Translations under genes and position numbers: made by a program
Shown: positions 1-64,000 of the stretch, in pieces
Layout: each line of letters opens with the position of its first letter
Numbering within the stretch: the stretch's first letter is position 1
Assembly: GCA_052034865.1 (NCBI GenBank)
Contig: JBPOIC010000039.1
Coordinates: 5,195 to 69,194, forward strand
Direction: 5' to 3'
Length of the DNA stretch: 64,000 nt
Source of the DNA: Myxococcota bacterium
GTDB lineage: Bacteria; UBA10199; JADFYH01
The notes under the pieces: generated by a model
Seen by the model: only the letters and a program-made list of their open reading frames with translations
What the model was told of the DNA's origin: nothing
Databases searched by the model: none

Positions 1-866
1 AAAAAAAGATAGGTCGCTCCTCCTGTCCAGATCACACCGCAGAGCAAGGGCAGGCCGACCCATAAAACGCCTTTCGCATTTCTAAAATAAGCGAGCAAAA
101 TAATCAAAAGAGTGAAGACGACGAGAGCCGATACCCAGGTCATTTGATTTCCGAGATGCTCGACCTCCGCCATTGAGCGCAAGTGGTCGCCGGTATAGCC
201 GATCTGAAATTCCTGATCTGGATAGGTTTGATGGATGTCCGTTTCGAGGGATTTGATTTTTTCAACCAGGCTCTGCGAGCTATCCAGGTTTTGCTGATGT
301 CCTGACGTTTTGATTTTCAACACAACAAAGCGGCCGTCTTCCCCCGAAGGATTTTTTAAATTTCCAAAACTCTCGGTACGGGCTTCATATTTTTTTTGAA
401 TATCTATAAAGGTTAAATCGGGTCGGTCTTCTTCATCCGCAAAATCCATTAAACGGTTAAAGGTGGGTTTCACACCCTGAGCTTCCAGCTCCAGCGATCG
501 ATCCAGACGCTTCTCCATCTCCTTTAAATCAGAAAGATCCAGATAGAGCCATTTGCGGGCATCAAAAAATTCTATGGGACGCTCATAATCGACGTACTGA
601 ACGCCAGGTAATTTTTCGATCTTTAGGGTAAGATCGGTTGCAATCTGATGAGAAAAATCCGGATCTTTTGTCTCAAGGGTTACGACCAAAAATCCAAGTC
701 CTCCAAATGACTTTTGAAGTTGATGCAGCGCTTGAACGCTTTCAAAGCTCTGCGGCAATAGAGCAGCCAGATCGTTTTCGATTTTCAGTTTTTTGGCCTG
801 AAAAAACGAAAATAGAGTCACGAAGAGGCAAAGGATGAGGACTGTTTTAGGAAAGCGAATGGCCAT
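1..866 (-). CDS. MMPL/RND-superfamily membrane exporter, N-terminal part (gene runs off window start)
   Basis: Minus-strand ATG at 864-866 opens a frame reading MAIRFPKTVLILCLFVTLFSFF... that stays open to position 1. N-terminal TM helix, roughly 200-aa soluble loop, then TM helix LVVFTLLIILLAYF, typical of MMPL/HpnN-like transporters. Absent from the ORF track because no stop lies in the window. Confidence 0.5.
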   Translation of the reverse strand, partial: MAIRFPKTVLILCLFVTLFSFFQAKKLKIENDLAALLPQSFESVQALHQLQKSFGGLGFLVVTLETKDPDFSHQIATDLTLKIEKLPGVQYVDYERPIEFFDARKWLYLDLSDLKEMEKRLDRSLELEAQGVKPTFNRLMDFADEEDRPDLTFIDIQKKYEARTESFGNLKNPSGEDGRFVVLKIKTSGHQQNLDSSQSLVEKIKSLETDIHQTYPDQEFQIGYTGDHLRSMAEVEHLGNQMTWVSALVVFTLLIILLAYFRNAKGVLWVGLPLLCGVIWTGGATYLF

Positions 867-1057
867 TTCATAAAGTCGCGGACGCGTAAAATATTTCATC
901 ATTTTTTGGAGGTATCATGGGGCCCCCTGTTGATCAAGGGAGTGGAACAGGCTAAGGATGGGGTAGGCAGGATAGTCCTGCAAGATAAGATTGTCTTCAT
1001 ACGGTGGACGTCTGATGCTGGATTTTTCAAATTGATTTTCTTCAGACACAGCCTAAG

Positions 1058-1088
1058 GGCGGGGCATGCCTCGCCCCTACAAACAACC
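1058..1088. repeat. Palindrome-containing 21-nt motif ggcatgcctcgcccctacaaa (copy 1), about 85 nt upstream of GT4 start, in divergent intergenic region
   Basis: Exact 21-mer shared with 8371-8391; contains the self-complementary core GCATGC inside G/C-rich arms. Confidence 0.5.
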
Positions 1089-1170
1089 TGATCGTTCGCA
1101 ATGATTTCTCGGGCGTTTTTACAACTCGCTCTAACAATTGGCAGAAATGTTGTTTTAAAAAATTATTCTC

Positions 1171-2475
1171 ATGCAAACTCTTCTCACGCACCCCTCATCG
1201 CCTCCAGAAAAAAAGCTGAAAATCGCCCTGATCTGCGATTGGTATCTTCCTCAAATTGGAGGGATTGAGCTTCACATTCAGGATTTGGCGCGGGGTCTTC
1301 AAAAAAGAGGACATCAGGTCGAAGTGATCACCGCTTATCCTGGACCTCAATCTATTGATGGGATTTCCGTGCGTCGCCTTTTCTCCCGTCTGCTTCCAAA
1401 ATTTCATATTGCCATAAGCGCACGTCCTTTTCGCGAGCTGCGAAAGCTGTTTCAGAAAGAGCGCTATGATCTGGTGCATGCGCACGTGAGCGTGGTTTCT
1501 CCTTTGGCTTACGCAGGTGCCTACCTCGCTCAAAAGGCAAAAATTCCAACCGTGATTACGGCACATTCCCTTTTGGAGCGGGGAAGTTTTTTGAGTTTTA
1601 AATTTTTAAATCCTTTTTTGAAATGGAGTCGATGGAACGCTCTGTTCAGCGGGGTGAGCCGAGTGGTGGCGGAGGGTTTCAGCCGATCGCTTGGGCATCC
1701 GGTCGAAATCCTTCCAAACGGAACCGATCTTTCGCGCTGGAAAGCCAACCCCGAGCGATTTTCTTTGGCGTCTTTTTTATCCAGCGATTTGAATTCTTTT
1801 TTTTCACCTCAGGGCAATCGGCCGATTCGAATTACGTCCGTCATGCGCCTGACTCGAAAAAAGCGCGCCGATTTTTTGATTCGTGCGATTCCTCTCATCA
1901 ATGCGCGTCTTTCCCATTATCCAAAACCGGTGTTTACAATCATTGGCGAGGGGCCAGATCGTCGCGGGCTTGAGAAAAAAACTCGGGAATTAAAGATTCA
2001 GGATCAGGTTCAGTTTTTGGGATATTGTTCGCGCGAAAAAATTCAGGAAGTGTTCGATCAAACCGATGTCTTCTCTTCACCTACCTTAAAAGAAGCCTTT
2101 GGAATCGCTGTTCTGGAGGCACGGTGTGCCGGGCTTCCAGTGGTGGGTATGGAAGGGGGTGGGGTGAGCGATTTGATCGAATCCGGAAAAAATGGATTTT
2201 TGGTTAGAAATCTTGAAGAGTTTGTGCGGGCCCATGTCACTCTCATTCAGGATGCGGATTTAAGAGAGCAGATGTCTCAAAACACTCGGCAAGGGCTTGA
2301 GCGGTTTGGTTGGGATGAGATTTTAAATGACCATTTAAAGATTTATGAAAAAGCGAGGTTAAAATTTAATGAGCCTGAGCTTTTAAAGGAGGCGGGATTT
2401 GGAAAAGAAGATGTGTATCACCGTCGATATGGAACAGGATTGTCCACCTTACCTGACGACTTATCGGGGGGTTGA
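1171..2475 (+). CDS. Glycosyltransferase family 4 (GT-B, group 1)
   Basis: 434 aa. N-terminus KIALICDWYLPQIGGIELHIQDLARGL and C-terminal E-x7-E-like region (EAFGIAVLEARCAGLPVV) typical of GT4 retaining glycosyltransferases. Confidence 0.8.
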   Translation: MQTLLTHPSSPPEKKLKIALICDWYLPQIGGIELHIQDLARGLQKRGHQVEVITAYPGPQSIDGISVRRLFSRLLPKFHIAISARPFRELRKLFQKERYDLVHAHVSVVSPLAYAGAYLAQKAKIPTVITAHSLLERGSFLSFKFLNPFLKWSRWNALFSGVSRVVAEGFSRSLGHPVEILPNGTDLSRWKANPERFSLASFLSSDLNSFFSPQGNRPIRITSVMRLTRKKRADFLIRAIPLINARLSHYPKPVFTIIGEGPDRRGLEKKTRELKIQDQVQFLGYCSREKIQEVFDQTDVFSSPTLKEAFGIAVLEARCAGLPVVGMEGGGVSDLIESGKNGFLVRNLEEFVRAHVTLIQDADLREQMSQNTRQGLERFGWDEILNDHLKIYEKARLKFNEPELLKEAGFGKEDVYHRRYGTGLSTLPDDLSGG

Positions 2476-3127
2476 AGAAGGCACATTCAGGCTTTTAGAA
2501 CTTTTCGCCCGCGAAAAAATTCCCGCTACTTTTTTTACCACCGGCGATGTCGCCGAGCGCTATCCTTCTATCATTAAACAAATTGTCGATTTGGGCCACG
2601 AGTTGGGCTGTCATGGCTATTCTCACCGGCGCTTTGATCAGATGGATTTTTCTTTAGCGGCCGAAGAAATCAAGAGATCAACGGCTCTTCTTAGAAAATT
2701 TGCGACTGTCATTTCTTTTCGTGCGCCGAATCTGGAATTTCCACCGGCCTGTCTTTCACTGCTTGAAAAAGAAGGCTACCAACTCGATTCTTCCGAAGCA
2801 AAATACAAGTGGACTCATCGCCTTCGCTCAAAGCCTTTGACCTCTCTCACGCGCATTCCCGCCTCGGTGACTTCGTCGGTTTTACGTCTTCCCAAAACCG
2901 TGCGCACCTTTTGGATGGGTCGTCTCAAAAGTCCTGTCGTCCTGTTTGTGCATCCCTGGGAGTTTGTAGATTTCAGAAACGATCGGCGTTTGAGGCTGGA
3001 TTGTCGGTTTAAGACGGGAAAAATCGCTCTCGAGTGTCTTTCAGAAAATATACATTGGTTTAAGAAAAGAGATTTTGAGTTTTTAAAGATGAGGGACCTG
3101 CTTTCACTCCATCAGGGTTCTCGGTGA
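2411..3127 (+). CDS. Polysaccharide deacetylase (NodB-homology, CE4) family protein
   Basis: FFTTGDVAERYP...GHELGCHGYSHRRF matches CE4 His-His metal motif region. Overlaps end of GT4 gene. Start chosen at ATG 2411 (alternative 2399/2429). Confidence 0.7.
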   Translation: MCITVDMEQDCPPYLTTYRGVEEGTFRLLELFAREKIPATFFTTGDVAERYPSIIKQIVDLGHELGCHGYSHRRFDQMDFSLAAEEIKRSTALLRKFATVISFRAPNLEFPPACLSLLEKEGYQLDSSEAKYKWTHRLRSKPLTSLTRIPASVTSSVLRLPKTVRTFWMGRLKSPVVLFVHPWEFVDFRNDRRLRLDCRFKTGKIALECLSENIHWFKKRDFEFLKMRDLLSLHQGSR

Positions 3128-4090
3128 TCTTTTGCCGAAGAAAAGACCTTGATGTCTCAATCCCATCTTTAAAAACAGAAAGGATCCGACCAAAACAAAC
3201 GGCAGGGTGTGTGCCAGATGCATGGCCAGACCAATCGCCGAGGCCCCGCTCGTATCGATTCCCAAGTGCTGATAGGTCAAAAAAACTGCGCCTTCGAAAA
3301 TCCCAAAACGCCCGGGCGAAACGGGCAGGCTCATCGCCACCCCAAGCGCGAGATGAACCAGCAGGGCGCTAATCCACGGAAGCTGCAGATGAAAGCTTTT
3401 CTGAACCATCAAGATCGTTCCCACCTCCAGGCTTTTCATGGCAAAGGCAATAGCAATCGCCAGAAACATTTTTTTAAGATCCCTTAAATCCTGCAGGTGA
3501 TGGGCCCATTTCGAGAAAAAATGTCCGAGCCTTTTCCAGTGAGAATGCTCGATGACTTCAAGGGCGTGAGAGGAATTCCGGTAGCGATAAGCCAGTGCAA
3601 ACAAAATGACATAGGCCAAAAAGATAAGCCCGATACCGCCGCGGACAGGGATCTGAATCCAGTCGGGTAAAGGATAGAATAAGGCGATCATTCCAAACAT
3701 CACGATTTTTCCAAATCCGTCGGCCATCTGCTCAAGGGTGATGATGGACAGGGCCACCGATTTTCCAAGCTTTTCTTTTTCTCCCAACAGATAAATTCCG
3801 AATAAATGTCCTCCCCAAAACGGAACCGTGTTCACGAGCATGGCAAACACACTCACGACACTAAACATGTTTTGAAAACGAAGCTTGCGATTTTCTGGAA
3901 CAAAGAGGTTCCACTGGAAAGCGGTGAGAATCAGAATGAGGATGGGAAAAGAGCACCCGATCAGAAAATAAGCCAGATCCATTTGCTTGAGACTTGTCCA
4001 GAACTGATGAAAGTCGATCGCTCGGAATAAGAAAAAAATCAGAACGGCAGGGACTAAGAGGGAAAGAAGGATAAGAAGATATTTTTTCAT
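3104..4090 (-). CDS. Flippase-like / lysylphosphatidylglycerol-synthase TM-domain (UPF0104) membrane protein
   Basis: ORF 3104-4201. Real start probably MKKYLLILLSLLVPAVLIFF at 4088-4090. About 8 predicted TM helices. This family is commonly paired with GT4 enzymes for glycolipid synthesis. Confidence 0.55.
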   Translation of the reverse strand: MKKYLLILLSLLVPAVLIFFLFRAIDFHQFWTSLKQMDLAYFLIGCSFPILILILTAFQWNLFVPENRKLRFQNMFSVVSVFAMLVNTVPFWGGHLFGIYLLGEKEKLGKSVALSIITLEQMADGFGKIVMFGMIALFYPLPDWIQIPVRGGIGLIFLAYVILFALAYRYRNSSHALEVIEHSHWKRLGHFFSKWAHHLQDLRDLKKMFLAIAIAFAMKSLEVGTILMVQKSFHLQLPWISALLVHLALGVAMSLPVSPGRFGIFEGAVFLTYQHLGIDTSGASAIGLAMHLAHTLPFVLVGSFLFLKMGLRHQGLFFGKRSPRTLME

Positions 4091-4351
4091 AATTCCTGAA
4101 CACGAAGACAGAAGAAAAACCTCTACAATCAATCTTCCTGTAGGTCCGCAGGACCACGCCGCCCCGACGGGCACCCCTCCAAAGGAGGGGAATAAAAACA
4201 ATCAGAATTCAGAAGATAGAAGGTAGAATACAGAATCAATACCACTGGATTACTTCGTCGCTACAATCCTTGAAAAGACGCCCTTACCCTTACATCGTCA
4301 TTGCGGGCGACCGAAGGGAACGTGGCAATCCATCCACCCTTCATAAACGCT

Positions 4352-5392
4352 TCATCCCTGCTGTTTTCTCTTAGATACCTCTAAATTGCGCTTTTTCAAG
4401 ATCACTGGGACGTCATCGGTAAAATGCCGGAGGATGAACGGATAAATTTTTCCAAGTTTTTGAACTCTCCACTTCTCAACGATAAAAAAGGCGAGGGCTG
4501 CGTAGAACATCCCCAAAAAAAGATCGATCACATAATGATGCTGAAGGTAAACGGCCGCAAAACACATGAGCGAAAGATACACGCTTTGCGCGTATTTCCA
4601 TTTTCCAGGGTTTTGAAGGGCGTACAGCCAGCCCAAGCTTGCAAAGCCTGCGTGCATGGAAGGAATGGCCCCAAAAACGACGGGCGACATTCCATAAAAT
4701 CCGCTGGTGAGTTTAAATCCCAAAAGGGCATCGAAACGAATGAGTCCTCCCGGATCTCCAGCAATAGGATGGAGGGGCTGCATAAAACCGTAATGCGTCA
4801 CATACCACGGAGGAGCGGCTGGATAGAGAAAGTAGGTTGCAAAGGCCAGAAAATTCATCAGCAAAAAAGCAAGCGTGTAGCGACCCGCTTCTTCGGGTGA
4901 GCGCAAACGCCAGATCAGAAGAATCAAGAGAATCGCAATCGGCTCGTGGAGAATATAAATGATGCCACACAGCAGATCTAAAGCGGGATGCGTCCAGGCC
5001 AAAAAGAAATCATTGAGCAGGATTTTTTTTCCAGCGTGCATCCATCCAAACCAGGATAAATCGATCTGATAGGGTTCGCTAATGTGGATGGGTAAGATGA
5101 AATCGAAGGGAATGTAGCGTAAAAAATCGAAGACGATGTCTTTAATGACGACGGGAAGGGCGAGCAGGATAAAGATCCGGGTTTTGGGATGAACGAAATA
5201 AAGCGCAAGGACGAGTAGCGAGAACAAGACGTGATCGATTCGAAACTGACCCAGCAGAACGTGGGTTAGGCAGTAGGCGAGTGTAAATGCGGGCCAAAGG
5301 AATGCTTTCAGATAAACAAGTGAAGCTCCTTCCAGCCGGTCGGCCAAGAGTCTGTCATAAAGTAGTGAAACTGCGCGAAAAACACGGTCCAT
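4352..5392 (-). CDS. PAP2_3-type membrane phosphotransferase (Aur1/Ipt1 inositolphosphoceramide-synthase-like)
   Basis: 346 aa, polytopic membrane protein. Motifs YPAAPPWY, FGAIPSMHAGF and HHYVIDLFLG correspond to the PAP2 C2/C3 catalytic motifs of the PAP2_3 subfamily. Confidence 0.55.
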   Translation of the reverse strand: MDRVFRAVSLLYDRLLADRLEGASLVYLKAFLWPAFTLAYCLTHVLLGQFRIDHVLFSLLVLALYFVHPKTRIFILLALPVVIKDIVFDFLRYIPFDFILPIHISEPYQIDLSWFGWMHAGKKILLNDFFLAWTHPALDLLCGIIYILHEPIAILLILLIWRLRSPEEAGRYTLAFLLMNFLAFATYFLYPAAPPWYVTHYGFMQPLHPIAGDPGGLIRFDALLGFKLTSGFYGMSPVVFGAIPSMHAGFASLGWLYALQNPGKWKYAQSVYLSLMCFAAVYLQHHYVIDLFLGMFYAALAFFIVEKWRVQKLGKIYPFILRHFTDDVPVILKKRNLEVSKRKQQG

Positions 5393-5650
5393 AAAGAAAA
5401 GAGGGCGAGGGAGACCTTGCCCTTATAATTAGAAAGATTGTGAATCAGGCAGATAGCGGGTTCATCACACAAACTCAACCAAGAGTTTTATTGACAGTTT
5501 TTCAGGATCCAGTACTTATTCCCCCTAAAATCAATAAATCGTTCCGGTAGGAGTTGTGACAGTTCGTTTCGTCCCTCCCATGGTTTCCTCTTTAATTTCG
5601 GTGATACTGTACAATTGTTGTCATTCAGGATGTAGTTCCCGTTCATTGCT

Positions 5651-6919
5651 ATGACTCAACACGTGGATGATCTTGTAAAAAACCGCCACCTTCTTTCCCG
5701 TGAGGAAAGCTCCGATGTTTTTGCAAAGGCCTATGCCTTTCAAAAGGTGATCGGCTCGTTGCGTGAGACGGGAAGTTATCCTTATTTTCAACCTCTCTCC
5801 TTAAACCTCGGTCCCCAGGCCATTCTGAAAGGTAAAAAAGTCATCATGATGGGCTCTAATAATTATTTGGGGCTCACCACTCATCCCAAAGTTCGTGAAG
5901 CGGCCATTGAAGCCATTCAACGTTTTGGTACGAGCGCGACCGGTTCTCGTCTGCTCAACGGATCTTTGGAAATCCATGAGGCCTTCGAACACGAGATTGC
6001 CCAGTTTCTCAACAAAGAAGCGGCTCTGATTTTTACTACCGGCTATCAAGCCAATCTGGGCGCCATTACAGCCCTGGCAACCCACGGAGTTCAGGTTTAT
6101 CTCGATAAACAAAATCATGCGAGTTTGTATGATGCAGTCAAAATGAGTGAAGGACGTTGTGTGTTTTTCAAACACAACGATGCGGATCATTTAGATCGTC
6201 TGATGGCCCAGGCCCCTGCGGGAAGTCCGAAGCTGGTCGCGGTGGATGGGGTGTTCAGCATGGAAGGTGATCTCACTCCTCTTCCTAACATAGTCGAGGT
6301 TTGCAGGCGTCATCACGCGCGACTTTTGGTCGACGATGCCCATGCCCTGGGAGTTTTGGGAAAAAAAGGAGAAGGGACGGCAGGTCATTTTGGTTTGAGC
6401 TCAGAAGTCGATCTGATCATGGCGACCTTCTCAAAATCGCTGGCCTCAACTGGTGGTTATGTAGCCGGAGATTTTGCGATTGTGGATTATATCAAGCACC
6501 ATGGTCGCTCGATGATTTTTTCGGCTTCGATTACTCCTGCGAATCTAGCGGCGGCCCGCGAATCTCTTCAAATTCTCATTCAGGAGCCAGAACGCGTGAC
6601 GCAGGTGATGGAGAATGCTCGCGTTCTGAAAGAAGGATTGATCGCAATGGGATGGAGTGTTGGGGCTTCGCAAACACCGATCATCCCCGTACATATCGGA
6701 AATGATCTGACCGCCCTGACGCTTTGGAAAGATCTTCTGGAAGCCGGAGTCTATGTGAATCCGGTTGTCTATCCTGCGGTCGATCAGGACAAGGCGATTT
6801 TACGCGTGAGTACAATGACGACGCATACGCCCCAACATCTGGAACAGGCTCTTGAGGCGTTTCGTCTAGTTGGAGAGCGCTATCATCTTCTTGAAAAACA
6901 GGCGAGTCATGGGGCTTGA
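5651..6919 (+). CDS. spt: Alpha-oxoamine synthase family PLP enzyme, serine palmitoyltransferase-like
   Basis: 422 aa. GSNNYLGL, DDAHALGVLG and FSKSLASTGGYVAG (PLP-binding Lys) typical of Spt/BioF/Kbl family. Assignment to Spt rests on gene neighbourhood. Confidence 0.6.
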   Translation: MTQHVDDLVKNRHLLSREESSDVFAKAYAFQKVIGSLRETGSYPYFQPLSLNLGPQAILKGKKVIMMGSNNYLGLTTHPKVREAAIEAIQRFGTSATGSRLLNGSLEIHEAFEHEIAQFLNKEAALIFTTGYQANLGAITALATHGVQVYLDKQNHASLYDAVKMSEGRCVFFKHNDADHLDRLMAQAPAGSPKLVAVDGVFSMEGDLTPLPNIVEVCRRHHARLLVDDAHALGVLGKKGEGTAGHFGLSSEVDLIMATFSKSLASTGGYVAGDFAIVDYIKHHGRSMIFSASITPANLAAARESLQILIQEPERVTQVMENARVLKEGLIAMGWSVGASQTPIIPVHIGNDLTALTLWKDLLEAGVYVNPVVYPAVDQDKAILRVSTMTTHTPQHLEQALEAFRLVGERYHLLEKQASHGA

Positions 6920-8042
6920 GTCTCTTTCTGTCCAGCCTGTGCGCACCCGCCTGGAGCTCAAACGTTTTATTCAACTTCCCTACCGTCTCTATCAAAACGA
7001 TCCCCATTGGATTGCCCCACTTTATTCCGAGCGCAAAGAAATCCTTCATCCTCAAAAAAATCCTTTTTATCAGCATGCGATCGTGGAGCTTTTCCTCGCG
7101 GTTCGCGAGGGAAAAGAAGTGGGGAGAATCTCTGCTCAGATCGATTTTGAGTATGAGAAATGTCATGGGGAACGGGTGGGGCATTTTGGATTTTTTGAGT
7201 GCGAACAGGATCCTGAAATTGCCGCTGCCCTTTTTCAGGCGGCTGAAAATTTTTTAAAACAAAACCAGGCGACACGCATCGTGGGGCCTTTCAGTTTTTC
7301 GATCAATGAAGAATCGGGTCTTTTAATCGATGGTTTTGATCAACCTCTCATGACGATGATGCCTTACAATCCTCCCTACTATGCCGATCTCATCGAAGGC
7401 GTAGGGTATCGCAAGATCAAGGATTTATATGCGTGGCATTACCCGGTGGGCGAAATTCCCGAACAGCCGCGACTGATTGCGGAAGAGGTGAGGAAATTGC
7501 CGGATCTGATCCTGCGCACCTTTGATAAAAAGAATTTCAAACGCGATATGAACATTATCATCGATATTTTCAATTCCGCCTGGTCAGAAAACTGGGGCTT
7601 TGTGCCCTTGACTTCGGCCGAAGTTGACAAGATGGCAAAGGATCTTAAACTCTTTATCGATTACGAAGGGGCATTTATTGCCGAATATAAAGGGATTCCC
7701 ATCGCGATGGCGCTTGCGATGCCCAATCTGTATGAATTGATTGCAGGCATGAAGGGCCGTCTGTTTCCCTTCGGTATCTTTAAACTCCTGTGGCGCCTGT
7801 TTCGAAAGCAATATCGCTCTGCACGCCTGATGCTTCTGGGAATCAAAAAGGAATACCGAAGTTCCATGCTTGGATTTTTAAGCACCCTGCTCTACGTTGA
7901 AATTCATCGGCGTGGGCTTGAGCGGGGCTATGAGTGGGGAGAGCTTTCCTGGACCCTCGAAGACAATCGCAAAGTGAATACCGGCATCGAGTTTATGGGA
8001 GGAAAGAAATACAAGACGTTTCGAATTTATGAGAAGGGGTAG
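6909..8042 (+). CDS. GNAT-like acyltransferase (FemAB/BioF2-like fold), candidate bacterial ceramide synthase
   Basis: About 378 aa. Start overlaps spt stop, suggesting translational coupling. C-terminal region KKEYRSSMLGFLSTLLYVEIHRRGLERGYEWGELSWTLEDNRKVN resembles GNAT motif A/B region. Functional call is by context only. Confidence 0.4.
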   Translation: MGLESLSVQPVRTRLELKRFIQLPYRLYQNDPHWIAPLYSERKEILHPQKNPFYQHAIVELFLAVREGKEVGRISAQIDFEYEKCHGERVGHFGFFECEQDPEIAAALFQAAENFLKQNQATRIVGPFSFSINEESGLLIDGFDQPLMTMMPYNPPYYADLIEGVGYRKIKDLYAWHYPVGEIPEQPRLIAEEVRKLPDLILRTFDKKNFKRDMNIIIDIFNSAWSENWGFVPLTSAEVDKMAKDLKLFIDYEGAFIAEYKGIPIAMALAMPNLYELIAGMKGRLFPFGIFKLLWRLFRKQYRSARLMLLGIKKEYRSSMLGFLSTLLYVEIHRRGLERGYEWGELSWTLEDNRKVNTGIEFMGGKKYKTFRIYEKG

Positions 8043-8294
8043 GAAGGGAAAGGTGGGGATTTTCATCGTCTCACCCTCTCTTTTAAGAATGCGACGAAGT
8101 ATCTGTCCTTTGACTCTTCGACGAGTTCAAAGCTCAAGGCGAACGACTTAGGATGTCCCATGTGTTTTCTGACTTTTGATTCCTGGATGGTTTCTCTCCC
8201 TTCGGTCGATCGCAAAGACGCAATGATCGTCCTTCTAAATTCTGTCTCCTGATTTTTCCACTCTCCCGTTGCTGGGACGAAGTACCCGAAGGGT

Positions 8295-8394
8295 GGAGGG
8301 TGAGGGGAAATTAAATTCTCACCCTCCCTCCAAATCCCGCCCATCCAGGGCGGGAGGGCGTTGCGGACGAGGCATGCCTCGCCCCTACAAATAA
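8295..8394. promoter_or_regulatory. Cluster of three consecutive stem-loops ending in second copy of the 21-nt motif, upstream of the CerR-like gene
   Basis: ggagggtgag(8295-8304)/ctcaccctcc(8318-8327) is a 10-bp perfect stem. cccgccc/gggcggg lies at 8336-8355. gaggcatgcctc palindrome plus ggcatgcctcgcccctacaaa lies at 8369-8391. Confidence 0.45.
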
Positions 8395-8457
8395 TTTAGG
8401 TTTAACCATGAGAGCAATCACACAGGATTGCCAATCACTGCATTTCGCTCGCAAACT

Positions 8458-9441
8458 ATGAACATCTTCCTCACAGGTGCTTCTGGGTTTTTAGGCTTTC
8501 ATGTCGCCAGGCTTTTGGTGGAGCGGGGCCATCGCGTGATTGCCCTTGTTCGTCCGACCAGCCAGCGAAAGGAACTTAAGAAACTTCCCATTCAATGGAT
8601 CAAGGGAAGCCTGTCTGACCTTCGAGCCCTAAGACAAAGCCCAGAGCCTTTGGAGGCCGTGATTCATATCGCAGGGATTGTGAAGGCCTTGTCTAAAGAA
8701 GCCTTCTTTAAAACCAATGCACAGGGGACAGAGAATCTCGTTCAGGAAATTCTCTCTCGTCCCACTCTTCCTAAAGTTTTCATACAGATTTCAACCCTTG
8801 CGGTTCATAGTCCTACCCGCGATGGTCCTGATTTTTGTCTTCCTGCAGATCAATGCCACCCCGTCAGTCATTATGGCGAAAGCAAATTGGCTGGAGAGAA
8901 GAGCCTGGGTTTACTTAAAGAAAAAGTTCGTAGTGTTATTTTGAGACCTCCTGTGATTTATGGCCCCCAGGATAGGGAAGTCCTGCTCCTTTTTAAGGCA
9001 GCGCAAAAAGGTTTTCTGCCGCTTTACCGACGCGGGCAAAGCCAGTTTTCCATGTGTTACGTCACCGATGTTGCCCAGGCGATTATAACCCTTTTGGAAA
9101 ATCCTCCTCAGAAAGATGAAATATTTTGTCTGGATGATGGTGTCGTGCACACCTGGAAGAGTGTTGCTCAGGTCATTGCAAAGGCGATGAAGCGAAATCC
9201 GTTGCTACTTTCCATTCCACATTCCCTTTACTCCCTCGCGGCCCTGTGCTCGCAGGGCTATGCTCAGCTAAGACGTCAGCCGGTGGTTTTTACCGTCAAC
9301 AAGATGGAAGAAATTTCACAGCCCAGCTGGGTGTGTGGATATCAAAAATTGAATGAAAAAACAGGCTGGCGGCCTCAAGTGGATTTAAAACGGGGAATTG
9401 ATTCGACCTTGAGGTTTTATCGGGAGATGAAGTGGCTTTAA
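8458..9441 (+). CDS. NAD-dependent epimerase/dehydratase (extended SDR) family protein, candidate ceramide reductase CerR-like
   Basis: MNIFLTGASGFLGFHVARLLVERGHRVIALVRP is a Rossmann GxxGxxG. YGESK matches the SDR YxxxK region. Start set at ATG 8458 (ORF opens 8428). Confidence 0.65.
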   Translation: MNIFLTGASGFLGFHVARLLVERGHRVIALVRPTSQRKELKKLPIQWIKGSLSDLRALRQSPEPLEAVIHIAGIVKALSKEAFFKTNAQGTENLVQEILSRPTLPKVFIQISTLAVHSPTRDGPDFCLPADQCHPVSHYGESKLAGEKSLGLLKEKVRSVILRPPVIYGPQDREVLLLFKAAQKGFLPLYRRGQSQFSMCYVTDVAQAIITLLENPPQKDEIFCLDDGVVHTWKSVAQVIAKAMKRNPLLLSIPHSLYSLAALCSQGYAQLRRQPVVFTVNKMEEISQPSWVCGYQKLNEKTGWRPQVDLKRGIDSTLRFYREMKWL

Positions 9442-9639
9442 TGGGACTTTCTCACTGGGCGATCTGCTTCGTTAAAATTTCTTCAGAAAATCCTCACGTA
9501 CATCCCTGTACTCTCTGGTTTTCTTCAGGAATTTCGCCTTGCATTTCATCCCATTGAGAAAATCCTATTTAAATTTATTCCAGGATTTTCCTCATTTTAG
9601 AAAGAGGATGATTTCACCCTTCTTGACCGTCCTTTTTGA

Positions 9640-10917
9640 TTGAACTACTCGTCTCTTATGCAAACCCATCAATCCATTATCCTGGAAATCGCCCAAAAGG
9701 CCCGTGCCAGTGCGCGCTTTGGGGCCAATCTCAGCACTTCACAGAAAAATAAAATCCTGCATCAAATGGCCGAGGCCTTGATGGCCCAGTCCGAAAGGGT
9801 CCGGCTGGAGAATCAGAAAGATCTTCAGAATGCGCAGGAAAAAAATCTTTCTTCCGCCATGATCGACCGTCTGACACTTACTCCCAAACGGATTGCCGAG
9901 ATGGCCAAGGGGTTGACTGAAGTTGCCGCACTTCCCGATCCAGTCGGTGAAATCACCAAAGGATGGGTTCGGCCCAATGGGCTTCGTATCGAAAAGGTGC
10001 GCATTCCTTTGGGAGTGATCGGCATCATCTATGAATCCCGACCGAATGTGACGGTCGATGCTGCCGGTTTGTGTTTGAAGTCCGGAAATGCCGTGGTGCT
10101 TCGGGGAGGCTCGGAGGCGATTCATTCCAATCGGATTTTGGGTGAGATTCTGCGCGAGGTGCTTAAGGAAAATGGAATCCATGAAGATCTCATTCAGGTG
10201 GTTCCGGTGACCGATCGTGACGCCGTTCAATTCCTGCTTTCCCAGGATCGATACATCGACTTGATCATTCCGCGTGGAGGAGAAGGTCTCATGAAGATGG
10301 TGCGTGAGTTTTCGAAGATTCCCGTCGTGCGCCACGATAAAGGGGTGTGTCACATCTTTGTCGATTACAATGCCGATCTTGAGAAGGCCGAAAAAATTTG
10401 TATCAACTCCAAGGTCCAGCGACCTGGAGTTTGCAATGCTCTCGAAACCTTACTCGTCGATGAAAAAATTGCTCCTGATTTTTTACCGCGAATGATTGCC
10501 GAATATCAGCGATTGGGAGTTGAAATTCGCGGCTGTGAAAAAACCCGTCAGATCGTATCCAATATCCAGACTGCCATCGAAGAAGACTGGTCGGCAGAAT
10601 ATCTCGATTTAATCCTTGCCGTGCGCGTAGTGAGAAACCTTGATGAAGCGATTGAGCACATCGAAAAATACAGCTCGCTCCATACCGAATCGATCCTGAC
10701 CAATGATGAAGCCCATGCCGAGCGCTTTTTGCGTGAACTGAATTCTTCTGTTGTTCTGGTCAATGCATCCACCCGTTTCAACGATGGGGGGCAGTTAGGC
10801 CTGGGAGCCGAAATCGGAATTTCCACAACCAAGCTTCATGCCTTTGGACCGATGGGGCTTGAAGAACTCACCGCTCAAAAATATGTGGTACGGGGAGAAG
10901 GTCAGGTGAGAGAGTGA
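9640..10917 (+). CDS. proA: Glutamate-5-semialdehyde dehydrogenase (gamma-glutamyl phosphate reductase)
   Basis: 425 aa. Strong ProA-like aldehyde dehydrogenase pattern throughout (ESRPNVTVDAAGLCLKSGNAVVLRGGSEA ... CNALETLLV). Confidence 0.9.
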   Translation: MNYSSLMQTHQSIILEIAQKARASARFGANLSTSQKNKILHQMAEALMAQSERVRLENQKDLQNAQEKNLSSAMIDRLTLTPKRIAEMAKGLTEVAALPDPVGEITKGWVRPNGLRIEKVRIPLGVIGIIYESRPNVTVDAAGLCLKSGNAVVLRGGSEAIHSNRILGEILREVLKENGIHEDLIQVVPVTDRDAVQFLLSQDRYIDLIIPRGGEGLMKMVREFSKIPVVRHDKGVCHIFVDYNADLEKAEKICINSKVQRPGVCNALETLLVDEKIAPDFLPRMIAEYQRLGVEIRGCEKTRQIVSNIQTAIEEDWSAEYLDLILAVRVVRNLDEAIEHIEKYSSLHTESILTNDEAHAERFLRELNSSVVLVNASTRFNDGGQLGLGAEIGISTTKLHAFGPMGLEELTAQKYVVRGEGQVRE

Positions 10918-11032
10918 ACGGGAGTACAAAACTGAAGATTGATTGAAGAAAAAGTAACCTCGAAAAAAAAATCATTTTTAAAATTCAAACTCATGAATTG
11001 ACGGGCTGACCCTGTCTCGATACGGAAAACAA

Positions 11033-11461
11033 ATGACTTCCAAAGACCTCGCTAAAAAAATCGCCACGATCGCCAGCGAAATGAAGGCCGATCAAATCAA
11101 AATTCTCGATCTTCAAAAACTCTCCAGCTTTACAGACTTTTTCGTGATCTGTTCGGGTACTTCCGATCGCCAGCTCCAGGCCATTGCCGACAAAGTTGTT
11201 TTGGAGCTTAAAAAAGAAGAGATTCGTCCTTACTCCACCGAGGGGTATGAACAGGGACAATGGGTACTTGTGGATTATCCAGGTGTTGTTCTTCATATTT
11301 TTACCGAAGAGGCCCGAGCACATTATGATCTGGAAGGATTTTGGGAAAAAGCTCCGCGACCGCGGGTGAGCCTTTCCCGTCCCAAAAAACTTAAAAATCT
11401 GAAACCTCTAAAAAAAACTACGAAAACTCCGGCTCGAAAACGAACAACGACGGCCAAATAA
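11033..11461 (+). CDS. rsfS: Ribosome silencing factor RsfS (Iojap family) with Lys-rich C-terminal tail
   Basis: LSSFTDFFVICSGTSDRQLQAIADKV...VLVDYPGVVLHIF is the RsfS signature. Extra C-terminal RPKKLKNLKPLKKTTKTPARKRTT basic tail. Confidence 0.85.
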   Translation: MTSKDLAKKIATIASEMKADQIKILDLQKLSSFTDFFVICSGTSDRQLQAIADKVVLELKKEEIRPYSTEGYEQGQWVLVDYPGVVLHIFTEEARAHYDLEGFWEKAPRPRVSLSRPKKLKNLKPLKKTTKTPARKRTTTAK

Positions 11462-11526
11462 GCGAAATCCGACATAATCCCATCTTTGATTTGTCTCTTC
11501 TTTAAGTTCCCTCAGGCAACCCTTCC

Positions 11527-12009
11527 ATGAAACTCAAACTCATATCGGTTGGACATTTGAAAGATCCTTTGCTGCGTGAGGGGGTAGAGAATTATCTCAA
11601 ACGGATCAAACCCTTTGTGCCGATCAAGGTCGAAGAAGTTCGTGAGTTTCCTTTTCGAAAAGGGATGAGTCTGAAGGTGGTGCTCGATCAGGAAGCAGAA
11701 GCGATTGATGAACGGATCGGCGCAGGCGCCTATTACGTCGTTCTTGATGAGCGTGGAAAACAGAAATCGACCGAAGAATTCAAGGAGCTTTTTGTTCGCT
11801 GGGAAAATGAAGGACGCAAGGAAGTAAATTTCATCATCGGGGGAGCGTATGGCCTTTCGGAATCCCTCATTCGTGGAGCTTACGAGCGCCTTGCCCTTTC
11901 CAAAATGACCTTTACCCACGAAATGGCCCGCCTCATTTTTCTGGAGCAGGTTTACCGTGCCTATACGATTCTGCGCGGAATTCCCTATCATCATGGAAAT
12001 CAGAGTTGA
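11527..12009 (+). CDS. rlmH: 23S rRNA (pseudouridine1915-N3)-methyltransferase RlmH (SPOUT)
   Basis: 160 aa, MKLKLISVGHLKDP... and FIIGGAYGLSE C-terminal SPOUT knot motif. Confidence 0.9.
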   Translation: MKLKLISVGHLKDPLLREGVENYLKRIKPFVPIKVEEVREFPFRKGMSLKVVLDQEAEAIDERIGAGAYYVVLDERGKQKSTEEFKELFVRWENEGRKEVNFIIGGAYGLSESLIRGAYERLALSKMTFTHEMARLIFLEQVYRAYTILRGIPYHHGNQS

Positions 12010-12069
12010 GATGGTTTTTTCCAGAACTTTAATCTTTTCAACTTTCCTGTGAGTCGATAAAGGAATTGC

Positions 12070-13611
12070 ATGCCCCCAACACTCCTAATCGTTCTCGATG
12101 GATGGGGTGAGCGTTCTCAGCAAGAAGATAATGCAATCGCCCTTGCCAAACTTCCTCACTACCATTCCTTTCTTCAACAATATCCTCATACCCTCATCGA
12201 TGCTTCAGGTGCTGCAGTCGGACTCCCCCCGGGTTTGATGGGAAACTCCGAAGTTGGCCATCTCACGCTCGGCGCGGGTCGCGTCGTCCTGTTGGGTTTA
12301 ACCCGCATTTACCAGGCGATTGAAGACGGCAGCTTTTTTAACAATTCAGTGTTGTCAGAAGCGATGGATCAGACGCCGAAGAATGCCTCAGCGCTTCATT
12401 TGATGGGTTTGGTCTCGGACGGAGCCGTTCACAGTCACCAGGATCATATATATGCGCTTTTAGAAATGGCCCGCCGTAAAAATCTCAAACAGGTCTTCCT
12501 CCACGTTTTTACCGATGGACGTGATACGCCTCCACAATCCGCTCTCGGATACATCGACGCCCTCGAGAAAAAAATCAGAGAGATTGGTGTTGGAGAAATT
12601 GCCACTGTGAGCGGTCGCTACTACGCGATGGATCGAGATCAGCGCTGGGAGCGCACGCAGCTTGCCTACCAGGCGTTGGTAAACGGAATAGGTGAAAAAG
12701 CCTCAAGTGCGATGGACGCAATTGAGAAGGCGTATCGGCGCCAGGAAAACGATGAATTTATTCGCCCAACAGTTCTGACTCATCCTTCCGGTCAACCGAT
12801 AGCAACGATAAGAAATCACGATGCCGTGATCTTCTTTAACTTTCGTGCCGATCGGGCCCGACAGATCAGTCGTGCCCTGACGCAACCTAATTTTACAGGT
12901 TTTGAAAGGTCTTCTTTTCCAAAACTTTCCTGCTTTGCCTGTTTTTCAGAATACGAAAAGAGTCTCAACCTTCCGGTTGCTTTTCCAAAAATCGATATCC
13001 ACGAAACCTTTCCCGAGATCTTGAGTGCACAGGGTCTGCGTCAGCTCCGCATTGCCGAGACTGAAAAATATGCGCATGTGACTTATTTTTTTAGTGGGGG
13101 TCGTGAAGAGGTTTTTGAAGGGGAAGATCGCGTGCTCATTCCATCTCCCAAAGAAGTTGCGACTTACGATCAGAAACCGGAGATGAGTGCTTACAAAACC
13201 ACCGAAGAATTGATGGTTCGTTTAAAATCCGGAGAATACGATTTTGTGATCTGTAACTTTGCCAATCCGGATATGGTTGGGCATACGGGCATGCTTCATC
13301 CCGCCATTCATGCAGTGGAAGCGGTGGATGCCTGTCTTGGAAAAATCGTTGAGAGTGTCCTTCATCTTCAGGGAGAAGTTGTGATTACCGCCGATCATGG
13401 AAACTGTGAAACCATGAAAGATTCTTTTGGAGTGCCTCATACGGCACATACGACAAATTGGGTTCCGTTTTTACTGATTGGACAAAGATGGAAAAAGGCT
13501 TCTTTGAGGTCGGATGGCAAGCTGACCGATGTCGCTCCCACTCTGCTTCAAATGATGGGTCTTACTTCTTCCTCACAGATGAGCGGAAAAAGTCTCATTC
13601 ATGCAGGATAA
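12070..13611 (+). CDS. gpmI: 2,3-bisphosphoglycerate-independent phosphoglycerate mutase
   Basis: 513 aa. LLIVLDGWGE, GNSEVGHLTLGAGRVV and ADHGNCE are iPGM hallmarks. Confidence 0.9.
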   Translation: MPPTLLIVLDGWGERSQQEDNAIALAKLPHYHSFLQQYPHTLIDASGAAVGLPPGLMGNSEVGHLTLGAGRVVLLGLTRIYQAIEDGSFFNNSVLSEAMDQTPKNASALHLMGLVSDGAVHSHQDHIYALLEMARRKNLKQVFLHVFTDGRDTPPQSALGYIDALEKKIREIGVGEIATVSGRYYAMDRDQRWERTQLAYQALVNGIGEKASSAMDAIEKAYRRQENDEFIRPTVLTHPSGQPIATIRNHDAVIFFNFRADRARQISRALTQPNFTGFERSSFPKLSCFACFSEYEKSLNLPVAFPKIDIHETFPEILSAQGLRQLRIAETEKYAHVTYFFSGGREEVFEGEDRVLIPSPKEVATYDQKPEMSAYKTTEELMVRLKSGEYDFVICNFANPDMVGHTGMLHPAIHAVEAVDACLGKIVESVLHLQGEVVITADHGNCETMKDSFGVPHTAHTTNWVPFLLIGQRWKKASLRSDGKLTDVAPTLLQMMGLTSSSQMSGKSLIHAG

Positions 13612-13726
13612 TCTTTTACAGGGATGCTTTTTTGTTTTACTCCCAATATCGACTGAATATAATCGCCTTCGTCTTTAAGATATTCATTCCTTTCAACCCT
13701 ATCACTTTCCTATAAGGAGATCTCCT

Positions 13727-13930
13727 ATGGCAGCTAAGAAAAAGGCACCCAAAACCCGCGAAGTATTAGTGGTGGCAAGCAAGGTGAAGGACTTCATCAA
13801 ATCCAAAGGTTGCATGACCTCGGGAGATACAATTCCTGCTCTTTCTGAGAAAGTTTATGCCCTGATTGAGGAAGCCATTACTCGCACCAAAGAGAACAGG
13901 CGCTCAACCGTCAAGCCGCAGGATCTTTAA
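13727..13930 (+). CDS. Small basic histone-fold protein (DUF1931/HBb-like bacterial histone candidate)
   Basis: 67 aa, MAAKKKAPKTRE tail, then LVVASKVKDFIKSKG (alpha1), CMTSGD (L1), TIPALSEKVYALIEEAITRTKEN (alpha2), RRSTVKPQDL (histone L2/alpha3 motif, cf. GRKTIKAEDI). Strong RBS aaggaga at 13714-13720. Confidence 0.55.
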   Translation: MAAKKKAPKTREVLVVASKVKDFIKSKGCMTSGDTIPALSEKVYALIEEAITRTKENRRSTVKPQDL

Positions 13931-13938
13931 ATCGATCA

Positions 13939-14018
13939 CAACCCCCATCTCATCCGTCCACGTCATCTCTAATCAAAATCAGAGGTTGACGGGTTGGGTG
14001 GATGGGGGTTTTTCTTTT
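13939..14018 (+). terminator. Putative Rho-independent terminator after histone-fold gene
   Basis: Imperfect long hairpin acccccatctcatccgtccacg ... cgggttgggtggatgggggt followed by tttttctttt. Confidence 0.4.
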
Positions 14019-14076
14019 CCGTTCGAGACTGGATTCAATAAGATAATCAGGATATCGATAAATAAGGAGCAGGATC

Positions 14077-15366
14077 ATGACTAAAGAAGCACTTACTATT
14101 ACCGATCATCGTACTGGTAAAAATTATGAAATTCCCATTCAGGATGGGACCATCAAGGCTATGGATTTGCGCCAGATCAAAACCTCAGACGATGATTTTG
14201 GGTTAATGACTTATGACCCTGCCTTTACCAATACCGCATCCTGCAGAAGTCGAATCACCTACATCGATGGGGATAAAGGAATTTTGGAATATCGTGGAAT
14301 TCCCATTGAGCAACTGGCTGAGAAAAGCACTTACCTGGAAACAGCCTATCTTCTCATCCACGGCTCTCTTCCAACCCAGACCCAGCTTCCCGAATGGATC
14401 AACCGGATCACCCATCACACTTACGTTCACGAAAATATCAAAAAGTTTATAGATGGATTTCATTACGATGCCCATCCAATGGGTATGTTGGTCAGTGCCG
14501 TCGCAGCCCTTTCCACCTTTTATCCCGATGCCAAAAAGATTCAGGACGCAGAAGTTCAAAAGATGTCCGTTTATCGTCTGATAGGTAAAATCTCCACCCT
14601 GGCTGCCTTTGCCTATCGTCATAGTTTGGGAATGCCCTATGTGTATCCTGATAATGATCTTTCCTATTCGGGCAATTTTTTGAACATGCTTTTCAGAATG
14701 GCCGAGCCCAAGTATCAGCCCAATCCCGTTCTTGAGCGCGCACTCGATATCCTTTTCATTCTCCATGCCGATCATGAACAGAATTGTAGCACCAATGCGA
14801 TGCGCAGTATCGGCTCTTCTTATGCCGATCCTTACTCTTCCATGGCAGGTGCCATTGCAGCTCTGTATGGTCCTCTGCATGGGGGAGCGAATGAGGCGGT
14901 GCTTCATATGCTTCAGCAAATCGGAAACAAAAGCCGAATTCCGGAGTTTATCTCGAAGGTCAAGGCAGGTGAGGCAAAGCTGATGGGTTTTGGACACAGG
15001 GTCTATAAAAATTACGATCCAAGGGCGAAGATTATCAAACAGACGGCTTATCAGGTGTTTGAGGTTACGGGTCAAAATCCTCTTCTGGAGATCGCGCTAG
15101 AGCTCGAGAAGATTGCTTTGAACGATGAGTATTTTATCAAACGTAAATTGTATCCAAATGTCGATTTCTATTCCGGTCTGATTTATCAGGCGATGGGTTT
15201 CCCGGTTTCTATGTTCCCTGTGCTCTTTGCGATTCCCAGAACTTCGGGATGGATGGCCCAATGGCTGGAGCTTATTCACGACGCCGATCAGAAAATCGCC
15301 CGTCCACGGCAGATTTATCTCGGTGATCGGAACGCAAATTATGTTCCTATAAAAGAAAGAAAATAG
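14077..15366 (+). CDS. gltA: Citrate synthase (type II)
   Basis: 429 aa. MGFGHRVYKNYDPRA and HADHEQNCSTNA catalytic His/Asp regions. Confidence 0.9.
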   Translation: MTKEALTITDHRTGKNYEIPIQDGTIKAMDLRQIKTSDDDFGLMTYDPAFTNTASCRSRITYIDGDKGILEYRGIPIEQLAEKSTYLETAYLLIHGSLPTQTQLPEWINRITHHTYVHENIKKFIDGFHYDAHPMGMLVSAVAALSTFYPDAKKIQDAEVQKMSVYRLIGKISTLAAFAYRHSLGMPYVYPDNDLSYSGNFLNMLFRMAEPKYQPNPVLERALDILFILHADHEQNCSTNAMRSIGSSYADPYSSMAGAIAALYGPLHGGANEAVLHMLQQIGNKSRIPEFISKVKAGEAKLMGFGHRVYKNYDPRAKIIKQTAYQVFEVTGQNPLLEIALELEKIALNDEYFIKRKLYPNVDFYSGLIYQAMGFPVSMFPVLFAIPRTSGWMAQWLELIHDADQKIARPRQIYLGDRNANYVPIKERK

Positions 15367-15529
15367 GGTCCTCAATTAGGCTTTTTTGATCCGGTATTTG
15401 ATCGCAACTTCCTCCCACCTGTCTGATTTTTAATTCTCAGGCTTTGAGATTTGATATTATCTTTTACGATTCAGGATGGATTCCTTCTTTTCAGCAAGGC
15501 CCCAGGCCTTTTCCTTTGGAGAAAAATTT

Positions 15530-16174
15530 ATGAAAATATTTATTGATACAGCTGATGTAGATGAGATTCGCGAGGCCGCTGCGATGGGTCTGCTGGATGG
15601 GGTGACCACCAATCCCAGCCTGGTGGCCAAGACAGGTCGAAAATTTTATGACGTCCTTGAAGAAATCGTCACGATTGTCGATGGACCGATCAGTGCAGAA
15701 ACCATCAGCCGTGATTGGGAAGGCATGCTGAAAGAAGCAGAAGTCCTATCGAAAATTCACAAAAACATCGTCATCAAACTCCCCATGACTGTGGATGGGC
15801 TCAAGGCTCTCAAGTGCTGCGCAGAGAGAAATATTAAAACCAACCTCACACTTGTCTTTAATGCCAATCAAGCGTTGCTGGTGGGAAAGGTCGGAGCGAC
15901 CTATGTCAGCCCGTTTGTCGGTCGTCTGGATGACATCTCCCAGATTGGCATGGATCTCATTGGGCAAATCCGTACGATTTATGACAATTACCAAATGAAA
16001 ACGGAGATCCTGGTTGCATCCATTCGCAATCCCATCCATTTCTTAGAAGCGGCCTTAATTGGTGCGGATGTGGCAACCGTCCCTTTGAGTGTCATTCGCC
16101 AGCTTGCACAGCATCCTTTAACTGATATTGGAATTGAGCGATTTTTAAAAGATTGGGAAAAAGTACCCAAGTAA
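15530..16174 (+). CDS. tal: Transaldolase (short Tal/fructose-6-phosphate aldolase subfamily)
   Basis: [34 protein letters not shown] is canonical. ORF opens at 15476 but conserved start is ATG 15530. Confidence 0.85.
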
Positions 16175-16354
16175 GTTTCAATAACTTCTTTTCCAGTACG
16201 TTCTATTAATTTCAATTCATGCAACTCTTCATCTTAATCTGATTCGATACAGCACGGATTCTTCTCGTCTTTTGTTATAGTTGCTCCACCCGTTTGATTT
16301 TAAAGACATCCTTTTTGCTTTCTCAGGTCCATTTCGATTTTTCCCTAAATATTC

Positions 16355-18064
16355 ATGAATACACTTCCTCGACATTCCAATCGTTATTTCAACGACTACC
16401 AGGCCACTCTTCAGGCAATTCATGTGGAGCGCTGGATGCAACAGGTGCTCGATCAGATTCATCTTGCTCAAAGTTTGTCCGATTGGGAGCAGGCGATCTA
16501 TCTCTGGAATGAGATCAAATGCCACATCGAGACGCATGCAGCCTCTGTCTCTTTGGCTTTTTATCGAAATACTCAGGATGAAAAGACTCAGGCAGAAGAG
16601 AAAAGATTCAATGAAGAAATTGAGCCCCCTTACAAAACCTTCAATGCCAAAATCCGCGAAAAAATTCTGAGTTCTCCTGTAAGAGCTGCCCTCGAAGAAA
16701 ATTTAGGTCAGCAATATTTTGTCTGGCTTCAGATTCAGCAGGATGCCTTTCATCCTCAAAATGTCGAGACTGAAACGGAAATTCACCTTCTTTTGTCTGA
16801 GTATACCAAGCTCACAGGAAATGCCGAGTTTGAGATCGCTGGCAAAACCTATCCCCTGGCTCATTATAAAAAATTCTCTTCTTCTCCCGATCCGGCCTTA
16901 CGCCGTGAAAGTCTTCAAAAATACAGTCAGTGGTTTTTAAATCACCGTGAAAAGCTCGAAGATATTTTTGAGCAATGTGTTCAGAAAAGATCGCAGATGG
17001 CTCAGGCAATAGGACATTCTTCCTACACTCCGCTGGGCTACCAAAAGATGGGCCGCGTCGATTATGGTCCTGACGAAGTGGCCGAGTTTCGAAAACAGAT
17101 TAAAGAAGCCGTGGTTCCCATTGCCACTCAAATTCGAGCTCAACAGGCAAAAAAAATAGGAACTTCAACTTTGGCGGTTTGGGACGGCGATTTCTTTCCT
17201 CAATGGAAGGTAGATCGCCTGAAAGTTGAGATTTCAGGTCAGGTCGGGGCTGGGCTTCGGGTCTATCAATCTTTATCCTCTGTTTTAGCCGGGCATTTTC
17301 AGAAAATGATCGATTATGATCTGATGGATGTTCCCGCCCGGCATGGAAAAGCACCCGGAGCTTTTTGTACGGAATTTTCGGATGCGCGCATGCCGTTTAT
17401 TTTTCTCAATAGTGTCAATGAAGTTTCAGACATTACCACCCTGCTGCATGAATGCGGTCATGCCTTCCAGGGTTGGGAAAGCCGCACGATTGATCTGCTG
17501 GAATTACGTGGTCCTACCTTAGAGGCTTGCGAGGTCCACTCGATGGGGATGGAGTTTCTGGCCCATCCTTATTACGAGGAGTTTTTGAGCCCTGAGAATG
17601 CGGCCAAATTCCGAAAATACCATCTGGCCGAAAGTTTGTTGCTGCTTCCCTACATTGCTGTGGTCGATGAATTTCAACACCGCATTTATACGGGAGAAGC
17701 AAAAGGACCAGAAGGAAGGGCGAGGGTTTGGGAGGAATTGGAAAAGCAGTATCTTCCAGCTCTCGATTATCAGGATCTTGCCATATGGCGAAAGTACCGC
17801 TGGTTACGCCAGCTGCATATCTTTCATAATCCTTTTTATTATATCGATTACGGTATCGCACTGGTGGGAGCTCTGCAGCTTTGGGTGCGCAGTATTCAGG
17901 ATAAGCAGGCGGCCCTGAGAGATTATCTCCATTTGTGCCAATTGGGAGGGACCTTGCCTCTAAGAGAATTTTTTAAGGCAGGAAATCTGAAACTGCCATT
18001 TGAGAAGGGAGTTTTGGATGAGCTTTTAAAAGCGGTGCTTCAATCCGAACCCATCCTCGATTAA
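16355..18064 (+). CDS. M3-family oligoendopeptidase (PepF-like)
   Basis: 569 aa. HExxH zinc motif LLHECGHAFQG with downstream E ligand region. Size and layout typical of M3B. Confidence 0.75.
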   Translation: MNTLPRHSNRYFNDYQATLQAIHVERWMQQVLDQIHLAQSLSDWEQAIYLWNEIKCHIETHAASVSLAFYRNTQDEKTQAEEKRFNEEIEPPYKTFNAKIREKILSSPVRAALEENLGQQYFVWLQIQQDAFHPQNVETETEIHLLLSEYTKLTGNAEFEIAGKTYPLAHYKKFSSSPDPALRRESLQKYSQWFLNHREKLEDIFEQCVQKRSQMAQAIGHSSYTPLGYQKMGRVDYGPDEVAEFRKQIKEAVVPIATQIRAQQAKKIGTSTLAVWDGDFFPQWKVDRLKVEISGQVGAGLRVYQSLSSVLAGHFQKMIDYDLMDVPARHGKAPGAFCTEFSDARMPFIFLNSVNEVSDITTLLHECGHAFQGWESRTIDLLELRGPTLEACEVHSMGMEFLAHPYYEEFLSPENAAKFRKYHLAESLLLLPYIAVVDEFQHRIYTGEAKGPEGRARVWEELEKQYLPALDYQDLAIWRKYRWLRQLHIFHNPFYYIDYGIALVGALQLWVRSIQDKQAALRDYLHLCQLGGTLPLREFFKAGNLKLPFEKGVLDELLKAVLQSEPILD

Positions 18065-18285
18065 TAATCAATCAGACTAAAGGATTCTACTCTTTCAATT
18101 TCTAAAATCGCAAAATCTTCTCCGTCGACAATTTTTAATGTTCCCCGATCTTCGTTAATTTCTTCCAGTATTCCTCGGTAAGAAATGTCAAAGGCGATGA
18201 TTTCGACCTTTTTTCCCTTGTAATCTATTAATCGAGTAATGGAGGCACCTTCATTGATCGGTTTCATGATCTGGATGGCATACAT
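18061..18285 (-). CDS. Hypothetical small protein (possible Sm-like fold)
   Basis: 74 aa, convergent with M3 peptidase (4-nt overlap). KKVEIIAFDISYRGILEEINEDRGTLKIVDGEDFAILEIERV loosely resembles an Sm barrel. No firm assignment. Confidence 0.25.
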   Translation of the reverse strand: MYAIQIMKPINEGASITRLIDYKGKKVEIIAFDISYRGILEEINEDRGTLKIVDGEDFAILEIERVESFSLIDY

Positions 18286-18573
18286 AAAGTGTGTGTGAAA
18301 AGTAAGAGATTGGAATTAATAATTATAACGAACTTCCGTTTATTTTATTGAATTATCCTTTTCAATCTCAAGTGAGTCAAGAAACTCGCGAGATGTTCAA
18401 TCAGAATGGTTTTGCTTCATTTTGAAATGAATTACCTTTAAATAACACCGAGATAGCTGACGCGTGGCGTTACAATGATTCGTTGACAATAAGGACCTTT
18501 GACCATACAAAATTGAACAACCTTACAACTGGGGAGGGGCTCAATGGGGTTGGAGAAGGAATTACTATTTCTA

Positions 18574-18900
18574 ATGAACCAAAGTGAGAAGCGTCTCTTC
18601 AAAAGGCTAGAAGTAGATCTTGAAGTTGAGATCTTAATTGATGGCTCCCCGGTTAAAGTGACCACCGCAAACATCAGTTGCGGCGGATTATTTCTCAAAC
18701 TTGATCCAGATCACTTAAAGGATCAAGACGATTTCTCAGTCATAATCTACCTTCCAAATCGTAAAAATCCTGTTGAAGTTGCAGCTCGAGTTTTAAGAAA
18801 AGAAAGCGACTCACGTGCTGGAGTTGCCCTCGAGTTTGATAGCCTCTACACAGACAATATACTCGCCATTGAGCAGTTCATTAAATCAAATCTCCATTAA
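18574..18900 (+). CDS. PilZ-domain protein (putative c-di-GMP receptor)
   Basis: RLFKR (RxxxR) at N-terminus and NISCGGLF (D/NxSxGG) motif. Lies about 85 nt upstream of nuoA. Confidence 0.65.
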   Translation: MNQSEKRLFKRLEVDLEVEILIDGSPVKVTTANISCGGLFLKLDPDHLKDQDDFSVIIYLPNRKNPVEVAARVLRKESDSRAGVALEFDSLYTDNILAIEQFIKSNLH

Positions 18901-18984
18901 ACATAATCCCCTCTTCTTGCTTTTCCCTCTTTGCCGACAATTCCCTTGACACCCAGGAATGCGTCCAATAACTCACGCAATTAA

Positions 18985-19359
18985 ATGAACAATCCCTACC
19001 TTCCCATCCTCATCCTGTTTGGAATTGCCTTTGTTTTTTCTGGTGCTTTTATTCTTCTTTCTTCTCTTCTGGGTCCCAAAAAACCAACTGCCTCAAAGCT
19101 TGATACTTATGAATGCGGAATGCCTCTCATTGGTGAACCTCGAAATCGCTTCTCCGTTAAATTTTTCCTCGTTGCGATCATCTTTATCCTGTTCGATGTG
19201 GAGGCCGTCTTTCTTTATCCCTGGGCCGTTTTATTCAAAGATTTTAAAGAAAAAGGAATGGGACCTTTTCTATTCTGGGAGATGAATGTCTTCCTGTTGA
19301 TTCTGGCTTTGGGGCTGTATTACGTGTGGAAACGCAAAGCCTTGGATTGGGAGAAATAA
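18985..19359 (+). CDS. nuoA: NADH-quinone oxidoreductase subunit A
   Basis: 124 aa, three TM helices, YECGMPLIGEP and FDVEAVFLYPWA motifs. Confidence 0.85.
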   Translation: MNNPYLPILILFGIAFVFSGAFILLSSLLGPKKPTASKLDTYECGMPLIGEPRNRFSVKFFLVAIIFILFDVEAVFLYPWAVLFKDFKEKGMGPFLFWEMNVFLLILALGLYYVWKRKALDWEK

Positions 19360-19444
19360 TTTCAGGCGATCGAGCACCCTGTGTCACTGTCCTTGTGTTC
19401 AGAAAAGGACAGTTCATCGATTGGTGACCGATTGCGTTTAAAGT

Positions 19445-19948
19445 ATGCATTCCGTTGCCGAAAACAATTTTTTAACGACAAAGCTCAGTGAGGTGATTGC
19501 CTGGGGGCGCAAGTTTTCCCTTTGGCCAATGCCCTTCGGAACTGCATGCTGTGCCATTGAGTTCATGGGGGCTGTGGATGCAGTTTACGATATCTCCCGC
19601 TTTGGCGCAGAGCTCGTCCGCTTTTCCCCTCGTCAATCCGATCTTCTACTGGTGCTTGGAACCATCAATTACAAGCAGGCACCTGTTCTCAAAAAAGTTT
19701 ATGAACAGATGTGCGATCCCAAGTGGGTGGTGGCAGTAGGAGCTTGTGCGACCTGTGGCGGATTTTACGACAATTATAGTGTGCTACAGGGAATCGATGA
19801 GATTATTCCCGTTGATGTTTATGTTCCTGGTTGTCCACCGAGGCCAGAATCCATTCTCAGAGGGATTGTTACCCTGCAGGAAAAAATTACGGCAGAGGCT
19901 AAAGGGGAGAAGATACAAAAACCATTTCCAATCAGTCAGCCTGCTTGA
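19445..19948 (+). CDS. nuoB: NADH-quinone oxidoreductase subunit B
   Basis: [21 protein letters not shown] (N2 cluster cysteines). Confidence 0.9.
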
Positions 19949-19997
19949 TGTGAGTGAATTTTTTGCGTTCCATAAAATAAGTGAAGGCTCTCTTTAA

Positions 19998-20489
19998 GTG
20001 AATGATATGAGCAAAGTGATCGATCGTTTTCAGCAGAAATTTTCAGAAAAGATTATTGGCTCTCATGCAAATCTTGGGGATGAGACCCTCGTCGTCTCCT
20101 CCGATGCTCTCATTGATATTCTTCAATTTGCAAAGCAAGACCCTGAGCTTCAGTTTGATATGTTGATGGATATTTGCGGGGTTGATTATCTGGGGCAAAC
20201 CCCGCGGTTTGAAGTAGTTTATCATCTCTATTCAGTTCCTAAAAACCATCGCCTTCGAATCAAAGTAAAAGTTCCGGAAGATAGCTGTCGGCTTCCTTCC
20301 TGCATTTCTCTCTGGAAATCAGCTGACTGGTTTGAGCGTGAAACCTGGGACATGATGGGAATTGAGTTTGAAAGTCATCCTTACTTAAGGCGACTGCTTT
20401 TATTTGAAGGATTCGAAGGGCATCCCTTGCGAAAAGATTATCAGATCGACAGACGTCAGAAAATTCCGGAGCCTTTAAAGAATCTCTAA
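19998..20489 (+). CDS. nuoC: NADH-quinone oxidoreductase subunit C
   Basis: 163 aa, 30-kDa subunit pattern (FDMLMDICGVDY ... ADWFERETWDMMGIEF). Confidence 0.85.
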   Translation: MNDMSKVIDRFQQKFSEKIIGSHANLGDETLVVSSDALIDILQFAKQDPELQFDMLMDICGVDYLGQTPRFEVVYHLYSVPKNHRLRIKVKVPEDSCRLPSCISLWKSADWFERETWDMMGIEFESHPYLRRLLLFEGFEGHPLRKDYQIDRRQKIPEPLKNL

Positions 20490-20542
20490 TTTGACAGGGC
20501 GATTTACGAACGGACCTTTTCTTGCGACCAAAATGAATCATT

Positions 20543-21745
20543 ATGATGCAACCTGTACTAGCCGAAGAAGGCGATCTTAAAACGAAAAAGATGTATTTAA
20601 ACATCGGACCCAACCATCCGGCGATGCACGGCACCTTGCGTCTGCTGGTTGAGCTCGATGGCGAGAATATTGTCAGCTCAATCGCCGAGATGGGCTATCT
20701 GCATCGTGGTTTCGAAAAACATTCTGAGACTGGCACTTATACTCAAGTCATTCCCTACACCGATCGACTCAACTACATCAGCCCTCTCATGAACAATGTC
20801 GGTTATTGCATGGCCGTCGAAAAACTTATCGGTTGTGAAATTCCCGAGCGTGCACAAGTCATCCGTCTCATTATTTGCGAGCTTTCACGTATTACCGATC
20901 ATCTTGTTTGTATTGGAACCAACCTGGTCGATATCGGTGCACTAACCAATTTTTGGTACTATTTTAATGTTCGTGAAAAGATTTACGACTTTATCGAGAA
21001 AATTTGCGGAGCGCGGCTTACGACCAACTACACCCGGATTGGTGGTCTTGCCCGTGATTTTCATCCCGAAGCTGCCGACGAATTAAAGATTATTTTAAAA
21101 GAAGTTCAGCGTGCGACCCAGGAAGTTCGAAATCTGATTTTAAAAAACAAAATTTTCTACGATCGAACTGCAGGGGTTGCACCTATTACTGCTGAAGAAG
21201 CGAAAAATTATGGATTCACTGGTCCCTGTTTGCGGGCGGCCGGGGTCGATTATGATGTTCGCAAGGCCCAACCCTATCTCAATTATCAGGATTATGATTT
21301 CGACATTCCCGTAGGTGAATCCGGCGATACTTATGATCGCTTTTTGGTACGCTTCGAAGAGATCCAACAGTCCAGTCGCATTATTGAGCAAGCCATTCCC
21401 AAGTTAAAGCCGGGTCCTGTCATGACCTCCGATCGCCGTGTGGCCCTGCCACCCAAGAGCGAAGTGTATACCAACATCGAAGCCCTCATGAATCACTTCA
21501 AGCTCATTTTCGAAGGTGTGCGTCCTCCTGCAGGAGAGGTTTATTCAGCAACTGAAGCAGCGAACGGAGAGCTGGGATTTTATATTGTAAGCGATGGGAG
21601 TACGCGTCCTTACCGTGTGAAATGCCGTCCCCCGTGTTTTCCCCTGTATGCGGCTTATCCAAAGATGATTCAGGGATCCATGATCGCCGATGCGATTGCG
21701 GTTCTGGGAAGTATCAATATTATTGCGGGAGAGTTAGACCGGTAA
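20543..21745 (+). CDS. nuoD: NADH-quinone oxidoreductase subunit D
   Basis: 400 aa, GPNHPAMHGTLRL... typical 49-kDa subunit. Confidence 0.9.
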   Translation: MMQPVLAEEGDLKTKKMYLNIGPNHPAMHGTLRLLVELDGENIVSSIAEMGYLHRGFEKHSETGTYTQVIPYTDRLNYISPLMNNVGYCMAVEKLIGCEIPERAQVIRLIICELSRITDHLVCIGTNLVDIGALTNFWYYFNVREKIYDFIEKICGARLTTNYTRIGGLARDFHPEAADELKIILKEVQRATQEVRNLILKNKIFYDRTAGVAPITAEEAKNYGFTGPCLRAAGVDYDVRKAQPYLNYQDYDFDIPVGESGDTYDRFLVRFEEIQQSSRIIEQAIPKLKPGPVMTSDRRVALPPKSEVYTNIEALMNHFKLIFEGVRPPAGEVYSATEAANGELGFYIVSDGSTRPYRVKCRPPCFPLYAAYPKMIQGSMIADAIAVLGSINIIAGELDR

Positions 21746-21793
21746 GTGATTCAAAATCTCTTTATTTAAGTTTCAAAATTTCCAAAGCTCTTT

Positions 21794-22267
21794 ATGTCTA
21801 TCGAGTTTTCACCCGAAAATAAAAAGAAGTTCGAAGAAACCCTGACCCATTATCCGACCAGGCGGGCTGCGCTGTTACCGACGCTCTGGATCGCCCAACG
21901 GCAGTTTGGTTGGATTTCGCCCGAGGTCATGGAATACATCGCGTCTTTACTCGAGATTCCACCCGTGAAGGTTTACGAAGTCGCAACCTTCTACACCATG
22001 TACAATACAAAGCCGGTCGGAAAATATCACCTGCAGGTGTGCCGGACTTTATCTTGTGAGCTGTGCGGAAAAGAAAAAATTGTTAACCACCTTCAAAGCA
22101 AATTGGGGATCAAGGCGGGCGAAACGACGGCGGATGGTCGATTTACTTTAACCGAAGTTGAATGCCTAGGCTCGTGCGGAACCGCACCCATGATGCAGGT
22201 CAATGATGATTATTTTGAAAATCTCACGCCTGAAAAGATCGACACGATTTTAAAAGGGCTTGAGTAA
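21794..22267 (+). CDS. nuoE: NADH-quinone oxidoreductase subunit E (2Fe-2S)
   Basis: CRTLSCELCG ... CLGSCGTAPMMQVND cysteine pattern. Confidence 0.9.
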   Translation: MSIEFSPENKKKFEETLTHYPTRRAALLPTLWIAQRQFGWISPEVMEYIASLLEIPPVKVYEVATFYTMYNTKPVGKYHLQVCRTLSCELCGKEKIVNHLQSKLGIKAGETTADGRFTLTEVECLGSCGTAPMMQVNDDYFENLTPEKIDTILKGLE

Positions 22268-23534
22268 AGTTATGGAACGTATCCTAACCGAACATTGGGG
22301 CAAAAAAGATTCGCACACACTGGCCTTTTATCTGGAGCATGGCGGTTATCAAACCCTGTCCAAGGTTTTTAAGATGAAGCCGGATGAAGTGATCGAAGAA
22401 GTTAAAAAATCCGGCCTGCGGGGGCGTGGAGGTGCTGGATTTGCGACGGGTATGAAATGGAGTTTTGTTCCCAAAGACAATTCCAAACCGCATTATCTTT
22501 GCATCAATGCAGATGAAAGCGAGCCCGGTACTTTTAAAGATCGCTACATCCTCGAAAATACCCCACATCAACTTATTGAAGGGGCCATCATTTGTTCATA
22601 TGCCATCGGGGCCAAAGCTGCTTACTGCTACATTCGGGGAGAATTTGTTTTTCCAGCCGATCGTATGGAAGCTGCGGTTCAGGAAGCCTACCAGGCAGGG
22701 TATCTGGGAAAAAACATTCAAGGCAGTGGAGTCGATCTTGATCTTTACGTTCACCGTGGAGCGGGCGCTTACATTTGCGGTGAAGAAACAGCCCTGCTCG
22801 AATCACTCGAAGGAAAACGTGGCTATCCACGCTTAAAACCCCCATTTCCGGCCCTTGTCGGTTTGTTCGGCTGCCCTACTGTCATCAATAACGTCGAAAC
22901 CCTGGCCGTTACTCCTTATATTCTCAACAACGGCGGTGAGGCTTACCGAAAATACGGCACGGAAAAAAGCCCAGGCACCAAGCTTTTCTGTGTTTCAGGT
23001 CATGTCAATAAACCTGGTAATTACGAAGTGCCTCTGGGTTATCCACTCAAAAAACTCATCTACGAAGATTGCGGTGGGATCAAAGACGGCAAGACCTTGA
23101 AGGCTGTGATTCCAGGCGGATCTTCTGTCCCTGTCCTGACAAAAAAAGAGGCCGAAGAGGTAAATCTCGATTACGAAGCCCTTCAGTCTGCAGGTTCGAT
23201 GCTCGGATCGGGAGGTGTGATTGTTATCGATGAAACCACATGCATGGTCAAAAGCCTGCTCAACCTCGCCCATTTTTATTCTCATGAATCCTGCGGTCAA
23301 TGTGCTCCCTGTCGTGAAGGAACCGGCTGGTCCTATAAAATTCTCAAGCGGATTGAAAATGGGGAAGGGACCGAGGCCGATCTGGAACGTCTGCTGCAAA
23401 ACGCCGATCACATGTCCGGAAAAACAGTGTGTGTGCTTTCCGATGCGCTCGCCATGCCGATCCAAAGTTTTTTAAAGCGCTTTCGTCATGAGTTTGAAGA
23501 ACATGTAAAGTTGAAGAAGTGCCCTATGAAATAA
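22260..23534 (+). CDS. nuoF: NADH-quinone oxidoreductase subunit F (FMN, 4Fe-4S)
   Basis: GLRGRGGAGF (NADH/FMN site), ESCGQCAPCREG (N3 cluster). Confidence 0.9.
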   Translation: MSKVMERILTEHWGKKDSHTLAFYLEHGGYQTLSKVFKMKPDEVIEEVKKSGLRGRGGAGFATGMKWSFVPKDNSKPHYLCINADESEPGTFKDRYILENTPHQLIEGAIICSYAIGAKAAYCYIRGEFVFPADRMEAAVQEAYQAGYLGKNIQGSGVDLDLYVHRGAGAYICGEETALLESLEGKRGYPRLKPPFPALVGLFGCPTVINNVETLAVTPYILNNGGEAYRKYGTEKSPGTKLFCVSGHVNKPGNYEVPLGYPLKKLIYEDCGGIKDGKTLKAVIPGGSSVPVLTKKEAEEVNLDYEALQSAGSMLGSGGVIVIDETTCMVKSLLNLAHFYSHESCGQCAPCREGTGWSYKILKRIENGEGTEADLERLLQNADHMSGKTVCVLSDALAMPIQSFLKRFRHEFEEHVKLKKCPMK

Positions 23535-23538
23535 TACT

Positions 23539-23862
23539 GTGAATCTTAATTTTGAATGGGATCATCCCAAGGTAGCTGAAAATATAAAAAAGCATGGCGT
23601 TTCTTTTTAGGAAGCTTCCAGCGCTTTATTAGATCCTCTTTCCTTAGCTTTCCCAGATAGTGGCCATTCTGCGTCAGAGTATCGGTTTCTGACTGTAGAG
23701 GAATCTACACAATTGAGATTACTGGTCGTCGCACACACTGACAGAAATGGAAAAATCCGGATCATCAGTGCCAGAAAAGCAACTCGTAAAGAACGTAGAT
23801 TTTTTTATGAAGAAAAAAGAATTAAAAAAACGAATTGCGGAGTGAGTACGATTTTTCCCTGA
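23539..23862 (+). pseudogene. brnT: brnT-like (DUF497) toxin gene with in-frame TAG
   Basis: GTG 23539: VNLNFEWDHPKVAENIKKHGVSF, then TAG at 23608-23610, then same frame continues EASSALLDPLS...LLVVAHTDRNGKIRIISARKATRKERRFFYEE to TGA 23860-62. FEWD...KHGVSF and IRIISARKAT are BrnT signatures. Confidence 0.6.
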
Positions 23863-24029
23863 TGAAGGGCGGCGTACAAGGGAAATACATGAAGGCTTAC
23901 AAGAAGGAAAGTAACGTTGTCTTGCTTGAACCCGATGTTACGAAGGCTTTTCCCAATGCAGATTCTGTTAATCAAGTTTTAAGAGACCTCATGAAGCTTG
24001 CTCGGCTTCGTCTGAGTCACAGCCGTTGA
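23835..24029 (+). CDS. brnA: BrnA-like antitoxin (RHH/CopG-like)
   Basis: 64 aa from TTG, SEYDFSLMKGGVQGKY...LEPDVTKAFPNADSVNQVLRDL matches BrnA EYDFS...GKY...LDxDV...VNxALR pattern. Overlaps brnT 3-prime end out of frame; stop overlaps nuoG start region. Confidence 0.6.
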   Translation: MRSEYDFSLMKGGVQGKYMKAYKKESNVVLLEPDVTKAFPNADSVNQVLRDLMKLARLRLSHSR

Positions 24030-24037
24030 GTAGTTTT

Positions 24038-25543
24038 ATGCCAACCCTAAAAATAGACAACCAAGATATCACCGTAGAACCAGGGACCACCGTCATCGAA
24101 GCGGCTAAAAAGCTCGGCGTGGAGATCCCTCATTTTTGCTACCATCCCAAACTTAGCATTTCGGGAAACTGCCGTATGTGTTTGGTAGAGGTGGAAAAAT
24201 TTCCAAAACCGCAAATTTCCTGCTCGCTCGTAGCCACCGACGGTATGGTCGTCCATACCCAATCCGAAAATGCAAAAAAGTGGCGCAAAAATGTCCTCCA
24301 GTTTATCCTCATCAATCATCCTCTCGATTGTCCGGTCTGCGATCAGGCGGGCGAGTGCAAGTTGCAAAATTACTATCTGAGCGAGTCGGTCAAGCTGAGT
24401 GAATTTCAGGAAGAAAAAGTTCACAAGCCAAAAAAAATCAGACTTGGTCCTCAGGTCATGCTCGATGACGAGCGCTGTATCATGTGTTCGCGCTGTATCC
24501 GCTTTTGCGATGAGATCACAAAGACCTCCGAGTTGGGATTCACTCAACGGGGAGATCACATCGAGCTGCGTCCTTTTCCTGGCAAAGAACTCAACAATCC
24601 CTATTCGATAAATACTGTTGATATTTGCCCAGTCGGTGCACTTACCAGCTCAGATTTTCGCTTTAAAAAACGGGTGTGGTTTTTAAAAACAGCCGATTCA
24701 ATTTGCTCGGGATGTTCGCGCGGATGCAATCTTCGTCTGCAATATGAAAATGAGACGGTTTATCGCTACCTGCCTCGTCAAAACGAAGCCGTGAATTCTG
24801 TTTGGCTCTGTGATGCCGGTCGTTTGAGTTATAAGCAGATCAATGAAAATCGTGTGATCACCTCTGAAAAACGAATCGAAGGTCAGCTTACGCGCATTCA
24901 TCCTGAACAGGCGATCAGTGAAGTAACAGCTCTTATGAAAAAAGCGGCTGGAAAACCAATCCTGGTCTTGGGAAGTGCGCAAGGTTCAAACGAAAATAAT
25001 CTGGCCTTAAAGAAATTAGCCGCACTTGTGGGCAGTGATCAAGTGGCACCAATGCTTGCCTACTCTGGACGTGAAGTTGCAAATCCTTACGAAGATGATT
25101 TTCTGATCAAGGCCGATAAGAACCCTAACACGCGCGGAGTAGAACATTTGGGTTTCCAGAAATTGAATCATGTTTCTTCCTCAGAAATTTGCCTCATTCT
25201 TGGAGAAGTTTCCGAACCGGATCTTAAGAAAATTGCAGAAACAAAACCTTCCTGCGTAATCTATTTTGCTACCCACCGAGACGCCACGACCGGGATTGCC
25301 GATTACCTTTTCCCCATCACGATATTTGCCGAAGAGTCGGGGACTTTCATGAATTTTGAAGGACGTGTGCAGAAATTCAATCCTGGGCCTAAATCTCGTG
25401 GTCAAATGAAGCCCGCCTGGCAATGGATAAAAGAGTTGGCTCAGGGGTTGGGAGTGGTCTGGAATCTTCATCCTGCTGCTTTGCTTCAGGAAGGGTTTGG
25501 TTTAAGTGATGCCGATCTTGGAGCCGAAGGCAAGAGGCTATGA
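24038..25543 (+). CDS. nuoG: NADH-quinone oxidoreductase subunit G (short form)
   Basis: 2Fe-2S (CYHP...GNCRMC), HPLDCPVCDQAGEC, CIMCSRCIRFC and CPVGALT clusters. About 500 aa, so the C-terminal molybdopterin-like domain is abbreviated. Confidence 0.8.
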   Translation: MPTLKIDNQDITVEPGTTVIEAAKKLGVEIPHFCYHPKLSISGNCRMCLVEVEKFPKPQISCSLVATDGMVVHTQSENAKKWRKNVLQFILINHPLDCPVCDQAGECKLQNYYLSESVKLSEFQEEKVHKPKKIRLGPQVMLDDERCIMCSRCIRFCDEITKTSELGFTQRGDHIELRPFPGKELNNPYSINTVDICPVGALTSSDFRFKKRVWFLKTADSICSGCSRGCNLRLQYENETVYRYLPRQNEAVNSVWLCDAGRLSYKQINENRVITSEKRIEGQLTRIHPEQAISEVTALMKKAAGKPILVLGSAQGSNENNLALKKLAALVGSDQVAPMLAYSGREVANPYEDDFLIKADKNPNTRGVEHLGFQKLNHVSSSEICLILGEVSEPDLKKIAETKPSCVIYFATHRDATTGIADYLFPITIFAEESGTFMNFEGRVQKFNPGPKSRGQMKPAWQWIKELAQGLGVVWNLHPAALLQEGFGLSDADLGAEGKRL

Positions 25544-26109
25544 GTTCTGCGAGGGTGCGGCATTTTTTTCTGGGGGTGATGCTCGTGACGGTTGTTCTGG
25601 TTTCTCCTTCTGCATTTTCGCAACTCTCCCGACTGCTATCCTCCAAAGAAATTACGGCCGTGATCTTGTCTCCGATGTTCGGCATTCCAGGAGATAAAGA
25701 CGGCCAATGGCTTTTAAACGATGAAGAAGCCTTGCAGGCCGAGAAAATTCTTCAAGGCTGCATCCTTGAAAAAACAAAGCAAACCCAGAATCCCAACGAA
25801 AATCGGTGGGAAACCATTCGGCGGGAAATTCAGGTGAGGGGTTGGTCCGAGATTCAAAAAAATCTTTCGGATTATTTGCGGCAATACGCCGGAGTCACAC
25901 GTGAGAAGAAAAAACTTGTTTGGATAAACGCTTTTCACAAAAACACCTTGTCTATTTTTGGGAAGACGAACGAAGCTTTTGGATTGAGTCTTCCTCGCTG
26001 GCAGAGAGAAGTGATTTACGCCAATGATGGTGGCACCTATTTTTTTAATGCCTTCGTCGATTTGAAAGTCGGCAGTTGCGAGTCGCTTCAGTTTAATGGA
26101 GGCGCTTGA
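25540..26109 (+). CDS. Hypothetical secreted/membrane-anchored protein inserted between nuoG and nuoH
   Basis: 189 aa, N-terminal hydrophobic helix FFLGVMLVTVVLVSPSAF, no recognisable domain. 4-nt overlap with nuoG stop. Confidence 0.35.
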   Translation: MSSARVRHFFLGVMLVTVVLVSPSAFSQLSRLLSSKEITAVILSPMFGIPGDKDGQWLLNDEEALQAEKILQGCILEKTKQTQNPNENRWETIRREIQVRGWSEIQKNLSDYLRQYAGVTREKKKLVWINAFHKNTLSIFGKTNEAFGLSLPRWQREVIYANDGGTYFFNAFVDLKVGSCESLQFNGGA

Positions 26110-26302
26110 AGGAGATGCGGTTCAAAATGCCTAAGCTCTTGGCAGGATTAATGGTTTTGATAGTGCTTTATCTGTTTTGTTTTAAGCTTGCCCTCTGGCG
26201 ATGTCATTCAGGTTGGGCTGGATCCCACTGCCATACGCTGCTTGGATCCGGGGGGCACAACGTCCTGCAGGCTTTTGGTCATCTACATTAGGAGAAACGA
26301 CT

Positions 26303-27562
26303 TTGCTACTCCTCCTCTTAAAAATTGTGGTTCCTTTTTTTGTGATTCTCAACATCATCCCTTTGCTGATTTGGCTGGAGCGTAAAGGTTCGGCCTATAT
26401 TCAGGATCGTCGCGGACCCAATCGCGCAGGCATTTTAGGTATTCGCCTTGGAGGAATGATTCACTCGCTCACCGACGTGGTGAAACTGCTTTTTAAAGAG
26501 GATATTATTCCCGCACGCGTGAATCGGTTTTTCTATATTCTTGCTCCTTTTATTTCGATGAGTGTGGCGTGTGTAACCTTTGCTGTTCTTCCTTTTGGCG
26601 ATGTGGTGCACTGGAACGGGGAGGCCATCACCCTACAGGCCGCTGATTTGAATGCCGGAATTTTATATATCTTTGCCATTGCTTCACTCGGTGTTTATGG
26701 CGTGATGCTGGCCGGTTGGAGTTCCGACAACAAATATTCTCTTTTGGGCGGACTTCGCTCCTCGGCCCAAATGATCAGCTATGAGATTGTTCTTTCGCTT
26801 GCCGTGATCAGTGTTTTGATGATGGCAGGCTCACTGGAACTTTCGGCGGTTGTGACCGATCAATCCGAAAAAGTTTGGGGATGGAATTTTTTGCGTCAGC
26901 CGATTGCGTGTGTGCTTTTCATGATTGCGATGTTTGCCGAAACCAATCGTTTGCCCTTTGATCTTCCAGAAGGTGAATCCGAGCTGGTGGCAGGATATCA
27001 TCTCGAATACAGCTCGATGAAATTTGCCCTCTTTTTCATGGCCGAATATGCCAACATGATCATTGCTTCGGCCGTCTTAACCTCCCTGTTTTTTGGTGGC
27101 TGGCAGGTTCCTTTTTTAAGCACCGAAACGCTTCGGGGAAATGCAGACTTGATTTTGAAAATCCTTCTGGGTGGCGGAATTCTTGTGCATCTACTGGGAG
27201 GCGGCGCCTTGTTCAAACATGGGCTAAACAATGTTCGAGTAAAAAAATGGGGTGATATTCGCGATTATGAGCCCGTGATTTTGGGAGTGGGAATCGGAGG
27301 TTTAGGAATTATCCTGATCGGAGCTCTTGCCTATTTCTGGACTACGTCGTTGGGTGAAAACGGAGCCTCAGTCGTTACAGGGGTGTTACAGGCCGTTACC
27401 TATATTTTAAAAATCCTGTTTTTCTGCTGGGTGTTTATATGGGTACGCTGGACGCTTCCGCGTTTTCGTTATGATCAGCTCATGAAGCTGGGCTGGAAGT
27501 ATATGCTTCCTTTAGCGCTCATCAATATTTTAGTGACGGGATGGGTGATGTTAGCGATTTAA
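26303..27562 (+). CDS. nuoH: NADH-quinone oxidoreductase subunit H with internal/C-proximal insertion
   Basis: LIWLERKGSAYIQDRRGPNRAG ... VRWTLPRFRYDQLMKLGWK are canonical NuoH. Start proposed at TTG 26303 after ggaga RBS (ORF opens 26201). About 80 extra residues before the last helix. Confidence 0.8.
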   Translation: MLLLLLKIVVPFFVILNIIPLLIWLERKGSAYIQDRRGPNRAGILGIRLGGMIHSLTDVVKLLFKEDIIPARVNRFFYILAPFISMSVACVTFAVLPFGDVVHWNGEAITLQAADLNAGILYIFAIASLGVYGVMLAGWSSDNKYSLLGGLRSSAQMISYEIVLSLAVISVLMMAGSLELSAVVTDQSEKVWGWNFLRQPIACVLFMIAMFAETNRLPFDLPEGESELVAGYHLEYSSMKFALFFMAEYANMIIASAVLTSLFFGGWQVPFLSTETLRGNADLILKILLGGGILVHLLGGGALFKHGLNNVRVKKWGDIRDYEPVILGVGIGGLGIILIGALAYFWTTSLGENGASVVTGVLQAVTYILKILFFCWVFIWVRWTLPRFRYDQLMKLGWKYMLPLALINILVTGWVMLAI

Positions 27563-28866
27563 ATCGATGCCATTATCTTTCTTAGGGTAGTGCCATCTTT
27601 TGCTTCTTCAGGAACAAAAGAAGAGAAGAGTTCAATTTCTGATAGAATAATTTCCTTACGAAAGTTCTCTCCTAAATCCTTTTTATTCCACTGCTCCCTT
27701 AAACTATTCCAGATGAGTTCTTTTTGAGTATCGGGCCTTTCCTGTTCCATTCGCAATGCTTCCATCAGAGTCGAGATGGCGCTTAAATCTTCAGACTTCC
27801 CTAAAATTTCAATAGCAAATTTTCTGATTTCAACATTTTCACTTAAGCAAAGCCCTAAGAGAATTTGATGGGTATACGATGGATTTTGCTGGGTGAGTTT
27901 TAAAAAGAGCTCCTGCAGTTGAGGTGAATAAGTTTTTAGAAATCTTTCTCCCCGAGACTGTTTCAACGAAGCTTCCCATTTTTGTGAAAGAAGGCGGGCA
28001 AACCTGAAAGGATCTTCTTCTTTTTCGAAGAGTGATTTGAAAACGGTTTGATCGAGTTTTTGAATGACCGTTTCCTGCCAGGTAATATCCCAGGAGAAAT
28101 CTTTCGTGGAGATGAGACTTGCTAATGATTCTTCGGCACACTGAAGATCGCGTGCATCGCCGATTTCAATGAGGAGTGAAATCAGCACAGGAAGGCTGAG
28201 AGTAGGACTATAATGAAAATCGTAATGTTCATACTCAAAGCGACTTAAATTCGACTGCCACTCATCAAACAGAGTAGAATCGGTCAGTGCGCATGAATGC
28301 TGAAATAAAAGATGAACCCCAAGCTCCAGGGCTTTTTCAATCTCTGAAGTCATGGGCCGTCCCAAAAATCGAATCAACTCTACCGCTCGGTTTCGTTCAC
28401 TAAACCGTGCATTGCTTAAGTTAATTAAAAGATCATGGGCTAGCTTATGAGTTTCAGGACTTTGCTCCCCGATCTGTCCCCATTTTTTAAGCAGATGAAA
28501 AATCTCTATTCTTTTTTTCAGTGATGGATAGGAAGACAGCAAAGGAGATGAAATGTCCTGCGCCATATTCTTTTTGAAAAGATAGACTCGCCTTTCAAAG
28601 GCCAGGTTGCTTCGATTGGGATCTCCCAAAAGGCGATCGGCCAATTTTTCAAACCCCAGTTCATTAAGTTTTTGGCGGATTTCCGGATTGCGCAGGTCGG
28701 CATCCGGTTGAGTGGCCGAAATCAGGTAGGTCTTGAGTGGAGCGGTGTCGGGAAATAAATCAGTGGGAAGAATATTTTCTGCTTCTTCAGGTGTCAGCCC
28801 GTCTTTATCTGACAAGGCAGCCAGAAGCTTCTCAACACGGTCTCCTCCAATTCGCAACTCTGCCAT
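27559..28866 (-). CDS. HEAT-repeat protein, antisense to the nuo genes, in the position normally held by nuoI
   Basis: 435 aa. Repeated helical pairs such as NVEIRKFAIEILGKSEDLSAISTLMEAL resemble PBS-lyase/HEAT repeats. No catalytic motif recognised. Confidence 0.45.
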   Translation of the reverse strand: MAELRIGGDRVEKLLAALSDKDGLTPEEAENILPTDLFPDTAPLKTYLISATQPDADLRNPEIRQKLNELGFEKLADRLLGDPNRSNLAFERRVYLFKKNMAQDISSPLLSSYPSLKKRIEIFHLLKKWGQIGEQSPETHKLAHDLLINLSNARFSERNRAVELIRFLGRPMTSEIEKALELGVHLLFQHSCALTDSTLFDEWQSNLSRFEYEHYDFHYSPTLSLPVLISLLIEIGDARDLQCAEESLASLISTKDFSWDITWQETVIQKLDQTVFKSLFEKEEDPFRFARLLSQKWEASLKQSRGERFLKTYSPQLQELFLKLTQQNPSYTHQILLGLCLSENVEIRKFAIEILGKSEDLSAISTLMEALRMEQERPDTQKELIWNSLREQWNKKDLGENFRKEIILSEIELFSSFVPEEAKDGTTLRKIMASI

Positions 28867-29102
28867 CTGAAAAACCCTCCCCCGGATTTACAGCAAGCAC
28901 GCTGTTACAGTGTTTTATAAGGTAGTAATGAAGGCTCAATTGCTTCTAACCACAATGGGTATTATATTTTTTCCTTAAGGTCTCATTGTGGAGAAGCACT
29001 TGAAGCTTTATTTCTGATGAATTGCCTTGAATAAAATTGTGGTATTCGTTAGTGAATGGCCATTCAAAAAGCGTTCGAATTGTAGCCCTATCCCAAAAAA
29101 AT

Positions 29103-29603
29103 ATGCAACCGATTCTCTTCTATCTTTTTGGCGGCTTGGCCCTTGCAACGGCGCTGGGCGTCATAGTCTTTAAAAATCCCATTTCCTCTGCTTTCTCTCT
29201 CATCGTTTCTTTTTTTGCCATGGCGGGTTTATATGCCATGCTCGATGCCCACTTTTTGGCGATCATTCAAATCCTGGTTTATGCAGGTGCCATTATGGTG
29301 CTCTTTATTTTTGTCATCATGCTCTTGAATCTTCAGGGGGATGAATTGAAAGAGCGTCCTTTTCATCCTTATTTTAAAGGTCTTGCGGCTTTATTGCTCC
29401 TGGGGTTTGGAGGTGTGCTGTATCTTGTCCTGGGACCGATGAATACTTCAATGAGAGAAGTGGGCGATGGTTTCGGTAGCATTAAAGAGGTAGGGACTGA
29501 GCTATTTACACGTTACTGGTTTGCTTTCGAATATACCTCGATTTTGTTACTGGTTGCCCTGATTGGTGGAGTTGTATTGGCAAAAAGGGAGTTAAAACCA
29601 TGA
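29103..29603 (+). CDS. nuoJ: NADH-quinone oxidoreductase subunit J
   Basis: MQPILFYLFGGLALATALGVI... typical NuoJ; ATG 29103 (ORF opens 29037). Confidence 0.85.
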   Translation: MQPILFYLFGGLALATALGVIVFKNPISSAFSLIVSFFAMAGLYAMLDAHFLAIIQILVYAGAIMVLFIFVIMLLNLQGDELKERPFHPYFKGLAALLLLGFGGVLYLVLGPMNTSMREVGDGFGSIKEVGTELFTRYWFAFEYTSILLLVALIGGVVLAKRELKP

Positions 29604-29905
29604 CCCTCGAGATCTCACACTATCTCATTTTGAGTGCCGCACTTTTTACCTTGGGCCTTGCGGGCCTGGTGATCCGAAGAAATATTCTGGTTATCTTCAT
29701 GTCCATTGAGCTTTTGCTCAATGCAACCAATCTGGCTTTTGTTACCTTTTCCCGCTTTCGCGGAAGCATTGATGGCCAGATCGCCTCTTTTTTTGTGATT
29801 GCCGTCGCCGCCGCTGAAGCCGCTGTTGGTTTGGCGATCGTGATTGCCATCTTCAGAAACCGGGGAACAGTGAAGGTGGATGAGTTGAACATGATGAAGA
29901 GATAG
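29600..29905 (+). CDS. nuoK: NADH-quinone oxidoreductase subunit K
   Basis: 101 aa, three TM helices, 4-nt overlap with nuoJ. Confidence 0.9.
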   Translation: MTLEISHYLILSAALFTLGLAGLVIRRNILVIFMSIELLLNATNLAFVTFSRFRGSIDGQIASFFVIAVAAAEAAVGLAIVIAIFRNRGTVKVDELNMMKR

Positions 29906-29919
29906 AGATTGTAAAAATA

Positions 29920-30096
29920 GGTGCCGATAAGGTTCTGACAGCCATTTTAAGAGGAGTCTCCGACTCCAGTCTTCACTTTCTGGATATTTGTCGTTTTCTT
30001 AAATAACTGGGTTTTGAGGAAAAGATTCGTGGAAGACATCATATCTTTTCCAAAGAGGGAATTGAGGAAATCATCAATCTTCAGCCTGCCGGATAA
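29920..30096 (+). pseudogene. hicA-like toxin remnant (single in-frame TAA, truncated)
   Basis: ...KVLTAILRG...FLK, then TAA(30004-06), then LGFEEKIRGRHHIFSKEGIEEI. GF..R.kGSHHxF..(E/P)G resembles the HicA/YcfA core. No start codon, C-terminus missing. Confidence 0.3.
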
Positions 30097-30161
30097 AAAA
30101 CGAAGCCATCAGGTTAAGCAGGTGTGAGCTATTGTGTTGAAATTACAAGTCGGAGATCTGA

Positions 30162-30421
30162 ATACATAAATCCGAAATCATTATTTACTGGAGCAAAGAA
30201 GATCATAGTTTAGTCGCAGATGCTCCTGAGTTGCCAGGTTGTATGGCGAATCCATCTATAAGAAAGCCCTCCAGAACGCAGATTATTCGGGAATGGATTT
30301 AAACTGCAAAAGAGTTGGGATGCGAAATTCCCGAGCCAAAAGGAAGGTTAATGTTTGCTTAAAAAGAACTTCCGAAATTTTATATTTTAACTCACTCCTT
30401 CATCCTCTCATTAGAAACTGA
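30162..30421 (+). pseudogene. hicB-family (UPF0150) antitoxin gene, frameshifted
   Basis: IIIYWSKEDHSLVADAPELPGC (30162-30242) carries the UPF0150 signature V.(E/D)LPGC. The usual continuation G(D/E)T/S..EAL.NA appears in the +2 frame as GESIYKKALQNAD (ORF 30239-30421). Confidence 0.5.
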
Positions 30422-30443
30422 GGAAGGGAGCCACGAATAAATT

Positions 30444-32405
30444 ATGACGCCTCCCCTCTATCTCATTCCTCTCCTGCCCTTGTTGGGTGCCCTGATCAAC
30501 GGTGCAACGGCATTGCACGTTGCTTACTGGAAGAAAAAACCCTCAGAAACTTTCGTGAGTGTAGTGGGAGTATTTTTCCCCTTACTTTCTTTTGCTTTTG
30601 CCCTGATGGCAGCCTGGCCTTTTATTTTGGGTGGAGTGTCCGAAGCGCGGGTGGACCCCGTTTTTGAATGGTTGGCAGCAGGAAACTTTAAGGTCGGATT
30701 CGATTTGCAGCTGGATCGACTCTCCTCCCTTATGGTTCTTATCGTGACAGGGATTGGAACTCTCATCCATCTTTACTCAACGGGATATATGAAGGGGGAT
30801 GGCGCCTTTGCCCGCTATTTTACTTATTTAAATTTATTCCTTTTCTCGATGCTCCTGCTCATCTTGGGCAATAACCTTTTAATTCTTTTCATTGGTTGGG
30901 AAGGCGTCGGATTGTGCAGTTATCTCCTCATCGGTTTTTGGTTCGATGATCCAGCCAAGGCTTCAGCCGGAAAAAAGGCCTTTGTGGTAAACCGAATAGG
31001 TGATTTTGGCTTTTTGCTCGCGGTTTTCATCATCGTTGCCCTTCTGCTTCCCAATGCCCAAGCTGCCTCTGAGGGAATCTTAAGCTTTTCCACCCTTGAA
31101 AAATACAAAGAGATTTTGGCCCCGATGGCCACAGCAATTACGCTTCTGCTCTTCGTTGGAGCGACCGGTAAATCTGCTCAAATTCCTTTATATGTCTGGC
31201 TGCCAGATGCCATGGCGGGTCCAACACCAGTTTCTGCACTCATCCACGCCGCGACTATGGTGACCGCGGGTGTATACATGGTGGCACGACTTTCATTTCT
31301 TTTTGATCTGGCTCCTTTTTCCAGGGAGGTGGTTGTCACCATTGGAGCTGCCACGGCCCTTTTTGCGGCCACGATCGGTATCGTTCAGCGCGACATCAAA
31401 AAAGTTCTCGCCTACTCAACTGTTTCCCAGCTGGGCTACATGTTCATCGGAGTAGGGCTGGGCGCCAATACCGCCGGGGTTTTTCACTTAATGACCCACG
31501 CATTTTTTAAAGCCTGTCTCTTTTTGGGATCGGGCTCCGTCATTCACGCCATGCATGGCGAACAGGATATTTTCAAAATGGGCGGACTTAAGAAATGGAT
31601 GCCTATAACGTTCTGGACCTTTTTTATCTCTACTATCGCGATCGCGGGCATTCCTCCTTTTTCCGGATTTTTCAGCAAGGATGAAATCCTCTTCCAGGCC
31701 TTTGACCGTGGCTATCCTGTTCAGGGAATGTTGGGACTGATTGCTGCTGGAATGACGGCCTTTTATATGTTTCGCCTGACGACTCTGACGTTCATGGGCA
31801 AGTGCCGGGCCGATCATCACACTCAGGAGCATCTTCACGAATCTCCCTGGACGATGACCCTCCCTCTTATTCTTCTTGCCATTCTCGCGATTGGGGGAGG
31901 TTGGGTAGGAATTCCCGAGGCCTTTGGTGGACATAATCATTTGCACCATTGGTTAGGACTCGAAGGACACATCGGATCTTTTGCGGAAGAGTCTCATCAA
32001 ACCGCCGAACATGGGCCAGCCGAGATTCGCCTCGCTGTTTTCAGTGCGGTGTGGGCCTTGTTCTGGTCTGTCTTTGCTGTTGTACTTTATCTCAAAAAGA
32101 CCCAATGGATGGACGCTCTTGAGAAAAAACTCAAAGGCTTAAATACCCTGGTTTATAACAAATATTATGTCGATGAAATTTATGAGACTCTGATCGTAAA
32201 ACCCTTGGCCTGGATTTCTGAAAAGGTCTTGTGGCGTGGGGTCGATGCAGGTGTGATCGACGGAATCTTAGTCAATGGAGGTGCTCGTTTTACCCAATTT
32301 TTAGGTCAGATCGCAGGGACTCTTCAAACAGGAATAGTGAATGCCTATGCCCTCTGGTTTTTGGCGGGGGTAGTGGGAATTCTGGTCTGGGTCCTGTCGA
32401 TGTAA
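30444..32405 (+). CDS. nuoL: NADH-quinone oxidoreductase subunit L
   Basis: 653 aa antiporter-like subunit. Confidence 0.9.
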   Translation: MTPPLYLIPLLPLLGALINGATALHVAYWKKKPSETFVSVVGVFFPLLSFAFALMAAWPFILGGVSEARVDPVFEWLAAGNFKVGFDLQLDRLSSLMVLIVTGIGTLIHLYSTGYMKGDGAFARYFTYLNLFLFSMLLLILGNNLLILFIGWEGVGLCSYLLIGFWFDDPAKASAGKKAFVVNRIGDFGFLLAVFIIVALLLPNAQAASEGILSFSTLEKYKEILAPMATAITLLLFVGATGKSAQIPLYVWLPDAMAGPTPVSALIHAATMVTAGVYMVARLSFLFDLAPFSREVVVTIGAATALFAATIGIVQRDIKKVLAYSTVSQLGYMFIGVGLGANTAGVFHLMTHAFFKACLFLGSGSVIHAMHGEQDIFKMGGLKKWMPITFWTFFISTIAIAGIPPFSGFFSKDEILFQAFDRGYPVQGMLGLIAAGMTAFYMFRLTTLTFMGKCRADHHTQEHLHESPWTMTLPLILLAILAIGGGWVGIPEAFGGHNHLHHWLGLEGHIGSFAEESHQTAEHGPAEIRLAVFSAVWALFWSVFAVVLYLKKTQWMDALEKKLKGLNTLVYNKYYVDEIYETLIVKPLAWISEKVLWRGVDAGVIDGILVNGGARFTQFLGQIAGTLQTGIVNAYALWFLAGVVGILVWVLSM

Positions 32406-32498
32406 GTGATTTGTTCAAGACTCCATCGGTTTTTATCTCCGGCTTGAAGACAGCGGAATGACGATCGAGTCTTAAAAATCAAACTGCAGGAGAGTTGA

Positions 32499-32894
32499 AT
32501 GGAGAATTTGCCAGTCGTAGGAGAGCAGAATAATCCATCAGGGAGCATCAATCCTTTTCAGATGCTCAACTGGTTGGTGGGAATCGTCTTAATCGGGATA
32601 GGTTGTGCTTTAAGTTACTGGTTGTTTCGAGCGATCGGCGATTTTTTATATGCCCCTGAAAAAATCGCTCTGCTCGGAAAAATTTTACAAACTCCCTCGG
32701 GAGATCAATCTATTCGCATTATATTAAATGGATCTCCGAATGGTACCGGTCAGGGAGTGACCGTTCAGTACAATGATTTTGTGAAATACTTTGTCTTTTT
32801 GGTGGTGGGTTTTATTTTGTTTGGATCGATTGGACGGATTATCTCGGCTTTTTTTAGTGCTGGAATTAAAGCCCTGACAGGAAGATTGCAGTAA
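32499..32894 (+). CDS. Hypothetical two-TM membrane protein inserted between nuoL and nuoM
   Basis: 131 aa, two hydrophobic helices (LNWLVGIVLIGIGCALSYWLF; YFVFLVVGFILFGSIG), no known motif. Confidence 0.35.
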   Translation: MENLPVVGEQNNPSGSINPFQMLNWLVGIVLIGIGCALSYWLFRAIGDFLYAPEKIALLGKILQTPSGDQSIRIILNGSPNGTGQGVTVQYNDFVKYFVFLVVGFILFGSIGRIISAFFSAGIKALTGRLQ

Positions 32895-33049
32895 TCTTTA
32901 GTACTTCATTAGTACTGCAGAATGGACGGAGCAAGTCCGTCTGACAACGGTGAGTTTTTAGATTTATTACTTTTCTGGTTTTTTCCCTTCTTCTGATTGG
33001 GATAAAACCCTTAAGGAAAACAACAGCTGTGGAATGGTGAAATAAAACA

Positions 33050-34543
33050 ATGGACCATTTTCTTTCCCTTATTATTTTTCTCCCCTTCATCGGCGCGATC
33101 CTGCTTCTTTTGATTCCAAAAGAAAAAAAATCCGCAATTCAAACCTTAAGTTTTCTGGTTTCCCTGATCACGTTTGTGATCTCGATCAAACTCTATTTTG
33201 GCTACGATCCAAAATCCTCAGAGCTGTTTCAGTTTAAAGAATCCTTCCCCTGGATAGAGGCCTTCAATATCCACTACACCGTCGGCCTCGATGGTATCAG
33301 CCTGCTGCTCTTTTTGCTCACGACGTTTATTGTACCCCTGGCCATCCTTTTTTCAACTGGATCTATCGATCGACGCGAAAAAGAATATTACGTTTTCCTT
33401 TTGATTCTGGAAACCGCCATGCTCGGTGCCTTTGCCGCCCTCGATCTGTTTTTGTTTTACGTATTTTGGGAGGCCATGCTCATCCCCATGTATTTTCTGG
33501 TGGGTATCTGGGGTGGGGCCCGAAGAGTTTACGCCGCGCTTAAATTCTTTATCTACACAATGCTTGGCTCCGTCCTCATGCTCGCGGCGATTCTTTATGT
33601 ATATTTTCAGGTCGGTGGCAGTTTTGCCTACACCGATTGGTTGCAGAATTTACACCTCACTCCGAATATCCAACTTGTTCTTTTCTCAGCCTTTGCGTTG
33701 TCCTTTGCGATCAAAGTTCCGATGTTTCCTTTGCATACCTGGTTACCGGATGCTCACGTGGAGGCGCCTACCGCGGGTTCAGTCATTCTGGCGGCGATCC
33801 TTTTGAAGATGGGCACTTACGGCTTTATTCGATTTGCCATGCCTTTGTTTCCGGATGCCGTCGCTCAGGCGCGGCCTGTGCTCGCAACTCTTGCAGTCGT
33901 AGGGATTGTTTACGGAGCCTTGGTTAGCATGGTGCAAACCGATATTAAAAAATTGGTCGCCTACTCTTCGGTTTCACACTTGGGTTTTGTAATGTTGGGT
34001 CTCATGGCCCTGACCCCGCAGTCGGTGGGAGGGGCGGTTTACCAAATGCTCAATCATGGTGTGTCTACCGGAGCTCTCTTCCTTTTGGTGGGGATGATTT
34101 ACGATCGCCGGCACACCCGACAAATTGCCGATTTTGGAGGGATCGCAAAGGTAATGCCTTTGTATACCACCCTCTTTTTGATCGTCACTTTTTCCTCGAT
34201 TGGCCTTCCTGGTACGAACGGATTTGTCGGTGAATTTTTGATCTTGATGGGATCGTTTCAAACCTTCCCGGTTGCAAGTGTGGTCGCAACTACAGGTGTG
34301 ATTCTCGCAGCGGTTTACATGCTTTGGATGGTTCAACGGGTTTTCTTTGGGGCCTTAAATAATCCTAAAAATGAAAAACTCAAAGATTTGAATCTGAAAG
34401 AAGCCGTCATCCTTTTTCCGCTGATTCTTCTTGTTTTCTGGATGGGATTTTATTCGAAACCGTTTTTTGAAAAGATGGATCCTTCGGTTGGAACGGTCAT
34501 TCAGAAAATGCAGGAGCAGTCTGCGGCTCTGGCAAAGAAATAA
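33050..34543 (+). CDS. nuoM: NADH-quinone oxidoreductase subunit M
   Basis: 497 aa antiporter-like subunit. Confidence 0.9.
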   Translation: MDHFLSLIIFLPFIGAILLLLIPKEKKSAIQTLSFLVSLITFVISIKLYFGYDPKSSELFQFKESFPWIEAFNIHYTVGLDGISLLLFLLTTFIVPLAILFSTGSIDRREKEYYVFLLILETAMLGAFAALDLFLFYVFWEAMLIPMYFLVGIWGGARRVYAALKFFIYTMLGSVLMLAAILYVYFQVGGSFAYTDWLQNLHLTPNIQLVLFSAFALSFAIKVPMFPLHTWLPDAHVEAPTAGSVILAAILLKMGTYGFIRFAMPLFPDAVAQARPVLATLAVVGIVYGALVSMVQTDIKKLVAYSSVSHLGFVMLGLMALTPQSVGGAVYQMLNHGVSTGALFLLVGMIYDRRHTRQIADFGGIAKVMPLYTTLFLIVTFSSIGLPGTNGFVGEFLILMGSFQTFPVASVVATTGVILAAVYMLWMVQRVFFGALNNPKNEKLKDLNLKEAVILFPLILLVFWMGFYSKPFFEKMDPSVGTVIQKMQEQSAALAKK

Positions 34544-34570
34544 GGATTCTTTATCTCTTATAAGAGAAAC

Positions 34571-36076
34571 GTGGAGCTTATGGATATTCAATGGCAAAGT
34601 TACGTGAACAGTCACCTTCCCCTTCTGATTATTATTGTGACGGGTCTTGTGACCATGATTGCAGGGCTCATCCTGGAGAAGGGAAGTCATAAAATCCTTC
34701 TGGCACTATCACTGATTGGGATTTGTTTTGCCTGGCTTTCCAGCTATCAAATTTGGGCTCTAGGTCTTTATAAAACAGGAAGTGATTTTTTAATCGTCGA
34801 CCGATTTTCCTCTTTTCTTTATCTCGTGATTTTGTTGAGTGGTTTTTTTTCCTGTTTGAGTCACTACGACTATTTCGAAAAACAAAACGGATATCATCCT
34901 GAAATCTATTCCCTCACTTTGTTTGCGCTTTCCGGCATGATGGTCATGGTTTCCACCACCCATCTCCTCCTCTTCTTTTTGGCCCTCGAGGTGATGAGTC
35001 TGGCGATCTATGTTCTGGTAGGTTTCAAACGCAAAGACCCACGCTCTAATGAAGGAGCTATAAAATATTTTATTTTAGGAGCGATGATCGCAGGATTTTT
35101 CCTTTACGGGACGGCTTTAATCTATGGAGGGACTGCTCAGCTGGATTTACAACATCTTCCCACGGGAGCTCTTCCGGAAAACTATCAGTTTCTGCTTACA
35201 ATCGGTGTTGTACTTGTCATTGTGAGCCTTGGTTTTAAGGTAGCCGCCGTTCCTTTTCATTTCTGGACCCCCGATGTGTACGAAGGGGCTCCGTTATCCG
35301 TGACCGGATTTATGGCCACAGCCGTGAAGGCAGCGGCGTTTGGAGCGCTTCTTCGTTTTCTCTTTGTGCTGACCCCCATCAAAGGGCTTCCCACATTTCA
35401 GATTCTTCAGTTTTTAGCGATCGCCACCTTGGTGGTCGGAAATCTGGTGGCCTTGTATCAAACCAATATCAAGCGCATGCTGGCTTATTCTTCCATTGCT
35501 CACGCGGGTTATATTCTTGTCGGTGTGTGTGCAACTTACGCAGCAGGTTTTTTCCATCCTCAGGTTTTAGGGGCCCCTGTTTTTTATCTGTTTGCCTATA
35601 GTCTGATGACCTTAGGTGCTTTTGCCGTGACAGCCGCGGTGGCTCATCCCTTAAACGATAATGTCGAGATTTCTCACTATAATGGCCTCGCAGAACGTTC
35701 ACCAAAGTTGGCAGCTGCGATGGCGGTCTTTATGTTTGCCCTTACAGGTATTCCGCCAAGTATTGGGTTCGCGGGAAAATTCTTTATATTCCGTGAGGCC
35801 GTTCATCAGGGACTTTATCCGCTAGTCATTGTGGGTGTGTTGATGAGTGCGGTATCCGCTTATTATTACCTACGGGTGATTGTGGCGATGTATTTCGGAT
35901 CTGCCCCTGATTCAGTGAATGCTCCTGAACGTCCAGTGGTCAAACCGGCGCTGGCTTTTGTCATTCTTTTCTGTCTGGTGAGTACCCTCTATATGGGCTT
36001 GGCTCCTTCCCGTTATTTAAAGATCTCCAGTGACTCGGATTTTATTTCTAAATCCCAAATCAGCCAGCTTCCTTAA
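34571..36076 (+). CDS. nuoN: NADH-quinone oxidoreductase subunit N
   Basis: 501 aa antiporter-like subunit. Confidence 0.9.
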   Translation: MELMDIQWQSYVNSHLPLLIIIVTGLVTMIAGLILEKGSHKILLALSLIGICFAWLSSYQIWALGLYKTGSDFLIVDRFSSFLYLVILLSGFFSCLSHYDYFEKQNGYHPEIYSLTLFALSGMMVMVSTTHLLLFFLALEVMSLAIYVLVGFKRKDPRSNEGAIKYFILGAMIAGFFLYGTALIYGGTAQLDLQHLPTGALPENYQFLLTIGVVLVIVSLGFKVAAVPFHFWTPDVYEGAPLSVTGFMATAVKAAAFGALLRFLFVLTPIKGLPTFQILQFLAIATLVVGNLVALYQTNIKRMLAYSSIAHAGYILVGVCATYAAGFFHPQVLGAPVFYLFAYSLMTLGAFAVTAAVAHPLNDNVEISHYNGLAERSPKLAAAMAVFMFALTGIPPSIGFAGKFFIFREAVHQGLYPLVIVGVLMSAVSAYYYLRVIVAMYFGSAPDSVNAPERPVVKPALAFVILFCLVSTLYMGLAPSRYLKISSDSDFISKSQISQLP

Positions 36077-36123
36077 CACTGAGCTTTAGCCGTCAATCTC
36101 CCTTCAAATTTCTTGACTCATAT

Positions 36124-36756
36124 ATGCTCAAAAACCTTGATGACTATTTGATGGAAAGCCTTGAGCTCAAGCAGGTGATCGGGTCCTGGGGCTTTAACTC
36201 CAATATCAATTTTACGGCCATGACACCCGAAGAAGGGAATGTCTGGTTTTTCGAGCAGGTCTTTAATTTCTTGCGTTCTTTTTTTGGTCTTGTTGTTCCC
36301 GATAATCTTGAGGTGATCACCTACAACGCCACACAACACATCCAGAAACAGCGGATGGAGCAACAGACGTTTCTCGATGAGCTCATGCTGATCATGAAAA
36401 ACCTCAAAGAACCCATCTGGTGCCTGCGCTTAAATCTCAACATCATGGGATTTTTAAGAACAAAGAACAGCCCGGATAAACCTGTTCGTCTGCAAATCCA
36501 GGAGCCTTGCAGTTTTATTCTCTGGGGTGGACCGGATGAGACAGGTTTTCAGACCTTCTCTGTCAGCTACACACTTTTCTCCAATACCTGCCTCGAAGGT
36601 GATGACCAGCTTCTTTGGTCGATTAATCAGCCGATTCTCGAAAAAGCCCTCCGCAAATGGGAAGAGCAAACCGGCCATGTGATTGATGTGGTAGAATCGA
36701 ATGGCGATCTTCCGGTTTATCGTCATGGTTTTGAAAAACCTGCGGAGATCCAGTAG
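36124..36756 (+). CDS. Hypothetical protein downstream of nuoN
   Basis: 210 aa, soluble, no recognised motif; 47 nt after nuoN stop, same strand. Confidence 0.35.
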   Translation: MLKNLDDYLMESLELKQVIGSWGFNSNINFTAMTPEEGNVWFFEQVFNFLRSFFGLVVPDNLEVITYNATQHIQKQRMEQQTFLDELMLIMKNLKEPIWCLRLNLNIMGFLRTKNSPDKPVRLQIQEPCSFILWGGPDETGFQTFSVSYTLFSNTCLEGDDQLLWSINQPILEKALRKWEEQTGHVIDVVESNGDLPVYRHGFEKPAEIQ

Positions 36757-36904
36757 CCCCCCATTCATAATTTCAAAATAAATTCAGGATATAGACAAAA
36801 CTCCAATCGATGTTGTCTCTCTGAGAAAGGGGGCGCTAAAGCAATGCGTTCAATCCTCCAATTTCTCAGCCTCCTTTAATTTAATCTGCTTAAAGGGGGT
36901 ACCT

Positions 36905-38170
36905 ATGTCTTTCTCCAGGCGTGCTCTGGTTTTTTGTTTTTTCATTCTCTTCTTCATTTTATCCACCCCAGCTGTTTTTGCTTTGAATGGAGGACATTTT
37001 ATTGGAGTCGGAGTGCCAAAGGGTATGGGTGGTGCAGGAATCGCCGCTCCTTCTCAGGATGCGGCCGGAGGCATCCACCTCAATCCCGCCGGAATCTATT
37101 CTTTTATCGGCCCACACTTTGATTTTGGAGGAGCGATGATTTTTCCCTCGGTGCGAGCCCAAGCGAATTTTGGAGCAGGCCCGACTGAGAGCAAAAGCCA
37201 GGACCGCCTGCTCATCACTCCGGAAATTGGCTTTGCGACGCCCCTTTTTGATCGTTTATCTTTTGGACTTTCCTTTTCCACGGTTGCGGGAGCGGACCTT
37301 GACTACCGTAATCGCGATGTCGGACAGGTTTCGGCACTCGGCGGTGCCCTGCCCCTCGGCTTTGCCGATGAAAAAGTCCATCACATGATTTTTGAGCTGG
37401 CCCCGACCGTTGCGTTTCAGCTGATAAGGGATCACCTCACCATTGGAGCTTCCCCCTTGGTCAATTACGGACTTTTGGATTTAGGTTCAGGAATGCACAG
37501 TACGGTGGGCATCGCGGGTCGGGTGGGTGCACGTTACAAAATCAACGATCAATTTGCTGTTGGTGCCACCTATCAAACGCCTTCGCGAATGAAATACAAT
37601 CGTCTCATCGATTTGGATCGCGATGGGAGTTTCGATCAGGTTCGCTTAAACCAGCCCCAGTCCATCGGGGTTGGCGTTGCCTGGACTCCTTTCGAAAAAC
37701 TCCTCGTGGCGGCAGATGGAAAATGGATCAATTGGGGAGGAGCTGGCGGGTTTGAAGATCTGGATTGGAAAAACCAGTGGGTGATCTCAACAGGGGCCCA
37801 GATGGGTTTGACGGAAAATCTCACGGTAAGAGCTGGATACAATTACGGTACGAATCCTTTAAGAAATCATTCGGGCTTTCATGGTGAAGACCCTTATGTA
37901 TTTCAGGGAAAAAGTTTGGCAGGAGGTGCGGGAGGACGACTCAACTATGAAACCCTGCGAGTGATCGGACTTCCAGGAATTTCAAAACACCATGTCACAG
38001 CAGGCGTAAGCTATAAACTGCACCGCAACATCCAGCTCACCGGAAGCTATGAGCACGCCTTCAAACATACCGTCAGCGAAACGGGAACCTTAAACGCTGT
38101 GCCGATCAGCGTGGGTAGCTCCCTTTCGGCAAATGTGGTGACCCTGGGATTGAATTTTGATTTTGAGTAA
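36905..38170 (+). CDS. Outer-membrane transport protein, OMPP1/FadL/TodX family
   Basis: Signal peptide, then GVPKGMGGAGIAAPSQDAAGGIHLNPAGI (family-typical N-terminal hatch motif). Alternating beta-strand pattern to C-terminus. Confidence 0.6.
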   Translation: MSFSRRALVFCFFILFFILSTPAVFALNGGHFIGVGVPKGMGGAGIAAPSQDAAGGIHLNPAGIYSFIGPHFDFGGAMIFPSVRAQANFGAGPTESKSQDRLLITPEIGFATPLFDRLSFGLSFSTVAGADLDYRNRDVGQVSALGGALPLGFADEKVHHMIFELAPTVAFQLIRDHLTIGASPLVNYGLLDLGSGMHSTVGIAGRVGARYKINDQFAVGATYQTPSRMKYNRLIDLDRDGSFDQVRLNQPQSIGVGVAWTPFEKLLVAADGKWINWGGAGGFEDLDWKNQWVISTGAQMGLTENLTVRAGYNYGTNPLRNHSGFHGEDPYVFQGKSLAGGAGGRLNYETLRVIGLPGISKHHVTAGVSYKLHRNIQLTGSYEHAFKHTVSETGTLNAVPISVGSSLSANVVTLGLNFDFE

Positions 38171-38188
38171 GAAGATATTTTTGGGTTT

Positions 38189-38539
38189 CTACAAAATCTC
38201 CAACACCTTCTCTGGCGGCCGACCTAAGGCCGCTTTTTTATGGTGCACAACAATCGGTCTTTCCAAAAGGATGGGATTTTGGATGAAGATTTGAATCCAT
38301 TCCTTGTGCGAAAGATTTTTTCCTTTCAGTCCCAACTCCGTAAAGACTGCTTCTTTGGTACGCACGAGTTCTTCCGGCTTAAGCTTGAGCATATTCAACA
38401 CTTCTTCCAGCTCAGAGGCAGACGGAGGATGCTTCAGATAGTCAATTACTTCTGGTTGAAGTCCTCGATTTAAAAGGAGCTCTAAAGTTTGTCTGGATTT
38501 TGAACAGCGGGGGTTGTGATAAATTTTGAGAGTGCTCAT
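38189..38539 (-). CDS. ArsC/Spx-family protein (glutaredoxin-type arsenate reductase-like, YffB-like)
   Basis: MSTLKIYHNPRCSKSRQTLELL... with the CxxS redox motif. Start at ATG 38537-38539. Confidence 0.65.
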   Translation of the reverse strand: MSTLKIYHNPRCSKSRQTLELLLNRGLQPEVIDYLKHPPSASELEEVLNMLKLKPEELVRTKEAVFTELGLKGKNLSHKEWIQIFIQNPILLERPIVVHHKKAALGRPPEKVLEIL

Positions 38540-38607
38540 AGAAGATTTCTGAAATAGGTTGAGCTGATTTTTCGAATTCACTCAACGGTTGGTTTTTTGA
38601 TCTTACT

Positions 38608-39180
38608 CTACCTTTTTACCTCTCCATGCCGAAAACAACTCACTAAATGATCATTCACCATTCCCACCGCCTGCATGTGGGCATAAAGGATTGTAGACCC
38701 TACGAAATTAAATCCTCTCTTTTTTAAATCCTTGCTAAAGGCATCGGAGATGGACGTTTTGGCGGGAACTTCTTTCAAGCTTTTATACCCATTTTGAATT
38801 GGCTGACCCTCCACAAATTGCCATTGGTAATCACTAAAACTTTTGAACTCCTCCAGGAGCTTTATAAATGCCCTGGCATTTTGAACGGTTGATTCTATTT
38901 TCAGTCGATTGCGCACAATACCGGGATTTTGAAGCAGGGAGTTGATTTTCTTCGCATCGTAGCGTGCAATTTTTTCGACCTCGAAATGATCGAAGGCCTG
39001 ACGGTAATTTTCGCGCTTCTTTAAAATCGTTAACCAGCTCAGCCCTGCCTGCGCACCTTCGAGAATTAAAAATTCAAAAAGCAATCGATCATCATAAATC
39101 GGCACACCCCATTCTTCATCGTGATAGCGGATATAGAGGGGATCCTTGTCTGCCCAGGGACAGCGGGAGGAGGATGTCAT
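38608..39180 (-). CDS. tag: DNA-3-methyladenine glycosylase I
   Basis: RCPWADKDPLYIRYHDEEWGVP and EGAQAGLSWLTIL are Tag hallmarks. Confidence 0.85.
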   Translation of the reverse strand: MTSSSRCPWADKDPLYIRYHDEEWGVPIYDDRLLFEFLILEGAQAGLSWLTILKKRENYRQAFDHFEVEKIARYDAKKINSLLQNPGIVRNRLKIESTVQNARAFIKLLEEFKSFSDYQWQFVEGQPIQNGYKSLKEVPAKTSISDAFSKDLKKRGFNFVGSTILYAHMQAVGMVNDHLVSCFRHGEVKR

Positions 39181-39303
39181 ATTAGTCCTTTAGGGATTTT
39201 TTTGTGCTTGTTGTTAAATAGGGGGGTTATGTTTCCAAAGCTCAATGTTGAAAAGACATGTCACTTGACCCTAACTGAAAAAATTCCTACATGTCAAAAA
39301 TCT

Positions 39304-41286
39304 ATGAACACAAATCCTTCCAAACCCACACGGGACGATGTTTGGCTGATGCGCACCTATTCAGGACACACCACCGCAAAGGCCTCCAATCAACTCTATC
39401 GCCAGAATCTGGCCAAAGGTCAGACAGGACTTTCTGTCGCTTTCGATCTGCCGACGCAGACGGGTTACGATTCAGACCATCCGCTGGCTCAGGCCGAGGT
39501 TGGAAAGGTTGGTGTGCCGATCTGTCATATTGAAGATATGGCGACGCTTTTTGATCAAATCCCTTTAAACCAGATGAACACCTCGATGACGATCAACGCG
39601 ACGGCGCCCTGGCTTTTGGCCTTGTATGTCGCGGTCGCCGAACGTCAGGGTGTGAAATCCCAAGCCCTCCAGGGCACGACTCAAAATGACATTCTTAAAG
39701 AATACCTCTCGCGCGGAACCTATGTCTTTCCCCCCGCGCCTTCTCTACGTCTGATCACCGACATCATTGCGTACACCGTCAAACACATTCCAAAATGGAA
39801 TCCGATCAACGTCTGCCCCTATCATCTTCAGGAAGCAGGAGCGACGCCCGTGCAGGAGCTGGCTTATGGGCTGGCGAATGCGATTTGCGTGCTCGATGCC
39901 GTGAAGGCCGCAGGTCAGGTTTCAGCCGATGATTTCGACAAGGCCGTCGGGCGCATTTCGTTTTTCATGGATTCAAGCATTCGCTTTATCGAAGAAATTT
40001 GCAAGGCACGGGCGTTTAATCAGCTTTGGGAAAAGATTACCCAGGAGCGCTACGGTGTGAAAGACCCGAAACACCGCCGTTTCCGCTATGGAGTTCAGGT
40101 CAATTCGTTAGGACTCACCGAGCGCCAGCCGGAAAATAACGTCCAGCGCATTGTTCTTGAAATGCTTGGTGTGACACTTTCCCGCGATGCCCGCGCGCGT
40201 GCGATCCAGCTTCCCTGCTGGAATGAGGCGTTGGGGCTTCCTCGCCCATGGGATCAGCAATGGTCTTTGCGCATGCAACAGGTGATCGCTTACGAAACCG
40301 ATTTGTTGGAATACGGCGATATTTTTGAAGGCTCCAAAGTCATCGAGACAAAAACAAAAGAATTGGCCGAAGCGGCGGAGGCCGAGCTGAATAAAGTGCT
40401 TGAGATCGGAGGTTCGGTCGAGGCGCTGGCATACATGAAACAGCAGATGGTTGCCTCCAATGCCCAGCGGGTGAAAGCCATTGAGGAAAAATCGATCAGG
40501 GTTGTGGGAGTGAACTGTTTTACCGAAAGCGCAGAATCTCCTCTGACGGCGGATGCCGAAGGAGGCATTTTAAAGATTGATCCCAAAGCGGTGGAAGAAA
40601 AAATCCAGTCGCTCCAGGAATTTCGTCGAAATCGAAATGAGAAAGAAGTCACGGCGGCACTCAAAGCCTTGAAAGAAGCTGCGATGGGATCCTCCAACAT
40701 CATGCCCGCCTCCATTCAGGCCGCCAAGGCCGGTGTGACCACCGGGGAATGGTCGAATGTGTTGCGTGAAGTTTTTGGCGAATACCGTGCTCCCACAGGG
40801 GTGAGCGGCGTAAGTGCGGCTTCTGATACCGAAGCACTGAACCTTGCCTGTGAAAAGGTAAATGCCTTTGAGAAAAAGACAGGAGAGAAATTACGTATTC
40901 TGGTTGGCAAACCCGGACTCGATGGTCATAGCAACGGGGCCGAGCAGATCGCCGTGCGCGCCCGCGATGTCGGGATGGAAGTGATCTATCAAGGGATTCG
41001 TCTCACGCCCCAGCAGATTGTCGAATCCGCCTTACAGGAAGGTGTGCACCTCATCGGACTTTCCATCCTCTCTGGTTCGCATCTTTCCTTGATTTCCGAA
41101 ATCCTGCGTTTAATGAAAGAAAAAGGCATCGGAAAAATCCCGCTGGTCGTGGGAGGCATCATCCCCGAATCCGACCAGAAAACCCTTCTCCAACAAGGTG
41201 TTGCCAGAGTTTATACTCCCAAGGATTTCGAGCTCAATCAGATCATGAGTGAGATGGCCGAGGTCGCCTTGAAAGCAAAATCCTGA
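39304..41286 (+). CDS. Fused acyl-CoA mutase (catalytic + B12-binding domain in one chain; Ecm/MeaA/IcmF-catalytic-like; subtype unresolved)
   Basis: WLMRTYSGHTTAKASNQLYRQNLAKGQTGLSVAFDLPTQTGYDSDHP is a mutase substrate-barrel motif with TYSGH rather than MCM QYAGF. C-terminal DGHSNG is the DxHxxG B12-binding His-loop. Start at ATG 39304. Confidence 0.75.
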   Translation: MNTNPSKPTRDDVWLMRTYSGHTTAKASNQLYRQNLAKGQTGLSVAFDLPTQTGYDSDHPLAQAEVGKVGVPICHIEDMATLFDQIPLNQMNTSMTINATAPWLLALYVAVAERQGVKSQALQGTTQNDILKEYLSRGTYVFPPAPSLRLITDIIAYTVKHIPKWNPINVCPYHLQEAGATPVQELAYGLANAICVLDAVKAAGQVSADDFDKAVGRISFFMDSSIRFIEEICKARAFNQLWEKITQERYGVKDPKHRRFRYGVQVNSLGLTERQPENNVQRIVLEMLGVTLSRDARARAIQLPCWNEALGLPRPWDQQWSLRMQQVIAYETDLLEYGDIFEGSKVIETKTKELAEAAEAELNKVLEIGGSVEALAYMKQQMVASNAQRVKAIEEKSIRVVGVNCFTESAESPLTADAEGGILKIDPKAVEEKIQSLQEFRRNRNEKEVTAALKALKEAAMGSSNIMPASIQAAKAGVTTGEWSNVLREVFGEYRAPTGVSGVSAASDTEALNLACEKVNAFEKKTGEKLRILVGKPGLDGHSNGAEQIAVRARDVGMEVIYQGIRLTPQQIVESALQEGVHLIGLSILSGSHLSLISEILRLMKEKGIGKIPLVVGGIIPESDQKTLLQQGVARVYTPKDFELNQIMSEMAEVALKAKS

Positions 41287-41290
41287 ACCC

Positions 41291-44200
41291 TCATTTTTTC
41301 TCTTCCATTTGCTGCACCAGTTGATCTGCAAGCTCTGAAATCGTTGGTCCTTTTAAAAGAAGGGCAATCGGAAGTTTGGTCTGAAGCCCTTGCTCGATTT
41401 CATTTTTGAGCTCAATGGCCATAAGAGAATCGAGTCCCAAATGATTGAGCGATTGCCCCGGCTTTAAACTTTCGGATGTCGATCCCAAAACACGCGCGAG
41501 TTTTTCAGAAATCACCGAAAGAAGCCATTCCCGGCGCTTTTCAGGCGGTTTCTTCAAATAAATTTCATATAAATCCTGTGGAGCTAAACTCGAAGGCACT
41601 CGATTTTGGGTCGTCTCAGGAGATTCCAGTTTTTTTAGCCAAAGCCTTCGTGATTCGGGCAAATTCTCCTGAAGTTTTTTTTGATCCCACGAAACAACAA
41701 TCGGATTGCGTGTCGAGAATCCCGGTGGATCCAACAAAAGTTTCTCCAAAACTCCAAATCCCTGATCCAATGAAAGAGGGTGAATGCCCCAGGCTTGCAT
41801 CCGTTCCACCGTTTTTTCATGGGTTGCCATTCCGACTTTGGCCCACGGTCCCCACACAATGCTTTGTGAGACAAGACCTTCCCGATTTCGCGCATGCGCC
41901 AGTCCATTCAAAAACGCATTGGCAGCGCTGTAGTTTGACTGTGCGTAAGATCCCATCGTGCCTGAAAGTGATGAAAAAAGAATAAAGTAATCCAGTGGGA
42001 TGGAGCGCGTGGCCTCATGCAGGTAAAAGGCTCCCATCGCCTTGGAAGTAAACACGCTTTGAAAATTTTCTTTAGTTTGATGCAGCAAAACTCCATCTTT
42101 CAGAACTCCTGCGAGATGAAAAATTCCTCGCAAGGGCGGAAGATTTTTTTGAAGGACATCGAGTAACGAATCTACCTCCGATCTTTTTGAAAGATCGGCC
42201 GAATGGACAAGCACGTGCGCACCTTCATTTTTCCAGCGGACCATTTCCTGAAGCTGATGTTCGGTGGGAGATTTTCGACTCACCAGAAAGAGATGACGGG
42301 CGCCTTTTGAAATCATCCATCGGGCAAGCTCAAAGCCCAAACCTCCCAGACCTCCGGTGATCAGATAACTGGCATCCCTTGAAAATGAGAACTCATGGGG
42401 TTTTGCCGCGAATGTTTTCGGGCGTTCGTTGAAAGTGAGAACAATTTTTCCCGTATTTTTACGCTGGGCCATGAAGCGAAAAGCATAAGGCGCGTCGCTG
42501 ATGGGAAAGGTTGTATGAGGGATTGGTTTTAAATGTTGATGTTCAAATTGAGAGATGAGTTCCGTGAAGAGTCGATGGGTAAGATCCTGGCGCTCGCGGA
42601 AAATGCGGTCCAAATCGATTGCAAAATAGGAAAGACTTTTCTGAAACGGTAAAAGCCCCAAGGCATGATTTTGATAGATATCGCTTTTTCCGATTTCCAG
42701 AAATCGTCCAAAAGGAGCAAGGGTTTGCAGGCTTTTGGAAATAAACTCCCCGGGAAGCGAGTTGAGCACAAGATCGACTCCGCGATCTTGAGTGAGAGTG
42801 AGAATCTCTTCGGCAAACTTTGTCGTGCGTGAATCAAAAACATGTTCCACACCCAGCGATTTTAAATACGCGCGTTTTTCATCGCTGCCTGCAGTGGCGA
42901 AGATTTCCAATCCTGTTTGTTGAGCGAGTTGAACGGCGGCCAATCCAACGCCACCGGCACCCGCATGAATGAGAATTTTTTCTTTTTTTCGCATGCGTCC
43001 CAGATCATGCAGGGCATGGGTGGCGGTCAGAAATGCCACTGGAACACTGGCCGCTTCTTCAAAGTTTAAATGTGCAGGTTTTAGCACAACGAGTGGAGCC
43101 GCGGTCGTGACGAAGTTTCCAAAGCTGTAGGGTGCAATTGCGATGACTTCATCGCCGACTTTAAAACCTTTCACGCGTTCGCCCAGACGCACAATTTTTC
43201 CCGAACACTCAGCGCCCAAAGGAACGGTCGTCTCACGCGCGCCGGGGTAAAGGCCTAGCGCTTTCAGGACGTCGCTGAAATTAAGACCCGCCGCTCTGAC
43301 GACAATTTCCACTTCATGATCCCCTGGCGCACGACGCACAACCGGTCGAAATCCCATCCCGTCCAGACTTCCGGACTGAACTATTTCCAGGCGATAGGCA
43401 TCGAAATCCTGAATGGATTTGTTTTGCTGTGGAGTCTTCGCAGGTGTTTCCGATGCAATTTTCAGACGGCACACCCATCGTCTGTTTTCGCGAATTAGAA
43501 ATTCATCTTCGTGCGTCGGCCGCATCAGCGTTTGAGTGAGGAGGGTGATTTCTGAAGAGGTCGGATGAGAAGGCAGATCAATGAGACAGAGAGAGAGTTC
43601 GGGGTGCTCCAGCTGTACGCTTCGAAGCATTCCCCAAAGGGCGGTCGCACTGACACCAGGATTTTCTGGGTCGAACGGATGCGCCTGGGCGCCCTGAGTG
43701 ACCACAGTCAGCTTTGGGTAAGAGGGGAGATCGGCTTGCAGGAGCGTTTTCAAAAAGGCGAGAAAATCGCCACAGATTTTTTCAGCCTCCGATATCCCTT
43801 CGAAAGATAAAGGATCGCAGAGAGAATCCATTTCGATCAAAAGATGCTGGCATTCAGACTGTCCCACATGAAACAGGTTTTTTGCATCAGACTCAGACGA
43901 CTCATTTTGGATCTCATCCTGAAAACTTTTCCAACTCTTCGTTAAGACACTCTGTCCCTTTTCTCGAAGTTCTTTTGCAAGAGGACTCGCTTCGTTGGCT
44001 GTCAGCACCAGCCAGGATTCAATTACCTTTACCTCCATCGGAAGAGGTGTTTCATCGATTTCCCATTCCTGCTCAAAAATCAGATTCTCGTTTGACGATT
44101 GGCTTGCCTTTGAAATCTTTCCCAGCCCCGTCAGATGAAGACCCGAAATTATTCCCAAAGTCTTTCCTTCGACATCAAAAAGAAAAATATCTGCCACGAT

Positions 44201-47200
44201 CTTCTCATCCAAAAAAGTGTCCGACTTTATTTTTGCATAGCTCCAGACCGTACTTCCCAAGTCTTTCTTTAAAAAAATCTCATCGATGCGGACTGGAAGA
44301 TAGAGATTTTCAATCGATGAAGATTCTGGAAGAGCGGCTGCCACCACTTGCAGGCAGGCATCCAGAAGGGCGGGATGAAAAGGAGCACTTTGCTCGGGGC
44401 TCTCTGCTTTTAAATTTTTCGGACTTTCAATAAATCCTAGCGCTTCTCTGTTATTTTTAAATAACTTTTGAATTCCCTGAAAAGACGGTCCGTACTCCAA
44501 TCCTGCCCACTTTAGCTTTTGATAAAAATCCTGCACGCCAACAGACTCACACACCCTTTCGCGAATGAAATGGAGGGATAGAGTTTCATCTTTCGATTCC
44601 GGTTTATTCCTTTCATAAGCGATTTCGGCACACGCCTGAAGGGTTTGGTCTGAATCCTCTTGAGAATAAATTTCAAATTCTGATTTGTAAGAAAGAGAGG
44701 AAGTGGAGCGGAGGATGAGAGTCTTTTGTTTTCCTTCATCCAAAAAGAGCGGTTTTTGAAATGAGATCTTTTTCAAAACGATAGAATCCTGCGCGTTTTG
44801 TTTTTTTCCTGCTTCGTAGAGATACGCGAGAGAAGCGGTTGCTGGAAAAAGGATTTCTTTTTGTACACGGTGATCGAGCAGGTAGGGAAAGGTTTTAAGG
44901 TCGATCCGGTGTTCAAATACCGATTCTGATTTTTTTCGTTGGATCGGCAAAAGTGCACTGGATGGTGCTTTGCCCCATTCTCCAAACCAGTAGGATTCCC
45001 TTGCAAAAGGATAAGTGGGGGCCAGCGGCAAGGGTGGAATCGTTTGTCCAAACACAGCTTTCCAATTGACCCACAGGCCGTGCTGATAAAGCGCCGATAA
45101 GGATTTCAGCATTTGATCGCGATCTTCTCCCTCATTTTTAAGACTTGAAAGCCAAAGCCTGGTGGTTCCTGTTTTCGCGAGCCCTCGTTTGGCCAGCAAG
45201 GTGAGGATGGGTTGCGGTCCGATTTCAATCAAGGCGTCGGCGCCTTCACGGATGAGCGTTTCAATGCCGGTAAAATAGCGGACAGGCTCACGCAAATGTT
45301 TGCGCCAATAAGTTGCGGTGGGTGCTGTTTCGAGAAGGTTTCCGGTCCGATTTGAAATCAGTGGAATCTGAGGTTTATAAAAAGAGATCTCTTTCGCTTT
45401 TTCTTCGAACGCATCAAGGATGGGATCCATCAAGGGAGAGTGAAAGGCATGTGATACATTCAAAGTCTGGGTGGCAATCTCAAGCGTAGTGAATTCATCT
45501 TGAAGTGCTTCAATCGCTTCCCGTTTTCCAGATAAAACAAGGGCTCTGGGTCCGTTGAATGCGGCAATCGAAACCTCGTGGGCGTAAGGTTTCAGCGAGG
45601 ATTCAATTTGCTCTTCAGTTGCAATAACGGCGAGCATGGTCCCATTTTTAGGAAGGCCATGCATGAGTTTTGCACGATGCGCGATGAGCGTAAGACCCTC
45701 TTCCCATTCCATCACCTTTGCGACACACGCGGCAACATACTCGCCCACGCTATGACCCAGGACAAAATCAGGTTCAATTCCCCAGGATTTCCATAGCTCG
45801 TACAAGGCATACTCGAGCGCAAAAAGTGCCGGCTGGGTATAGAGGGTTTCGTGGATGAGAGCGGGATTCATTTTAGAATCAAAAAGAATCGAAAGTAATG
45901 AAGTCTCAAGCACGGGTTTCAAAATTCCGTCGCAACGATCCAGCACTTTTCTAAAACAGGGCTCGGATTCATACAGCGAGCAGCCCATTCCCACATATTG
46001 CGATCCCTGGCCGGTAAATAAAAAAGCAATTCTGGGTTTCTTCTTTTGAGAGACAGAAAAATGAATTGAAGATTCTTTCGAGAAACCCTCTTTGTTTTCT
46101 AAAAACGATAAAACAAAATCGGACAGATTTTTTTTAAGCTCGTCCAGGGAGCATGGCAGAAAAAGCGAACGATGCTCAAAATCCGCTCGTCCTGCACATG
46201 CGGTGAAACAGACCTCCTTCAGGGAAAGATAAGAATTATTTTGAAGATAGGAAATCCAGCGTTCTGCGAGTGTTTTTAATCCCTCCACACTTTTAGCCGA
46301 GAGCTTGAAAGGATAAAGGTCTGCATCCTTAAGTTCGGTTGGAAGGGAATCTTTTTGCCTGGCTTCATTTTCTTTATTTATCCAGATTTCTTCAGGACCT
46401 CCAACAACCACATGGGCATTGGTCCCGCCAAATCCAAAAGAGCTGATCCCTGCAAACCTTTGCCTGTTCTGAAAATTCCATGACATCATTTGAGTGGGAA
46501 TCGAAAGTTTCAAGGCAGTCAGATCAATGTGCGGATTGATTTTTTTAAAGTGGAGGTGCGAAGGAATTTGACGATGTTTCAAAGAAAGTAAAACCTTGAT
46601 GAGCCCGGCAATTCCGGCGGCAGCTTCCAGATGTCCAAAGTTGGTTTTGACCGATCCGACTTTGCAAGGTGAGTCTGAAGGGCGATTTTTTTGAAGCACT
46701 TTTCCCAAGGCGGCCATTTCGATCGGATCACCCAGTGGAGTGCCCGTGCCATGGGCCTCCACGTAATCGATTTTTTCGGATGAAATTTTAGCTCTTTGCA
46801 AGGCCTGTAGAATCACATCCTGCTGGGCCTGCCCGTTCGGTGCGGTGAGTCCGTTGCTGCGCCCATCCTGATTGACAGCCGATCCACGAATGATTCCCAA
46901 AATTTCATCTTTATCTCGCACGGCCTCTGCAAGACGCTTGAGAATCACCACTCCACAGCCTTCGCCACGCACATAACCATCCGCTTTCTCATCAAAAGTT
47001 TTGCAGCGCCCTTCAGGGGACATCATCCGTGCCTGTGAAAAGGCGATGTTAAGCTCCGGTCTTAAGATCAGATTGACGCCTCCCGCGAGGGCCAGGTTGG
47101 ATTCCATTCTTCTCAAACTCTCACAGGCCATATGCACGGCGACAAGGGATGAGGAACAGGCCGTGTCGACGGCAAGACTGGGTCCCTGAAAATCAAAAAA

Positions 47201-49942
47201 GTAAGAAAGCCTATTGGCAGCGATGCTGTGGGCATTGCCAACTCCCGCATAGGCATCGATTTTTGAAGGATCTTCCCATTGCAGGTGGGCATAGTCGCTG
47301 CTGCTAATTCCCACAAAAACACCCGTCTTGCTTTTTTGAAGGGTGGAAGGATTAAGAGCCGCGGATTCAAAGGCCTCCCAACTCACTTCCAAAAGCAGGC
47401 GCTGTTGAGGATCCATGCGTGTGGCCTCACGCGGTGAGATTTTAAAAAAGCTGGCATCAAAAAAATCAGGACGGGTAATAAATCCGCCCCAGCGGGTGTT
47501 CATCTTTCCGGCCTCGCCAGGTCTTGGATCGTAATAATCCTCTTCTTTCCAGCGATCGGCAGGAACGGGAGTGATCGCATCTTTTCCAGATTCCAGTAAT
47601 TTCCAGAAGGCCTCCAGATTTTCGGCACCCGGAAAACGACAGGCCATGCCTATCACGGCGATGGGTTCATCCAAATCCCTCTGTTGATTCTCCTTCTTAT
47701 CAATCCGAGGGGTTTCCTCAGAATTCAAAGAGGCATGAGAGCCCATTATAGCCAAATCCGAAAATTCAGGATTTCCCAAATATTCAGCGAGGGCTTTCAT
47801 ATTCGGATATTCCCAAAGCAGGGTAGGGGAGAGTTTGCGTCCGAGCCAGATTTCGAGATCGCCTGAAAGGCCAACGAGTTCTTTTGAATCGAGGCCGTAA
47901 TGCGCAAAACTTTCCTGAGGATCAAGATCATTTGCGCTGACTCCTGCACGAGAAGAAACGGCATTGATAAGCCAGTTCAGGATTTGCTGAGGAAGAGGTT
48001 TTGAAAAATAAGTTTGTCCAGAATTTGCGGTATGGTCAGAATCCGTTTTTTTTACTTCCAGGATAGCATCCTGATTTTTGAATGGGAAAATTTTTGAAGG
48101 GAGATCTTTTTTCCATTGGGCCACAATCTCCATTTTTTTATTTAAGAAATCCTCGCGACAAAAACGGCGGGAAACTTTTCCGCTGGAGGTTTTGGGAAGA
48201 GTTCCCGGACGAATCAGGACAATCGCATGAATGTCGACCTCATGGATTTTTGCAACCTGCTCGCGAATGGCGGAAAAAATACGTTCATAGGATAGTGCTG
48301 AAGAAAGCTCCAGTTTTGAAAGCTCTTGAACAAGGATCAAAAACTCCTCTCCATCTTCATCCACCGAAAACGCAGCACCCGCTCCGGGTCTTAGGGCAGG
48401 ATGGGCCTTCTCAAGGGTTTCCTCCAGATCATGAGGGTAGTGGTTTTGACCATTGAGGATGATGAGATCTTTCAGGCGATCGGTAATAAAAAGTTCACCC
48501 TGGTCGAGAAATCCCAAATCGCCGGTTCGAAGATAGGTGCGATCATTTTTATAATTTGAGGACGGATTGATCACAGCACGAAAGACTTCGCGGGTGAGCT
48601 GCTTTTTTCCCCAATATCCTTGCGCGATACTGGGTCCACTTACCCAGATTTCACCGATCTCTCCGGGTTCACAAGGCAGGCAGGTTTCGGGATGAACGAT
48701 TAATACTTCCTGATCCTGAAATGAATTTCCACACCCGACGAGAATTTTTTCTCCTGAAGGGAGATCACTCAAATCAGAAGAATGAGAAACATCCGTCCTC
48801 TGTACCTCTATAGATCGCCCTTTCTCTGATTCTTTTCTTTCCTTGTTGGCAGGGCTGACACGTCCTTCTTTCAAGAGATCTCGCAGCACTCGTTTGAAAA
48901 CAGGTGGTTGCGTAGCATTTCCACCCGAGACCATCAGGGTTGCTTCTGCCAGTCCATAACAGGGATAGAAGGCCTCAGGTTTAAATCCACAAGGAGCAAA
49001 AACTTTTTGAAATTGTCGCAAGGTTTCCGCGCGCACAGGCTCAGCTCCACAAAAGGCCAGATTCCATGAAGAAAGATTTAGCTGACCAATCTGCTCTGGT
49101 GTAATTTTTCTTAAACATAATTCATAAGCGAAATTGGGCCCACCACTCGTGGTCGCCCTGAAATCACTGATGGCCTTGAGCCATAAAAATGGCTTTTGCA
49201 AAAAGGTGAGGGGCGACATCAAAACACTAAAGCCCCCGCCAAAAAGCGGCTCTAAAATCCCTCCGATCAGTCCCATGTCATGATAGGGTGGCAGCCATGA
49301 AACCCCGCGACTTTTTGGATGAAGATCAAATGCGCGATAAATCAGTCCTAAATTGTGCAAAAGATTTGCGTGTGAAAGCATGACCCCTTTGGGCTGACCC
49401 GTGGAGCCGGAAGTGTATTGAAGAAAAGCGAGATGAGCGGATGAAATTGGCGGGCATTGCCATTCCTTCTTTTCATCTTTTAAATGATCCGTTGTTTCCC
49501 AATTCAGATTTTTTAATGAAGGAGTTCCGGAAAAAATAAGCCGAGCCGTTTGATGAATCGATTCGGTCGTGAGAACCCATTTTGCCCCACTATCCTGAAG
49601 AATCGATTGCAGGCGCGGTAAAGTGCGTGAAAGTCGGTAAGGATCGGGAGGATAGGCCGGTACTGCAATCACACCGGCATAAAGACATCCAAAAAAAGCG
49701 GCGATGTAATCAAGCCCGGGAGGATAGAGCAGCAAGGCCCTTTCTCCCGGAGATACTTTTATTTTCAAATCGCTCGCAATCTGTCTGGCCCGATGGTCGA
49801 GCTCGCGATAGGTGAGGCTTGGGGAGGGCAGATCGTCGGATTCCAGAAAGGTGTAAAGCGTATGATCCGGCATTTCATCGGCATGATATTTCAAGAGATC
49901 AACGAGCGAAGAAATAGATGGAGACACGGAAGGACGAGTCAT
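41291..49942 (-). CDS. FAAL-ACP-KS-AT-DH-(pseudoKR)-ER-KR-ACP megasynthase (fatty acyl-AMP ligase fused to a fully reducing type I PKS module; no TE/R/ST release domain)
   Basis: 2883 aa. FAAL/AMP-binding TSGSTGQPKG (aa 177-186). ACP1 GLDS Ser686 (nt 47885-47887). KS DTACSSS Cys929 (47156-47158) plus EAHGTGT, NFGHLEAAAG. AT GQGSQ and GHSVGE Ser1398 (45749-45751) and HAFH 1498-1501 (malonyl-type). DH LDHRVQKEILFP His1691. ER GAGGVGLAAVQLA. KR TGGLGGLG. ACP2 LGLDS Ser2839 (41426-41428). Protein ends 44 aa after ACP2. Confidence 0.9.
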   Translation of the reverse strand: MTRPSVSPSISSLVDLLKYHADEMPDHTLYTFLESDDLPSPSLTYRELDHRARQIASDLKIKVSPGERALLLYPPGLDYIAAFFGCLYAGVIAVPAYPPDPYRLSRTLPRLQSILQDSGAKWVLTTESIHQTARLIFSGTPSLKNLNWETTDHLKDEKKEWQCPPISSAHLAFLQYTSGSTGQPKGVMLSHANLLHNLGLIYRAFDLHPKSRGVSWLPPYHDMGLIGGILEPLFGGGFSVLMSPLTFLQKPFLWLKAISDFRATTSGGPNFAYELCLRKITPEQIGQLNLSSWNLAFCGAEPVRAETLRQFQKVFAPCGFKPEAFYPCYGLAEATLMVSGGNATQPPVFKRVLRDLLKEGRVSPANKERKESEKGRSIEVQRTDVSHSSDLSDLPSGEKILVGCGNSFQDQEVLIVHPETCLPCEPGEIGEIWVSGPSIAQGYWGKKQLTREVFRAVINPSSNYKNDRTYLRTGDLGFLDQGELFITDRLKDLIILNGQNHYPHDLEETLEKAHPALRPGAGAAFSVDEDGEEFLILVQELSKLELSSALSYERIFSAIREQVAKIHEVDIHAIVLIRPGTLPKTSSGKVSRRFCREDFLNKKMEIVAQWKKDLPSKIFPFKNQDAILEVKKTDSDHTANSGQTYFSKPLPQQILNWLINAVSSRAGVSANDLDPQESFAHYGLDSKELVGLSGDLEIWLGRKLSPTLLWEYPNMKALAEYLGNPEFSDLAIMGSHASLNSEETPRIDKKENQQRDLDEPIAVIGMACRFPGAENLEAFWKLLESGKDAITPVPADRWKEEDYYDPRPGEAGKMNTRWGGFITRPDFFDASFFKISPREATRMDPQQRLLLEVSWEAFESAALNPSTLQKSKTGVFVGISSSDYAHLQWEDPSKIDAYAGVGNAHSIAANRLSYFFDFQGPSLAVDTACSSSLVAVHMACESLRRMESNLALAGGVNLILRPELNIAFSQARMMSPEGRCKTFDEKADGYVRGEGCGVVILKRLAEAVRDKDEILGIIRGSAVNQDGRSNGLTAPNGQAQQDVILQALQRAKISSEKIDYVEAHGTGTPLGDPIEMAALGKVLQKNRPSDSPCKVGSVKTNFGHLEAAAGIAGLIKVLLSLKHRQIPSHLHFKKINPHIDLTALKLSIPTQMMSWNFQNRQRFAGISSFGFGGTNAHVVVGGPEEIWINKENEARQKDSLPTELKDADLYPFKLSAKSVEGLKTLAERWISYLQNNSYLSLKEVCFTACAGRADFEHRSLFLPCSLDELKKNLSDFVLSFLENKEGFSKESSIHFSVSQKKKPRIAFLFTGQGSQYVGMGCSLYESEPCFRKVLDRCDGILKPVLETSLLSILFDSKMNPALIHETLYTQPALFALEYALYELWKSWGIEPDFVLGHSVGEYVAACVAKVMEWEEGLTLIAHRAKLMHGLPKNGTMLAVIATEEQIESSLKPYAHEVSIAAFNGPRALVLSGKREAIEALQDEFTTLEIATQTLNVSHAFHSPLMDPILDAFEEKAKEISFYKPQIPLISNRTGNLLETAPTATYWRKHLREPVRYFTGIETLIREGADALIEIGPQPILTLLAKRGLAKTGTTRLWLSSLKNEGEDRDQMLKSLSALYQHGLWVNWKAVFGQTIPPLPLAPTYPFARESYWFGEWGKAPSSALLPIQRKKSESVFEHRIDLKTFPYLLDHRVQKEILFPATASLAYLYEAGKKQNAQDSIVLKKISFQKPLFLDEGKQKTLILRSTSSLSYKSEFEIYSQEDSDQTLQACAEIAYERNKPESKDETLSLHFIRERVCESVGVQDFYQKLKWAGLEYGPSFQGIQKLFKNNREALGFIESPKNLKAESPEQSAPFHPALLDACLQVVAAALPESSSIENLYLPVRIDEIFLKKDLGSTVWSYAKIKSDTFLDEKIVADIFLFDVEGKTLGIISGLHLTGLGKISKASQSSNENLIFEQEWEIDETPLPMEVKVIESWLVLTANEASPLAKELREKGQSVLTKSWKSFQDEIQNESSESDAKNLFHVGQSECQHLLIEMDSLCDPLSFEGISEAEKICGDFLAFLKTLLQADLPSYPKLTVVTQGAQAHPFDPENPGVSATALWGMLRSVQLEHPELSLCLIDLPSHPTSSEITLLTQTLMRPTHEDEFLIRENRRWVCRLKIASETPAKTPQQNKSIQDFDAYRLEIVQSGSLDGMGFRPVVRRAPGDHEVEIVVRAAGLNFSDVLKALGLYPGARETTVPLGAECSGKIVRLGERVKGFKVGDEVIAIAPYSFGNFVTTAAPLVVLKPAHLNFEEAASVPVAFLTATHALHDLGRMRKKEKILIHAGAGGVGLAAVQLAQQTGLEIFATAGSDEKRAYLKSLGVEHVFDSRTTKFAEEILTLTQDRGVDLVLNSLPGEFISKSLQTLAPFGRFLEIGKSDIYQNHALGLLPFQKSLSYFAIDLDRIFRERQDLTHRLFTELISQFEHQHLKPIPHTTFPISDAPYAFRFMAQRKNTGKIVLTFNERPKTFAAKPHEFSFSRDASYLITGGLGGLGFELARWMISKGARHLFLVSRKSPTEHQLQEMVRWKNEGAHVLVHSADLSKRSEVDSLLDVLQKNLPPLRGIFHLAGVLKDGVLLHQTKENFQSVFTSKAMGAFYLHEATRSIPLDYFILFSSLSGTMGSYAQSNYSAANAFLNGLAHARNREGLVSQSIVWGPWAKVGMATHEKTVERMQAWGIHPLSLDQGFGVLEKLLLDPPGFSTRNPIVVSWDQKKLQENLPESRRLWLKKLESPETTQNRVPSSLAPQDLYEIYLKKPPEKRREWLLSVISEKLARVLGSTSESLKPGQSLNHLGLDSLMAIELKNEIEQGLQTKLPIALLLKGPTISELADQLVQQMEEKK

Positions 49943-49994
49943 AGAGGATCTCCAATAAGATGGGGAAAAACAAAATGAGAGAGGAGGTCTTACT

Positions 49995-51254
49995 TCAGGA
50001 GGCGGGTTTGGGCTCTTTTTCTCTCATTTTGCGAACGTATTCGAGAAAGAAAGCAAAAAAGATACTCATGAATAGTCCACCTACGAATGAAACCGCAACT
50101 ATCAGGAGCACCTGGGGTTTGGAAGGATGGGCGGGAGGAATCGCAGAATCAATAATCTGAAACGAAAGATCTTCTTTGGCCTCTTCGATCTTGGCCATTT
50201 GATATTGCTGGGTCAGTAGGCCGTTTACCTTGCCAAGCAGTTCACGTTGAAGAGTAAGATATTGGAGGTAAACCTGAGAAGGGACGGCGTGTACCACCCC
50301 TTCTTTTTTTGCTTCAGAAATTTTAGATTTTAAAGATTCACTTTGTTGTTGAACCTGTTGGGTTGCTGATCTCAATTCCTCGAATGTGGGTGGGGCTTCT
50401 TCCAGTTTTCCGACATGAACATCGATTTGGGGAAGGGTGCTGGAGATTTGATTGGAACTGTAGAATTGGTTGAGCTGTTTTCCGGCCTCCAGAAGATCCA
50501 TTTTATTTTTCTGCAACTGGTCTTCTATAAATATGCGGTTTCTTTTGGCGACTGTGAGCTGGTTGTTATTGATGAAATCCTGAAGGTAAACCAGAAAACG
50601 ATTGGTGATGGTCGCTGCAAGTTCTGGGTTTTTAAGCTCAACCTGAATTTTGATAAGATTGGTTTTTTTATCTTCTTCGACGCTTAAGACCTTTTTCTGA
50701 ATGGCCCGAACAGAGTCTTCAAGAATTTCCCGTTCAATCTTTGCCGGATCGTTTTCCTTGGAACCCAAAAAACTCATATCCGGAAGCCATTTTTTTTCTT
50801 TATCATCCCATCTTTTCTCAAAAAAATACGGCATCAGGTTAAAGTCTCTCACAATATTTTCAATCAAGGTCCTACTTTTTAAAATACCAATGATTTGACC
50901 GCTTTTTTGAGAGCCCAGTCCGAGCTGGCCTCCGACAAGGGGAATCGAGGCCGCTTGAGCTGCCAACGCAGCCAAAGCCCCACCCCCTCCACCCGATTGA
51001 GAAAGGGGCGTGATGGTTGCTTCTGCCTTATATTTTTTCTTTATCGTCAAGGCGGTTCCTGCTCCCAGCCCGGTACAAATAAAGGTCAGAAGAATAATTT
51101 TTCCCAGATGCTTTTTAAGGACACGAAAATAATCTAACAAATTGATTTCTTCTTCAGCAGGGTAAGGGGGATACCATCCATAAGGAGGGGAATAGCCCTG
51201 AGGATGAGGATGGAGAGATTGATCCGCCGATGGTTCGGAAGGGGATTGAGACAT
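49995..51254 (-). CDS. Polysaccharide co-polymerase (Wzz/GumC-like chain-length determinant; no kinase domain)
   Basis: N-terminal LLDYFRVLKKHLGKIILLTFICTGLGAG TM helix (Wzz motif), long coiled-coil periplasmic region, C-terminal TM LLIVAVSFVGGLFMSIFFAFFLEYV. Confidence 0.6.
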   Translation of the reverse strand: MSQSPSEPSADQSLHPHPQGYSPPYGWYPPYPAEEEINLLDYFRVLKKHLGKIILLTFICTGLGAGTALTIKKKYKAEATITPLSQSGGGGGALAALAAQAASIPLVGGQLGLGSQKSGQIIGILKSRTLIENIVRDFNLMPYFFEKRWDDKEKKWLPDMSFLGSKENDPAKIEREILEDSVRAIQKKVLSVEEDKKTNLIKIQVELKNPELAATITNRFLVYLQDFINNNQLTVAKRNRIFIEDQLQKNKMDLLEAGKQLNQFYSSNQISSTLPQIDVHVGKLEEAPPTFEELRSATQQVQQQSESLKSKISEAKKEGVVHAVPSQVYLQYLTLQRELLGKVNGLLTQQYQMAKIEEAKEDLSFQIIDSAIPPAHPSKPQVLLIVAVSFVGGLFMSIFFAFFLEYVRKMREKEPKPAS

Positions 51255-51279
51255 AAGTAACTTAAATGTAGAAAATCAG

Positions 51280-52458
51280 TTAGTTATTATTCGTAAGAGT
51301 TACAATTGTAGTTGTGGTAGCCAGTCCAAAGGAAATCAAACTCGTCACAAGCGATACCCAGGAGTCACGACTAAAGATTCTTTCAGGAATATAAATGGTA
51401 TCTCCAGGATTGATGAGAATATCTGAATCGGGTTTTAATTTTTTTACCTCGCCCCCAATACCCATGACTTTCACGTAGCCCTTAGCCATACGGGTCGCTC
51501 CTCCTGCCACCGCCAGATAATGCGAGAGATGATAGTTGTGATTGAAGTTATAGGCGCCTGGGGCAGCCACAGCACCAATCACAAAGACCCGGTCTTCAAA
51601 CGAAGGATAAAAAATATTGTCGTTGGGGAGCTGATTGAGATTGTAATCAAATTTGTTCTGGGTGGTGAACATGTGCGGGACGATGATCACATCCCCATTC
51701 AGAATGAGGGTTTGACTTAAGGTCTCGGGATTGTTGGTAATCTCAACGATGTCTTTTTTCTCATTCTCATCGAATCGAATGATACGTATCGGATCTTTAT
51801 GCGACACCCCCTGGGTCATGCCTCCGGCCAGTTTGAATATATCCAATATGCTCCGTTCGTTATTCAGCTCGTAAATTCCTGGGCGATTGACTGAACCTTC
51901 CACCTGAACAACTCTTTTTCGTAAAGGGATAAAGATGACGTCATTGTCCATCAGGTAGGGGTTATCCTCTAAATGTCCAAATACCTTATAAGAAATCAAA
52001 TCGACTTTTTTGGTTGTGGAAGCCCGCCTCAACTCCACATTCCGATCGGATCCATTTTTTTTGATGCCACCCGCAATCTGCAAGGCCTCGGATAAGCGTG
52101 TGGAGGCTCCAATGCGATAAGTGCCGGGTCGAATCACTTCTCCCAAAATATGAATTTGATACATGAGTCCGGAAGCCCCGAGAGATTCCCGAATGCTACT
52201 TCCTTCCATTCCTTCGAGCTGACGGCGAGTCATTGCACTTCCCACGCCGGCCGCCTTATCGCTAAGACCGCCACTTCCTAAAGAAGGGATGCCTTCCTCT
52301 TCGGTACGTGATCGCAGGCTCCCATCGCGCGTGCCCTCGCCCCCGACAAAAATTCCCTGTTGGGCGAAAAGGTTTAGCGGAAGGAAGGTTTGGAGAAGAA
52401 AGGAAATGAGAAGAAAGAAAGTAAAAAAACGAAATTTTGATAAGTTGGAAAGTTTCAT
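51280..52458 (-). CDS. Polysaccharide export protein (Wza/GumB-like, SLBB domains)
   Basis: Signal peptide; PGDVIIVP/GDTIYIP beta-grasp SLBB repeats; C-terminal hydrophobic helix. Confidence 0.65.
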   Translation of the reverse strand: MKLSNLSKFRFFTFFLLISFLLQTFLPLNLFAQQGIFVGGEGTRDGSLRSRTEEEGIPSLGSGGLSDKAAGVGSAMTRRQLEGMEGSSIRESLGASGLMYQIHILGEVIRPGTYRIGASTRLSEALQIAGGIKKNGSDRNVELRRASTTKKVDLISYKVFGHLEDNPYLMDNDVIFIPLRKRVVQVEGSVNRPGIYELNNERSILDIFKLAGGMTQGVSHKDPIRIIRFDENEKKDIVEITNNPETLSQTLILNGDVIIVPHMFTTQNKFDYNLNQLPNDNIFYPSFEDRVFVIGAVAAPGAYNFNHNYHLSHYLAVAGGATRMAKGYVKVMGIGGEVKKLKPDSDILINPGDTIYIPERIFSRDSWVSLVTSLISFGLATTTTIVTLTNNN

Positions 52459-52724
52459 GGAAGCGCGGCTTGTAACCGATCGATTTGTTAGGTGTCAATT
52501 GGTGTCCGAGATTCGGAAAGTCTCTGTGAAGCTGAGTTCGAAAGCCGGACACTTCTCGCTTGCTTACTTAAATACTTCTCGTTTCTTAACCAATTGATCT
52601 CTCTCTTTTTTTTGCTCTCATTGCTACATTTTTTCCGCTGCTGGCACATCCCCTGCATTTCCCATCTTTCGAGTCTTTGAAGTACGAACCTCTTCATTAT
52701 TTCTTTTAAAAACTAGGATTTTTT

Positions 52725-53324
52725 ATGAGACGTTTTCTTCTTTTTATTGTTTGTGGATTATTTCTTTCAAGCTTTTCAGGCTTTGCCAACGAGCCTACCC
52801 TCCACCAGCTCGAAAAGGCTGCTCTTCGTTACGGCAATGTCGATCCTGAAGAAATTGCTCACTGGAAAACCCGAGCCAAATGGTCTCCCTTATTTCCAAA
52901 AGTCTATGTGAGCTACGATCAGAAAGCGGCCAACCAGATCAATAATTCCATTCAGGATTCGGTTTCGGTCACGAGCACTGGCGTTACTCTCGGGCCTCCC
53001 GAATCCTCACTCAATCAAGACAACAATCTAAATCGTGGCTTTGAAGTCCGGGCGACCTGGGATCTCGACACCTTGATCTTTAATAAAGAGCTCCTCTCAC
53101 TTTCATCGGAAGCCAGGTATCGCAATTCGATGCGTGCACAAATTTTATCCGAATTACAGCAAACCTATTTCGAAAGAAAAAAACTTCTGCAACGCGAAGA
53201 GGGAAATTCCCGCGACACCTTATCTTCTTCCACCCAAATTCAGCTCGAAGAGCTTGAGGCAAAACTGGACTCTCTTACGGGAGGTTTTTTTACGAAAACT
53301 TCAGGAGATTCTTATGAAAAATAA
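52725..53324 (+). CDS. Hypothetical secreted protein
   Basis: 199 aa with signal peptide MRRFLLFIVCGLFLSSFSGFA, no recognised domain; overlaps start of next gene. Confidence 0.3.
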   Translation: MRRFLLFIVCGLFLSSFSGFANEPTLHQLEKAALRYGNVDPEEIAHWKTRAKWSPLFPKVYVSYDQKAANQINNSIQDSVSVTSTGVTLGPPESSLNQDNNLNRGFEVRATWDLDTLIFNKELLSLSSEARYRNSMRAQILSELQQTYFERKKLLQREEGNSRDTLSSSTQIQLEELEAKLDSLTGGFFTKTSGDSYEK

Positions 53325-55134
53325 ATTCAGCATTTTTCTTGATCCATTCGAGAATGGTCTTTTCATCAGGAAAATCTTTTTCCTGCTCATGTTTCTTGCC
53401 TGGATTCTTCCTTTTTCCTCCTGTTCCAATTTAGATTCGATCAGCTTTAAAAGCCTGCTCAACTCTCAAATTCACGTCACTCAAGTAACTCCCAGTACAC
53501 AGCGAGGACTTTCAGAGCTTTCCAAAATTGAAATTATTTTTTCAGATGCCATTCACGAATCCAGTTTGAGCCCGAATGCCATTTTTCTGGCTGAAGGAGA
53601 GATCGATTCTCAAAACTATGCCGAGCCTGAAAAAATTGAATCGGCCGTGATCAGTGGCGCGATTAAAAGAGTGGGGTCCTCCATAACCCTTCGGTCCGAG
53701 TCCAACATGGTGGATTTGAACCTTGATAACACAATATATGAAGGGATCTATACCCTCGTCGTAACGCCTCAACTCGAAGGTGAAAATCACATTCCTTTTA
53801 ATCAAAATCCTGGGATGTCTCCTTCGGCTTACTTCTGCTCGTTTTATGTTGGTTCTTCTACAAGCGCTGATCCATCCTCAAACTCATCGACTGAAACTTT
53901 AAATCCAGAATCATCGCCTTCTTCCCGACCAGAAGCTCTCGTGCTCAACGAAATTCTTTATGATGGAAAAGAAAGCGACACAGATGGATATGAATTCATC
54001 GAACTTTATGGGACCCCAAACGCAGAGCTGAGCGGCTATCAGGTGATTTTGGTGAATGGGTCCGATGGGGTGATTCAGAAAATCATTACGCTTCCTTCAA
54101 ATAGCAAAACAAACGATGAGGGCATTTTCCTGATTGCTGATCTCCAAACTGGTTCAACGACTAAAAGCCGTATTTCAGGCGCTCAATTACTGGAAAATTT
54201 CGATCCTCAAAATGGACCGGATGCCATTCAGCTTTTAGATGAAAAAGGAAATCTGATTGATGCCCTCACCTATGGAACAGGAGCTGTGGAGATGGCTAAA
54301 AATGGGCTTTCAATGGTGGAAGGAAATCCGTCCAAGGTTGTTAGTGCCGGTCACAGTCTTTCTCGCGTGGGTGGAAAAGATACAGATGAGAATTCGGTGG
54401 ATTTTACCGAACTTGAAATTCCCAGCCCAGGTGTGATCGAACTTCCAGAACAGGCAGTTCCGGAGTCGGCCCCGCAAGTAGGCGATTCCGGCTCAGATTC
54501 TCTGCAACCCATCTCTCAGCCCAAATCCAATCCATCCCCCTCTGATCCAAATCAGCAAACTCCTGAATCAAATCCGGGATCCACTCCTCCAGACCCTCAG
54601 GATCCGAACGAAAATCCTCCCTCTCATTTTCTGGTTCTTAATGAAGTTCTCTACGATGCGGTGGGCACTGATACGGATGGAAATGAATTTATCGAGATTT
54701 ACGGAACCCCAGACACGGATGTGGGTGGCTATCAAATCCTGATTCTCAATGGTGATGATGGAAAAATTTTGGACACGATATTTTTACCTGCCGGAGCGAA
54801 AGTCAGGGCGGACGGTTTATTTTTAATTGCGGACTCCAAGACAAGCCAGCCGACAGCTTCCAATATTTTAAATCCTGATTTCATCGACAACTTTGATCCT
54901 CAAAATGGGCCGGATGGGTTTCAGCTCTTAGATCCTCAGGGAAATCTTGTGGATGCTCTTTCTTACGGAACCGGCGCCTTCACCCAGGCTGAGAATGGTT
55001 TAATTTTTCTCGAAGGTTCGGCTGCGATCGACGTTTCAGCGGGCCATAGCCTTTCTCGAATGAATGGGGCCGATACCCAGCAAAACGCCCTAGATTTTCT
55101 TGATTTGACCAACCCAACGCCTGGGATATTATGA
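53314..55134 (+). CDS. Lipoprotein with N-terminal Ig-like region and two tandem lamin-tail domains (LTD)
   Basis: ATG 53314 after aggaga RBS; lipobox LPFSSC. LTD1 aa267-432 of ORF numbering (nt 53932-54429) LVLNEILYDGKESDTDGYEFIELYGTP. LTD2 (nt 54622-55125) LVLNEVLYDAVGTDTDGNEFIEIYGTP. Pro/Ser/Asp-rich linker between (54430-54621). Confidence 0.7.
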   Translation: MKNKFSIFLDPFENGLFIRKIFFLLMFLAWILPFSSCSNLDSISFKSLLNSQIHVTQVTPSTQRGLSELSKIEIIFSDAIHESSLSPNAIFLAEGEIDSQNYAEPEKIESAVISGAIKRVGSSITLRSESNMVDLNLDNTIYEGIYTLVVTPQLEGENHIPFNQNPGMSPSAYFCSFYVGSSTSADPSSNSSTETLNPESSPSSRPEALVLNEILYDGKESDTDGYEFIELYGTPNAELSGYQVILVNGSDGVIQKIITLPSNSKTNDEGIFLIADLQTGSTTKSRISGAQLLENFDPQNGPDAIQLLDEKGNLIDALTYGTGAVEMAKNGLSMVEGNPSKVVSAGHSLSRVGGKDTDENSVDFTELEIPSPGVIELPEQAVPESAPQVGDSGSDSLQPISQPKSNPSPSDPNQQTPESNPGSTPPDPQDPNENPPSHFLVLNEVLYDAVGTDTDGNEFIEIYGTPDTDVGGYQILILNGDDGKILDTIFLPAGAKVRADGLFLIADSKTSQPTASNILNPDFIDNFDPQNGPDGFQLLDPQGNLVDALSYGTGAFTQAENGLIFLEGSAAIDVSAGHSLSRMNGADTQQNALDFLDLTNPTPGIL

Positions 55135-56258
55135 AAAATCAAAGACTGAGATTTTTTCAGAAATCACAAGATCGTTTCAATAGATTGAAGAGCTTCACGA
55201 TCAGAATTTTCTATTCTCTTCTATTGATGGGATTGTTTTTAGAGTCGGCCTGTATCCGATATCCCAATTCCGGCATTCAGAACTCCTGGACTCAACAACT
55301 CCCTTCATCTCAACAAACGACTTCGGATGAAACGGATGATGAAACCTCTTCGAACTTCCTTAAAATCACTGCCTTGAATGTTGGTCAGGGAGACGCCACT
55401 TTGATCACAACCCCAAATGGAAAAAATCTTCTAATCGATGGTGGGCGGGATGGAAAGGGGCGGGATGTCATCCTTCCATACCTTAAATCTCGAGGAATTT
55501 CCTCGTTGGAGGCAGTCGTTGTGACTCATTACGATGGAGATCATTTGGGTGGAATCGATGAGGTGATCGCAGGCGAAGATGAAAAGTTAGGATCTGACGA
55601 TGATTGGATTCCAAAACTCGGTGTTTACGATCGTGGAGGTTATCCTTTTGATAACGCCCCTTTTTATTCGTCCTATCTTCAGGCGTCAGGAGAACATCGA
55701 AAGACCTTGGCAATTGGCGAGACGGTGAATCTAGATATAAATGTAGAGATCCGCTGTGTGGCCGTAAATGGGAAGGTTCAAAATGGAGAAAATATTGATT
55801 TATCTCAACCCGGTTTTTCAGAAATCGAAAATAGTGCCTCGATTGCCCTATTGATCACCTATGGAAATTTTACTTACCTGACTTCCGGCGATCTGACCGG
55901 TGGAGGAAGCCCCGGAGGTTACAAAACCCTGGATGTTGAAACTCCGCTGGCAAAGGTAGTAGGCCCAGTGACGGCGGTGCATGCAAATCACCACGGAAGC
56001 TTGTCGAGTTCCAATGAGATCTGGATTGAAACCCTCCAGCCTGAACTCGTATTTTTTAGTGTTGGGAATGAGAATGATTACCACCACCCTGCTCAAGAAG
56101 TGCTTGAGCGCTGGCAGGCGACAGACGCCGAAATTTGGCTCACCGAAAAAGGCTCTGGGGGATTTGTTCAGGGGGAGCATGTCGTCAACGGCTCTATCGA
56201 GCTTAGAACCGATGGCGAGAATTTCGAGATGGGTGAAGATCTGATTCCTTTAAATTAG
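55131..56258 (+). CDS. MBL-fold metallo-hydrolase lipoprotein (ComEC/Rec2 C-terminal-like)
   Basis: LKITALNVGQGDATLITTPNGKNLLIDGG ... VVTHYDGDHLGG is the ComEC-type beta-lactamase-fold motif. Lipobox LFLESAC. 4-nt overlap with LTD gene. Confidence 0.7.
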   Translation: MKNQRLRFFQKSQDRFNRLKSFTIRIFYSLLLMGLFLESACIRYPNSGIQNSWTQQLPSSQQTTSDETDDETSSNFLKITALNVGQGDATLITTPNGKNLLIDGGRDGKGRDVILPYLKSRGISSLEAVVVTHYDGDHLGGIDEVIAGEDEKLGSDDDWIPKLGVYDRGGYPFDNAPFYSSYLQASGEHRKTLAIGETVNLDINVEIRCVAVNGKVQNGENIDLSQPGFSEIENSASIALLITYGNFTYLTSGDLTGGGSPGGYKTLDVETPLAKVVGPVTAVHANHHGSLSSSNEIWIETLQPELVFFSVGNENDYHHPAQEVLERWQATDAEIWLTEKGSGGFVQGEHVVNGSIELRTDGENFEMGEDLIPLN

Positions 56259-56445
56259 CCAGTTTCAACATCAAGTGTTTATACATCCACTTTGGAAACA
56301 TCCTTCCCAGCTGTTTTGCCCTCCACTTATTGCCCATACACTTCCTGATTGATTTCCTTCGATTTTTTTCCTAGATCAGTATCTGTATTTCCAACAACTA
56401 CCGAAGAGCTGGATCTTAAAGGACTTTTTGAGTTCTTGTATTCTT

Positions 56446-57126
56446 ATGGAACTGATCGAAGAAATAAAACCATCTTTTAACGTCGATCCCCAATCCGAGG
56501 TTGAAAAAACCGAGAGAAAATGGGGCTATGAGGTGAGTAAACGCCTCTTCGATATCGTTTTTGCCCTCATCCAGATTCCCTTCCTTTTCCCTCTCATGGC
56601 TCTCATTGCCATCCTTATTAAAATCGATTCCAAAGGCCCTATCTTCTTTTCTCACCAAAGGGTTGGTAAAGGGGGAAAGTTATTTCATTGTTATAAGTTC
56701 AGGACGATGGTTGTAGGGGCGCACGAGCTGAAAGCAGATTTAGAACATCTTAATGAAATGGAAGGTCATGCCTTCAAAATGAAAAATGATCCGCGTGTGA
56801 CTCGCTTAGGAAGTTTTCTTAGAAAATATAGTTTGGATGAGCTACCGCAAATTTTTAATGTCATTAAAGGAGAAATGTCTTTTGTCGGGCCTCGTCCTCC
56901 TCTTCCTGAAGAAGTACAGAATTACCAGCCCTGGCATCGAAAAAGACTTTCGGTAACTCCTGGGATTACGTGTTTGTGGCAAATTAATGGTAGAAATGAG
57001 ATTCAAAGTTTTGATGATTGGGTGAGAATGGATCTTTTATACATTCAAAACTCATCTTTTTTACACGATCTGAAGATTATTCTTAAGACCGTTCCAGTGG
57101 TTCTTTCAAGACGTGGGGCGTATTAG
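56446..57126 (+). CDS. Undecaprenyl-phosphate sugar-1-phosphate transferase (small bacterial sugar transferase, WbaP/WecA-like C-terminal domain type)
   Basis: KRLFDIVFALIQIPFLFPLMALIAILIKIDSKGPIFFSHQRVGKGGKLFHCYKFRTM ... SFVGPRP are the canonical priming sugar-transferase motifs. Confidence 0.8.
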   Translation: MELIEEIKPSFNVDPQSEVEKTERKWGYEVSKRLFDIVFALIQIPFLFPLMALIAILIKIDSKGPIFFSHQRVGKGGKLFHCYKFRTMVVGAHELKADLEHLNEMEGHAFKMKNDPRVTRLGSFLRKYSLDELPQIFNVIKGEMSFVGPRPPLPEEVQNYQPWHRKRLSVTPGITCLWQINGRNEIQSFDDWVRMDLLYIQNSSFLHDLKIILKTVPVVLSRRGAY

Positions 57127-57873
57127 ATTTTGGTTCATGACTAGCAAATTGGTTTTGCTTTGAGGAGTTTCAGGATCAATGGGTAGAGGTTTTCATGCTT
57201 GTGATTGAAACTGAACTCACATTCTTTTAAGTGTAAATAGAAAGTCGATTTTCTCATCCCGCGAAACTTCGCAAGCCTCACCTTCGCCAGTCCCCAAAAG
57301 TTCTAAATTCCATTAATGTGGGTCTTATCTGTGGCAAAGACGTTCGCCCCATGGTTGACCCGGTAATGCCTTCGGTATCCTAAATCCACCAGTCCATCAT
57401 AGGCCCGCCATTTGTTCGAATGAATCGTGTTCTTAAAATCGACCTTTCCCCGGATGACCGCATGCAACGTAGATCTGGAGCAATCGGGCACGATCTCTGT
57501 ATAGACCTTGCCGTTGCGCTTATAGACACCAAACACAATCGTTTTTCCTAAAGCTCCACGCCATCTTTTCCCTCGAACGCGTCTGGCTCCAAAGAACGAC
57601 TCGTCTACTTCCACTTCTCCTTGAAAAGGCGATTCTCTCTCGCAACTTTGAGCAATGAGTTGACGGATGAGGGTTAGATAACGATTGAATCGTATTCCGA
57701 TTAAGTCCTGACAATTGAGCAATCTGAGTTGCCTGCAAATCCACCGAAAAATATCGGACAATTTCCCGGATTTTAGCCCTCGAAATCTTTGAACCATGAA
57801 AACACCCGCGAACCCTTATCATCTCTAGCTTTTTAGACATTATTCATGCCATTTGCTAGTCATGAACCAAAAT
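57127..57873. mobile_element. IS1595-family-derived miniature element with near-perfect 25-bp terminal inverted repeats and decayed transposase
   Basis: IRL attttggttcatgactagcaaattgg (57127-57152). IRR ccatttgctagtcatgaaccaaaat (57849-57873) has one indel versus the reverse complement. Begins immediately after the sugar-transferase stop codon. Confidence 0.6.
57303..57840 (-). pseudogene. IS1595-family (ISXO2-like) DDE transposase, frameshifted and C-terminally truncated
   Basis: N-terminal frame (57520-57840) has HTH region FSVDLQATQIAQLSGLNRNTI. C-terminal frame (57303-57797) has ESPFQGEVEVDESFFGARRVRGKRWRGALGKTIVFGV...PDCSRSTL...HSNKWRAYDGLVDLGYRRHYRVNHG...THINGI, then stop. The usual ESFWS... 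tail is absent. Confidence 0.6.
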
Positions 57874-57886
57874 TATTTTGTCACTC

Positions 57887-59153
57887 ACAACTAAAGATGT
57901 CCTGTGATTGATTTTATTCATGCGGCCTTTTTTTTGGCTTTCAGGCTGTAAGGTTTGCCGTTTTGTTCGTACTGTCCCAACAGCTTGTCCTGATAACTCA
58001 CTCCCAACGTTCCATTGGGAAACTGGTGGACGATGACCGGACAGCGAACAAAGTGAACTCTCTCAGGCCTTTCAGGAATCTGCAGAATCACATTCTGGTA
58101 AGTCACGGTGTTGTCTTGGCGCACAATCCTCTCCTCCTGAACCGAAAGCAGAAGCTTTAAGTCAATGCCTGCCAAAGGAGTAAAGGCCGTCTCTGTCTAA
58201 GCCGGGGGCACCGTAAAGAGTTTATTGAACTTCGCTAGAAACGTTTTGTTCAGATACTCATTGGCCTGATCATAGCTTTGAATCCCCTCCAAACGAAGCT
58301 CTTGAGGCAGTCTACCTTGGAACGTCCCAAACGCCCGCTCACTCCTCCCCCGTGCCTGAGGAGAACGAGCGGAGATCTGACGGATTCCTAAGGCCTTTAA
58401 CACCCGACTGACTTGGCCGTTCTGCACCTCATCCGGTCCTTGCACCGCCTGGCTAGTCCGTCCGAAGTGAGATCTTCGATCATGATAGAGCTCACAGAAA
58501 CGACCATAACGGGTCAAGACATGCTCCAAAGCAGCCAGGGTCGACAGCGTCCCTTCCTGAGGTACGAATCGGGCATACAACGCCTTGCCATCCGCATCGT
58601 CTAACACCAAGATTAAATCCCAGGGCGGAATGCTTGCAATCCATTCATGAGTTGATCCATCGATGTGGATCAACATCCCCCGCATCCCACGCCTCTCCCG
58701 TTTACGCCGATGCTTTCCCCGAGACGGCCCTTTCTGGACAATCCCCGCCTCCTCCAACACGATGCGGGTCCAGTTGTAGGAAAGAGACAGCTGATGCTTT
58801 TGGGTCGCATATTCGTGAAAATGCTTCACGGAAAAATCAGGATAAATCTCTCGCTTCAAGCGACACACTTCCTCAATCGTCTGGAGAGCAATCCGCTTGC
58901 GGCGGGGCGTGCCTGATCGCTTATCTCTTAAACCCCCATACCCATGCTCTTCCCACCGCTTTTTCAACCGACGCATCTGGCGGGCGCTGATCCCTAAAAT
59001 ATCCGCTGCCTGGATCCAGCTGATCTTCTTCTCGATGGCCTTCAAGATCACTTCTTTCCGGGTCATTTGTCTCGCCTCCCGGGTGACGGCTTTGTTATGG
59101 GTATTCATCCCATAATGATCGCCTCACCCTGCAAAGCGGACATCTTTAATTGT
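57887..59153. mobile_element. IS481-like (rve/integrase-core) insertion sequence with split transposase
   Basis: Imperfect terminal inverted repeats acaactaaagatgtcc (57887-57902) and ggacatctttaattgt (59138-59153). Transposase on minus strand in two frames: 58197-59108 (HTH plus DDE core) and 57918-58175 (C-terminal domain). Confidence 0.5.
58197..59108 (-). CDS. rve-type DDE transposase, IS481-family-like (main fragment; C-terminal part continues in another frame at 57918-58175)
   Basis: N-terminal HTH ISWIQAADILGISARQMRRLKKRWEEHGYGGLRDKRSGTPRR. Integrase core LIHIDGSTHEW...LVLDDADG...FCELYHDRRSHF. Confidence 0.6.
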   Translation of the reverse strand: MNTHNKAVTREARQMTRKEVILKAIEKKISWIQAADILGISARQMRRLKKRWEEHGYGGLRDKRSGTPRRKRIALQTIEEVCRLKREIYPDFSVKHFHEYATQKHQLSLSYNWTRIVLEEAGIVQKGPSRGKHRRKRERRGMRGMLIHIDGSTHEWIASIPPWDLILVLDDADGKALYARFVPQEGTLSTLAALEHVLTRYGRFCELYHDRRSHFGRTSQAVQGPDEVQNGQVSRVLKALGIRQISARSPQARGRSERAFGTFQGRLPQELRLEGIQSYDQANEYLNKTFLAKFNKLFTVPPA

Positions 59154-59266
59154 TTATGATGCGGACATATCCAATGTTAGGGACAATGTTTGCAGAGGGG
59201 CTTAAGAGAACCTGGGAGTGGTTTAAGAGAAGAAAATGAAAAATATAGATACAGACTTCATCAGTT

Positions 59267-60655
59267 TTAATTTCTATATTCCAGATAAATCCAAGGAATC
59301 GAATTTGTAAATTTTGCAGTAATATTTGAATTGGTAAACGGAGGAGGGTGATCACCCACAATTAAAAAGTCAGTCGGCGGGAGTGACGGATCCTTCAGAA
59401 CTTCAGATATAGACTGAAACAGCGCATCTAACACGGAGTAAAGTGCACAAATTTGAGGATATCTACTTATATTTTCATTCTGACTACAGACACTTTCTCT
59501 TTCACTCTTTATGTCACTCGATAAAGGTAGATGGGAGTTTAAAGTAAGCCAATAAATAAACTTCTTTTTCTCAGTTTTTTCATTCAAGAGATTGAGCAAG
59601 TGATGAGCGATCTCAAAATCGCAAACACCCTGAAACGCAATCCCACATAATTTATAATTCAGTGGTTTAAAATCTTCCAAGTATATCTCTTTTTCAAACC
59701 CAAGTAACTTATGCCATACATCGCGATCGTAGAATTGGCCGGTAAATCCGTGAAGGGAGTAGGTATCAAATCCTTTCATTTTATAGTACTTTGGCAAGCA
59801 TTCGAAATCGATAGAAGAAATATGAATGCCCGTTAGCTTTTTTGCACAGAGTTCCCTAATTTCGCCATGAATAGTAGATCCACCTGTAAAAGGAATTCTT
59901 CCTTCATAAATTTTAAATCTTTGTTGTATTAGTGGGGCCAGAAAAATATTAAAAAGATTACTGTTTAATGAAGGATCCTGAAACTCTCCTAACGATTCGA
60001 CCAAAACCAGTACAATATTTTCGGACCTTTTTCCCCAAATTTGACTAGAAGCAAATTGGTCTGAAGTTAGCCCCTCAAATTTTGCTTTCTGGGCAACTCC
60101 ACTTACAATAGCTGAAATGATACCAAAAGCCGGAGAACCTCCAAGATTAACCTTATAATGTACATTGTCAGCTCTTGAGAAAATAGTTGTGCCATTCACC
60201 CAGTCTAAAAGAGAGAATAAACACGCGAGAAGTAAGAATGCAAAAGGGATCTTTGAGTGGTTTTGCTCTTTTGTTTTTTTTACCCGGAAAATAAGGAAAT
60301 AAAAAACAAAGATGAAAATTAAAAACAAGACTAAGCTTAAAGTTAAGGTTTTGAAGATATAAAAATACTTGATGAGATATATTATCTCTGCAGGATGTAA
60401 ATGGTAAAAATGCCCTAATGCAGTAAGTACATCAGCAAGGAAACACAAACTAAACAGAAACAAAAACAGGTACCTTCTTAAATAATAGCTTGAAAATGCA
60501 ATCGCAAAATAATCTACGTTAACAAATGCACGATCGTAGAAATAATCTTTGCGAAAAAACCAAAAAAATAAATTCGGGATAAGAATAAGGAGAAAGATAC
60601 GTTTTAGAAAGCCTGATGTTTTTTTTTTGTTCATCATTTTAGATGTATTATCCAC
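59267..60655 (-). CDS. Membrane-anchored sulfatase-like / LTA-synthase-like (alkaline-phosphatase superfamily) protein
   Basis: About 5 N-terminal TM helices then IVLVLVESLG, GGSTIHGEIRELC, IVGDHPPPF. Lies in a visibly AT-rich stretch. Confidence 0.55.
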   Translation of the reverse strand: MDNTSKMMNKKKTSGFLKRIFLLILIPNLFFWFFRKDYFYDRAFVNVDYFAIAFSSYYLRRYLFLFLFSLCFLADVLTALGHFYHLHPAEIIYLIKYFYIFKTLTLSLVLFLIFIFVFYFLIFRVKKTKEQNHSKIPFAFLLLACLFSLLDWVNGTTIFSRADNVHYKVNLGGSPAFGIISAIVSGVAQKAKFEGLTSDQFASSQIWGKRSENIVLVLVESLGEFQDPSLNSNLFNIFLAPLIQQRFKIYEGRIPFTGGSTIHGEIRELCAKKLTGIHISSIDFECLPKYYKMKGFDTYSLHGFTGQFYDRDVWHKLLGFEKEIYLEDFKPLNYKLCGIAFQGVCDFEIAHHLLNLLNEKTEKKKFIYWLTLNSHLPLSSDIKSERESVCSQNENISRYPQICALYSVLDALFQSISEVLKDPSLPPTDFLIVGDHPPPFTNSNITAKFTNSIPWIYLEYRN

Positions 60656-60680
60656 AGCTTGATCTGAACGCTCTCTGATT

Positions 60681-61853
60681 TTAAATTTTTTTTAATGAAG
60701 GACCTTTGCGCATATTAAATTCACCCCAACATTTCTCCACAAAATTTTTAAACTCTTTCCTGAATCTTTCAACCGAAAATCTCTCTGCATTTTTACGACA
60801 TATTTCGGGTAGAAATATGTCCGGTTTCTTCTCGAAGAAATCCACAGCAGAGACTATTGCTTGTGCGCTTTGCTCTTCAAAGAATACACCTGTTGGAGAC
60901 TGATCCCAACCATCAGGTCGATTCGCCCAAACACCCAAAATAGTTTCTAGTGCTCCCCCTTTTCCAAAGGCAATCACAGGGGTTCCACAGGACTGAGCCT
61001 CTACTGGTGTGATTCCAAAATCTTCCTCTGCCGCAAAGATAAAAGCCTTCGCCTTTTGAATATGAGTTTTAAGTACCTCAAAAGGTTGATGTCCTAATAA
61101 TTCCACATTACGACCTGCCTTCTTTTTCACTTTTTTGAAATCAGGCCCATCTCCAATAACTATTAATCGTTTGTCCGGCATTTTTGAGAAAGCTTCAACG
61201 ATCAAATCTATTTTCTTATAAGGGACCATTCTAGAGGCAGTGAGGTAAATATTTTCTTTTGTTTCGTTTAATTTGAAGGAATCAAGATCCACTGGAGGAT
61301 AAATTACTTTAGAATCACGTCTGTAAACCTTTTTAATTCTCCGGGAAATATAATGAGAATTTGCAATAAAGATATCCACCCCATTAGCACTAGAAACGTC
61401 CCATTGGCGTATCTTATGGAGAATCCATTTCGCAAACCAACCTTTAAACCCCTTATTCAAATTGGATTCTTTTAAATATTGATGCTGTAAGTCCCAGGCA
61501 TAACGCATTGGGGAGTGAACATAAGAAATGTGAAGCTGATCAGGCCCTGTGATAACACCTTTGGCAACAGCATGAGAACTTGAGATTACCAAATCATAGC
61601 TACTTAAATCGAATTGCTCTATCGCTAGAGGCATGAGGGGTAGGTATTGGCGATATCTAGTTTTCGAAAAAGGAAGTTTTTGTATAAATGAAGAAGTGGA
61701 TTTTTTATTTTGAAGAAAGTTTCTATGATTTAAAGATATGAAGTCTACAAGGGTAAAAATCTCTGATTCAGGATAACAATCGAGTATTTGTTCTAGCACT
61801 TTTTCTGCACCAGCAGATGTTACCAGCCAATCGTGAATAACAGAAATTTTCAT
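60681..61853 (-). CDS. Glycosyltransferase family 4
   Basis: MKISVIHDWLVTSAGAEKVLEQIL... and C-terminal EDFGITPVEAQSCGTPVIAFGKGGALE (E-x7-E). Confidence 0.8.
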   Translation of the reverse strand: MKISVIHDWLVTSAGAEKVLEQILDCYPESEIFTLVDFISLNHRNFLQNKKSTSSFIQKLPFSKTRYRQYLPLMPLAIEQFDLSSYDLVISSSHAVAKGVITGPDQLHISYVHSPMRYAWDLQHQYLKESNLNKGFKGWFAKWILHKIRQWDVSSANGVDIFIANSHYISRRIKKVYRRDSKVIYPPVDLDSFKLNETKENIYLTASRMVPYKKIDLIVEAFSKMPDKRLIVIGDGPDFKKVKKKAGRNVELLGHQPFEVLKTHIQKAKAFIFAAEEDFGITPVEAQSCGTPVIAFGKGGALETILGVWANRPDGWDQSPTGVFFEEQSAQAIVSAVDFFEKKPDIFLPEICRKNAERFSVERFRKEFKNFVEKCWGEFNMRKGPSLKKI

Positions 61854-62188
61854 ATAAATGTACTCTTGATAAAAATATTGCTCGAATTATTAAAGTTATA
61901 GTAGGCGAGGACCCGTGGCGGATCGGCATGCCCACAAGGTAGTTCTGCATGTCTTAAAATAAGGAAGAATCAAACATAGAATAAAGCTCTAGCGATTAGG
62001 TTTGAAAGAAAAATCTTTAAAGTAAAAAAGCGAATGGACTGTGGAGGCTATTTTACCAGATGCTAAAAATACTTTCGCTTTAGTCAGGTTTCTTATCGAT
62101 GCGGAAAATTGAAACTTACAACTATATTAAAATCCAAAATGAATAAAATTAGGCCATTCAGTAAGTCGGCTATTGGAGATTGTAGAGA

Positions 62189-62956
62189 ATGAAAGTCGTC
62201 ATTCTAGCAGGAGGAATGGGAACACGTATTGCCGAAGAGTCGGTGTTACGTCCGAAACCAATGATTGAGATAGGCGGGAAGCCGATCCTTTGGCATATCA
62301 TGAAAATCTACTCAAGCTTTGGGTTGAACGATTTTTTAATTTGTCTAGGCTATAAAGGCTACCTTATTAAAGAATACTTTGCGAATTACTTTTTACACAT
62401 GTCGGATGTTACCTTTGATATGTCCAAGAACAAAATGGAGGTCCATCAAAATAGTGCCGAACCTTGGAAGGTAACTCTGATTGATACCGGTGAACACACG
62501 ATGACCGGTGGACGCTTGAAACGGGTTAAATCTTACATTGGTACTGATGACTTTTGTTTTACTTACGGCGATGGGGTTGGAGATATCAATGTATCTGAAG
62601 TGCTTTCTTTCCATAAAAAACAAAAAACATTAGCCACTCTAACGGCGACTCAACCTCCAGGAAGATTTGGATCTCTCAAAATTGATAGCCATAAAATTAC
62701 AAGTTTCGAAGAGAAACCTCAGGGAGATGGGGGGTGGATCAATGGTGGTTTTTTTGTTTTATCTCCCAAGGTCATTAATTATATAGGTGACGATCAAACC
62801 ATTTGGGAAAGAGAGCCCATGGAACGTCTTGCCCAAGAAGGACAATTGTCTGCGTATGCCCACCATGGTTTTTGGCAACCCATGGACACCTTAAGAGATC
62901 GTGTTAAGCTTGAAGAATTGTGGGATTCTGGGAAGGCCCCTTGGAAGGTTTGGTGA
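62189..62956 (+). CDS. rfbF: Glucose-1-phosphate cytidylyltransferase
   Basis: [41 protein letters not shown] is near-canonical RfbF/DdhA. Confidence 0.85.
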
Positions 62957-64000
62957 TGAATCAAAGTTTCTGGAAAGATAAAAAGGTTTTCATTACCGGT
63001 CATACGGGTTTTAAGGGAAGTTGGCTTTCTTTATGGCTTGAGGAGCTTGGCGCTAATGTTACAGGTTTTTCCCTCCCCCCTCCCAGTCAACCTAGCTTTT
63101 TCGAGTCCGCCAAACTACACGATGGAATAAAGAGTCAACTTGGAGATGTGCGGATTTATAATGATCTTCATGATGCGATTCTCAAATCACATCCTGAAAT
63201 TATTTTTCATTTAGCAGCCCAGTCCCTTGTTCGCCCCTCTTATCAAAATCCCATCGAAACTTATGCGACAAATGTCATGGGAACCGCTCACCTCTTGGAG
63301 GCCAGCCGCTTTGTGAAAGGGATCAAAGCAATTGTTATCGTTACAAGTGACAAGTGTTATGAAAACCGCGAATGGGTGTGGGGCTACCGAGAAAATGATC
63401 CCATGGGCGGTTTTGATCCTTATAGTAATAGTAAAGGTTGCGCAGAGCTTGTCACTGCTTCTTTCCGAAACTCTTTTTTCCATCCTGATCATTTTAAGCA
63501 GCATGGAGTCGCCATTGCTTCGGTTCGAGCTGGCAATGTGATCGGTGGTGGAGACTGGGCAACCGATCGCCTGATACCCGATTTGATTCGAGCCTTTTCT
63601 CAGAATGAGCCAGTCCATATCCGTAATCCTAACGCCATCAGACCTTGGCAACATGTGTTAGAGCCGTTAAGCGGTTATCTTTTGCTTGGGCAAAAACTTT
63701 ACGAGGAAGGTCCTCTATATGCTGAGGCATGGAATTTTGGTCCGAGTGACGAAGATGCTCAGCCTGTATCTTGGATTGTGAATAAGGTCGCAACGCTTTG
63801 GGGAAACAATTCAAAATGGTCTATTGAGTCGAAAGAGAATCCCCATGAGGCACACTATCTAAAACTCGACTGCTCTAAGGTAAAAATGAAATTAGGGTGG
63901 AAATCTAAATGGCCGTTGAGTCAATGCTTGGAAGAAACTGTAAAGTGGTATCAGGCCTTCTATCAAAAGCAAAACATCCGGGATTTTTCTATTCAACAAA
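62956..64000 (+). CDS. rfbG: CDP-glucose 4,6-dehydratase (partial, runs off window end)
   Basis: ATG 62956 overlaps rfbF TGA (tgATGa). VFITGHTGFKGSWLSLWLEELGANV, YSNSKGCAEL. No stop before 64000. Confidence 0.8.
   Translation, partial: MNQSFWKDKKVFITGHTGFKGSWLSLWLEELGANVTGFSLPPPSQPSFFESAKLHDGIKSQLGDVRIYNDLHDAILKSHPEIIFHLAAQSLVRPSYQNPIETYATNVMGTAHLLEASRFVKGIKAIVIVTSDKCYENREWVWGYRENDPMGGFDPYSNSKGCAELVTASFRNSFFHPDHFKQHGVAIASVRAGNVIGGGDWATDRLIPDLIRAFSQNEPVHIRNPNAIRPWQHVLEPLSGYLLLGQKLYEEGPLYAEAWNFGPSDEDAQPVSWIVNKVATLWGNNSKWSIESKENPHEAHYLKLDCSKVKMKLGWKSKWPLSQCLEETVKWYQAFYQKQNIRDFSIQQ

Follow-up and report, generated by a model that had tools for sequence, protein, structure and literature searches.

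The window, by which the whole 64-kb stretch of analysed DNA is meant, contains 13 of the 14 nuoA-N genes of complex I, and nuoI is the one missing (Table 1). Pfam places all 13 on the forward strand in the order A-H followed by J-N, with scores far above the gathering thresholds, and so confirms the gene order and shared orientation described in an earlier reading of the sequence alone. All 13 ORFs are full length, with strongly coding codon usage and intact cofactor ligands: NuoB retains the N2 ligands (CC35/36, C101 and C130), NuoF retains the N3 and FMN motifs, and the Cys/His motifs of N1b, N5, N4 and N7 are legible in the NuoG translation. The nuoH product exceeds the Pfam model by about 110 aa, and the true start is possibly some 33 codons downstream of the annotated one; in relatives, NuoH has 415-436 aa. 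For nuoJ, the ATG at 29103 is most likely the start codon, since the resulting 166 aa fits the 164-171 aa found in relatives. A 435-aa ORF lies between nuoH and nuoJ on the opposite strand, as had been claimed.

Table 1. Features in and around the nuo locus, in window coordinates. The Pfam matches of nuoA-nuoF have E values in the range 1e-27 to 1e-112.
Feature	Position	Strand	Description
PilZ-domain gene	18544-18900	+	Pfam PilZ; upstream of nuoA
nuoA	18985-19359	+	Pfam
nuoB	19445-19948	+	Pfam
nuoC	19998-20489	+	Pfam
nuoD	20543-21745	+	Pfam
nuoE	21794-22267	+	Pfam
nuoF	22260-23534	+	Pfam
F/G insert	23535-24025	+	Lineage-specific; no counterpart in L084
BrnT toxin remnant	23713-23862	+	Truncated; Pfam BrnT_toxin, E 4.8e-9
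64-aa ORF	23835-24029	+	In F/G insert
nuoG	24026-25543	+	505 aa, short form as in relatives; Pfam Fer2_4, NADH-G_4Fe-4S_3, Fer4_Nqo3, Molybdopterin
o189	25540-26109	+	G/H insert, 189-aa ORF; lineage-specific; signal-peptide-like N-terminus
nuoH	26201-27562	+	Pfam NADHdh, E 1.5e-114
435-aa ORFan	27559-28866	-	Convergent with nuoH
Spacer	28867-29102		236 bp, non-coding; the ORFan and nuoJ start divergently on its two sides
nuoJ	29103-29603	+	Pfam Oxidored_q3
nuoK	29600-29905	+	Pfam Oxidored_q2
K/L spacer	29906-30443	+	Lineage-specific; short ORFs only (37 and 60 aa)
nuoL	30444-32405	+	Pfam Proton_antipo_M and related models
o131	32499-32894	+	131-aa membrane ORF between nuoL and nuoM; lineage-specific
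nuoM	33050-34543	+	Pfam Proton_antipo_M and related models
nuoN	34571-36076	+	Pfam Proton_antipo_M and related models
o210	36124-36756	+	210-aa gene directly after nuoN; conserved, clade-specific

The absence of nuoI from this locus, and of any ORF with the double CxxCxxCxxxCP pattern, had been noted by eye, and both observations hold. NuoI binds its clusters through two CxxCxxCxxxCP motifs spaced by about 40 residues. The motif C..C..C...CP is absent from all six reading frames of the 64 kb, and the sole match to C..C..C...C is the N4 site of NuoG; the same script detects the double-cluster NuoI motif beside nuoH in 39 of 80 related loci. A NuoI HMM, built from 40 NuoI proteins of related loci, was also run with all filters off (--max) against all stop-to-stop fragments from 15 aa upward, a target set that tolerates frameshifts. 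Its best match in the window is the ferredoxin domain of NuoG (E = 0.064), and the best value inside 27559-29102 is noise (E = 1.6, 5 bits); neither a gene nor a pseudogene remnant was found. A Logan contig extends the window by 2.8 kb at its right end (L090), where sugar-biosynthesis genes but no NuoI were found; no Logan contig lengthened it at the left end. When the NuoI of locus L002 was used as a query, the matches listed included Krumholzibacteria-like proteins (65-93% identity) and none attributable to the clade.

Six relatives from independent assemblies have the operon A-B-C-D-E-F-G-H-J-K-L-M-N, likewise lacking nuoI: L082 (JGI 3300027815), L084 (GCA_046346885.1, with an uninterrupted operon), L085 (GCA_015233135.1), L086 (GCA_001799145.1), L087 (GCA_046346845.1) and L088 (GCA_964384365.1). 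The members of this clade are uncultured bacteria deposited as 'Deltaproteobacteria bacterium' or simply 'bacterium'. Their NuoH proteins are 59-77% identical to that of the window, the gap between nuoH and nuoJ is 1-13 nt in all six, and no NuoI is encoded within 10 kb to either side. A neighbor-joining tree of NuoH unites the window with L082, L084 and L085 in a single I-less clade, and the neighboring group mostly has nuoI (present in L002-L006, absent in L011). Given that six relatives combine nuoH-nuoJ adjacency with the absence of nuoI, the I-less operon is ancestral to the clade of this organism, and nuoI left it long before the 435-aa gene arrived. The notion that the antisense gene occupies the slot of nuoI is therefore not upheld; the gene entered an H|J junction that was already there and took the place of no other gene. 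In L087 (contig JAXMHH010000002.1), a second nuo cluster begins immediately upstream of the I-less operon, on its nuoA-proximal side beyond position 47,088.

Nor is the absence of nuoI as rare as the sequence-only reading had assumed. Among 80 GTDB loci, sampled as those encoding the closest NuoH relatives, 41 have no nuoI beside nuoH; most of these belong to Acidobacteriota, and 25 of the 41 are without nuoB as well, a gene that the window retains. The order nuoACD(EFG)HJKLMN has been described for peatland Acidobacteria (bioRxiv 10.1101/197269), and the acidobacterial remark 'nuoACDHJKLMN' is the only explicit description of a nuoI-less operon that the literature search turned up. In the present sample, operons of this type were seen in Bryobacterales, Terriglobia and Acidiferrales loci. 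They share with the window an otherwise canonical order in which nuoH is followed directly by nuoJ and nuoI lies outside the operon. However, they belong to another phylum, also lack nuoB, have NuoH proteins only ~40-45% identical to that of the window, and carry no antisense gene at the junction. The insertion of the 435-aa ORFan is seen in this genome only.

The non-nuo stretch between nuoH and nuoJ spans 27563-29102 (1,540 bp) and is missing from all six relatives. The ORFan overlaps the end of nuoH by 4 nt, such that the two stop codons overlap, and a GGAGG sequence precedes its ATG. Its codon usage is coding-like in frame (log-likelihood ratio +0.226 per codon) and negative in the other five frames, and the GC content and codon usage of the insert are host-like; by these measures the ORF looks like a genuine gene. 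A search for a mobile-element signature found no meaningful direct or inverted repeats at the flanks of the insert, and the insert has no Rfam match. The 236-bp spacer, which contains no ORF or Rfam match, is presumably the promoter site for both the ORFan and nuoJ. No consensus sigma-70 site was found in it at the scan threshold, and no promoter- or terminator-like sites were detected in the spacer or on the forward strand between nuoH and nuoJ. Relative to the mean of shuffled sequences, promoter-like sites are in excess by about two standard deviations, and terminator-like sites are at background.

The description of the ORFan product as a HEAT-repeat protein is weakly supported. Among 5.8e9 proteins its only homologue is itself, and of the 1.84e9 representatives searched exhaustively with HMMER, four match weakly (E 4e-5 to 8e-4), all of them HEAT proteins and all covering residues 334-386. 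This region resembles one helix pair of the HEAT_2/PBS-lyase HEAT-like proteins: HEAT_2 (PF13646) matches once, at residues ~326-386, with 19.0 bits against a cutoff of 27.7, and HEAT_PBS (PF03130) reaches 13.4 bits against a cutoff of 20.9. Nothing in Pfam, NCBIfam, PADLOC or PHROGs scores above threshold. Like those proteins, the whole ORFan is predicted to be helical, but no internal repeats are detectable, the observed score being below the shuffle mean; there is no paralogue in the window. Structure prediction, suggested earlier as a check, was carried out on the single sequence with AF2 and gives an all-alpha model of 22 helices at low confidence (mean pLDDT 48). The top Foldseek matches of this model in the PDB are alpha-solenoids, and these are weak (E at least 0.024, TM ~0.2), with none at E of 0.001 or below. 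The product is predicted to be cytoplasmic and all-alpha, and most likely is a soluble protein that takes no direct part in electron transfer.

A link between this protein and complex I is conceivable. It could be a lineage-specific assembly factor or accessory scaffold, or the convergent transcription of its gene could have an antisense or roadblock effect by which expression of nuoA-H is uncoupled from that of nuoJ-N. The ORFan is embedded in the operon, where its end overlaps the stop codon of nuoH; HEAT-like alpha-solenoids, to which it has weak matches, typically scaffold protein-protein contacts; and the scan predicts no forward-strand terminator from nuoH to nuoJ, so that a collision of sense and antisense transcription is to be expected. 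However, the ORFan is missing from all six relatives, whose operon is the same and whose enzyme presumably is too, and it has no homologues beyond the weak matches above. In addition, other junctions of these operons hold unrelated passengers (toxin-antitoxin modules, GIY-YIG and other ORFans), so location alone is no evidence of function. We consider such a link unlikely.

Compared with the uninterrupted operon of L084, the five insertions noted by the sequence-only reading are real, and the 13 nuo genes around them are intact and co-oriented. The toxin-antitoxin element proposed between nuoF and nuoG is not full length: BrnT_toxin exceeds its cutoff (36.8 bits against 34.5), yet the match covers only positions 52-77 of the 77 in the profile, leaving a truncated remnant. 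Both o189, which has coding-like codon usage, and o131 are singletons missing from relatives, and o189 (a cluster of one) has no match in Pfam, NCBIfam, PADLOC or PHROG. The ORFs of the K/L spacer have no significant family match, and in relatives nuoK abuts nuoL. Overall, o210 and the PilZ gene recur in relatives; the ORFan, o189, o131 and the small ORFs do not.

An operon with five interruptions, a truncated BrnT among them, might be taken for a decaying locus in which complex I is being lost and the insertions and missing nuoI are steps of pseudogenisation. This is very improbable, because the nuo ORFs are all full length with intact ligands and strongly coding codon usage, no frameshifts or premature stops were seen in them, and the NuoH protein retains its similarity to those of relatives with uninterrupted operons. 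An assembly or binning artefact, either a chimeric H/J join or a collapsed contig that lost nuoI, might be suspected because the contig is metagenome-assembled and the ORFan is found in one sample only. Yet the Logan assembly of SRR34217545 matches 17559-32913 of the window (15.4 kb) at 100% identity across the junction, although that contig and the metagenome-assembled genome probably go back to one set of reads, so that the check is not fully independent. The insert also matches its host in codon usage and GC, and the absence of nuoI is repeated in six other assemblies; an artefact is hard to credit.

It is equally hard to credit that the complex I of this clade truly has no NuoI homologue, with the gap between N5 and N2 bridged by a non-homologous protein or the enzyme working differently, although nuoI is missing at every clade locus examined. 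A NuoI/TYKY homologue with N6a and N6b is present, to our knowledge, in all complex I relatives characterised so far (Nuo, NDH-1, Fpo, Ech and Mbh), so that this would be the first without a TYKY-type subunit. The N5 and N2 ligands are moreover conserved, implying a conventional chain for which N6a and N6b are still needed. The only candidate bridge seen here is the clade-specific o210, which is as well conserved as NuoD (E 1e-112 to 1e-126 against L082, L084 and L085) and has no family match, no PDB match and an AF2 pLDDT of 35; with three cysteines only and no Fe-S motif, its service as a bridge in a clade wholly devoid of NuoI is the least credible proposal of all. Furthermore, for Acidobacteriota that share this gap, the peatland study (10.1101/197269) describes a nuoI encoded at another site.

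What probably lies in the window is therefore a functional, clade-ancestral complex I locus of 13 genes, with NuoI unlinked and the H|J segment inserted later. The Fe-S ligands that flank the NuoI position (N2 as well as N5, N4, N1b, N7 and N3) are intact, which makes it likely that the NuoI of this genome is encoded in trans; the earlier suggestion that nuoI must be encoded elsewhere remains the best inference, while its alternative, replacement, is not borne out, as the window contains no Fe-S protein that could be a substitute. The clade would thus have started from a 13-gene operon without nuoI in which nuoH abuts nuoJ. NuoI, with its two [4Fe-4S] clusters, would be encoded at an unlinked site of the genome, perhaps within a second nuo cluster, and would join the complex post-translationally. 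In this genome alone, a 1,540-bp segment would then have entered the H|J spacer of a few nucleotides, as one of five lineage-specific insertions into the operon, bringing the convergent ORFan and 236 bp of non-coding DNA. This insert splits a tight junction. Transcripts of nuoJ-N would now have to arise by read-through, in antisense to the ORFan, or else start at a new promoter within the spacer.

A nuo operon without nuoI should accordingly not be taken as evidence of subunit loss or replacement, and automated calls of a 'complete complex I' that require co-location will misclassify such genomes. With about half of the sampled loci lacking nuoI and many lacking nuoB, it appears that both Fe-S subunits of the Q module are routinely supplied in trans, and they may be shared between complex I isozymes. 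This raises a testable question about complex I assembly and the mixing of isozymes. The operons also tolerate repeated insertion of toxin-antitoxin modules and of ORFans, one of which lies antisense to the nuo genes, and the interrupted operon is a possible model for how operon expression survives insertions.

Known systems provide partial parallels. The window shares the order and orientation of its 13 genes and their Fe-S ligand motifs with the canonical 14-gene operons (Escherichia coli nuoA-N and Thermus thermophilus nqo1-14), but it lacks nuoI between nuoH and nuoJ and has five non-nuo inserts, one of them on the opposite strand. In the nqo cluster of Paracoccus denitrificans, non-complex-I URFs likewise lie between nqo genes without destroying the operon; those share the orientation of the nqo genes and the set of 14 core genes is complete, whereas one insert of the window is convergent and nuoI is absent. 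The ndh genes of cyanobacteria and plastids occur in dispersed clusters, so that assembly of complex I needs no single operon, and they share with the Acidobacteriota operons the requirement that subunits join the complex post-translationally. However, ndhI remains linked there to ndhA, the equivalent of nuoH, and it is this linkage that is broken in the window. At the other end of the locus, the PilZ gene keeps its position upstream of nuoA in the close relatives L001, L082, L084 and L088, and its product matches those of relatives with a phmmer E value of 1e-47.

The complex I locus of the window contains 13 nuo genes, all far over the Pfam gathering thresholds and all on the + strand, in agreement with the sequence-only reading, and nuoI is not among them. 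The NuoI signature C..C..C...CP has no occurrence in six frames of the whole 64 kb, and the looser pattern C..C..C...C matches only at the N4 site of NuoG. An HMM built from 40 NuoI proteins encoded beside nuoH in related loci was run with all filters off on every stop-to-stop fragment of at least 15 aa, making the search frameshift-tolerant; its top match in the window is the NuoG ferredoxin domain (E 0.064), and within 27559-29102 the best value is E 1.6, with no NuoI homologue. A Logan contig (run SRR34217545, probably from the same reads as the MAG) is 100% identical to window 17559-32913, so the gene arrangement is not tied to a single assembler. Because motif and HMM searches are both empty and the arrangement is reproduced, nuoI is truly absent from the locus, as had been claimed.

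Among 5.8 billion proteins, NuoH matched over 120 clusters that share 58-77% identity with it; their source organisms are uncultured and were deposited as 'Deltaproteobacteria bacterium' or 'bacterium'. Genomic context was retrieved for six relatives in independent assemblies (L082 and L084-L088). All six have the order A-B-C-D-E-F-G-H-J-K-L-M-N, with nuoJ starting 1-13 nt after the nuoH stop, and none has a NuoI profile match or Fe-S dicluster motif within 10 kb on either side. The NuoH tree groups the window with L082, L084 and L085 in a single clade; in a neighbouring group, five loci (L002-L006) have nuoH-nuoI-nuoJ and one from Latescibacteria (L011) lacks nuoI. The H-J adjacency in the relatives thus places the departure of nuoI from the operon, as judged from gene order, in the clade ancestor. 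None of the relatives compared has a counterpart of the antisense 435-aa ORF, so it was inserted later, into an H|J spacer of a few nucleotides, and did not displace nuoI. The earlier proposals that this ORF occupies the slot of nuoI, or that nuoI was replaced, fail as causal readings.

NuoH itself is 415-453 aa long in the window and relatives, about 110 residues beyond the Pfam NADHdh model; residues 41-446 of the window protein align to profile positions 2-297, and the annotated start may lie about 33 codons too far upstream. Krumholzibacteriota with nuoI also have the long NuoH, so the extra length is unrelated to whether nuoI is missing.

Compared with L084, whose operon is uninterrupted, the window operon carries five private inserts, bearing out the number read earlier. 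Across the clade, toxin-antitoxin modules and other small passengers (the BrnT remnant of the window, and Unstab_antitox+ParE, DUF4160+DUF2442, HicB-like and GIY-YIG) occur at varied junctions inside or beside the nuo operons, which suggests that the intergenic spacers of an essential operon take recurrent, tolerated insertions. The small PilZ-domain gene is also kept in L082, L084 and L088, and its position hints at c-di-GMP-related regulation or simply at conserved synteny.

Features of the window operon and of the loci fetched for comparison
Sequence	Feature	Position	Strand	Remarks
Window	PilZ-domain gene	18544-18900	+	just upstream of nuoA
Window	nuoA	18985-19359	+	Pfam scan
Window	nuoB, nuoC, nuoD, nuoE	between nuoA and nuoF	+	Pfam scan
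Window	nuoF	ends 23534	+	Pfam scan
Window	truncated BrnT toxin	23713-23862		F/G insert
Window	64-aa ORF	23835-24029		F/G insert
Window	nuoG	24026-25543	+	Pfam scan
Window	189-aa ORF			G/H insert
Window	nuoH	26201-27562	+	Pfam scan
Window	435-codon ORF	27559-28866	-	H/J insert
Window	nuoJ	29103-29603	+	Pfam scan
Window	nuoK	between nuoJ and nuoL	+	Pfam scan
Window	spacer, short ORFs only			K/L insert
Window	nuoL	30444-32405	+	Pfam scan
Window	131-aa membrane ORF			L/M insert
Window	nuoM, then nuoN	nuoN ends 36076	+	Pfam scan
Window	210-aa gene	36124-36756	+	directly after nuoN
Window	2,883-aa ORF	41291-49942	-	
Window	IS1595-family DDE transposase fragment (164 aa) and HTH-domain gene (303 aa)	57303-59108	-	
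L082 (JGI 3300027815)	passenger	6513-7036		
L082	210-aa gene counterpart	17004-17645		
L084 (GCA_046346885.1)	210-aa gene counterpart	17051-17689		
L085 (GCA_015233135.1)	passengers	6155-6699, 9475-9982, 14082-14267		
L085	210-aa gene counterpart	17255-17929		
L086 (GCA_001799145.1)	passenger	17935-18514		
L087 (GCA_046346845.1)	second nuo cluster	1-3459		
L088 (GCA_964384365.1)	passenger	8129-8413		
L088	210-aa gene counterpart	17090-17743		
NuoH-matched GTDB loci	operon without nuoB and nuoI			L007-L010, L016-L017, L019-L022, L024-L025, L027-L030, L035-L036, L038, L045, L047-L048, L052, L058, L069, L075

The 435-aa ORF looks like a real gene given its long stop-free frame, the GGAGG preceding its ATG, and a codon-usage log-likelihood of +0.226 per codon, within the nuo-gene range (the other five frames are negative). 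The ORF and nuoH overlap by 4 nt at their stop codons, and 236 bp of non-coding DNA lie between the ORF and the nuoJ ATG; the 1,540-bp insert has no meaningful flanking repeats and no Rfam match. The word-indexed database of 5.8 billion proteins gave only the self-match, and among 1.84 billion representatives, scanned exhaustively with HMMER, four marginal matches emerged (E 4e-5 to 8e-4), all linking residues 334-386 to multi-HEAT proteins. NCBIfam, PADLOC and PHROGs returned no match, no internal repeat or paralogue within the window was detectable, and no signal peptide or transmembrane segment was seen by eye. The structure prediction proposed earlier, made as a single-sequence AlphaFold model, shows only helices, 22 in number, at low confidence (pLDDT 48), and Foldseek against the PDB retrieved alpha-solenoids only, none significant (E>=0.024, TM ~0.2). 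One HEAT-like motif therefore survives from the earlier label, but 'HEAT-repeat protein' is weak, since Pfam HEAT_2 scores 19.0 bits, under the 27.7 cutoff, and neither internal repeats nor a significant fold match were detected; the supported label is an all-alpha ORFan with one HEAT-like motif.

The 1-13-nt gap in the relatives suggests co-transcription, and probably translational coupling, of nuoH and nuoJ. For the window, we infer that nuoJ-N would be expressed either by transcription continuing through 1.5 kb antisense to the ORFan, where a scan predicted no + strand terminator between nuoH and nuoJ, or from a new promoter within the 236-bp spacer, where no site reached the consensus threshold.

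None of the 13 nuo genes is truncated, and their codon usage is coding-like. The N2 ligands of NuoB (CC35/36, C101, C130), the N3 and FMN ligands of NuoF and the N1b, N5, N4 and N7 ligands of NuoG are present, so the redox chain is conserved on either side of the required N6a/N6b position. To our knowledge, every characterised complex I relative possesses a NuoI homologue. On these two grounds, NuoI would most likely by far be supplied in trans from a gene outside the operon, the half of the earlier alternative ('encoded elsewhere or replaced') that stands as the best explanation. Searches of the window, the protein database and a short contig extension found no NuoI gene of this genome or clade, and a complex I without any NuoI there is very unlikely. 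A second nuo cluster, a candidate source of shared NuoI (and NuoB), might supply the trans-encoded NuoI or have it in common with this operon. In L087 such a cluster ends 660 bp upstream of the nuoI-less operon, in tandem, and in five acidobacterial loci (L019, L024, L031, L032, L038) another nuoM/N lies some 2 kb downstream in convergent orientation, at ~19-21 kb; these clusters were seen through nuoL/M/N alone within the fetched DNA.

The gene following nuoN (210-224 aa) is conserved in the clade at ~2 bits per residue, equal to NuoD. Searches of Pfam, NCBIfam, PHROG, PADLOC and PDB sequences all came back empty for it, and the 80 more distant loci, fetched with at most 10 kb on each flank of nuoH, gave no phmmer match. 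It might serve this clade as an accessory or assembly protein of complex I; with three cysteines, the 210-aa protein is ruled out as an Fe-S substitute for NuoI.

An operon without nuoI is not very unusual. Among the NuoH matches listed, 41 of 80 GTDB-representative loci, fetched with 10 kb either side, have nuoH-nuoJ and no nuoI in that span; most are Acidobacteriota, and the rest include Binatia, Methylomirabilota, Latescibacteria and Bdellovibrionales. In 25 of the 41, mostly Acidobacteriota, nuoB is missing too (A-C-D-E-F-G-H-J-K-L-M-N), and both small Fe-S subunits of the Q-module are thus jointly unlinked from the operon. In peatland Acidobacteria, 'nuoACDHJKLMN operons' have been described, one per genome including nuoEFG, and the lack of nuoI in one MAG was treated as incompleteness (bioRxiv 10.1101/197269), which implies that nuoI lies elsewhere in the other genomes. 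Those operons, like the window, pass from nuoH to nuoJ without nuoI, whereas the window keeps nuoB; the literature searched held no description of a nuoB-containing, nuoI-less type. The window locus, with nuoB retained, belongs to a widespread, already noted kind of nuoI-less operon.

Elsewhere the window holds ordinary chromosomal genes (e.g. citrate synthase, iPGM, methylmalonyl-CoA mutase, polysaccharide synthesis) and a 2,883-aa ORF. Around the transposase fragment and the HTH-domain gene, GC swings from 53% to 36-38% (58-62 kb) and polysaccharide genes adjoin; this region is probably a mobile-element scar.

What the first reader, a model, noticed from the sequence alone, without database searches (positions are those of the whole stretch)
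29920..30421. Second decayed toxin-antitoxin locus (hicA-like remnant plus frameshifted hicB) between nuoK and nuoL
Seen: the 538-nt nuoK-nuoL spacer contains IYWSKEDHSLVADAPELPGC (the V.DLPGC signature of UPF0150/HicB antitoxins). The expected continuation (GESIYKKALQNAD, cf. GDTLEEALENA) is shifted into another frame. Upstream lies a start-less frame with one internal TAA whose second half reads LGFEEKIRGRHHIFSKEG, resembling the HicA (YcfA) GSHH core.

Inference: together with the brnTA cassette, this means the otherwise syntenic nuo locus has been invaded at least twice by type II TA modules that subsequently decayed. This is an unusual location for TA loci and may reflect operon-internal integration hotspots.
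Basis: partly seen in the sequence, partly recalled or inferred. Interest (0 to 1): 0.55.

Follow-up and report, generated by a model that had tools for sequence, protein, structure and literature searches.

The report
Dead hicAB cassette inside nuo operon
The 538-base gap between two respiratory complex I genes (nuoK and nuoL) is the wreck of a small HicA/HicB toxin-antitoxin gene pair, and it matters mainly because related uncultured bacteria carry intact toxin-antitoxin pairs wedged into the same operon.

Summary
The nuoK-nuoL spacer (29906-30443) holds a nearly full-length, co-oriented hicA-hicB pair. It is inactivated by nine lesions: both start codons are ATA, there are four premature stops, and there are three frameshifting deletions (-2, -4, -5 nt).

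The repaired HicB matches 69-aa HicB antitoxins at E=1.8e-22 in a 5.8-billion-protein database (70% identity, full length). The repaired HicA and HicB hit adjacent RefSeq-annotated hicA and hicB genes on a plasmid (E=8e-16 and 2e-14). An independent assembly is 100% identical, so the lesions are not an artefact of one assembler.

A relative (71% NuoL identity) has an intact hicA-hicB pair at exactly this junction. The window's closest relative has an empty site (nuoK stop overlapping the nuoL ATG) but carries intact brnTA at the nuoF-nuoG junction, where the window has a brnT with a stop codon.

Across about 10 clade members, at least four toxin-antitoxin (TA)-type families sit co-oriented, and in most cases only 0-36 nt from the flanking genes, in different nuo junctions. 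In 545 junctions from 78 nuo loci of other phyla I found one TA pair, of the same hicAB subfamily.

The element itself is an ordinary pseudogene of a known kind, Class 1 hicAB. The recurrent occupation of nuo junctions is the modestly interesting part.

The parts
29600..29905 (+). nuoK (intact, 101 aa); the upstream boundary of the insertion
   Evidence: ORF; Pfam Oxidored_q2 on the identical gene.
29906..29916 (+). 11-nt linker between the nuoK stop codon and the former hicA start codon; too short to hold a promoter
   Evidence: The intact relative L089 has a 13-nt linker at the same place.
29917..30169 (+). hicA pseudogene (Class 1 HicA toxin). Lesions: start ATG->ATA at 29917-29919; TAA at 30004-30006; TAA at 30094-30096; 2-nt deletion after 30107; TGA at 30125-30127. 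The final reading frame ends at TAA 30167-30169.
   Evidence: Lesions mapped on DNA alignment A1 against three intact homologues. tblastn E=3.7e-20 with 61.7% identity to L089 HicA. Pfam HicA_toxin E=2.4e-4 on the repaired peptide. Hit to an annotated plasmid HicA at E=8e-16.
30162..30362 (+). hicB pseudogene (small HicB antitoxin without a DNA-binding domain). Lesions: start ATG->ATA at 30162-30164; 4-nt deletion after 30251; 5-nt deletion after 30282 (together these restore the frame minus 3 codons); TAA at 30300-30302. The original stop TAA at 30360-30362 is retained. It overlaps the end of hicA by 8 nt, as in intact homologues.
30363..30443 (+). 81-nt tail carrying the likely nuoL ribosome-binding site (GAGGAAGGGAG). 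It shows no similarity to the SnoaL_2 gene that follows hicB in L089.
   Evidence: Its predicted fold is not better than shuffled sequence (z=-0.57).
30444..32405 (+). nuoL (intact, 653 aa); the downstream boundary of the insertion
23545..24029 (+). Sibling cassette at the nuoF-nuoG junction. brnT (23545-23817) has an in-frame stop at 23608-23610. The brnA reading frame is uninterrupted over the 64 aa called as a gene (23835-24029).
   Evidence: tblastn with L090 BrnT (E=5e-32) and BrnA (E=1e-23); coordinates; intact orthologues in L090 and L091 at the same junction.

Best explanation
The nuoK-nuoL spacer is a pseudogenised Class 1 hicAB type II toxin-antitoxin cassette. hicA lies upstream. 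HicB is small, about 69 aa, with no DNA-binding domain.

Shown:
- A hicA-hicB pair was inserted, in the same orientation as the operon, exactly between the nuoK stop codon and the nuoL start codon. In compact relatives these two codons are 0-2 nt apart or overlap.
- Both genes have since been destroyed by nine independent lesions, so neither toxin nor antitoxin can be made.
- A related genome still has the intact pair at the same junction.

Inferred:
- While alive, the cassette had no promoter of its own. Only 11-13 nt separate it from nuoK, and HicB lacks a DNA-binding domain, so it was probably transcribed as part of the nuo mRNA.
- Today the 538 nt are most likely just a transcribed, untranslated spacer that RNA polymerase reads through to reach nuoL-N. 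No terminator, promoter, Rfam family or significant RNA structure was found in it.
- The window's cassette and the L089 cassette probably share an origin. The route is unresolved. It could be ancestral insertion followed by precise losses, or spread between relatives by homologous recombination through the conserved flanking nuo genes.
For: Homology:
- Repaired HicB: E=1.8e-22, 70% identity, full length, to PF15919/PF21748 proteins.
- In other genomes those HicB genes are preceded by 84-86-aa HicA_toxin genes that overlap them.
- These HicA proteins align to 29929-30108 across two in-frame stops and then continue in the +1 frame.
- Plasmid hits fall on adjacent genes annotated as HicA toxin and HicB antitoxin.

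Lesions:
- An independent Logan assembly of run SRR34217545 is 100% identical over 13,314 nt, including the spacer.
- Six of the nine lesions are substitutions.
- No gene was called in the spacer in that assembly.

Orthologous site:
- L089 has hicA (81 aa) and hicB (69 aa) starting 13 nt after nuoK.
- The DNA is colinear with the window at 67.7% identity over 526 aligned columns, running from the nuoK 3' end to the hicB stop.
- L089 HicB passes the Pfam gathering scores: 39.9 against a cut-off of 27, and 36.7 against 27.3.
- Among 27 HicA homologues the window remnant is closest to L089, and the two pair in a neighbour-joining tree with about 50% bootstrap.

Empty sites:
- Six relatives have the nuoK stop, 0-2 nt, then the nuoL ATG.

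No other function detected:
- See (promoters and terminators; Rfam; RNA fold).

Foreign composition:
- The spacer is 39% GC against 49% in nuoK and nuoL.

Class definition:
- Taken from PMC10865869.
Against: - The repaired peptides score below the Pfam gathering thresholds (HicA 21.6 and HicB 15.5 bits against a cut-off of 27). NCBIfam has no model that detects even the intact relatives.
- The two hicAB-bearing genomes are not sisters in a concatenated NuoG-N tree. (window, L090) and (L089, (L087, L088)) each have 100% bootstrap. A single vertical origin therefore needs at least two precise losses.
- HicB gives no phylogenetic resolution: L089 ranks 10th of 124 homologues.
- Codon-position identities between the window and L089 still show the pattern left by purifying selection (position 2 > 1 > 3). 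This fits only loosely with nine accumulated lesions.
- Transcription across the spacer was not measured.
Confidence: 0.92

Rival explanations
1. Two independent captures. The window lineage and the L089 lineage each acquired a hicAB cassette separately at the nuoK-nuoL boundary. This would happen if the junction, or operon gene boundaries in general, is a preferred or uniquely tolerated landing site for this promoterless cassette type. This rivals only the 'common origin' part of the best explanation.
For: - The two carriers are not sister taxa, and the sisters of both have empty 0-2 nt junctions.
- The same hicAB subfamily sits at a different nuo junction (nuoG-nuoH, with no spacer after the nuoG stop codon) in a Bacteroidetes genome, L018, which must be an independent event.
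- The Unstab_antitox/ParE pairs at the nuoE-nuoF junction in the non-sister genomes L088 and L092 are only 38-53% identical.
- The subfamily occurs on 29 predicted viral contigs, which are a plausible vehicle.
- The downstream content differs: L089 has a SnoaL_2 gene, and the window has an unrelated 81-nt tail.
Against: - The upstream boundary agrees to within 2 nt (11 against 13 nt after the nuoK stop).
- The window's HicA remnant is closest to L089's HicA among 27 homologues.
- No target-site duplication, terminal repeats or recombinase were found that would give site specificity.
Confidence: 0.35
2. Sequencing or assembly artefact. The hicAB genes are intact in the organism, and the stops and frameshifts are errors.
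For: Three of the lesions are small deletions, a class of change that can arise from sequencing error. The source is a metagenome-assembled contig.
Against: - An independent Logan assembly of run SRR34217545 is 100% identical over 13.3 kb, including every lesion.
- Six lesions are base substitutions (two ATG->ATA and four new stop codons).
- The thirteen nuo genes around the spacer are all intact ORFs on the same contig.
- Caveat: the Logan run may be the same read set as the source assembly.
Confidence: 0.03
3. Exapted spacer. The dead cassette is retained because the 538-nt untranslated stretch now does something for the operon. It could uncouple nuoL-N translation from nuoA-K, hold an RNA processing site, or hold an internal promoter.
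For: - The spacer has persisted through nine lesions without being deleted.
- The nuoL ribosome-binding site now lies in the cassette's tail.
- The spacer is G-rich and C-poor (117 G against 94 C). From general knowledge this is unfavourable for Rho loading, so read-through is plausible.
Against: - There are no more promoter-like or terminator-like sites than in shuffled sequence, and none stands out.
- There is no Rfam hit.
- The tail does not fold better than shuffled sequence.
- No second genome carries the decayed version, so conservation cannot be shown. Compact relatives do without any spacer.
Confidence: 0.08
4. A still-functional toxin-antitoxin module expressed by recoding (programmed frameshifting, stop-codon read-through, non-ATG starts).
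For: ATA can occasionally initiate translation. The two hicB deletions together restore the reading frame.
Against: - Expression would need four stop read-throughs, three frameshifts and two non-canonical starts within 450 nt.
- The out-of-frame hicB segment replaces 13 conserved residues.
- Intact homologues need none of this.
Confidence: 0.01

Closest known systems
Class 1 hicAB modules (Gerdes 2024, mBio, PMC10865869)
   Same: - hicA lies upstream of hicB.
- HicA is about 81-86 aa.
- HicB is about 69 aa, with only the partial RNase H / UPF0150 domain and no DNA-binding domain.
- The genes overlap by a few nt.
- The subfamily is also found on phage-like contigs.
   Different: - The window copy is a pseudogene pair.
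- It, and the intact L089 and L018 copies, abut the preceding nuo gene (0-13 nt) in the same orientation, with no room for a promoter.
- The free-standing homologues L001 and L002 have 278-351 nt upstream regions.
Classical E. coli-type HicAB (Classes 3/4: HicB with a C-terminal HTH or RHH domain that autorepresses the operon)
   Same: The same HicA toxin and HicB N-terminal domain families (PF07927, PF15919). By established knowledge of the family, the presumed mechanism is an mRNA interferase toxin neutralised by direct binding of HicB.
   Different: There is no DNA-binding domain, so no autoregulation by HicB is possible. L089 carries such a longer-type pair elsewhere (21365-21762), which is only about 32% identical in HicB.
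brnTA cassette in the same operon (nuoF-nuoG junction, window 23545-24029)
   Same: - A type II TA pair inserted co-oriented between two nuo genes.
- The toxin is inactivated.
- An intact orthologue sits at the same junction in a relative.
   Different: - It belongs to a different family (BrnT, PF04365).
- Only the toxin is visibly broken.
- It is shared with the sister genome, so vertical inheritance is straightforward.
TA cassettes in chromosomal (super)integrons
   Same: Small TA pairs behave as compact cassettes inserted in a fixed orientation into an array that supplies the context (my own knowledge, not tested here).
   Different: No attC-like inverted repeats, integrase or flanking repeats occur at the cassette borders. 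The host 'array' here is a housekeeping operon.

Membership tests
HicA toxin (PF07927) | Sequence match to the family profile | tested here: inconclusive
   The repaired remnant scores 21.6 bits (E=2.4e-4), below the gathering score of 27. Intact L089 HicA scores 26.8 bits, so this subfamily sits at the edge of the model. Homology is nonetheless clear: tblastn E=3.7e-20 to L089 HicA and E=8e-16 to a RefSeq-annotated HicA toxin.
HicA toxin (PF07927) | Conserved G-S-H-H catalytic histidine motif | tested here: met
   The window reads RGRHHIF where the intact homologues read RGSHHIF or RGSHHVF. Both histidines are kept and the serine is replaced by arginine.
HicA toxin (PF07927) | Intact, translatable ORF | tested here: not met
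   Start codon is ATA, there are three in-frame stops and one 2-nt deletion. The window copy is a pseudogene, not a functional member.
HicA toxin (PF07927) | [quoted passage not shown] | not testable with these tools
Activity needs an experiment.
HicB antitoxin (PF15919 / PF21748 UPF0150) | Sequence match to the family profile | tested here: met
   The repaired remnant alone scores only 15.5 bits. It is 70% identical over its full length to proteins carrying PF15919 and PF21748 (E=1.8e-22). The positional orthologue in L089 passes both gathering scores.
HicB antitoxin (PF15919 / PF21748 UPF0150) | Intact ORF | tested here: not met
   Start codon is ATA, there are 4-nt and 5-nt deletions and an internal TAA.
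Class 1 hicAB (PMC10865869) | hicA upstream of hicB; HicB of 67-97 aa without a DNA-binding domain; genes adjacent or overlapping | tested here: met
   The reconstructed order and sizes are hicA of about 81 codons and hicB of 66-69 codons, with an 8-nt overlap. The class definition is quoted.
Type II toxin-antitoxin system (functional) | Toxin toxicity neutralised by the cognate antitoxin | not testable with these tools
   According to PMC10865869, Class 1 modules have not been tested experimentally at all.
Integron gene cassette / transposon | attC-like imperfect inverted repeat, terminal inverted repeats or target-site duplication at the borders | tested here: not met
   The repeat finder on the window, L089 and L018 cassettes returned only short chance-level pairs, none at the borders and none shared.

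The most novel reading that the evidence does not exclude
In this uncultured lineage the complex I (nuo) operon may act as a recurrent landing pad for compact, co-oriented and apparently promoterless toxin-antitoxin cassettes placed at gene boundaries.

- Cassette types seen in nuo junctions: hicAB, brnTA, Unstab_antitox/ParE, DUF4160/DUF2442, and an AbiEii gene with a possible partner.
- The cassettes would go through a cycle of gain, hitch-hiking on the operon's transcription, and decay.
- If so, Class 1 hicAB modules, whose HicB has no DNA-binding domain and whose regulation is an open question (PMC10865869), could be expressed from host operon promoters rather than from their own.
- The same cassette type at the same junction in non-sister genomes would then reflect junction-targeted insertion, or recombination-driven spread through the conserved flanking genes.
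Probability: 0.3. Interest if true: 0.6.

Novelty: new member of a known kind. Interest (0 to 1): 0.4.

Why it matters
On its own, a dead toxin-antitoxin pair is routine genome debris. Identifying it mainly prevents the 538-nt gap from being mistaken for a regulatory element or a novel small gene.

The context is more useful:
- The same operon in about ten related genomes carries live or dead TA pairs of several families, most of them tightly packed between essential respiratory genes.
- This gives a natural series of empty site, intact cassette and decayed cassette for studying how TA modules enter, persist in and are purged from core operons.
- It also suggests a testable answer to how DNA-binding-domain-less Class 1 HicAB modules are expressed, namely from the host operon's promoter.

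Tried and rejected
- A word-index protein search with the repaired HicA found nothing, because the X placeholders break the 5-residue words. I replaced it with tblastn using partner proteins taken from HicB contexts and with a plasmid tblastn.
- NCBIfam has no model for this subfamily, even for the intact proteins.
Closer relatives came from the protein database plus contig look-ups and from a metagenome scan anchored on a clade-specific 210-aa protein downstream of nuoN.
- A sliding-window test for a recombination tract around the junction (is the window closer to L089 than to its sister L090 there?) was too noisy at 60-80% DNA identity to decide.
- HicB similarity ranking cannot separate orthology from family-wide conservation.
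- No SnoaL_2 remnant lies downstream of hicB.
- The spacer shows no promoter, terminator, Rfam or RNA-structure signal, and the borders carry no repeats.
- Literature searches for TA modules in nuo operons found nothing relevant in the open-access library.

Full report
**1. The observation**

- IYWSKEDHSLVADAPELPGC at 30183-30242.
- GESIYKKALQNAD at 30245-30283, in another frame.
- LGFEEKIRGRHHIFSKEG at 30007-30060, immediately after a TAA.

The spacer is 39% GC, against 49% in both flanking genes.

**2. Is it HicB and HicA?**

I joined the frames by eye, marked the stops as X, and searched the 5.8-billion-protein collection.
- The 66-aa HicB reconstruction gave 2289 hits. The best was E=1.8e-22 at 70% identity and 100% coverage.
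- The top hits are 68-76-aa proteins, nearly all carrying both PF15919 (HicB_lk_antitox) and PF21748 (UPF0150). Several are named HicB-family antitoxin by their sources.
- The HicA reconstruction found nothing in that tool, because the X characters break the word index.

I therefore took the genomic contexts of two HicB hits. In both, an 84-86-aa gene with a HicA_toxin Pfam hit lies directly upstream and overlaps hicB by 4-8 nt.
- tblastn of those HicA proteins against the whole 64-kb window hit 29929-30108 at E=5.7e-20 (50% identity, running across two in-frame stops).
- The alignment then continued in the +1 frame at 30101-30154.
- The HicB proteins hit 30162-30359 at about 1e-23. Everything else in the window scored E>0.01.

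Two further checks agree.
- Pfam on the repaired peptides points the same way but is below threshold: HicA_toxin 21.6 bits (E=2.4e-4) and HicB_lk_antitox 15.5 bits. NCBIfam detects neither these nor the intact relatives.
- Against 7.3 Gb of plasmids, the two repaired peptides hit two adjacent genes of the Thiolapillus brandeum plasmid NZ_AP012275.1. RefSeq annotates them as HicA family toxin (E=8e-16, 94% coverage) and HicB family antitoxin (E=2e-14).

**3. Anatomy of the decay**

I aligned the window DNA with three intact hicAB loci and read it codon by codon.

| Gene | Lesions |
|---|---|
| hicA (29917-30169) | start ATG->ATA at 29917-29919; TAA at 30004-30006; TAA at 30094-30096; 2-nt deletion after 30107; TGA at 30125-30127 |
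| hicB (30162-30362) | start ATG->ATA at 30162-30164; 4-nt deletion after 30251; 5-nt deletion after 30282; TAA at 30300-30302 |

- The two hicB deletions together restore the frame.
- The original hicB stop codon (TAA, 30360-30362) is retained, and so is the 8-nt hicA/hicB overlap.
- That makes nine inactivating lesions in about 450 nt, six of them substitutions.
- A contig from an independent Logan assembly of run SRR34217545 is 100% identical to window 19600-32913, including the spacer. No gene was called in the spacer there.
- The lesions are thus reproducible, with the caveat that the reads may be the same as those behind the source assembly.
- The spacer has no promoter-like or terminator-like excess, no Rfam match and no better-than-shuffled fold in the 81-nt tail.
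- No minus-strand ORF longer than 35 aa overlaps the spacer.

**4. Relatives**

GTDB species representatives gave only 47-56% NuoL identity. The protein collection holds a set of relatives at 66-74%, and I fetched their contigs.

| Locus | State of the nuo operon |
|---|---|
| L087, L088, L090/L091, L092, L093, L095 | Compact nuoK-nuoL junction: stop codon, 0-2 nt, then ATG |
| L089 (71% NuoL identity) | Intact hicA (81 aa) and hicB (69 aa) starting 13 nt after the nuoK stop, then a SnoaL_2 gene ending 7 nt before the likely nuoL ATG |

- The window and L089 align colinearly at 67.7% DNA identity over 526 aligned columns, from the 3' end of nuoK through hicB.
- L089 HicA is 61.7% identical to the window remnant.
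- L089 HicB passes the Pfam gathering scores.

The spacer is therefore an inserted cassette with a living counterpart at the same site.

**5. History**

A concatenated NuoG-N neighbour-joining tree places (window, L090) and (L089, (L087, L088)) together, each with 100% bootstrap.
- The two hicAB carriers are not sisters, and the sisters of both have empty sites.
- Among 27 HicA homologues, including 23 from predicted viral contigs, the window remnant is closest to L089 and pairs with it. Bootstrap support is only about 50%, and the pseudogene sits on a long branch.
- HicB is too conserved to be informative.
- A sliding-window search for a recombination tract around the junction was inconclusive.
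- No flanking repeats mark the borders.

I favour a common origin of the two cassettes (about 0.55-0.6) over independent capture (about 0.35). This question remains open.

**6. The wider pattern**

- The nuoF-nuoG gap holds a brnT with an in-frame stop at 23608-23610, followed by a brnA reading frame that is uninterrupted over the 64 aa called as a gene.
- The sister genome (L090/L091) has intact brnT-brnA in a gap of the same size: 489 nt, against 491 nt in the window.

Other clade members carry further inserts in nuo junctions.
- L088 and L092: an Unstab_antitox/ParE_toxin pair at nuoE-nuoF.
- L092: a DUF4160/DUF2442 pair at nuoG-nuoH, and a lone HicB-like gene at nuoL-nuoM.
- L089: an AbiEii gene preceded by a 209-aa ORF of unknown family, inside a 5.5-kb insert at nuoM-nuoN.
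- Several genomes: inserted genes of unknown function.

The window itself has five enlarged junctions of twelve. Ten small ORFs elsewhere in the window gave no TA family hit.

For comparison I scored 545 nuo junctions in 78 loci from other phyla.
- 53 gaps are 180 nt or longer. Most of these are nuoI or an extra nuoM paralogue.
- I found one TA pair: an intact hicAB of this same subfamily, placed directly after the nuoG stop codon in a Bacteroidetes genome, L018.
- Only the more plausible gap ORFs were checked, by eye and partly by Pfam.

Metagenome loci of the clade that show the nuoK-nuoL junction (L102/L154, L122, L141, L158, L172) are all compact.

The 'hotspot' idea is thus supported as a pattern in this clade. 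The sample is small, about ten genomes, and no mechanism was found.

**7. Comparison with what is known**

The reconstructed module fits Class 1 hicAB in the classification of PMC10865869: hicA first, a small HicB without a DNA-binding domain, and overlapping genes. That paper notes that this class is prevalent, experimentally untested, and of unknown regulation.
- The window copy fails the 'intact ORF' criterion. It is a pseudogene of that class, not a working member.
- What differs from the described free-standing modules is the placement. The cassette sits 0-13 nt after the preceding nuo gene, co-oriented, with no room for a promoter (window, L089, L018).
- Free-standing homologues have 278-351 nt upstream regions.
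- Full-text searches found no report of TA modules inside nuo operons. That library covers open-access papers only.

**8. Verdict**

The finding is correct and its interpretation is supported.
- The element is a new member of a known kind, a decayed Class 1 hicAB, and as such is ordinary.
- The recurrent occupation of complex I operon junctions by TA cassettes in this lineage is a modestly interesting, testable side result.
- Interest is 0.4.

Noticed in passing
window 23545-24029: brnT with an in-frame stop (23608-23610), followed by a brnA reading frame uninterrupted over the 64 aa called as a gene, between nuoF and nuoG. The sister genome L090/L091 has the intact pair in a gap of the same size.
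   Followed up: partly
window 26201-29603; L087-L093: nuoH is followed directly by nuoJ, with no nuoI. tblastn with a NuoI protein found nothing in the 64-kb window or in the clade's nuo loci, whereas 23 loci from other phyla have nuoI at this position.
   Followed up: partly
window 27559-28866 (-): A 435-aa ORF on the opposite strand sits between nuoH and nuoJ, overlapping the nuoH stop by 4 nt. It has only a weak HEAT-repeat hit and is absent from the sister genome L090.
   Followed up: partly
window 25540-26109 and 32499-32894: Two more co-oriented inserted ORFs lie in the nuo operon: 189 aa after nuoG and 131 aa after nuoL. Neither has a significant Pfam family, and both are absent from the sister genome.
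   Followed up: partly
window 36124-36756: A 210-aa protein directly downstream of nuoN is 72-84% identical across the clade, more conserved than NuoL, and has no Pfam family on record. 79 metagenome loci encode relatives. It could be a lineage-specific complex I accessory protein.
   Followed up: partly
window 13727-13930: A 67-aa ORF (MAAKKKAPKTREVLVVASKVKDFIKSKGCMTSGDT...) gave a weak spurious HicB hit in tblastn and no Pfam family. From memory it resembles the small bacterial histone-fold proteins of Bdellovibrio. This was not tested.
   Followed up: no
L018 1082-1544 (Bacteroidetes MAG JABDFS010000078.1): An intact hicA (86 aa) and hicB (69 aa) of the same subfamily lie between nuoG and nuoH. 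The hicA ATG immediately follows the nuoG stop codon.
   Followed up: yes
L089 13564-18752 and 21365-21762: A 5.5-kb insert between nuoM and nuoN holds a 209-aa ORF of unknown family, an AbiEii gene, a Crp-like regulator and other genes. A second, longer-type hicAB pair sits right after the conserved 210-aa gene.
   Followed up: no
L094 1-59: The contig of a close relative (P0125) ends 59 nt upstream of nuoL, in non-coding sequence rather than in nuoK. Its nuoK-nuoL junction is therefore also not compact, and the assembly break there might reflect a repeated cassette.
   Followed up: no
window 57303-57797 (-): An ORF with an IS1595-type (ISXO2-like) DDE transposase domain, apparently only a fragment.
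   Followed up: no
window 41291-49942 (-): A giant 2883-aa ORF; not examined.
   Followed up: no

Follow-up and report, generated by a model that had tools for sequence, protein, structure and literature searches.

A FAAL-primed, fully reducing PKS as a probable acyl-chain supplier to a bacterial ceramide pathway

Where does an acyl chain go when the synthase that builds it has no domain to release it? We considered this question for a single-polypeptide PKS encoded in a 64-kb stretch of DNA from an uncultured lineage (the window, by which we mean the whole stretch analyzed). A synthase without a release domain implies that the chain must leave in trans, as an earlier note on this DNA had argued, and the lack of any built-in release domain supports that view. 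The evidence below suggests that the synthase is probably a stand-alone supplier of acyl chains to the ceramide pathway, a reading that sets it apart from secondary-metabolite assembly lines. The choice of Spt (serine palmitoyltransferase) as the enzyme that unloads the chain is more tentative.

Domain architecture and class of the synthase

The gene had been read as one uninterrupted minus-strand frame of 2883 codons with the order FAAL-ACP-KS-AT-DH-ER-KR-ACP, and both readings were borne out. The ORF opens with an ATG preceded at 7 nt by a GGAG ribosome-binding site, and its domains run FAAL-ACP-KS-AT-DH-psiKR-ER-KR-ACP on one polypeptide (Table 1). Pfam recovers an AMP-binding domain (PF00501; aa 20-444; E = 2.5e-66) followed by a DIP2/FAAL-type C-terminal subdomain (aa 492-609), two PP-binding stretches, and a DH region composed of PKS_DH_N (aa 1671-1761) and PS-DH (aa 1794-1941); it calls no other domain in the psiKR region. 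No thioesterase, thioester reductase, sulfotransferase, or condensation domain was detected in the synthase by Pfam at E <= 0.01, and the protein ends, as had been claimed, 44 aa past Ser2839 of ACP2, in a tail in which no docking motif was found.

Table 1. Coordinates of the features discussed, counted from the first letter of the window
Feature	Position	Strand	Residues and basis
Synthase ORF	41291..49942	-	2883 aa; start ATG; 0 internal stops
FAAL (fatty acyl-AMP ligase) domain	48107..49915	-	aa 10-612; PF00501 + PF23024
ACP1	47777..47980	-	~aa 655-722 (boundaries approximate); Ser686; second PP-binding stretch
KS (ketosynthase)	46547..47668	-	aa 759-1132; Pfam + motifs
AT (acyltransferase), malonyl type	45122..46024	-	aa 1307-1607; Pfam + motifs
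DH (dehydratase)	44120..44932	-	aa 1671-1941; Pfam + motifs
psiKR region, structural, between DH and ER	43325..44119	-	aa 1942-2206; MAS 9d2z alignment
ER (enoylreductase)	42437..43324	-	aa 2207-2502; ADH_N / ADH_zinc_N
KR (ketoreductase)	41840..42373	-	aa 2524-2701; Pfam + motifs
ACP2	41321..41512	-	aa 2811-2874; Ser2839
Wzz/GNVR polysaccharide co-polymerase-like	49995..51254	-	Pfam; weak NCBIfam EpsF, pepcterm_ChnLen
SLBB-domain outer-membrane polysaccharide-export-like protein	51280..52458	-	Pfam, NCBIfam
Conserved secreted protein, ~200 aa	52725..53324	+	Divergent operon gene 1; signal peptide
Lamin-tail-domain (2 x LTD) protein	53134..55134	+	Pfam; conserved in relatives
Exported metallo-beta-lactamase-fold (MBL) protein, ComEC-type	55131..56258	+	Pfam; conserved in relatives
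Small polyprenyl-phosphate sugar-phosphate transferase (Bac_transf)	56428..57126	+	TIGR03025
Spt (serine palmitoyltransferase)	5651..6919	+	Pfam, PDB, NCBIfam
bCerS, putative bacterial ceramide synthase	6909..8042 (ORF from 6870)	+	Between Spt and CerR
CerR-like NAD-dependent epimerase/reductase-family protein	8428..9441	+	PF01370, PF07993
PAP2_3 head-group transferase, phosphoinositol dihydroceramide synthase relative	4352..5392	-	Pfam, NF052609
LPG_synthase_TM / flippase-like membrane protein	3104..4201	-	Pfam, NCBIfam
GT4 glycosyltransferase	1171..2475	+	Outer edge of conserved cluster
CE4 polysaccharide deacetylase	2399..3127	+	Outer edge of conserved cluster

The N-terminal domain retains the adenylation core of the ANL superfamily as intact FAAL motifs (SGSTGQPKG178, YGLAE329, TGD472, and PKTSSGK583). 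It matches the FAAL/DIP2-type C-terminal subdomain PF23024 with 43 bits (cutoff, 27), PF13193 being absent; 425 of its residues span 381 profile positions, and the A5-A7 distance is 143 aa. Over aa 10-612 the best PDB matches are 7r7e-g (E ~1e-177) and 3kxw (E = 1.8e-134), and among NCBIfam models the fatty-acid-AMP ligase, PRK05850, and FadD32 models match with scores below their equivalog cutoffs. Judged by its sequence, the domain is of the FAAL rather than the acyl-CoA ligase type. ACP1 lies directly C-terminal to it, with a GLDS motif from residue 683 that contributes the serine, Ser686.

In the elongation module, the KS has its catalytic Cys929, His1064, and His1104, the ER has the Rossmann motif HAGAGGVG2326, and the KR has TGGLGGLG2529, an LKD at 2614-2616 (LxD, B type), and Tyr2671. 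The AT combines GHSVG (Ser1398) with HAFH1498, the malonyl-type signature, which is retained in all clade members compared; the product is therefore predicted to be unbranched. The earlier reading of a FAAL-primed, fully reducing, malonyl-type module is thus upheld by Pfam domains and motifs. Its catalytic motifs are likewise intact, but the DH motif, given as HxxxGxxxxP, in fact reads HxxxKxxxxP (HRVQKEILFP, which includes His1691, with Lys for Gly). Among clade relatives the variable position is G, S, N, or K, and the catalytic His is retained; the DH further contains LEYGPSF1815 and Asp1861 within LLDACLQ. The pseudo-KR-like linker between DH and ER was correctly recognized, but it is ~265 aa long and is the ordinary structural psiKR of fully reducing modules.

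The structure of the Mycobacterium tuberculosis mycocerosic acid synthase (MAS; PDB code 9d2z) aligns with aa 759-2708 in one unbroken stretch, and the NCBIfam Pks2 model aligns with aa 760-2879 (model positions 3-2084 of 2086; 1185 bits, cutoff 2400). The order KS-AT-DH-psiKR-ER-KR-ACP, with active sites intact and no thioesterase, is MAS-like. Membership in the mycocerosic/phthioceranic synthases was rejected, the AT being malonyl rather than methylmalonyl type, and the synthase is a relative only.

The architecture is not distinctive in itself: the domain order is not rare among homologues, since some multimodular PKS/NRPS lines start with it, and many matches are longer multimodular proteins. 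In a neighbor-joining tree, all of the sphingolipid-linked PKSs (7/7) fall inside one 12-member clade, in whose members the matched ACP2 GxDS motif is followed by a further 47-68 aa, with no docking motif. In look-alike proteins outside it (41-43% identity), the tails measure 91-94 aa, several with a docking motif, and one such protein (P0042, locus L007) forms the opening module of a multimodular PKS/NRPS line. These comparisons place the synthase in a separate clade without a C-terminal docking tail.

Ceramide and envelope genes in the window and in relatives

The window Spt has its best PDB matches in the S. multivorum SPT structures 3a2b and 8guh (E ~1e-106) and its best NCBIfam match in SerpalmtaseCFB (455 bits, below the cutoff of 640 and above bioF at 379), and it falls within the Bacteroidota/deltaproteobacterial SPT subgroup. 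The adjoining bCerS gave no Pfam, NCBIfam, or PDB match, and its AlphaFold single-sequence model is unusable (pLDDT 34). Its putative identity is drawn from its position between Spt and CerR, which recurs in L001-L006 and L156, from homologues beside distant Spt genes, and from the faint GNAT signal given by orthologues. This protein was absent from the candidate acceptors named earlier and is placed equally well as Spt. The CerR-like protein would act as the ceramide reductase. The PAP2_3 protein matches NF052609 with E = 1.9e-50 (172 bits, cutoff 480), and the GT4 and CE4 genes form the cluster edge in L004, L005, and L006 as well.

In all six clade relatives examined (L001-L006; PKS identity, 44-50%), the PKS lies inside one conserved super-cluster. 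Its operon there comprises SLBB, Wzz, PKS, an optional stand-alone FAAL-ACP, a type II thioesterase (TEII), and an optional PPTase, and converges on CerR, bCerS, and Spt, beyond which lie a sphingolipid desaturase, a hydroxylase, PAP2_3, and LPG_synthase_TM. The PKS is ~3-5 kb from Spt-bCerS-CerR in each of the six, in convergent operons and not as an adjacent gene. The discrete TEII (PF00975) follows either the PKS or the FAAL-ACP in 6/6; the stand-alone FAAL-ACP, 49-50% identical to the PKS N terminus, is found in L001, L002, L003, and L006 and is absent from the window, L004, and L005. The window has the same blocks in unchanged relative orientation (tblastn identities to L001: Spt, 72%; bCerS, 69%; CerR, 54%; PAP2_3, 49%; Wzz, 58%; SLBB, 65%), with ~32 kb of housekeeping DNA between PKS and CerR and a PKS-Spt distance of 34 kb. 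A tblastn search of the window with the relatives' TEII found no copy at E <= 1e-5, and the window contains no PPTase gene. No Wzx, Wzy, or ABC transporter occurs in the conserved core of the seven loci, and no short-chain KDSR was seen in that core. As a control, we took 80 genomes whose Spt genes are more distant (43-53% identity); bCerS lies beside Spt in 44/80 and CerR in 46/80, and PKS, Wzz, SLBB, LTD, and MBL genes occur within 10 kb of Spt in none (0/80).

The polysaccharide export genes that had been reported to adjoin the synthase are indeed there, as Wzz/GNVR and SLBB genes that run on the PKS strand immediately upstream of it. The Wzz-like protein has Wzz and GNVR domains and two TM helices but lacks a kinase domain; its gene lies 52 bp upstream of the PKS, and an orthologue also stands ahead of the PKS operon of L001-L006, L091, and L092. 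After a gap of 25 bp comes the SLBB gene, likewise located ahead of Wzz in L001, L003-L006, and L156; its product carries a signal peptide as well as a hydrophobic helix at the C terminus, and Pfam detected no Poly_export (PES) domain in it. All curated NCBIfam models match this pair far below their cutoffs. The ~200-aa secreted protein of the divergent operon has no family match in Pfam or NCBIfam and has orthologues (54-56% identity) in the same position in L001, L003-L006, L113, and L156. The true start of the LTD protein is likely near 53314, which would give it a lipoprotein signal (FSSC). The Bac_transf protein scores above the TIGR03025 cutoff (309 bits) and has counterparts in L001, L003, and L005. 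At one locus, L156, Spt-bCerS-CerR, Wzz/SLBB, and the 200-aa/LTD/MBL genes occur together with no PKS, which indicates that the exporter goes with the sphingolipid system, that the PKS is an add-on, and that Spt does not need it.

Release of the chain

In the route that we propose, the FAAL would adenylate a free fatty acid, which would be loaded onto ACP1; the KS and the malonyl-specific AT would extend it by C2; and the KR, DH, and ER would reduce it fully, so that after one or several rounds ACP2 would carry a chain that is longer and saturated. A single ketide unit is an assumption, MAS and SgaA (see below) both acting iteratively. Spt would then take the chain in trans, condensing acyl-ACP2 with serine in a decarboxylative Claisen reaction to a 3-keto long-chain base, which bCerS and CerR would convert to ceramide. 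The PAP2_3, GT4, deacetylase, and flippase-like proteins would decorate the ceramide, and the Wzz-like and SLBB proteins, co-transcribed with the PKS, would act with the 200-aa, LTD, and MBL proteins on the finished sphingolipid or an attached glycan at the envelope. In this scheme we infer which substrate is used, how many elongation rounds take place, which acyltransferase removes the chain, and what the export proteins do.

Two acceptors had been offered in the earlier note. The link to Spt has gained strong comparative support (6/6 relatives), but Wzz/SLBB did not survive as a direct acceptor, since the pair stays with the sphingolipid genes without the PKS. Unloading by Spt is favored by the conserved PKS-ceramide neighborhood, the distinct clade, the kinship of the window Spt, by sequence, with genuine SPTs, and the precedents discussed below. 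Both of these enzymes, Spt and bCerS, are located in the cytoplasm (PMC11087976), and hence either could meet the PKS, a point that counts for bCerS as well. Against Spt stand the PKS-less L156, the 34-kb gap with its housekeeping genes, the equal closeness of bCerS at every locus, and acyl-CoA use in its subgroup: characterized members of the Bacteroidota/deltaproteobacterial SPT subgroup use acyl-CoA, and ACP dependence has been demonstrated only in the Rhodobacteria subgroup (PMC9386255).

It is possible, if somewhat unlikely, that bCerS and not Spt takes the PKS chain, which would become the amide-linked acyl group of ceramide; Spt would then draw on the usual acyl-CoA or acyl-ACP or, where a separate FAAL-ACP is present, on the acyl-ACP that this protein supplies. 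The stand-alone FAAL-ACP of four relatives resembles the Spt-feeding AasR/AcpR and would free the PKS for a second chain, and the relatives' clusters hold eukaryote-like desaturase, hydroxylase, and Aur1-like head-group genes. The PKS would parallel the elongase that makes the very long N-acyl chain of eukaryotic ceramides. However, the Caulobacter bCerS was reportedly characterized with acyl-CoA and not acyl-ACP, and the window, L004, and L005 have no stand-alone FAAL-ACP. The window Spt's place in an acyl-CoA-using subgroup (PMC9386255) also suits this reading, but the sole characterized bacterial PKS-sphingolipid system sends its PKS chain to SPT (PMC12134224).

A further alternative, which we regard as improbable, is that a TEII encoded elsewhere hydrolyzes the chain and that the free elongated fatty acid is re-activated for a sphingolipid or another envelope lipid. 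The TEII encoded by every PKS-bearing relative could itself perform the release, and this genome may have a copy outside the window; the earlier statement that there is no release enzyme is accurate for the protein and the window but not for the system generally. Type II thioesterases of PKS/NRPS clusters, however, are usually editing enzymes, the 64-kb window has no TEII gene though the PKS ORF is intact, and hydrolysis followed by re-activation would be wasteful with two acyltransferases encoded alongside. The absence of TEII from the window fits release without hydrolysis.

It is highly unlikely that the PKS product is a lipid anchor or acyl decoration of a Wzz/SLBB polysaccharide, independent of the sphingolipid genes: the co-directional, closely spaced Wzz and SLBB genes and the nearby polyprenyl-phosphate sugar transferase and sugar genes are in keeping with it, but L156 keeps the export and ceramide genes without the PKS, more distant Wzz relatives lie in capsule-like loci without any PKS, and the cluster conserves no acyltransferase able to move the chain to a glycan. 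The reading that the synthase is the loading module of a larger PKS/NRPS line with other modules outside the window can be all but dismissed, because the shared domain order with the L007 module and the many multimodular homologues are set against a tail without a docking motif, a place inside the sphingolipid-linked clade, and the lack of any further PKS/NRPS module in the window or the six relatives' 28-kb loci.

Returning to the synthase as a supplier of the ceramide pathway, we also considered, as an unlikely extension, a sphingolipid-anchored surface glycoconjugate with a PKS-elongated lipid, a head group assembled by the PAP2_3, GT4, de-N-acetylase, and flippase proteins, and a dedicated Wzz-like/SLBB conduit. 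If true, this would be a counterpart, built on ceramide, of LPS or a GPI-like anchor, in which a PCP/OPX-type conduit replaces Lpt paralogues for surface delivery, and an undescribed route by which uncultured "Deltaproteobacteria" furnish their outer membrane with sphingolipid glycoconjugates.

Implications and comparison with known systems

Bacterial sphingolipids were long considered rare, and the canonical Spt, bCerS, and CerR genes have been defined only recently. The first PKS shown to feed an SPT was described in Pseudomonas in 2025 (PMC12134224). Our results suggest a second, different PKS entry into sphingolipid synthesis, namely a FAAL-primed MAS-like module within a canonical ceramide cluster, and predict unusually long saturated chains on the sphingolipids of this uncultured lineage. 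How sphingolipids or glycoconjugates cross the periplasm was called "a mystery" in a 2026 preprint (10.64898/2026.04.12.717747), and the constant company of ceramide genes and Wzz-like/Wza-like proteins, even where there is no PKS, offers a concrete hypothesis for this step. In genome mining, FAAL-PKSs of this sphingolipid-linked clade, which have no docking tail, should not be taken for orphan lipopeptide starter modules.

The export pair shares the Wzz domain, the GNVR motif, the two-TM topology, and an SLBB partner with PCP/OPX (Wzz/Wzc-Wza) pairs, and unlike them has no kinase, no detected PES domain, and no Wzx, Wzy, or ABC transporter in the core; our literature search found no description of a PCP/OPX-type pair linked to ceramide genes. 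As to the synthase, cyanobacterial Ols (FAAL-ACP-KS-AT-KR-ACP-ST-TE) likewise has a FAAL-ACP-primed single elongation module; identity with olefin synthase was rejected, the synthase having no sulfotransferase and thioesterase and Ols no DH or ER. In the fungal fumonisin and sphingofungin pathways, an HR-PKS that lacks a release domain gives up its chain to a PLP-dependent alpha-oxoamine synthase (Fum8/SphA type), and PDB matches of the window Spt include 9pep, "Aminoacyl transferase sphA". The PKSs there are iterative eukaryotic enzymes making sphingoid-base-mimicking toxins with no FAAL priming, and the enzymes of those pathways are not orthologous to those described here.

In Caulobacter and other Rhodobacteria, the AMP-forming ligase of the AasR/AcpR pair charges a dedicated carrier, and Spt prefers the resulting acyl-ACP (PMC9386255). 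The FAAL-ACP1 didomain shares this logic; here, unlike in AasR-AcpR, one polypeptide joins the ligase to its carrier and continues through a complete elongation module to a second ACP, and the Spt is of the Bacteroidota/deltaproteobacterial subgroup. The best solved and curated match to the synthase is the mycobacterial pairing of FadD (FAAL) with MAS-like PKSs (MAS, Pks2), in which, as proposed here, a FAAL passes a long fatty acid to a KS-AT-DH-ER-KR-ACP synthase without a thioesterase, and a separate acyltransferase takes the product off the ACP. The window synthase differs in having FAAL and ACP fused to the PKS and an AT of malonyl type, and in lying not in a PapA-type acyltransferase/MmpL context but amid sphingolipid genes of an uncultured Gram-negative lineage.

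A precedent for unloading by Spt is SgaAB(C) of Pseudomonas fluorescens MYb115, which makes very long sphinganines and phospho-sphingolipids (Peters et al. 2025, PMC12134224): SgaA, a PKS acting iteratively, supplies the SPT SgaB, its chain becomes the sphingoid base, and the resulting sphinganines are C24-C28. Both systems pair a single-module type I PKS without built-in release with an SPT-type alpha-oxoamine synthase. SgaA and SgaB are adjacent in a two-gene cluster, unlike the widely separated PKS and Spt of the window, and their gene cluster includes a eukaryote-type KDS reductase, SgaC, in a route that the authors call non-canonical (PMC12134224). The window has bCerS-like and CerR-like genes, with no short-chain KDSR seen in the conserved core of the cluster, and its FAAL-primed synthase is accompanied by the canonical Spt-bCerS-CerR trio and by co-transcribed Wzz/SLBB genes.

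The megasynthase gene and its closest relatives

The PKS of the window, a FAAL-ACP-KS-AT-DH-psiKR-ER-KR-ACP protein, is encoded by a frame of 2,883 codons with an ATG start, a GGAG ribosome-binding site 7 nt 5' of it, and no internal stops, and this bears out the uninterrupted minus-strand gene described in the earlier note. All of the catalytic motifs sought by inspection were found in its domains (see the table): motifs A3, A5, A7, and A10 of the FAAL domain; the carrier serines Ser686 and Ser2839; Cys929, His1064, and His1104 of the KS active site; GHSVG and HAFH of a malonyl-type AT; His1691 and Asp1861 of the DH; HAGAGGVG of the ER; and TGGLGGLG, an LxD (B-type) motif, and Tyr2671 of the KR. 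The DH motif had been given as HxxxGxxxxP and actually reads HRVQKEILFP, with Lys in place of the reported Gly; close relatives carry G, S, N, or K at this position. With this substitution at a clade-variable position and no inactive catalytic residue detected, the claim of intact catalytic motifs stands. A "pseudo-KR-like linker" had also been described; the region is present, but it is a normal structural psiKR region spanned by Mycobacterium tuberculosis mycocerosic acid synthase (MAS; 9d2z), which aligns as one unbroken stretch to PKS residues 759 to 2708. Pfam searches (E ≤ 0.01) found no thioesterase, reductase, sulfotransferase, or condensation domain, and the protein ends 44 aa past Ser2839, so the lack of a built-in release domain was correctly called and a cryptic one is rejected.

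At least 8,000 proteins match the PKS at E ≤ 1e-50 in protein searches; among the matches listed, dozens are full-length proteins of the same architecture (2,750 to 2,980 aa; 41 to 50% identity), and others carry additional TE or NRPS modules. Judged from these sequence matches, the architecture taken alone is not special. A profile search of genome contigs with the PKS alone gave no match. One look-alike (P0042; 42% identical) serves as the opening module of a PKS/NRPS line with several modules, and proteins like it have C-terminal tails of 91 to 94 aa, with an EEVEALL-type docking motif in several. The window PKS and its nearest relatives lack a docking motif and end 47 to 68 aa past the matched ACP2 GxDS motif. 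In an unbootstrapped neighbor-joining tree of 52 same-size matches, the window PKS and 11 others form one short-tailed clade, whose named members are MAGs labeled "Deltaproteobacteria bacterium" or "bacterium." A role as the starter module of an assembly line is rejected, as the docking tail is absent, the clade is different, and no downstream modules lie in the window or in the six relative loci described below.

Features of the window and of the PKS, with Pfam domains and tblastn identity to the relative locus L001
Feature	Position	Source or identity to L001
GT4	1171..2475 (window left end)	
Deacetylase	2399..3127 (window left end)	
LPG_synthase_TM	3104..4201 (window left end)	
PAP2_3	4352..5392 (window left end)	49%
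Spt	5651..6919 (window left end)	72%
bCerS-like	6909..8042 (window left end)	69%
CerR-like	8428..9441 (window left end)	54%
NuoH	26201..27562	
435-aa ORF	27559..28866 (-)	
FadL/TodX-type channel	36905..38170	
Methylmalonyl-CoA mutase	39121..41286	
PKS	41291..49942 (-)	
PKS, AMP-binding	residues 20-444	Pfam
PKS, FAAL/DIP2-type C-terminal subdomain	residues 492-609	Pfam
PKS, KS	residues 759-1132	Pfam
PKS, AT	residues 1307-1607	Pfam
PKS, DH	residues 1671-1941	Pfam
PKS, ER	residues 2207-2502	Pfam
PKS, KR	residues 2524-2701	Pfam
PKS, PP-binding (second of two stretches)	residues 2811-2874	Pfam
Wzz	49995..51254 (-)	58%
SLBB	51280..52458 (-)	65%
200-aa/LTD/MBL operon	52725..56258 (+)	200-aa protein, 60%; MBL, 56%
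Bac_transf	56428..57126 (+)	69%
Transposase-type genes	57303..59108	

A ceramide super-cluster and its divided form in the window

Six relatives were read (L001 to L006; PKS 44 to 50% identical; all metagenomes or MAGs). Their PKSs all fall inside the short-tailed clade of the unbootstrapped tree, and all six loci share one super-cluster. The PKS operon is ordered SLBB (five of six), Wzz, PKS, stand-alone FAAL-ACP, discrete type II thioesterase (all six), and PPTase (four of six). The stand-alone FAAL-ACP (~680 to 710 aa; 49 to 50% identical to the PKS N terminus) occurs in L001, L002, L003, and L006, 3' of the PKS in three and 5' in one, whereas the window, L004, and L005 lack it; it may supply the second acyl chain. 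A divergent operon encodes a ~200-aa secreted protein without an assigned family, a lamin-tail-domain (LTD) protein, and an MBL-fold protein that is exported; a small Bac_transf gene often comes next. Converging on the PKS operon are three genes, whose products are a reductase of the epimerase family, a protein of 378 aa in which only a faint GNAT signal is seen, and an Aminotran_1_2 protein; they match in order and families the bacterial ceramide pathway CerR-bCerS-Spt (PMC11087976, PMC9386255), that is, a ceramide-reductase-like protein, a putative ceramide synthase, and serine palmitoyltransferase. Usually added to these are a sphingolipid desaturase, a fatty-acid hydroxylase, PAP2_3, LPG_synthase_TM, a CE4 deacetylase, and GT4. 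A profile of bCerS found no match among PDB sequences, and its single-sequence AlphaFold model (pLDDT 34) was set aside.

In the window, the PKS and Spt operons converge in the same relative orientation as in the relatives, with 31.85 kb (9441..41291) between CerR and the PKS stop codon. This interval holds proA, rsfS, rlmH, iPGM, citrate synthase, transaldolase, an M3 peptidase, the nuo operon, a FadL-like porin, ArsC, Tag, and methylmalonyl-CoA mutase. The housekeeping block stands exactly where the relatives hold thioesterase/PPTase genes, between PKS and CerR, and tblastn (E ≤ 1e-5) recovered no thioesterase, PPTase, stand-alone FAAL-ACP, desaturase, or hydroxylase in the 64-kb window. GC content is even over the junctions. 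The split may be a MAG assembly join, against which stands another genome whose super-cluster is divided differently: on the 411-kb contig ORMF011117230.1 (L113, L135), orthologous Wzz, SLBB, 200-aa, LTD, MBL, and Bac_transf genes lie at 127 to 148 kb, and a second Wzz (37% identical) directly precedes a PKS at 172 to 193 kb. Hence, the super-cluster can split in other ways. A promoter/terminator scan of 40.8 to 53.4 kb gave signals at or below chance and was thus uninformative on operon structure.

Several other features of the window deserve record. The FadL/TodX-type outer-membrane fatty-acid channel gene lies 3 kb past the PKS stop, and the mutase gene, on the opposite strand, ends 5 bp from it; neither is kept beside the PKS in the relatives, and no functional link was seen. 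The mutase is rejected as an extender supplier, given the malonyl-type AT and its status as a convergent housekeeping gene. Between nuoH and nuoI, a 435-aa ORF without a Pfam or NCBIfam family opposes the otherwise codirectional nuo operon, and NuoH itself is unusually long (453 aa), the Pfam NADHdh model (298 positions) covering residues 41 to 446. An IS1595-family transposase fragment (164 aa) and a transposase-like helix-turn-helix gene, flanked by Bac_transf on one side and sulfatase-family and GT4 genes on the other, are possible traces of locus rearrangements. The LTD ORF as listed starts with GTG at 53134 and shares 190 nt (53134..53324) with the 200-aa gene before it; its true start is probably a Met near 53314, where a typical lipoprotein signal (…FSSC) occurs. 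The N terminus of the MBL protein is likewise lipoprotein-like.

Association of envelope and head-group genes with the ceramide genes

The window Spt belongs to a tight clade of ~40 proteins (62 to 72% identity; a few labeled "Deltaproteobacteria bacterium"), beyond which identity is at most 56%. As a control, we used 80 loci of named genomes (62 of them at least 10 kb long) with distant Spts (43 to 53% identical) among the matches listed in a profile search of genome contigs with an Spt alignment, which selected generic AONS motifs. Spt is adjoined by bCerS in 44 of these and by CerR in 46, with both present in 30; PKS, Wzz, SLBB, 200-aa, LTD, and MBL genes occur within 10 kb in none of the 80, which argues that these additions are specific to the ceramide cluster of this lineage.

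In the Wzz-like protein, two TM helices and a long periplasmic coiled region are present and a kinase domain is absent; the SLBB protein begins with a signal peptide and carries a Wza-like C-terminal hydrophobic helix. Both match curated polysaccharide-export models only weakly. Wzz relatives at least 49% identical stand before the PKS (L091, L092, L094). The most telling locus for their association is L156, a relative locus whose Spt is 66% identical to that of the window: head-group genes are followed by Spt, bCerS, and CerR, on which Wzz and SLBB directly converge, with 200-aa, LTD, and MBL genes divergent, and PKS, thioesterase, PPTase, and FAAL-ACP are all absent from it. From these gene neighborhoods, we conclude that the envelope/export genes are tied to the sphingolipid system as such and that the PKS block is an optional insert between Wzz and CerR.

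More distant Wzz relatives (35 to 48% identical) reside in capsule-like loci with Bac_transf, SLBB, GT4, MBL, LPG_synthase_TM, and Wzi and with neither PKS nor Spt; some add CDP-alcohol phosphatidyltransferase and inositol-phosphate synthase. Three of them (L088, L089, L097) have Wzi, LPG_synthase_TM, and an exported MBL protein next to Wzz/SLBB; in two, CDP-alcohol phosphatidyltransferase is also adjacent, alone or together with inositol-1-phosphate synthase. Capsule-like systems that are coupled to specific membrane-lipid head-group genes may thus form a broader family.

Head-group genes lie beside Spt in both the window (1171..5392) and L156 (4197..9868). The window PAP2_3 is related to phosphoinositol dihydroceramide synthase, at 172 bits against a cutoff of 480, and the best NCBIfam matches of GT4 are GlcNAc transferases (BshA, MshA). 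A CE4 de-N-acetylase and a flippase-like LPG_synthase_TM protein complete the window set; L156, which shares PAP2_3, GT4, and CE4, has an extra PIG-L-family deacetylase. As a set, these genes hint that the lipid may be a phospho-ceramide carrying GlcN, recalling the way GPI-anchor synthesis begins.

Chain release and comparison with known systems

By established domain chemistry, the PKS would adenylate a free fatty acid, load it onto ACP1, elongate it with malonate, and reduce it completely, yielding a saturated acyl-ACP2 that must be released in trans. Three precedents make the ceramide enzymes natural acceptors of the PKS chain: bacterial SPTs receive substrate from dedicated pairs of a ligase and an ACP (PMC9386255), the SPT of Pseudomonas fluorescens is supplied by an iterative PKS and yields C24 to C28 sphinganines (PMC12134224), and both Spt and bCerS are cytoplasmic (PMC11087976). 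Between them, we tentatively prefer Spt as the enzyme that unloads the PKS, a reading somewhat short of probable. A strong rival, which we rate as less likely, is that bCerS takes the chain: the window Spt falls in an SPT subgroup known for acyl-CoA use, the true AasR/AcpR counterpart would seem to be the stand-alone FAAL-ACP that some relatives encode, and in L156 Spt does without the PKS. Elongation may run for one round or several: MAS, the nearest solved relative, and the P. fluorescens PKS SgaA both act iteratively, so that one C2 step and a very long chain would be equally likely. The thioesterase of the relatives may be an editing or a releasing enzyme, and its absence from the window mildly favors editing.

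The single PKS gene is less remarkable than the earlier note held, and the conserved system around it more so. In the literature, within partial journal coverage, we found no description of a FAAL-PKS embedded in a canonical Spt-bCerS-CerR cluster, nor of Wzz/Wza-like genes tied to sphingolipid genes. An olefin synthase (Ols) is rejected, as the ST and TE domains are absent. The PKS would work like a mycobacterial FadD and MAS pair, fused, although its malonyl-type AT and scores under the curated cutoffs set it apart from the mycocerosic-type synthase class. The logic is similar to that of SgaAB, the PKS and SPT pair of P. fluorescens; however, the window PKS is not adjacent to Spt, and where SgaAB uses KDSR, the window system has the bCerS/CerR route instead.
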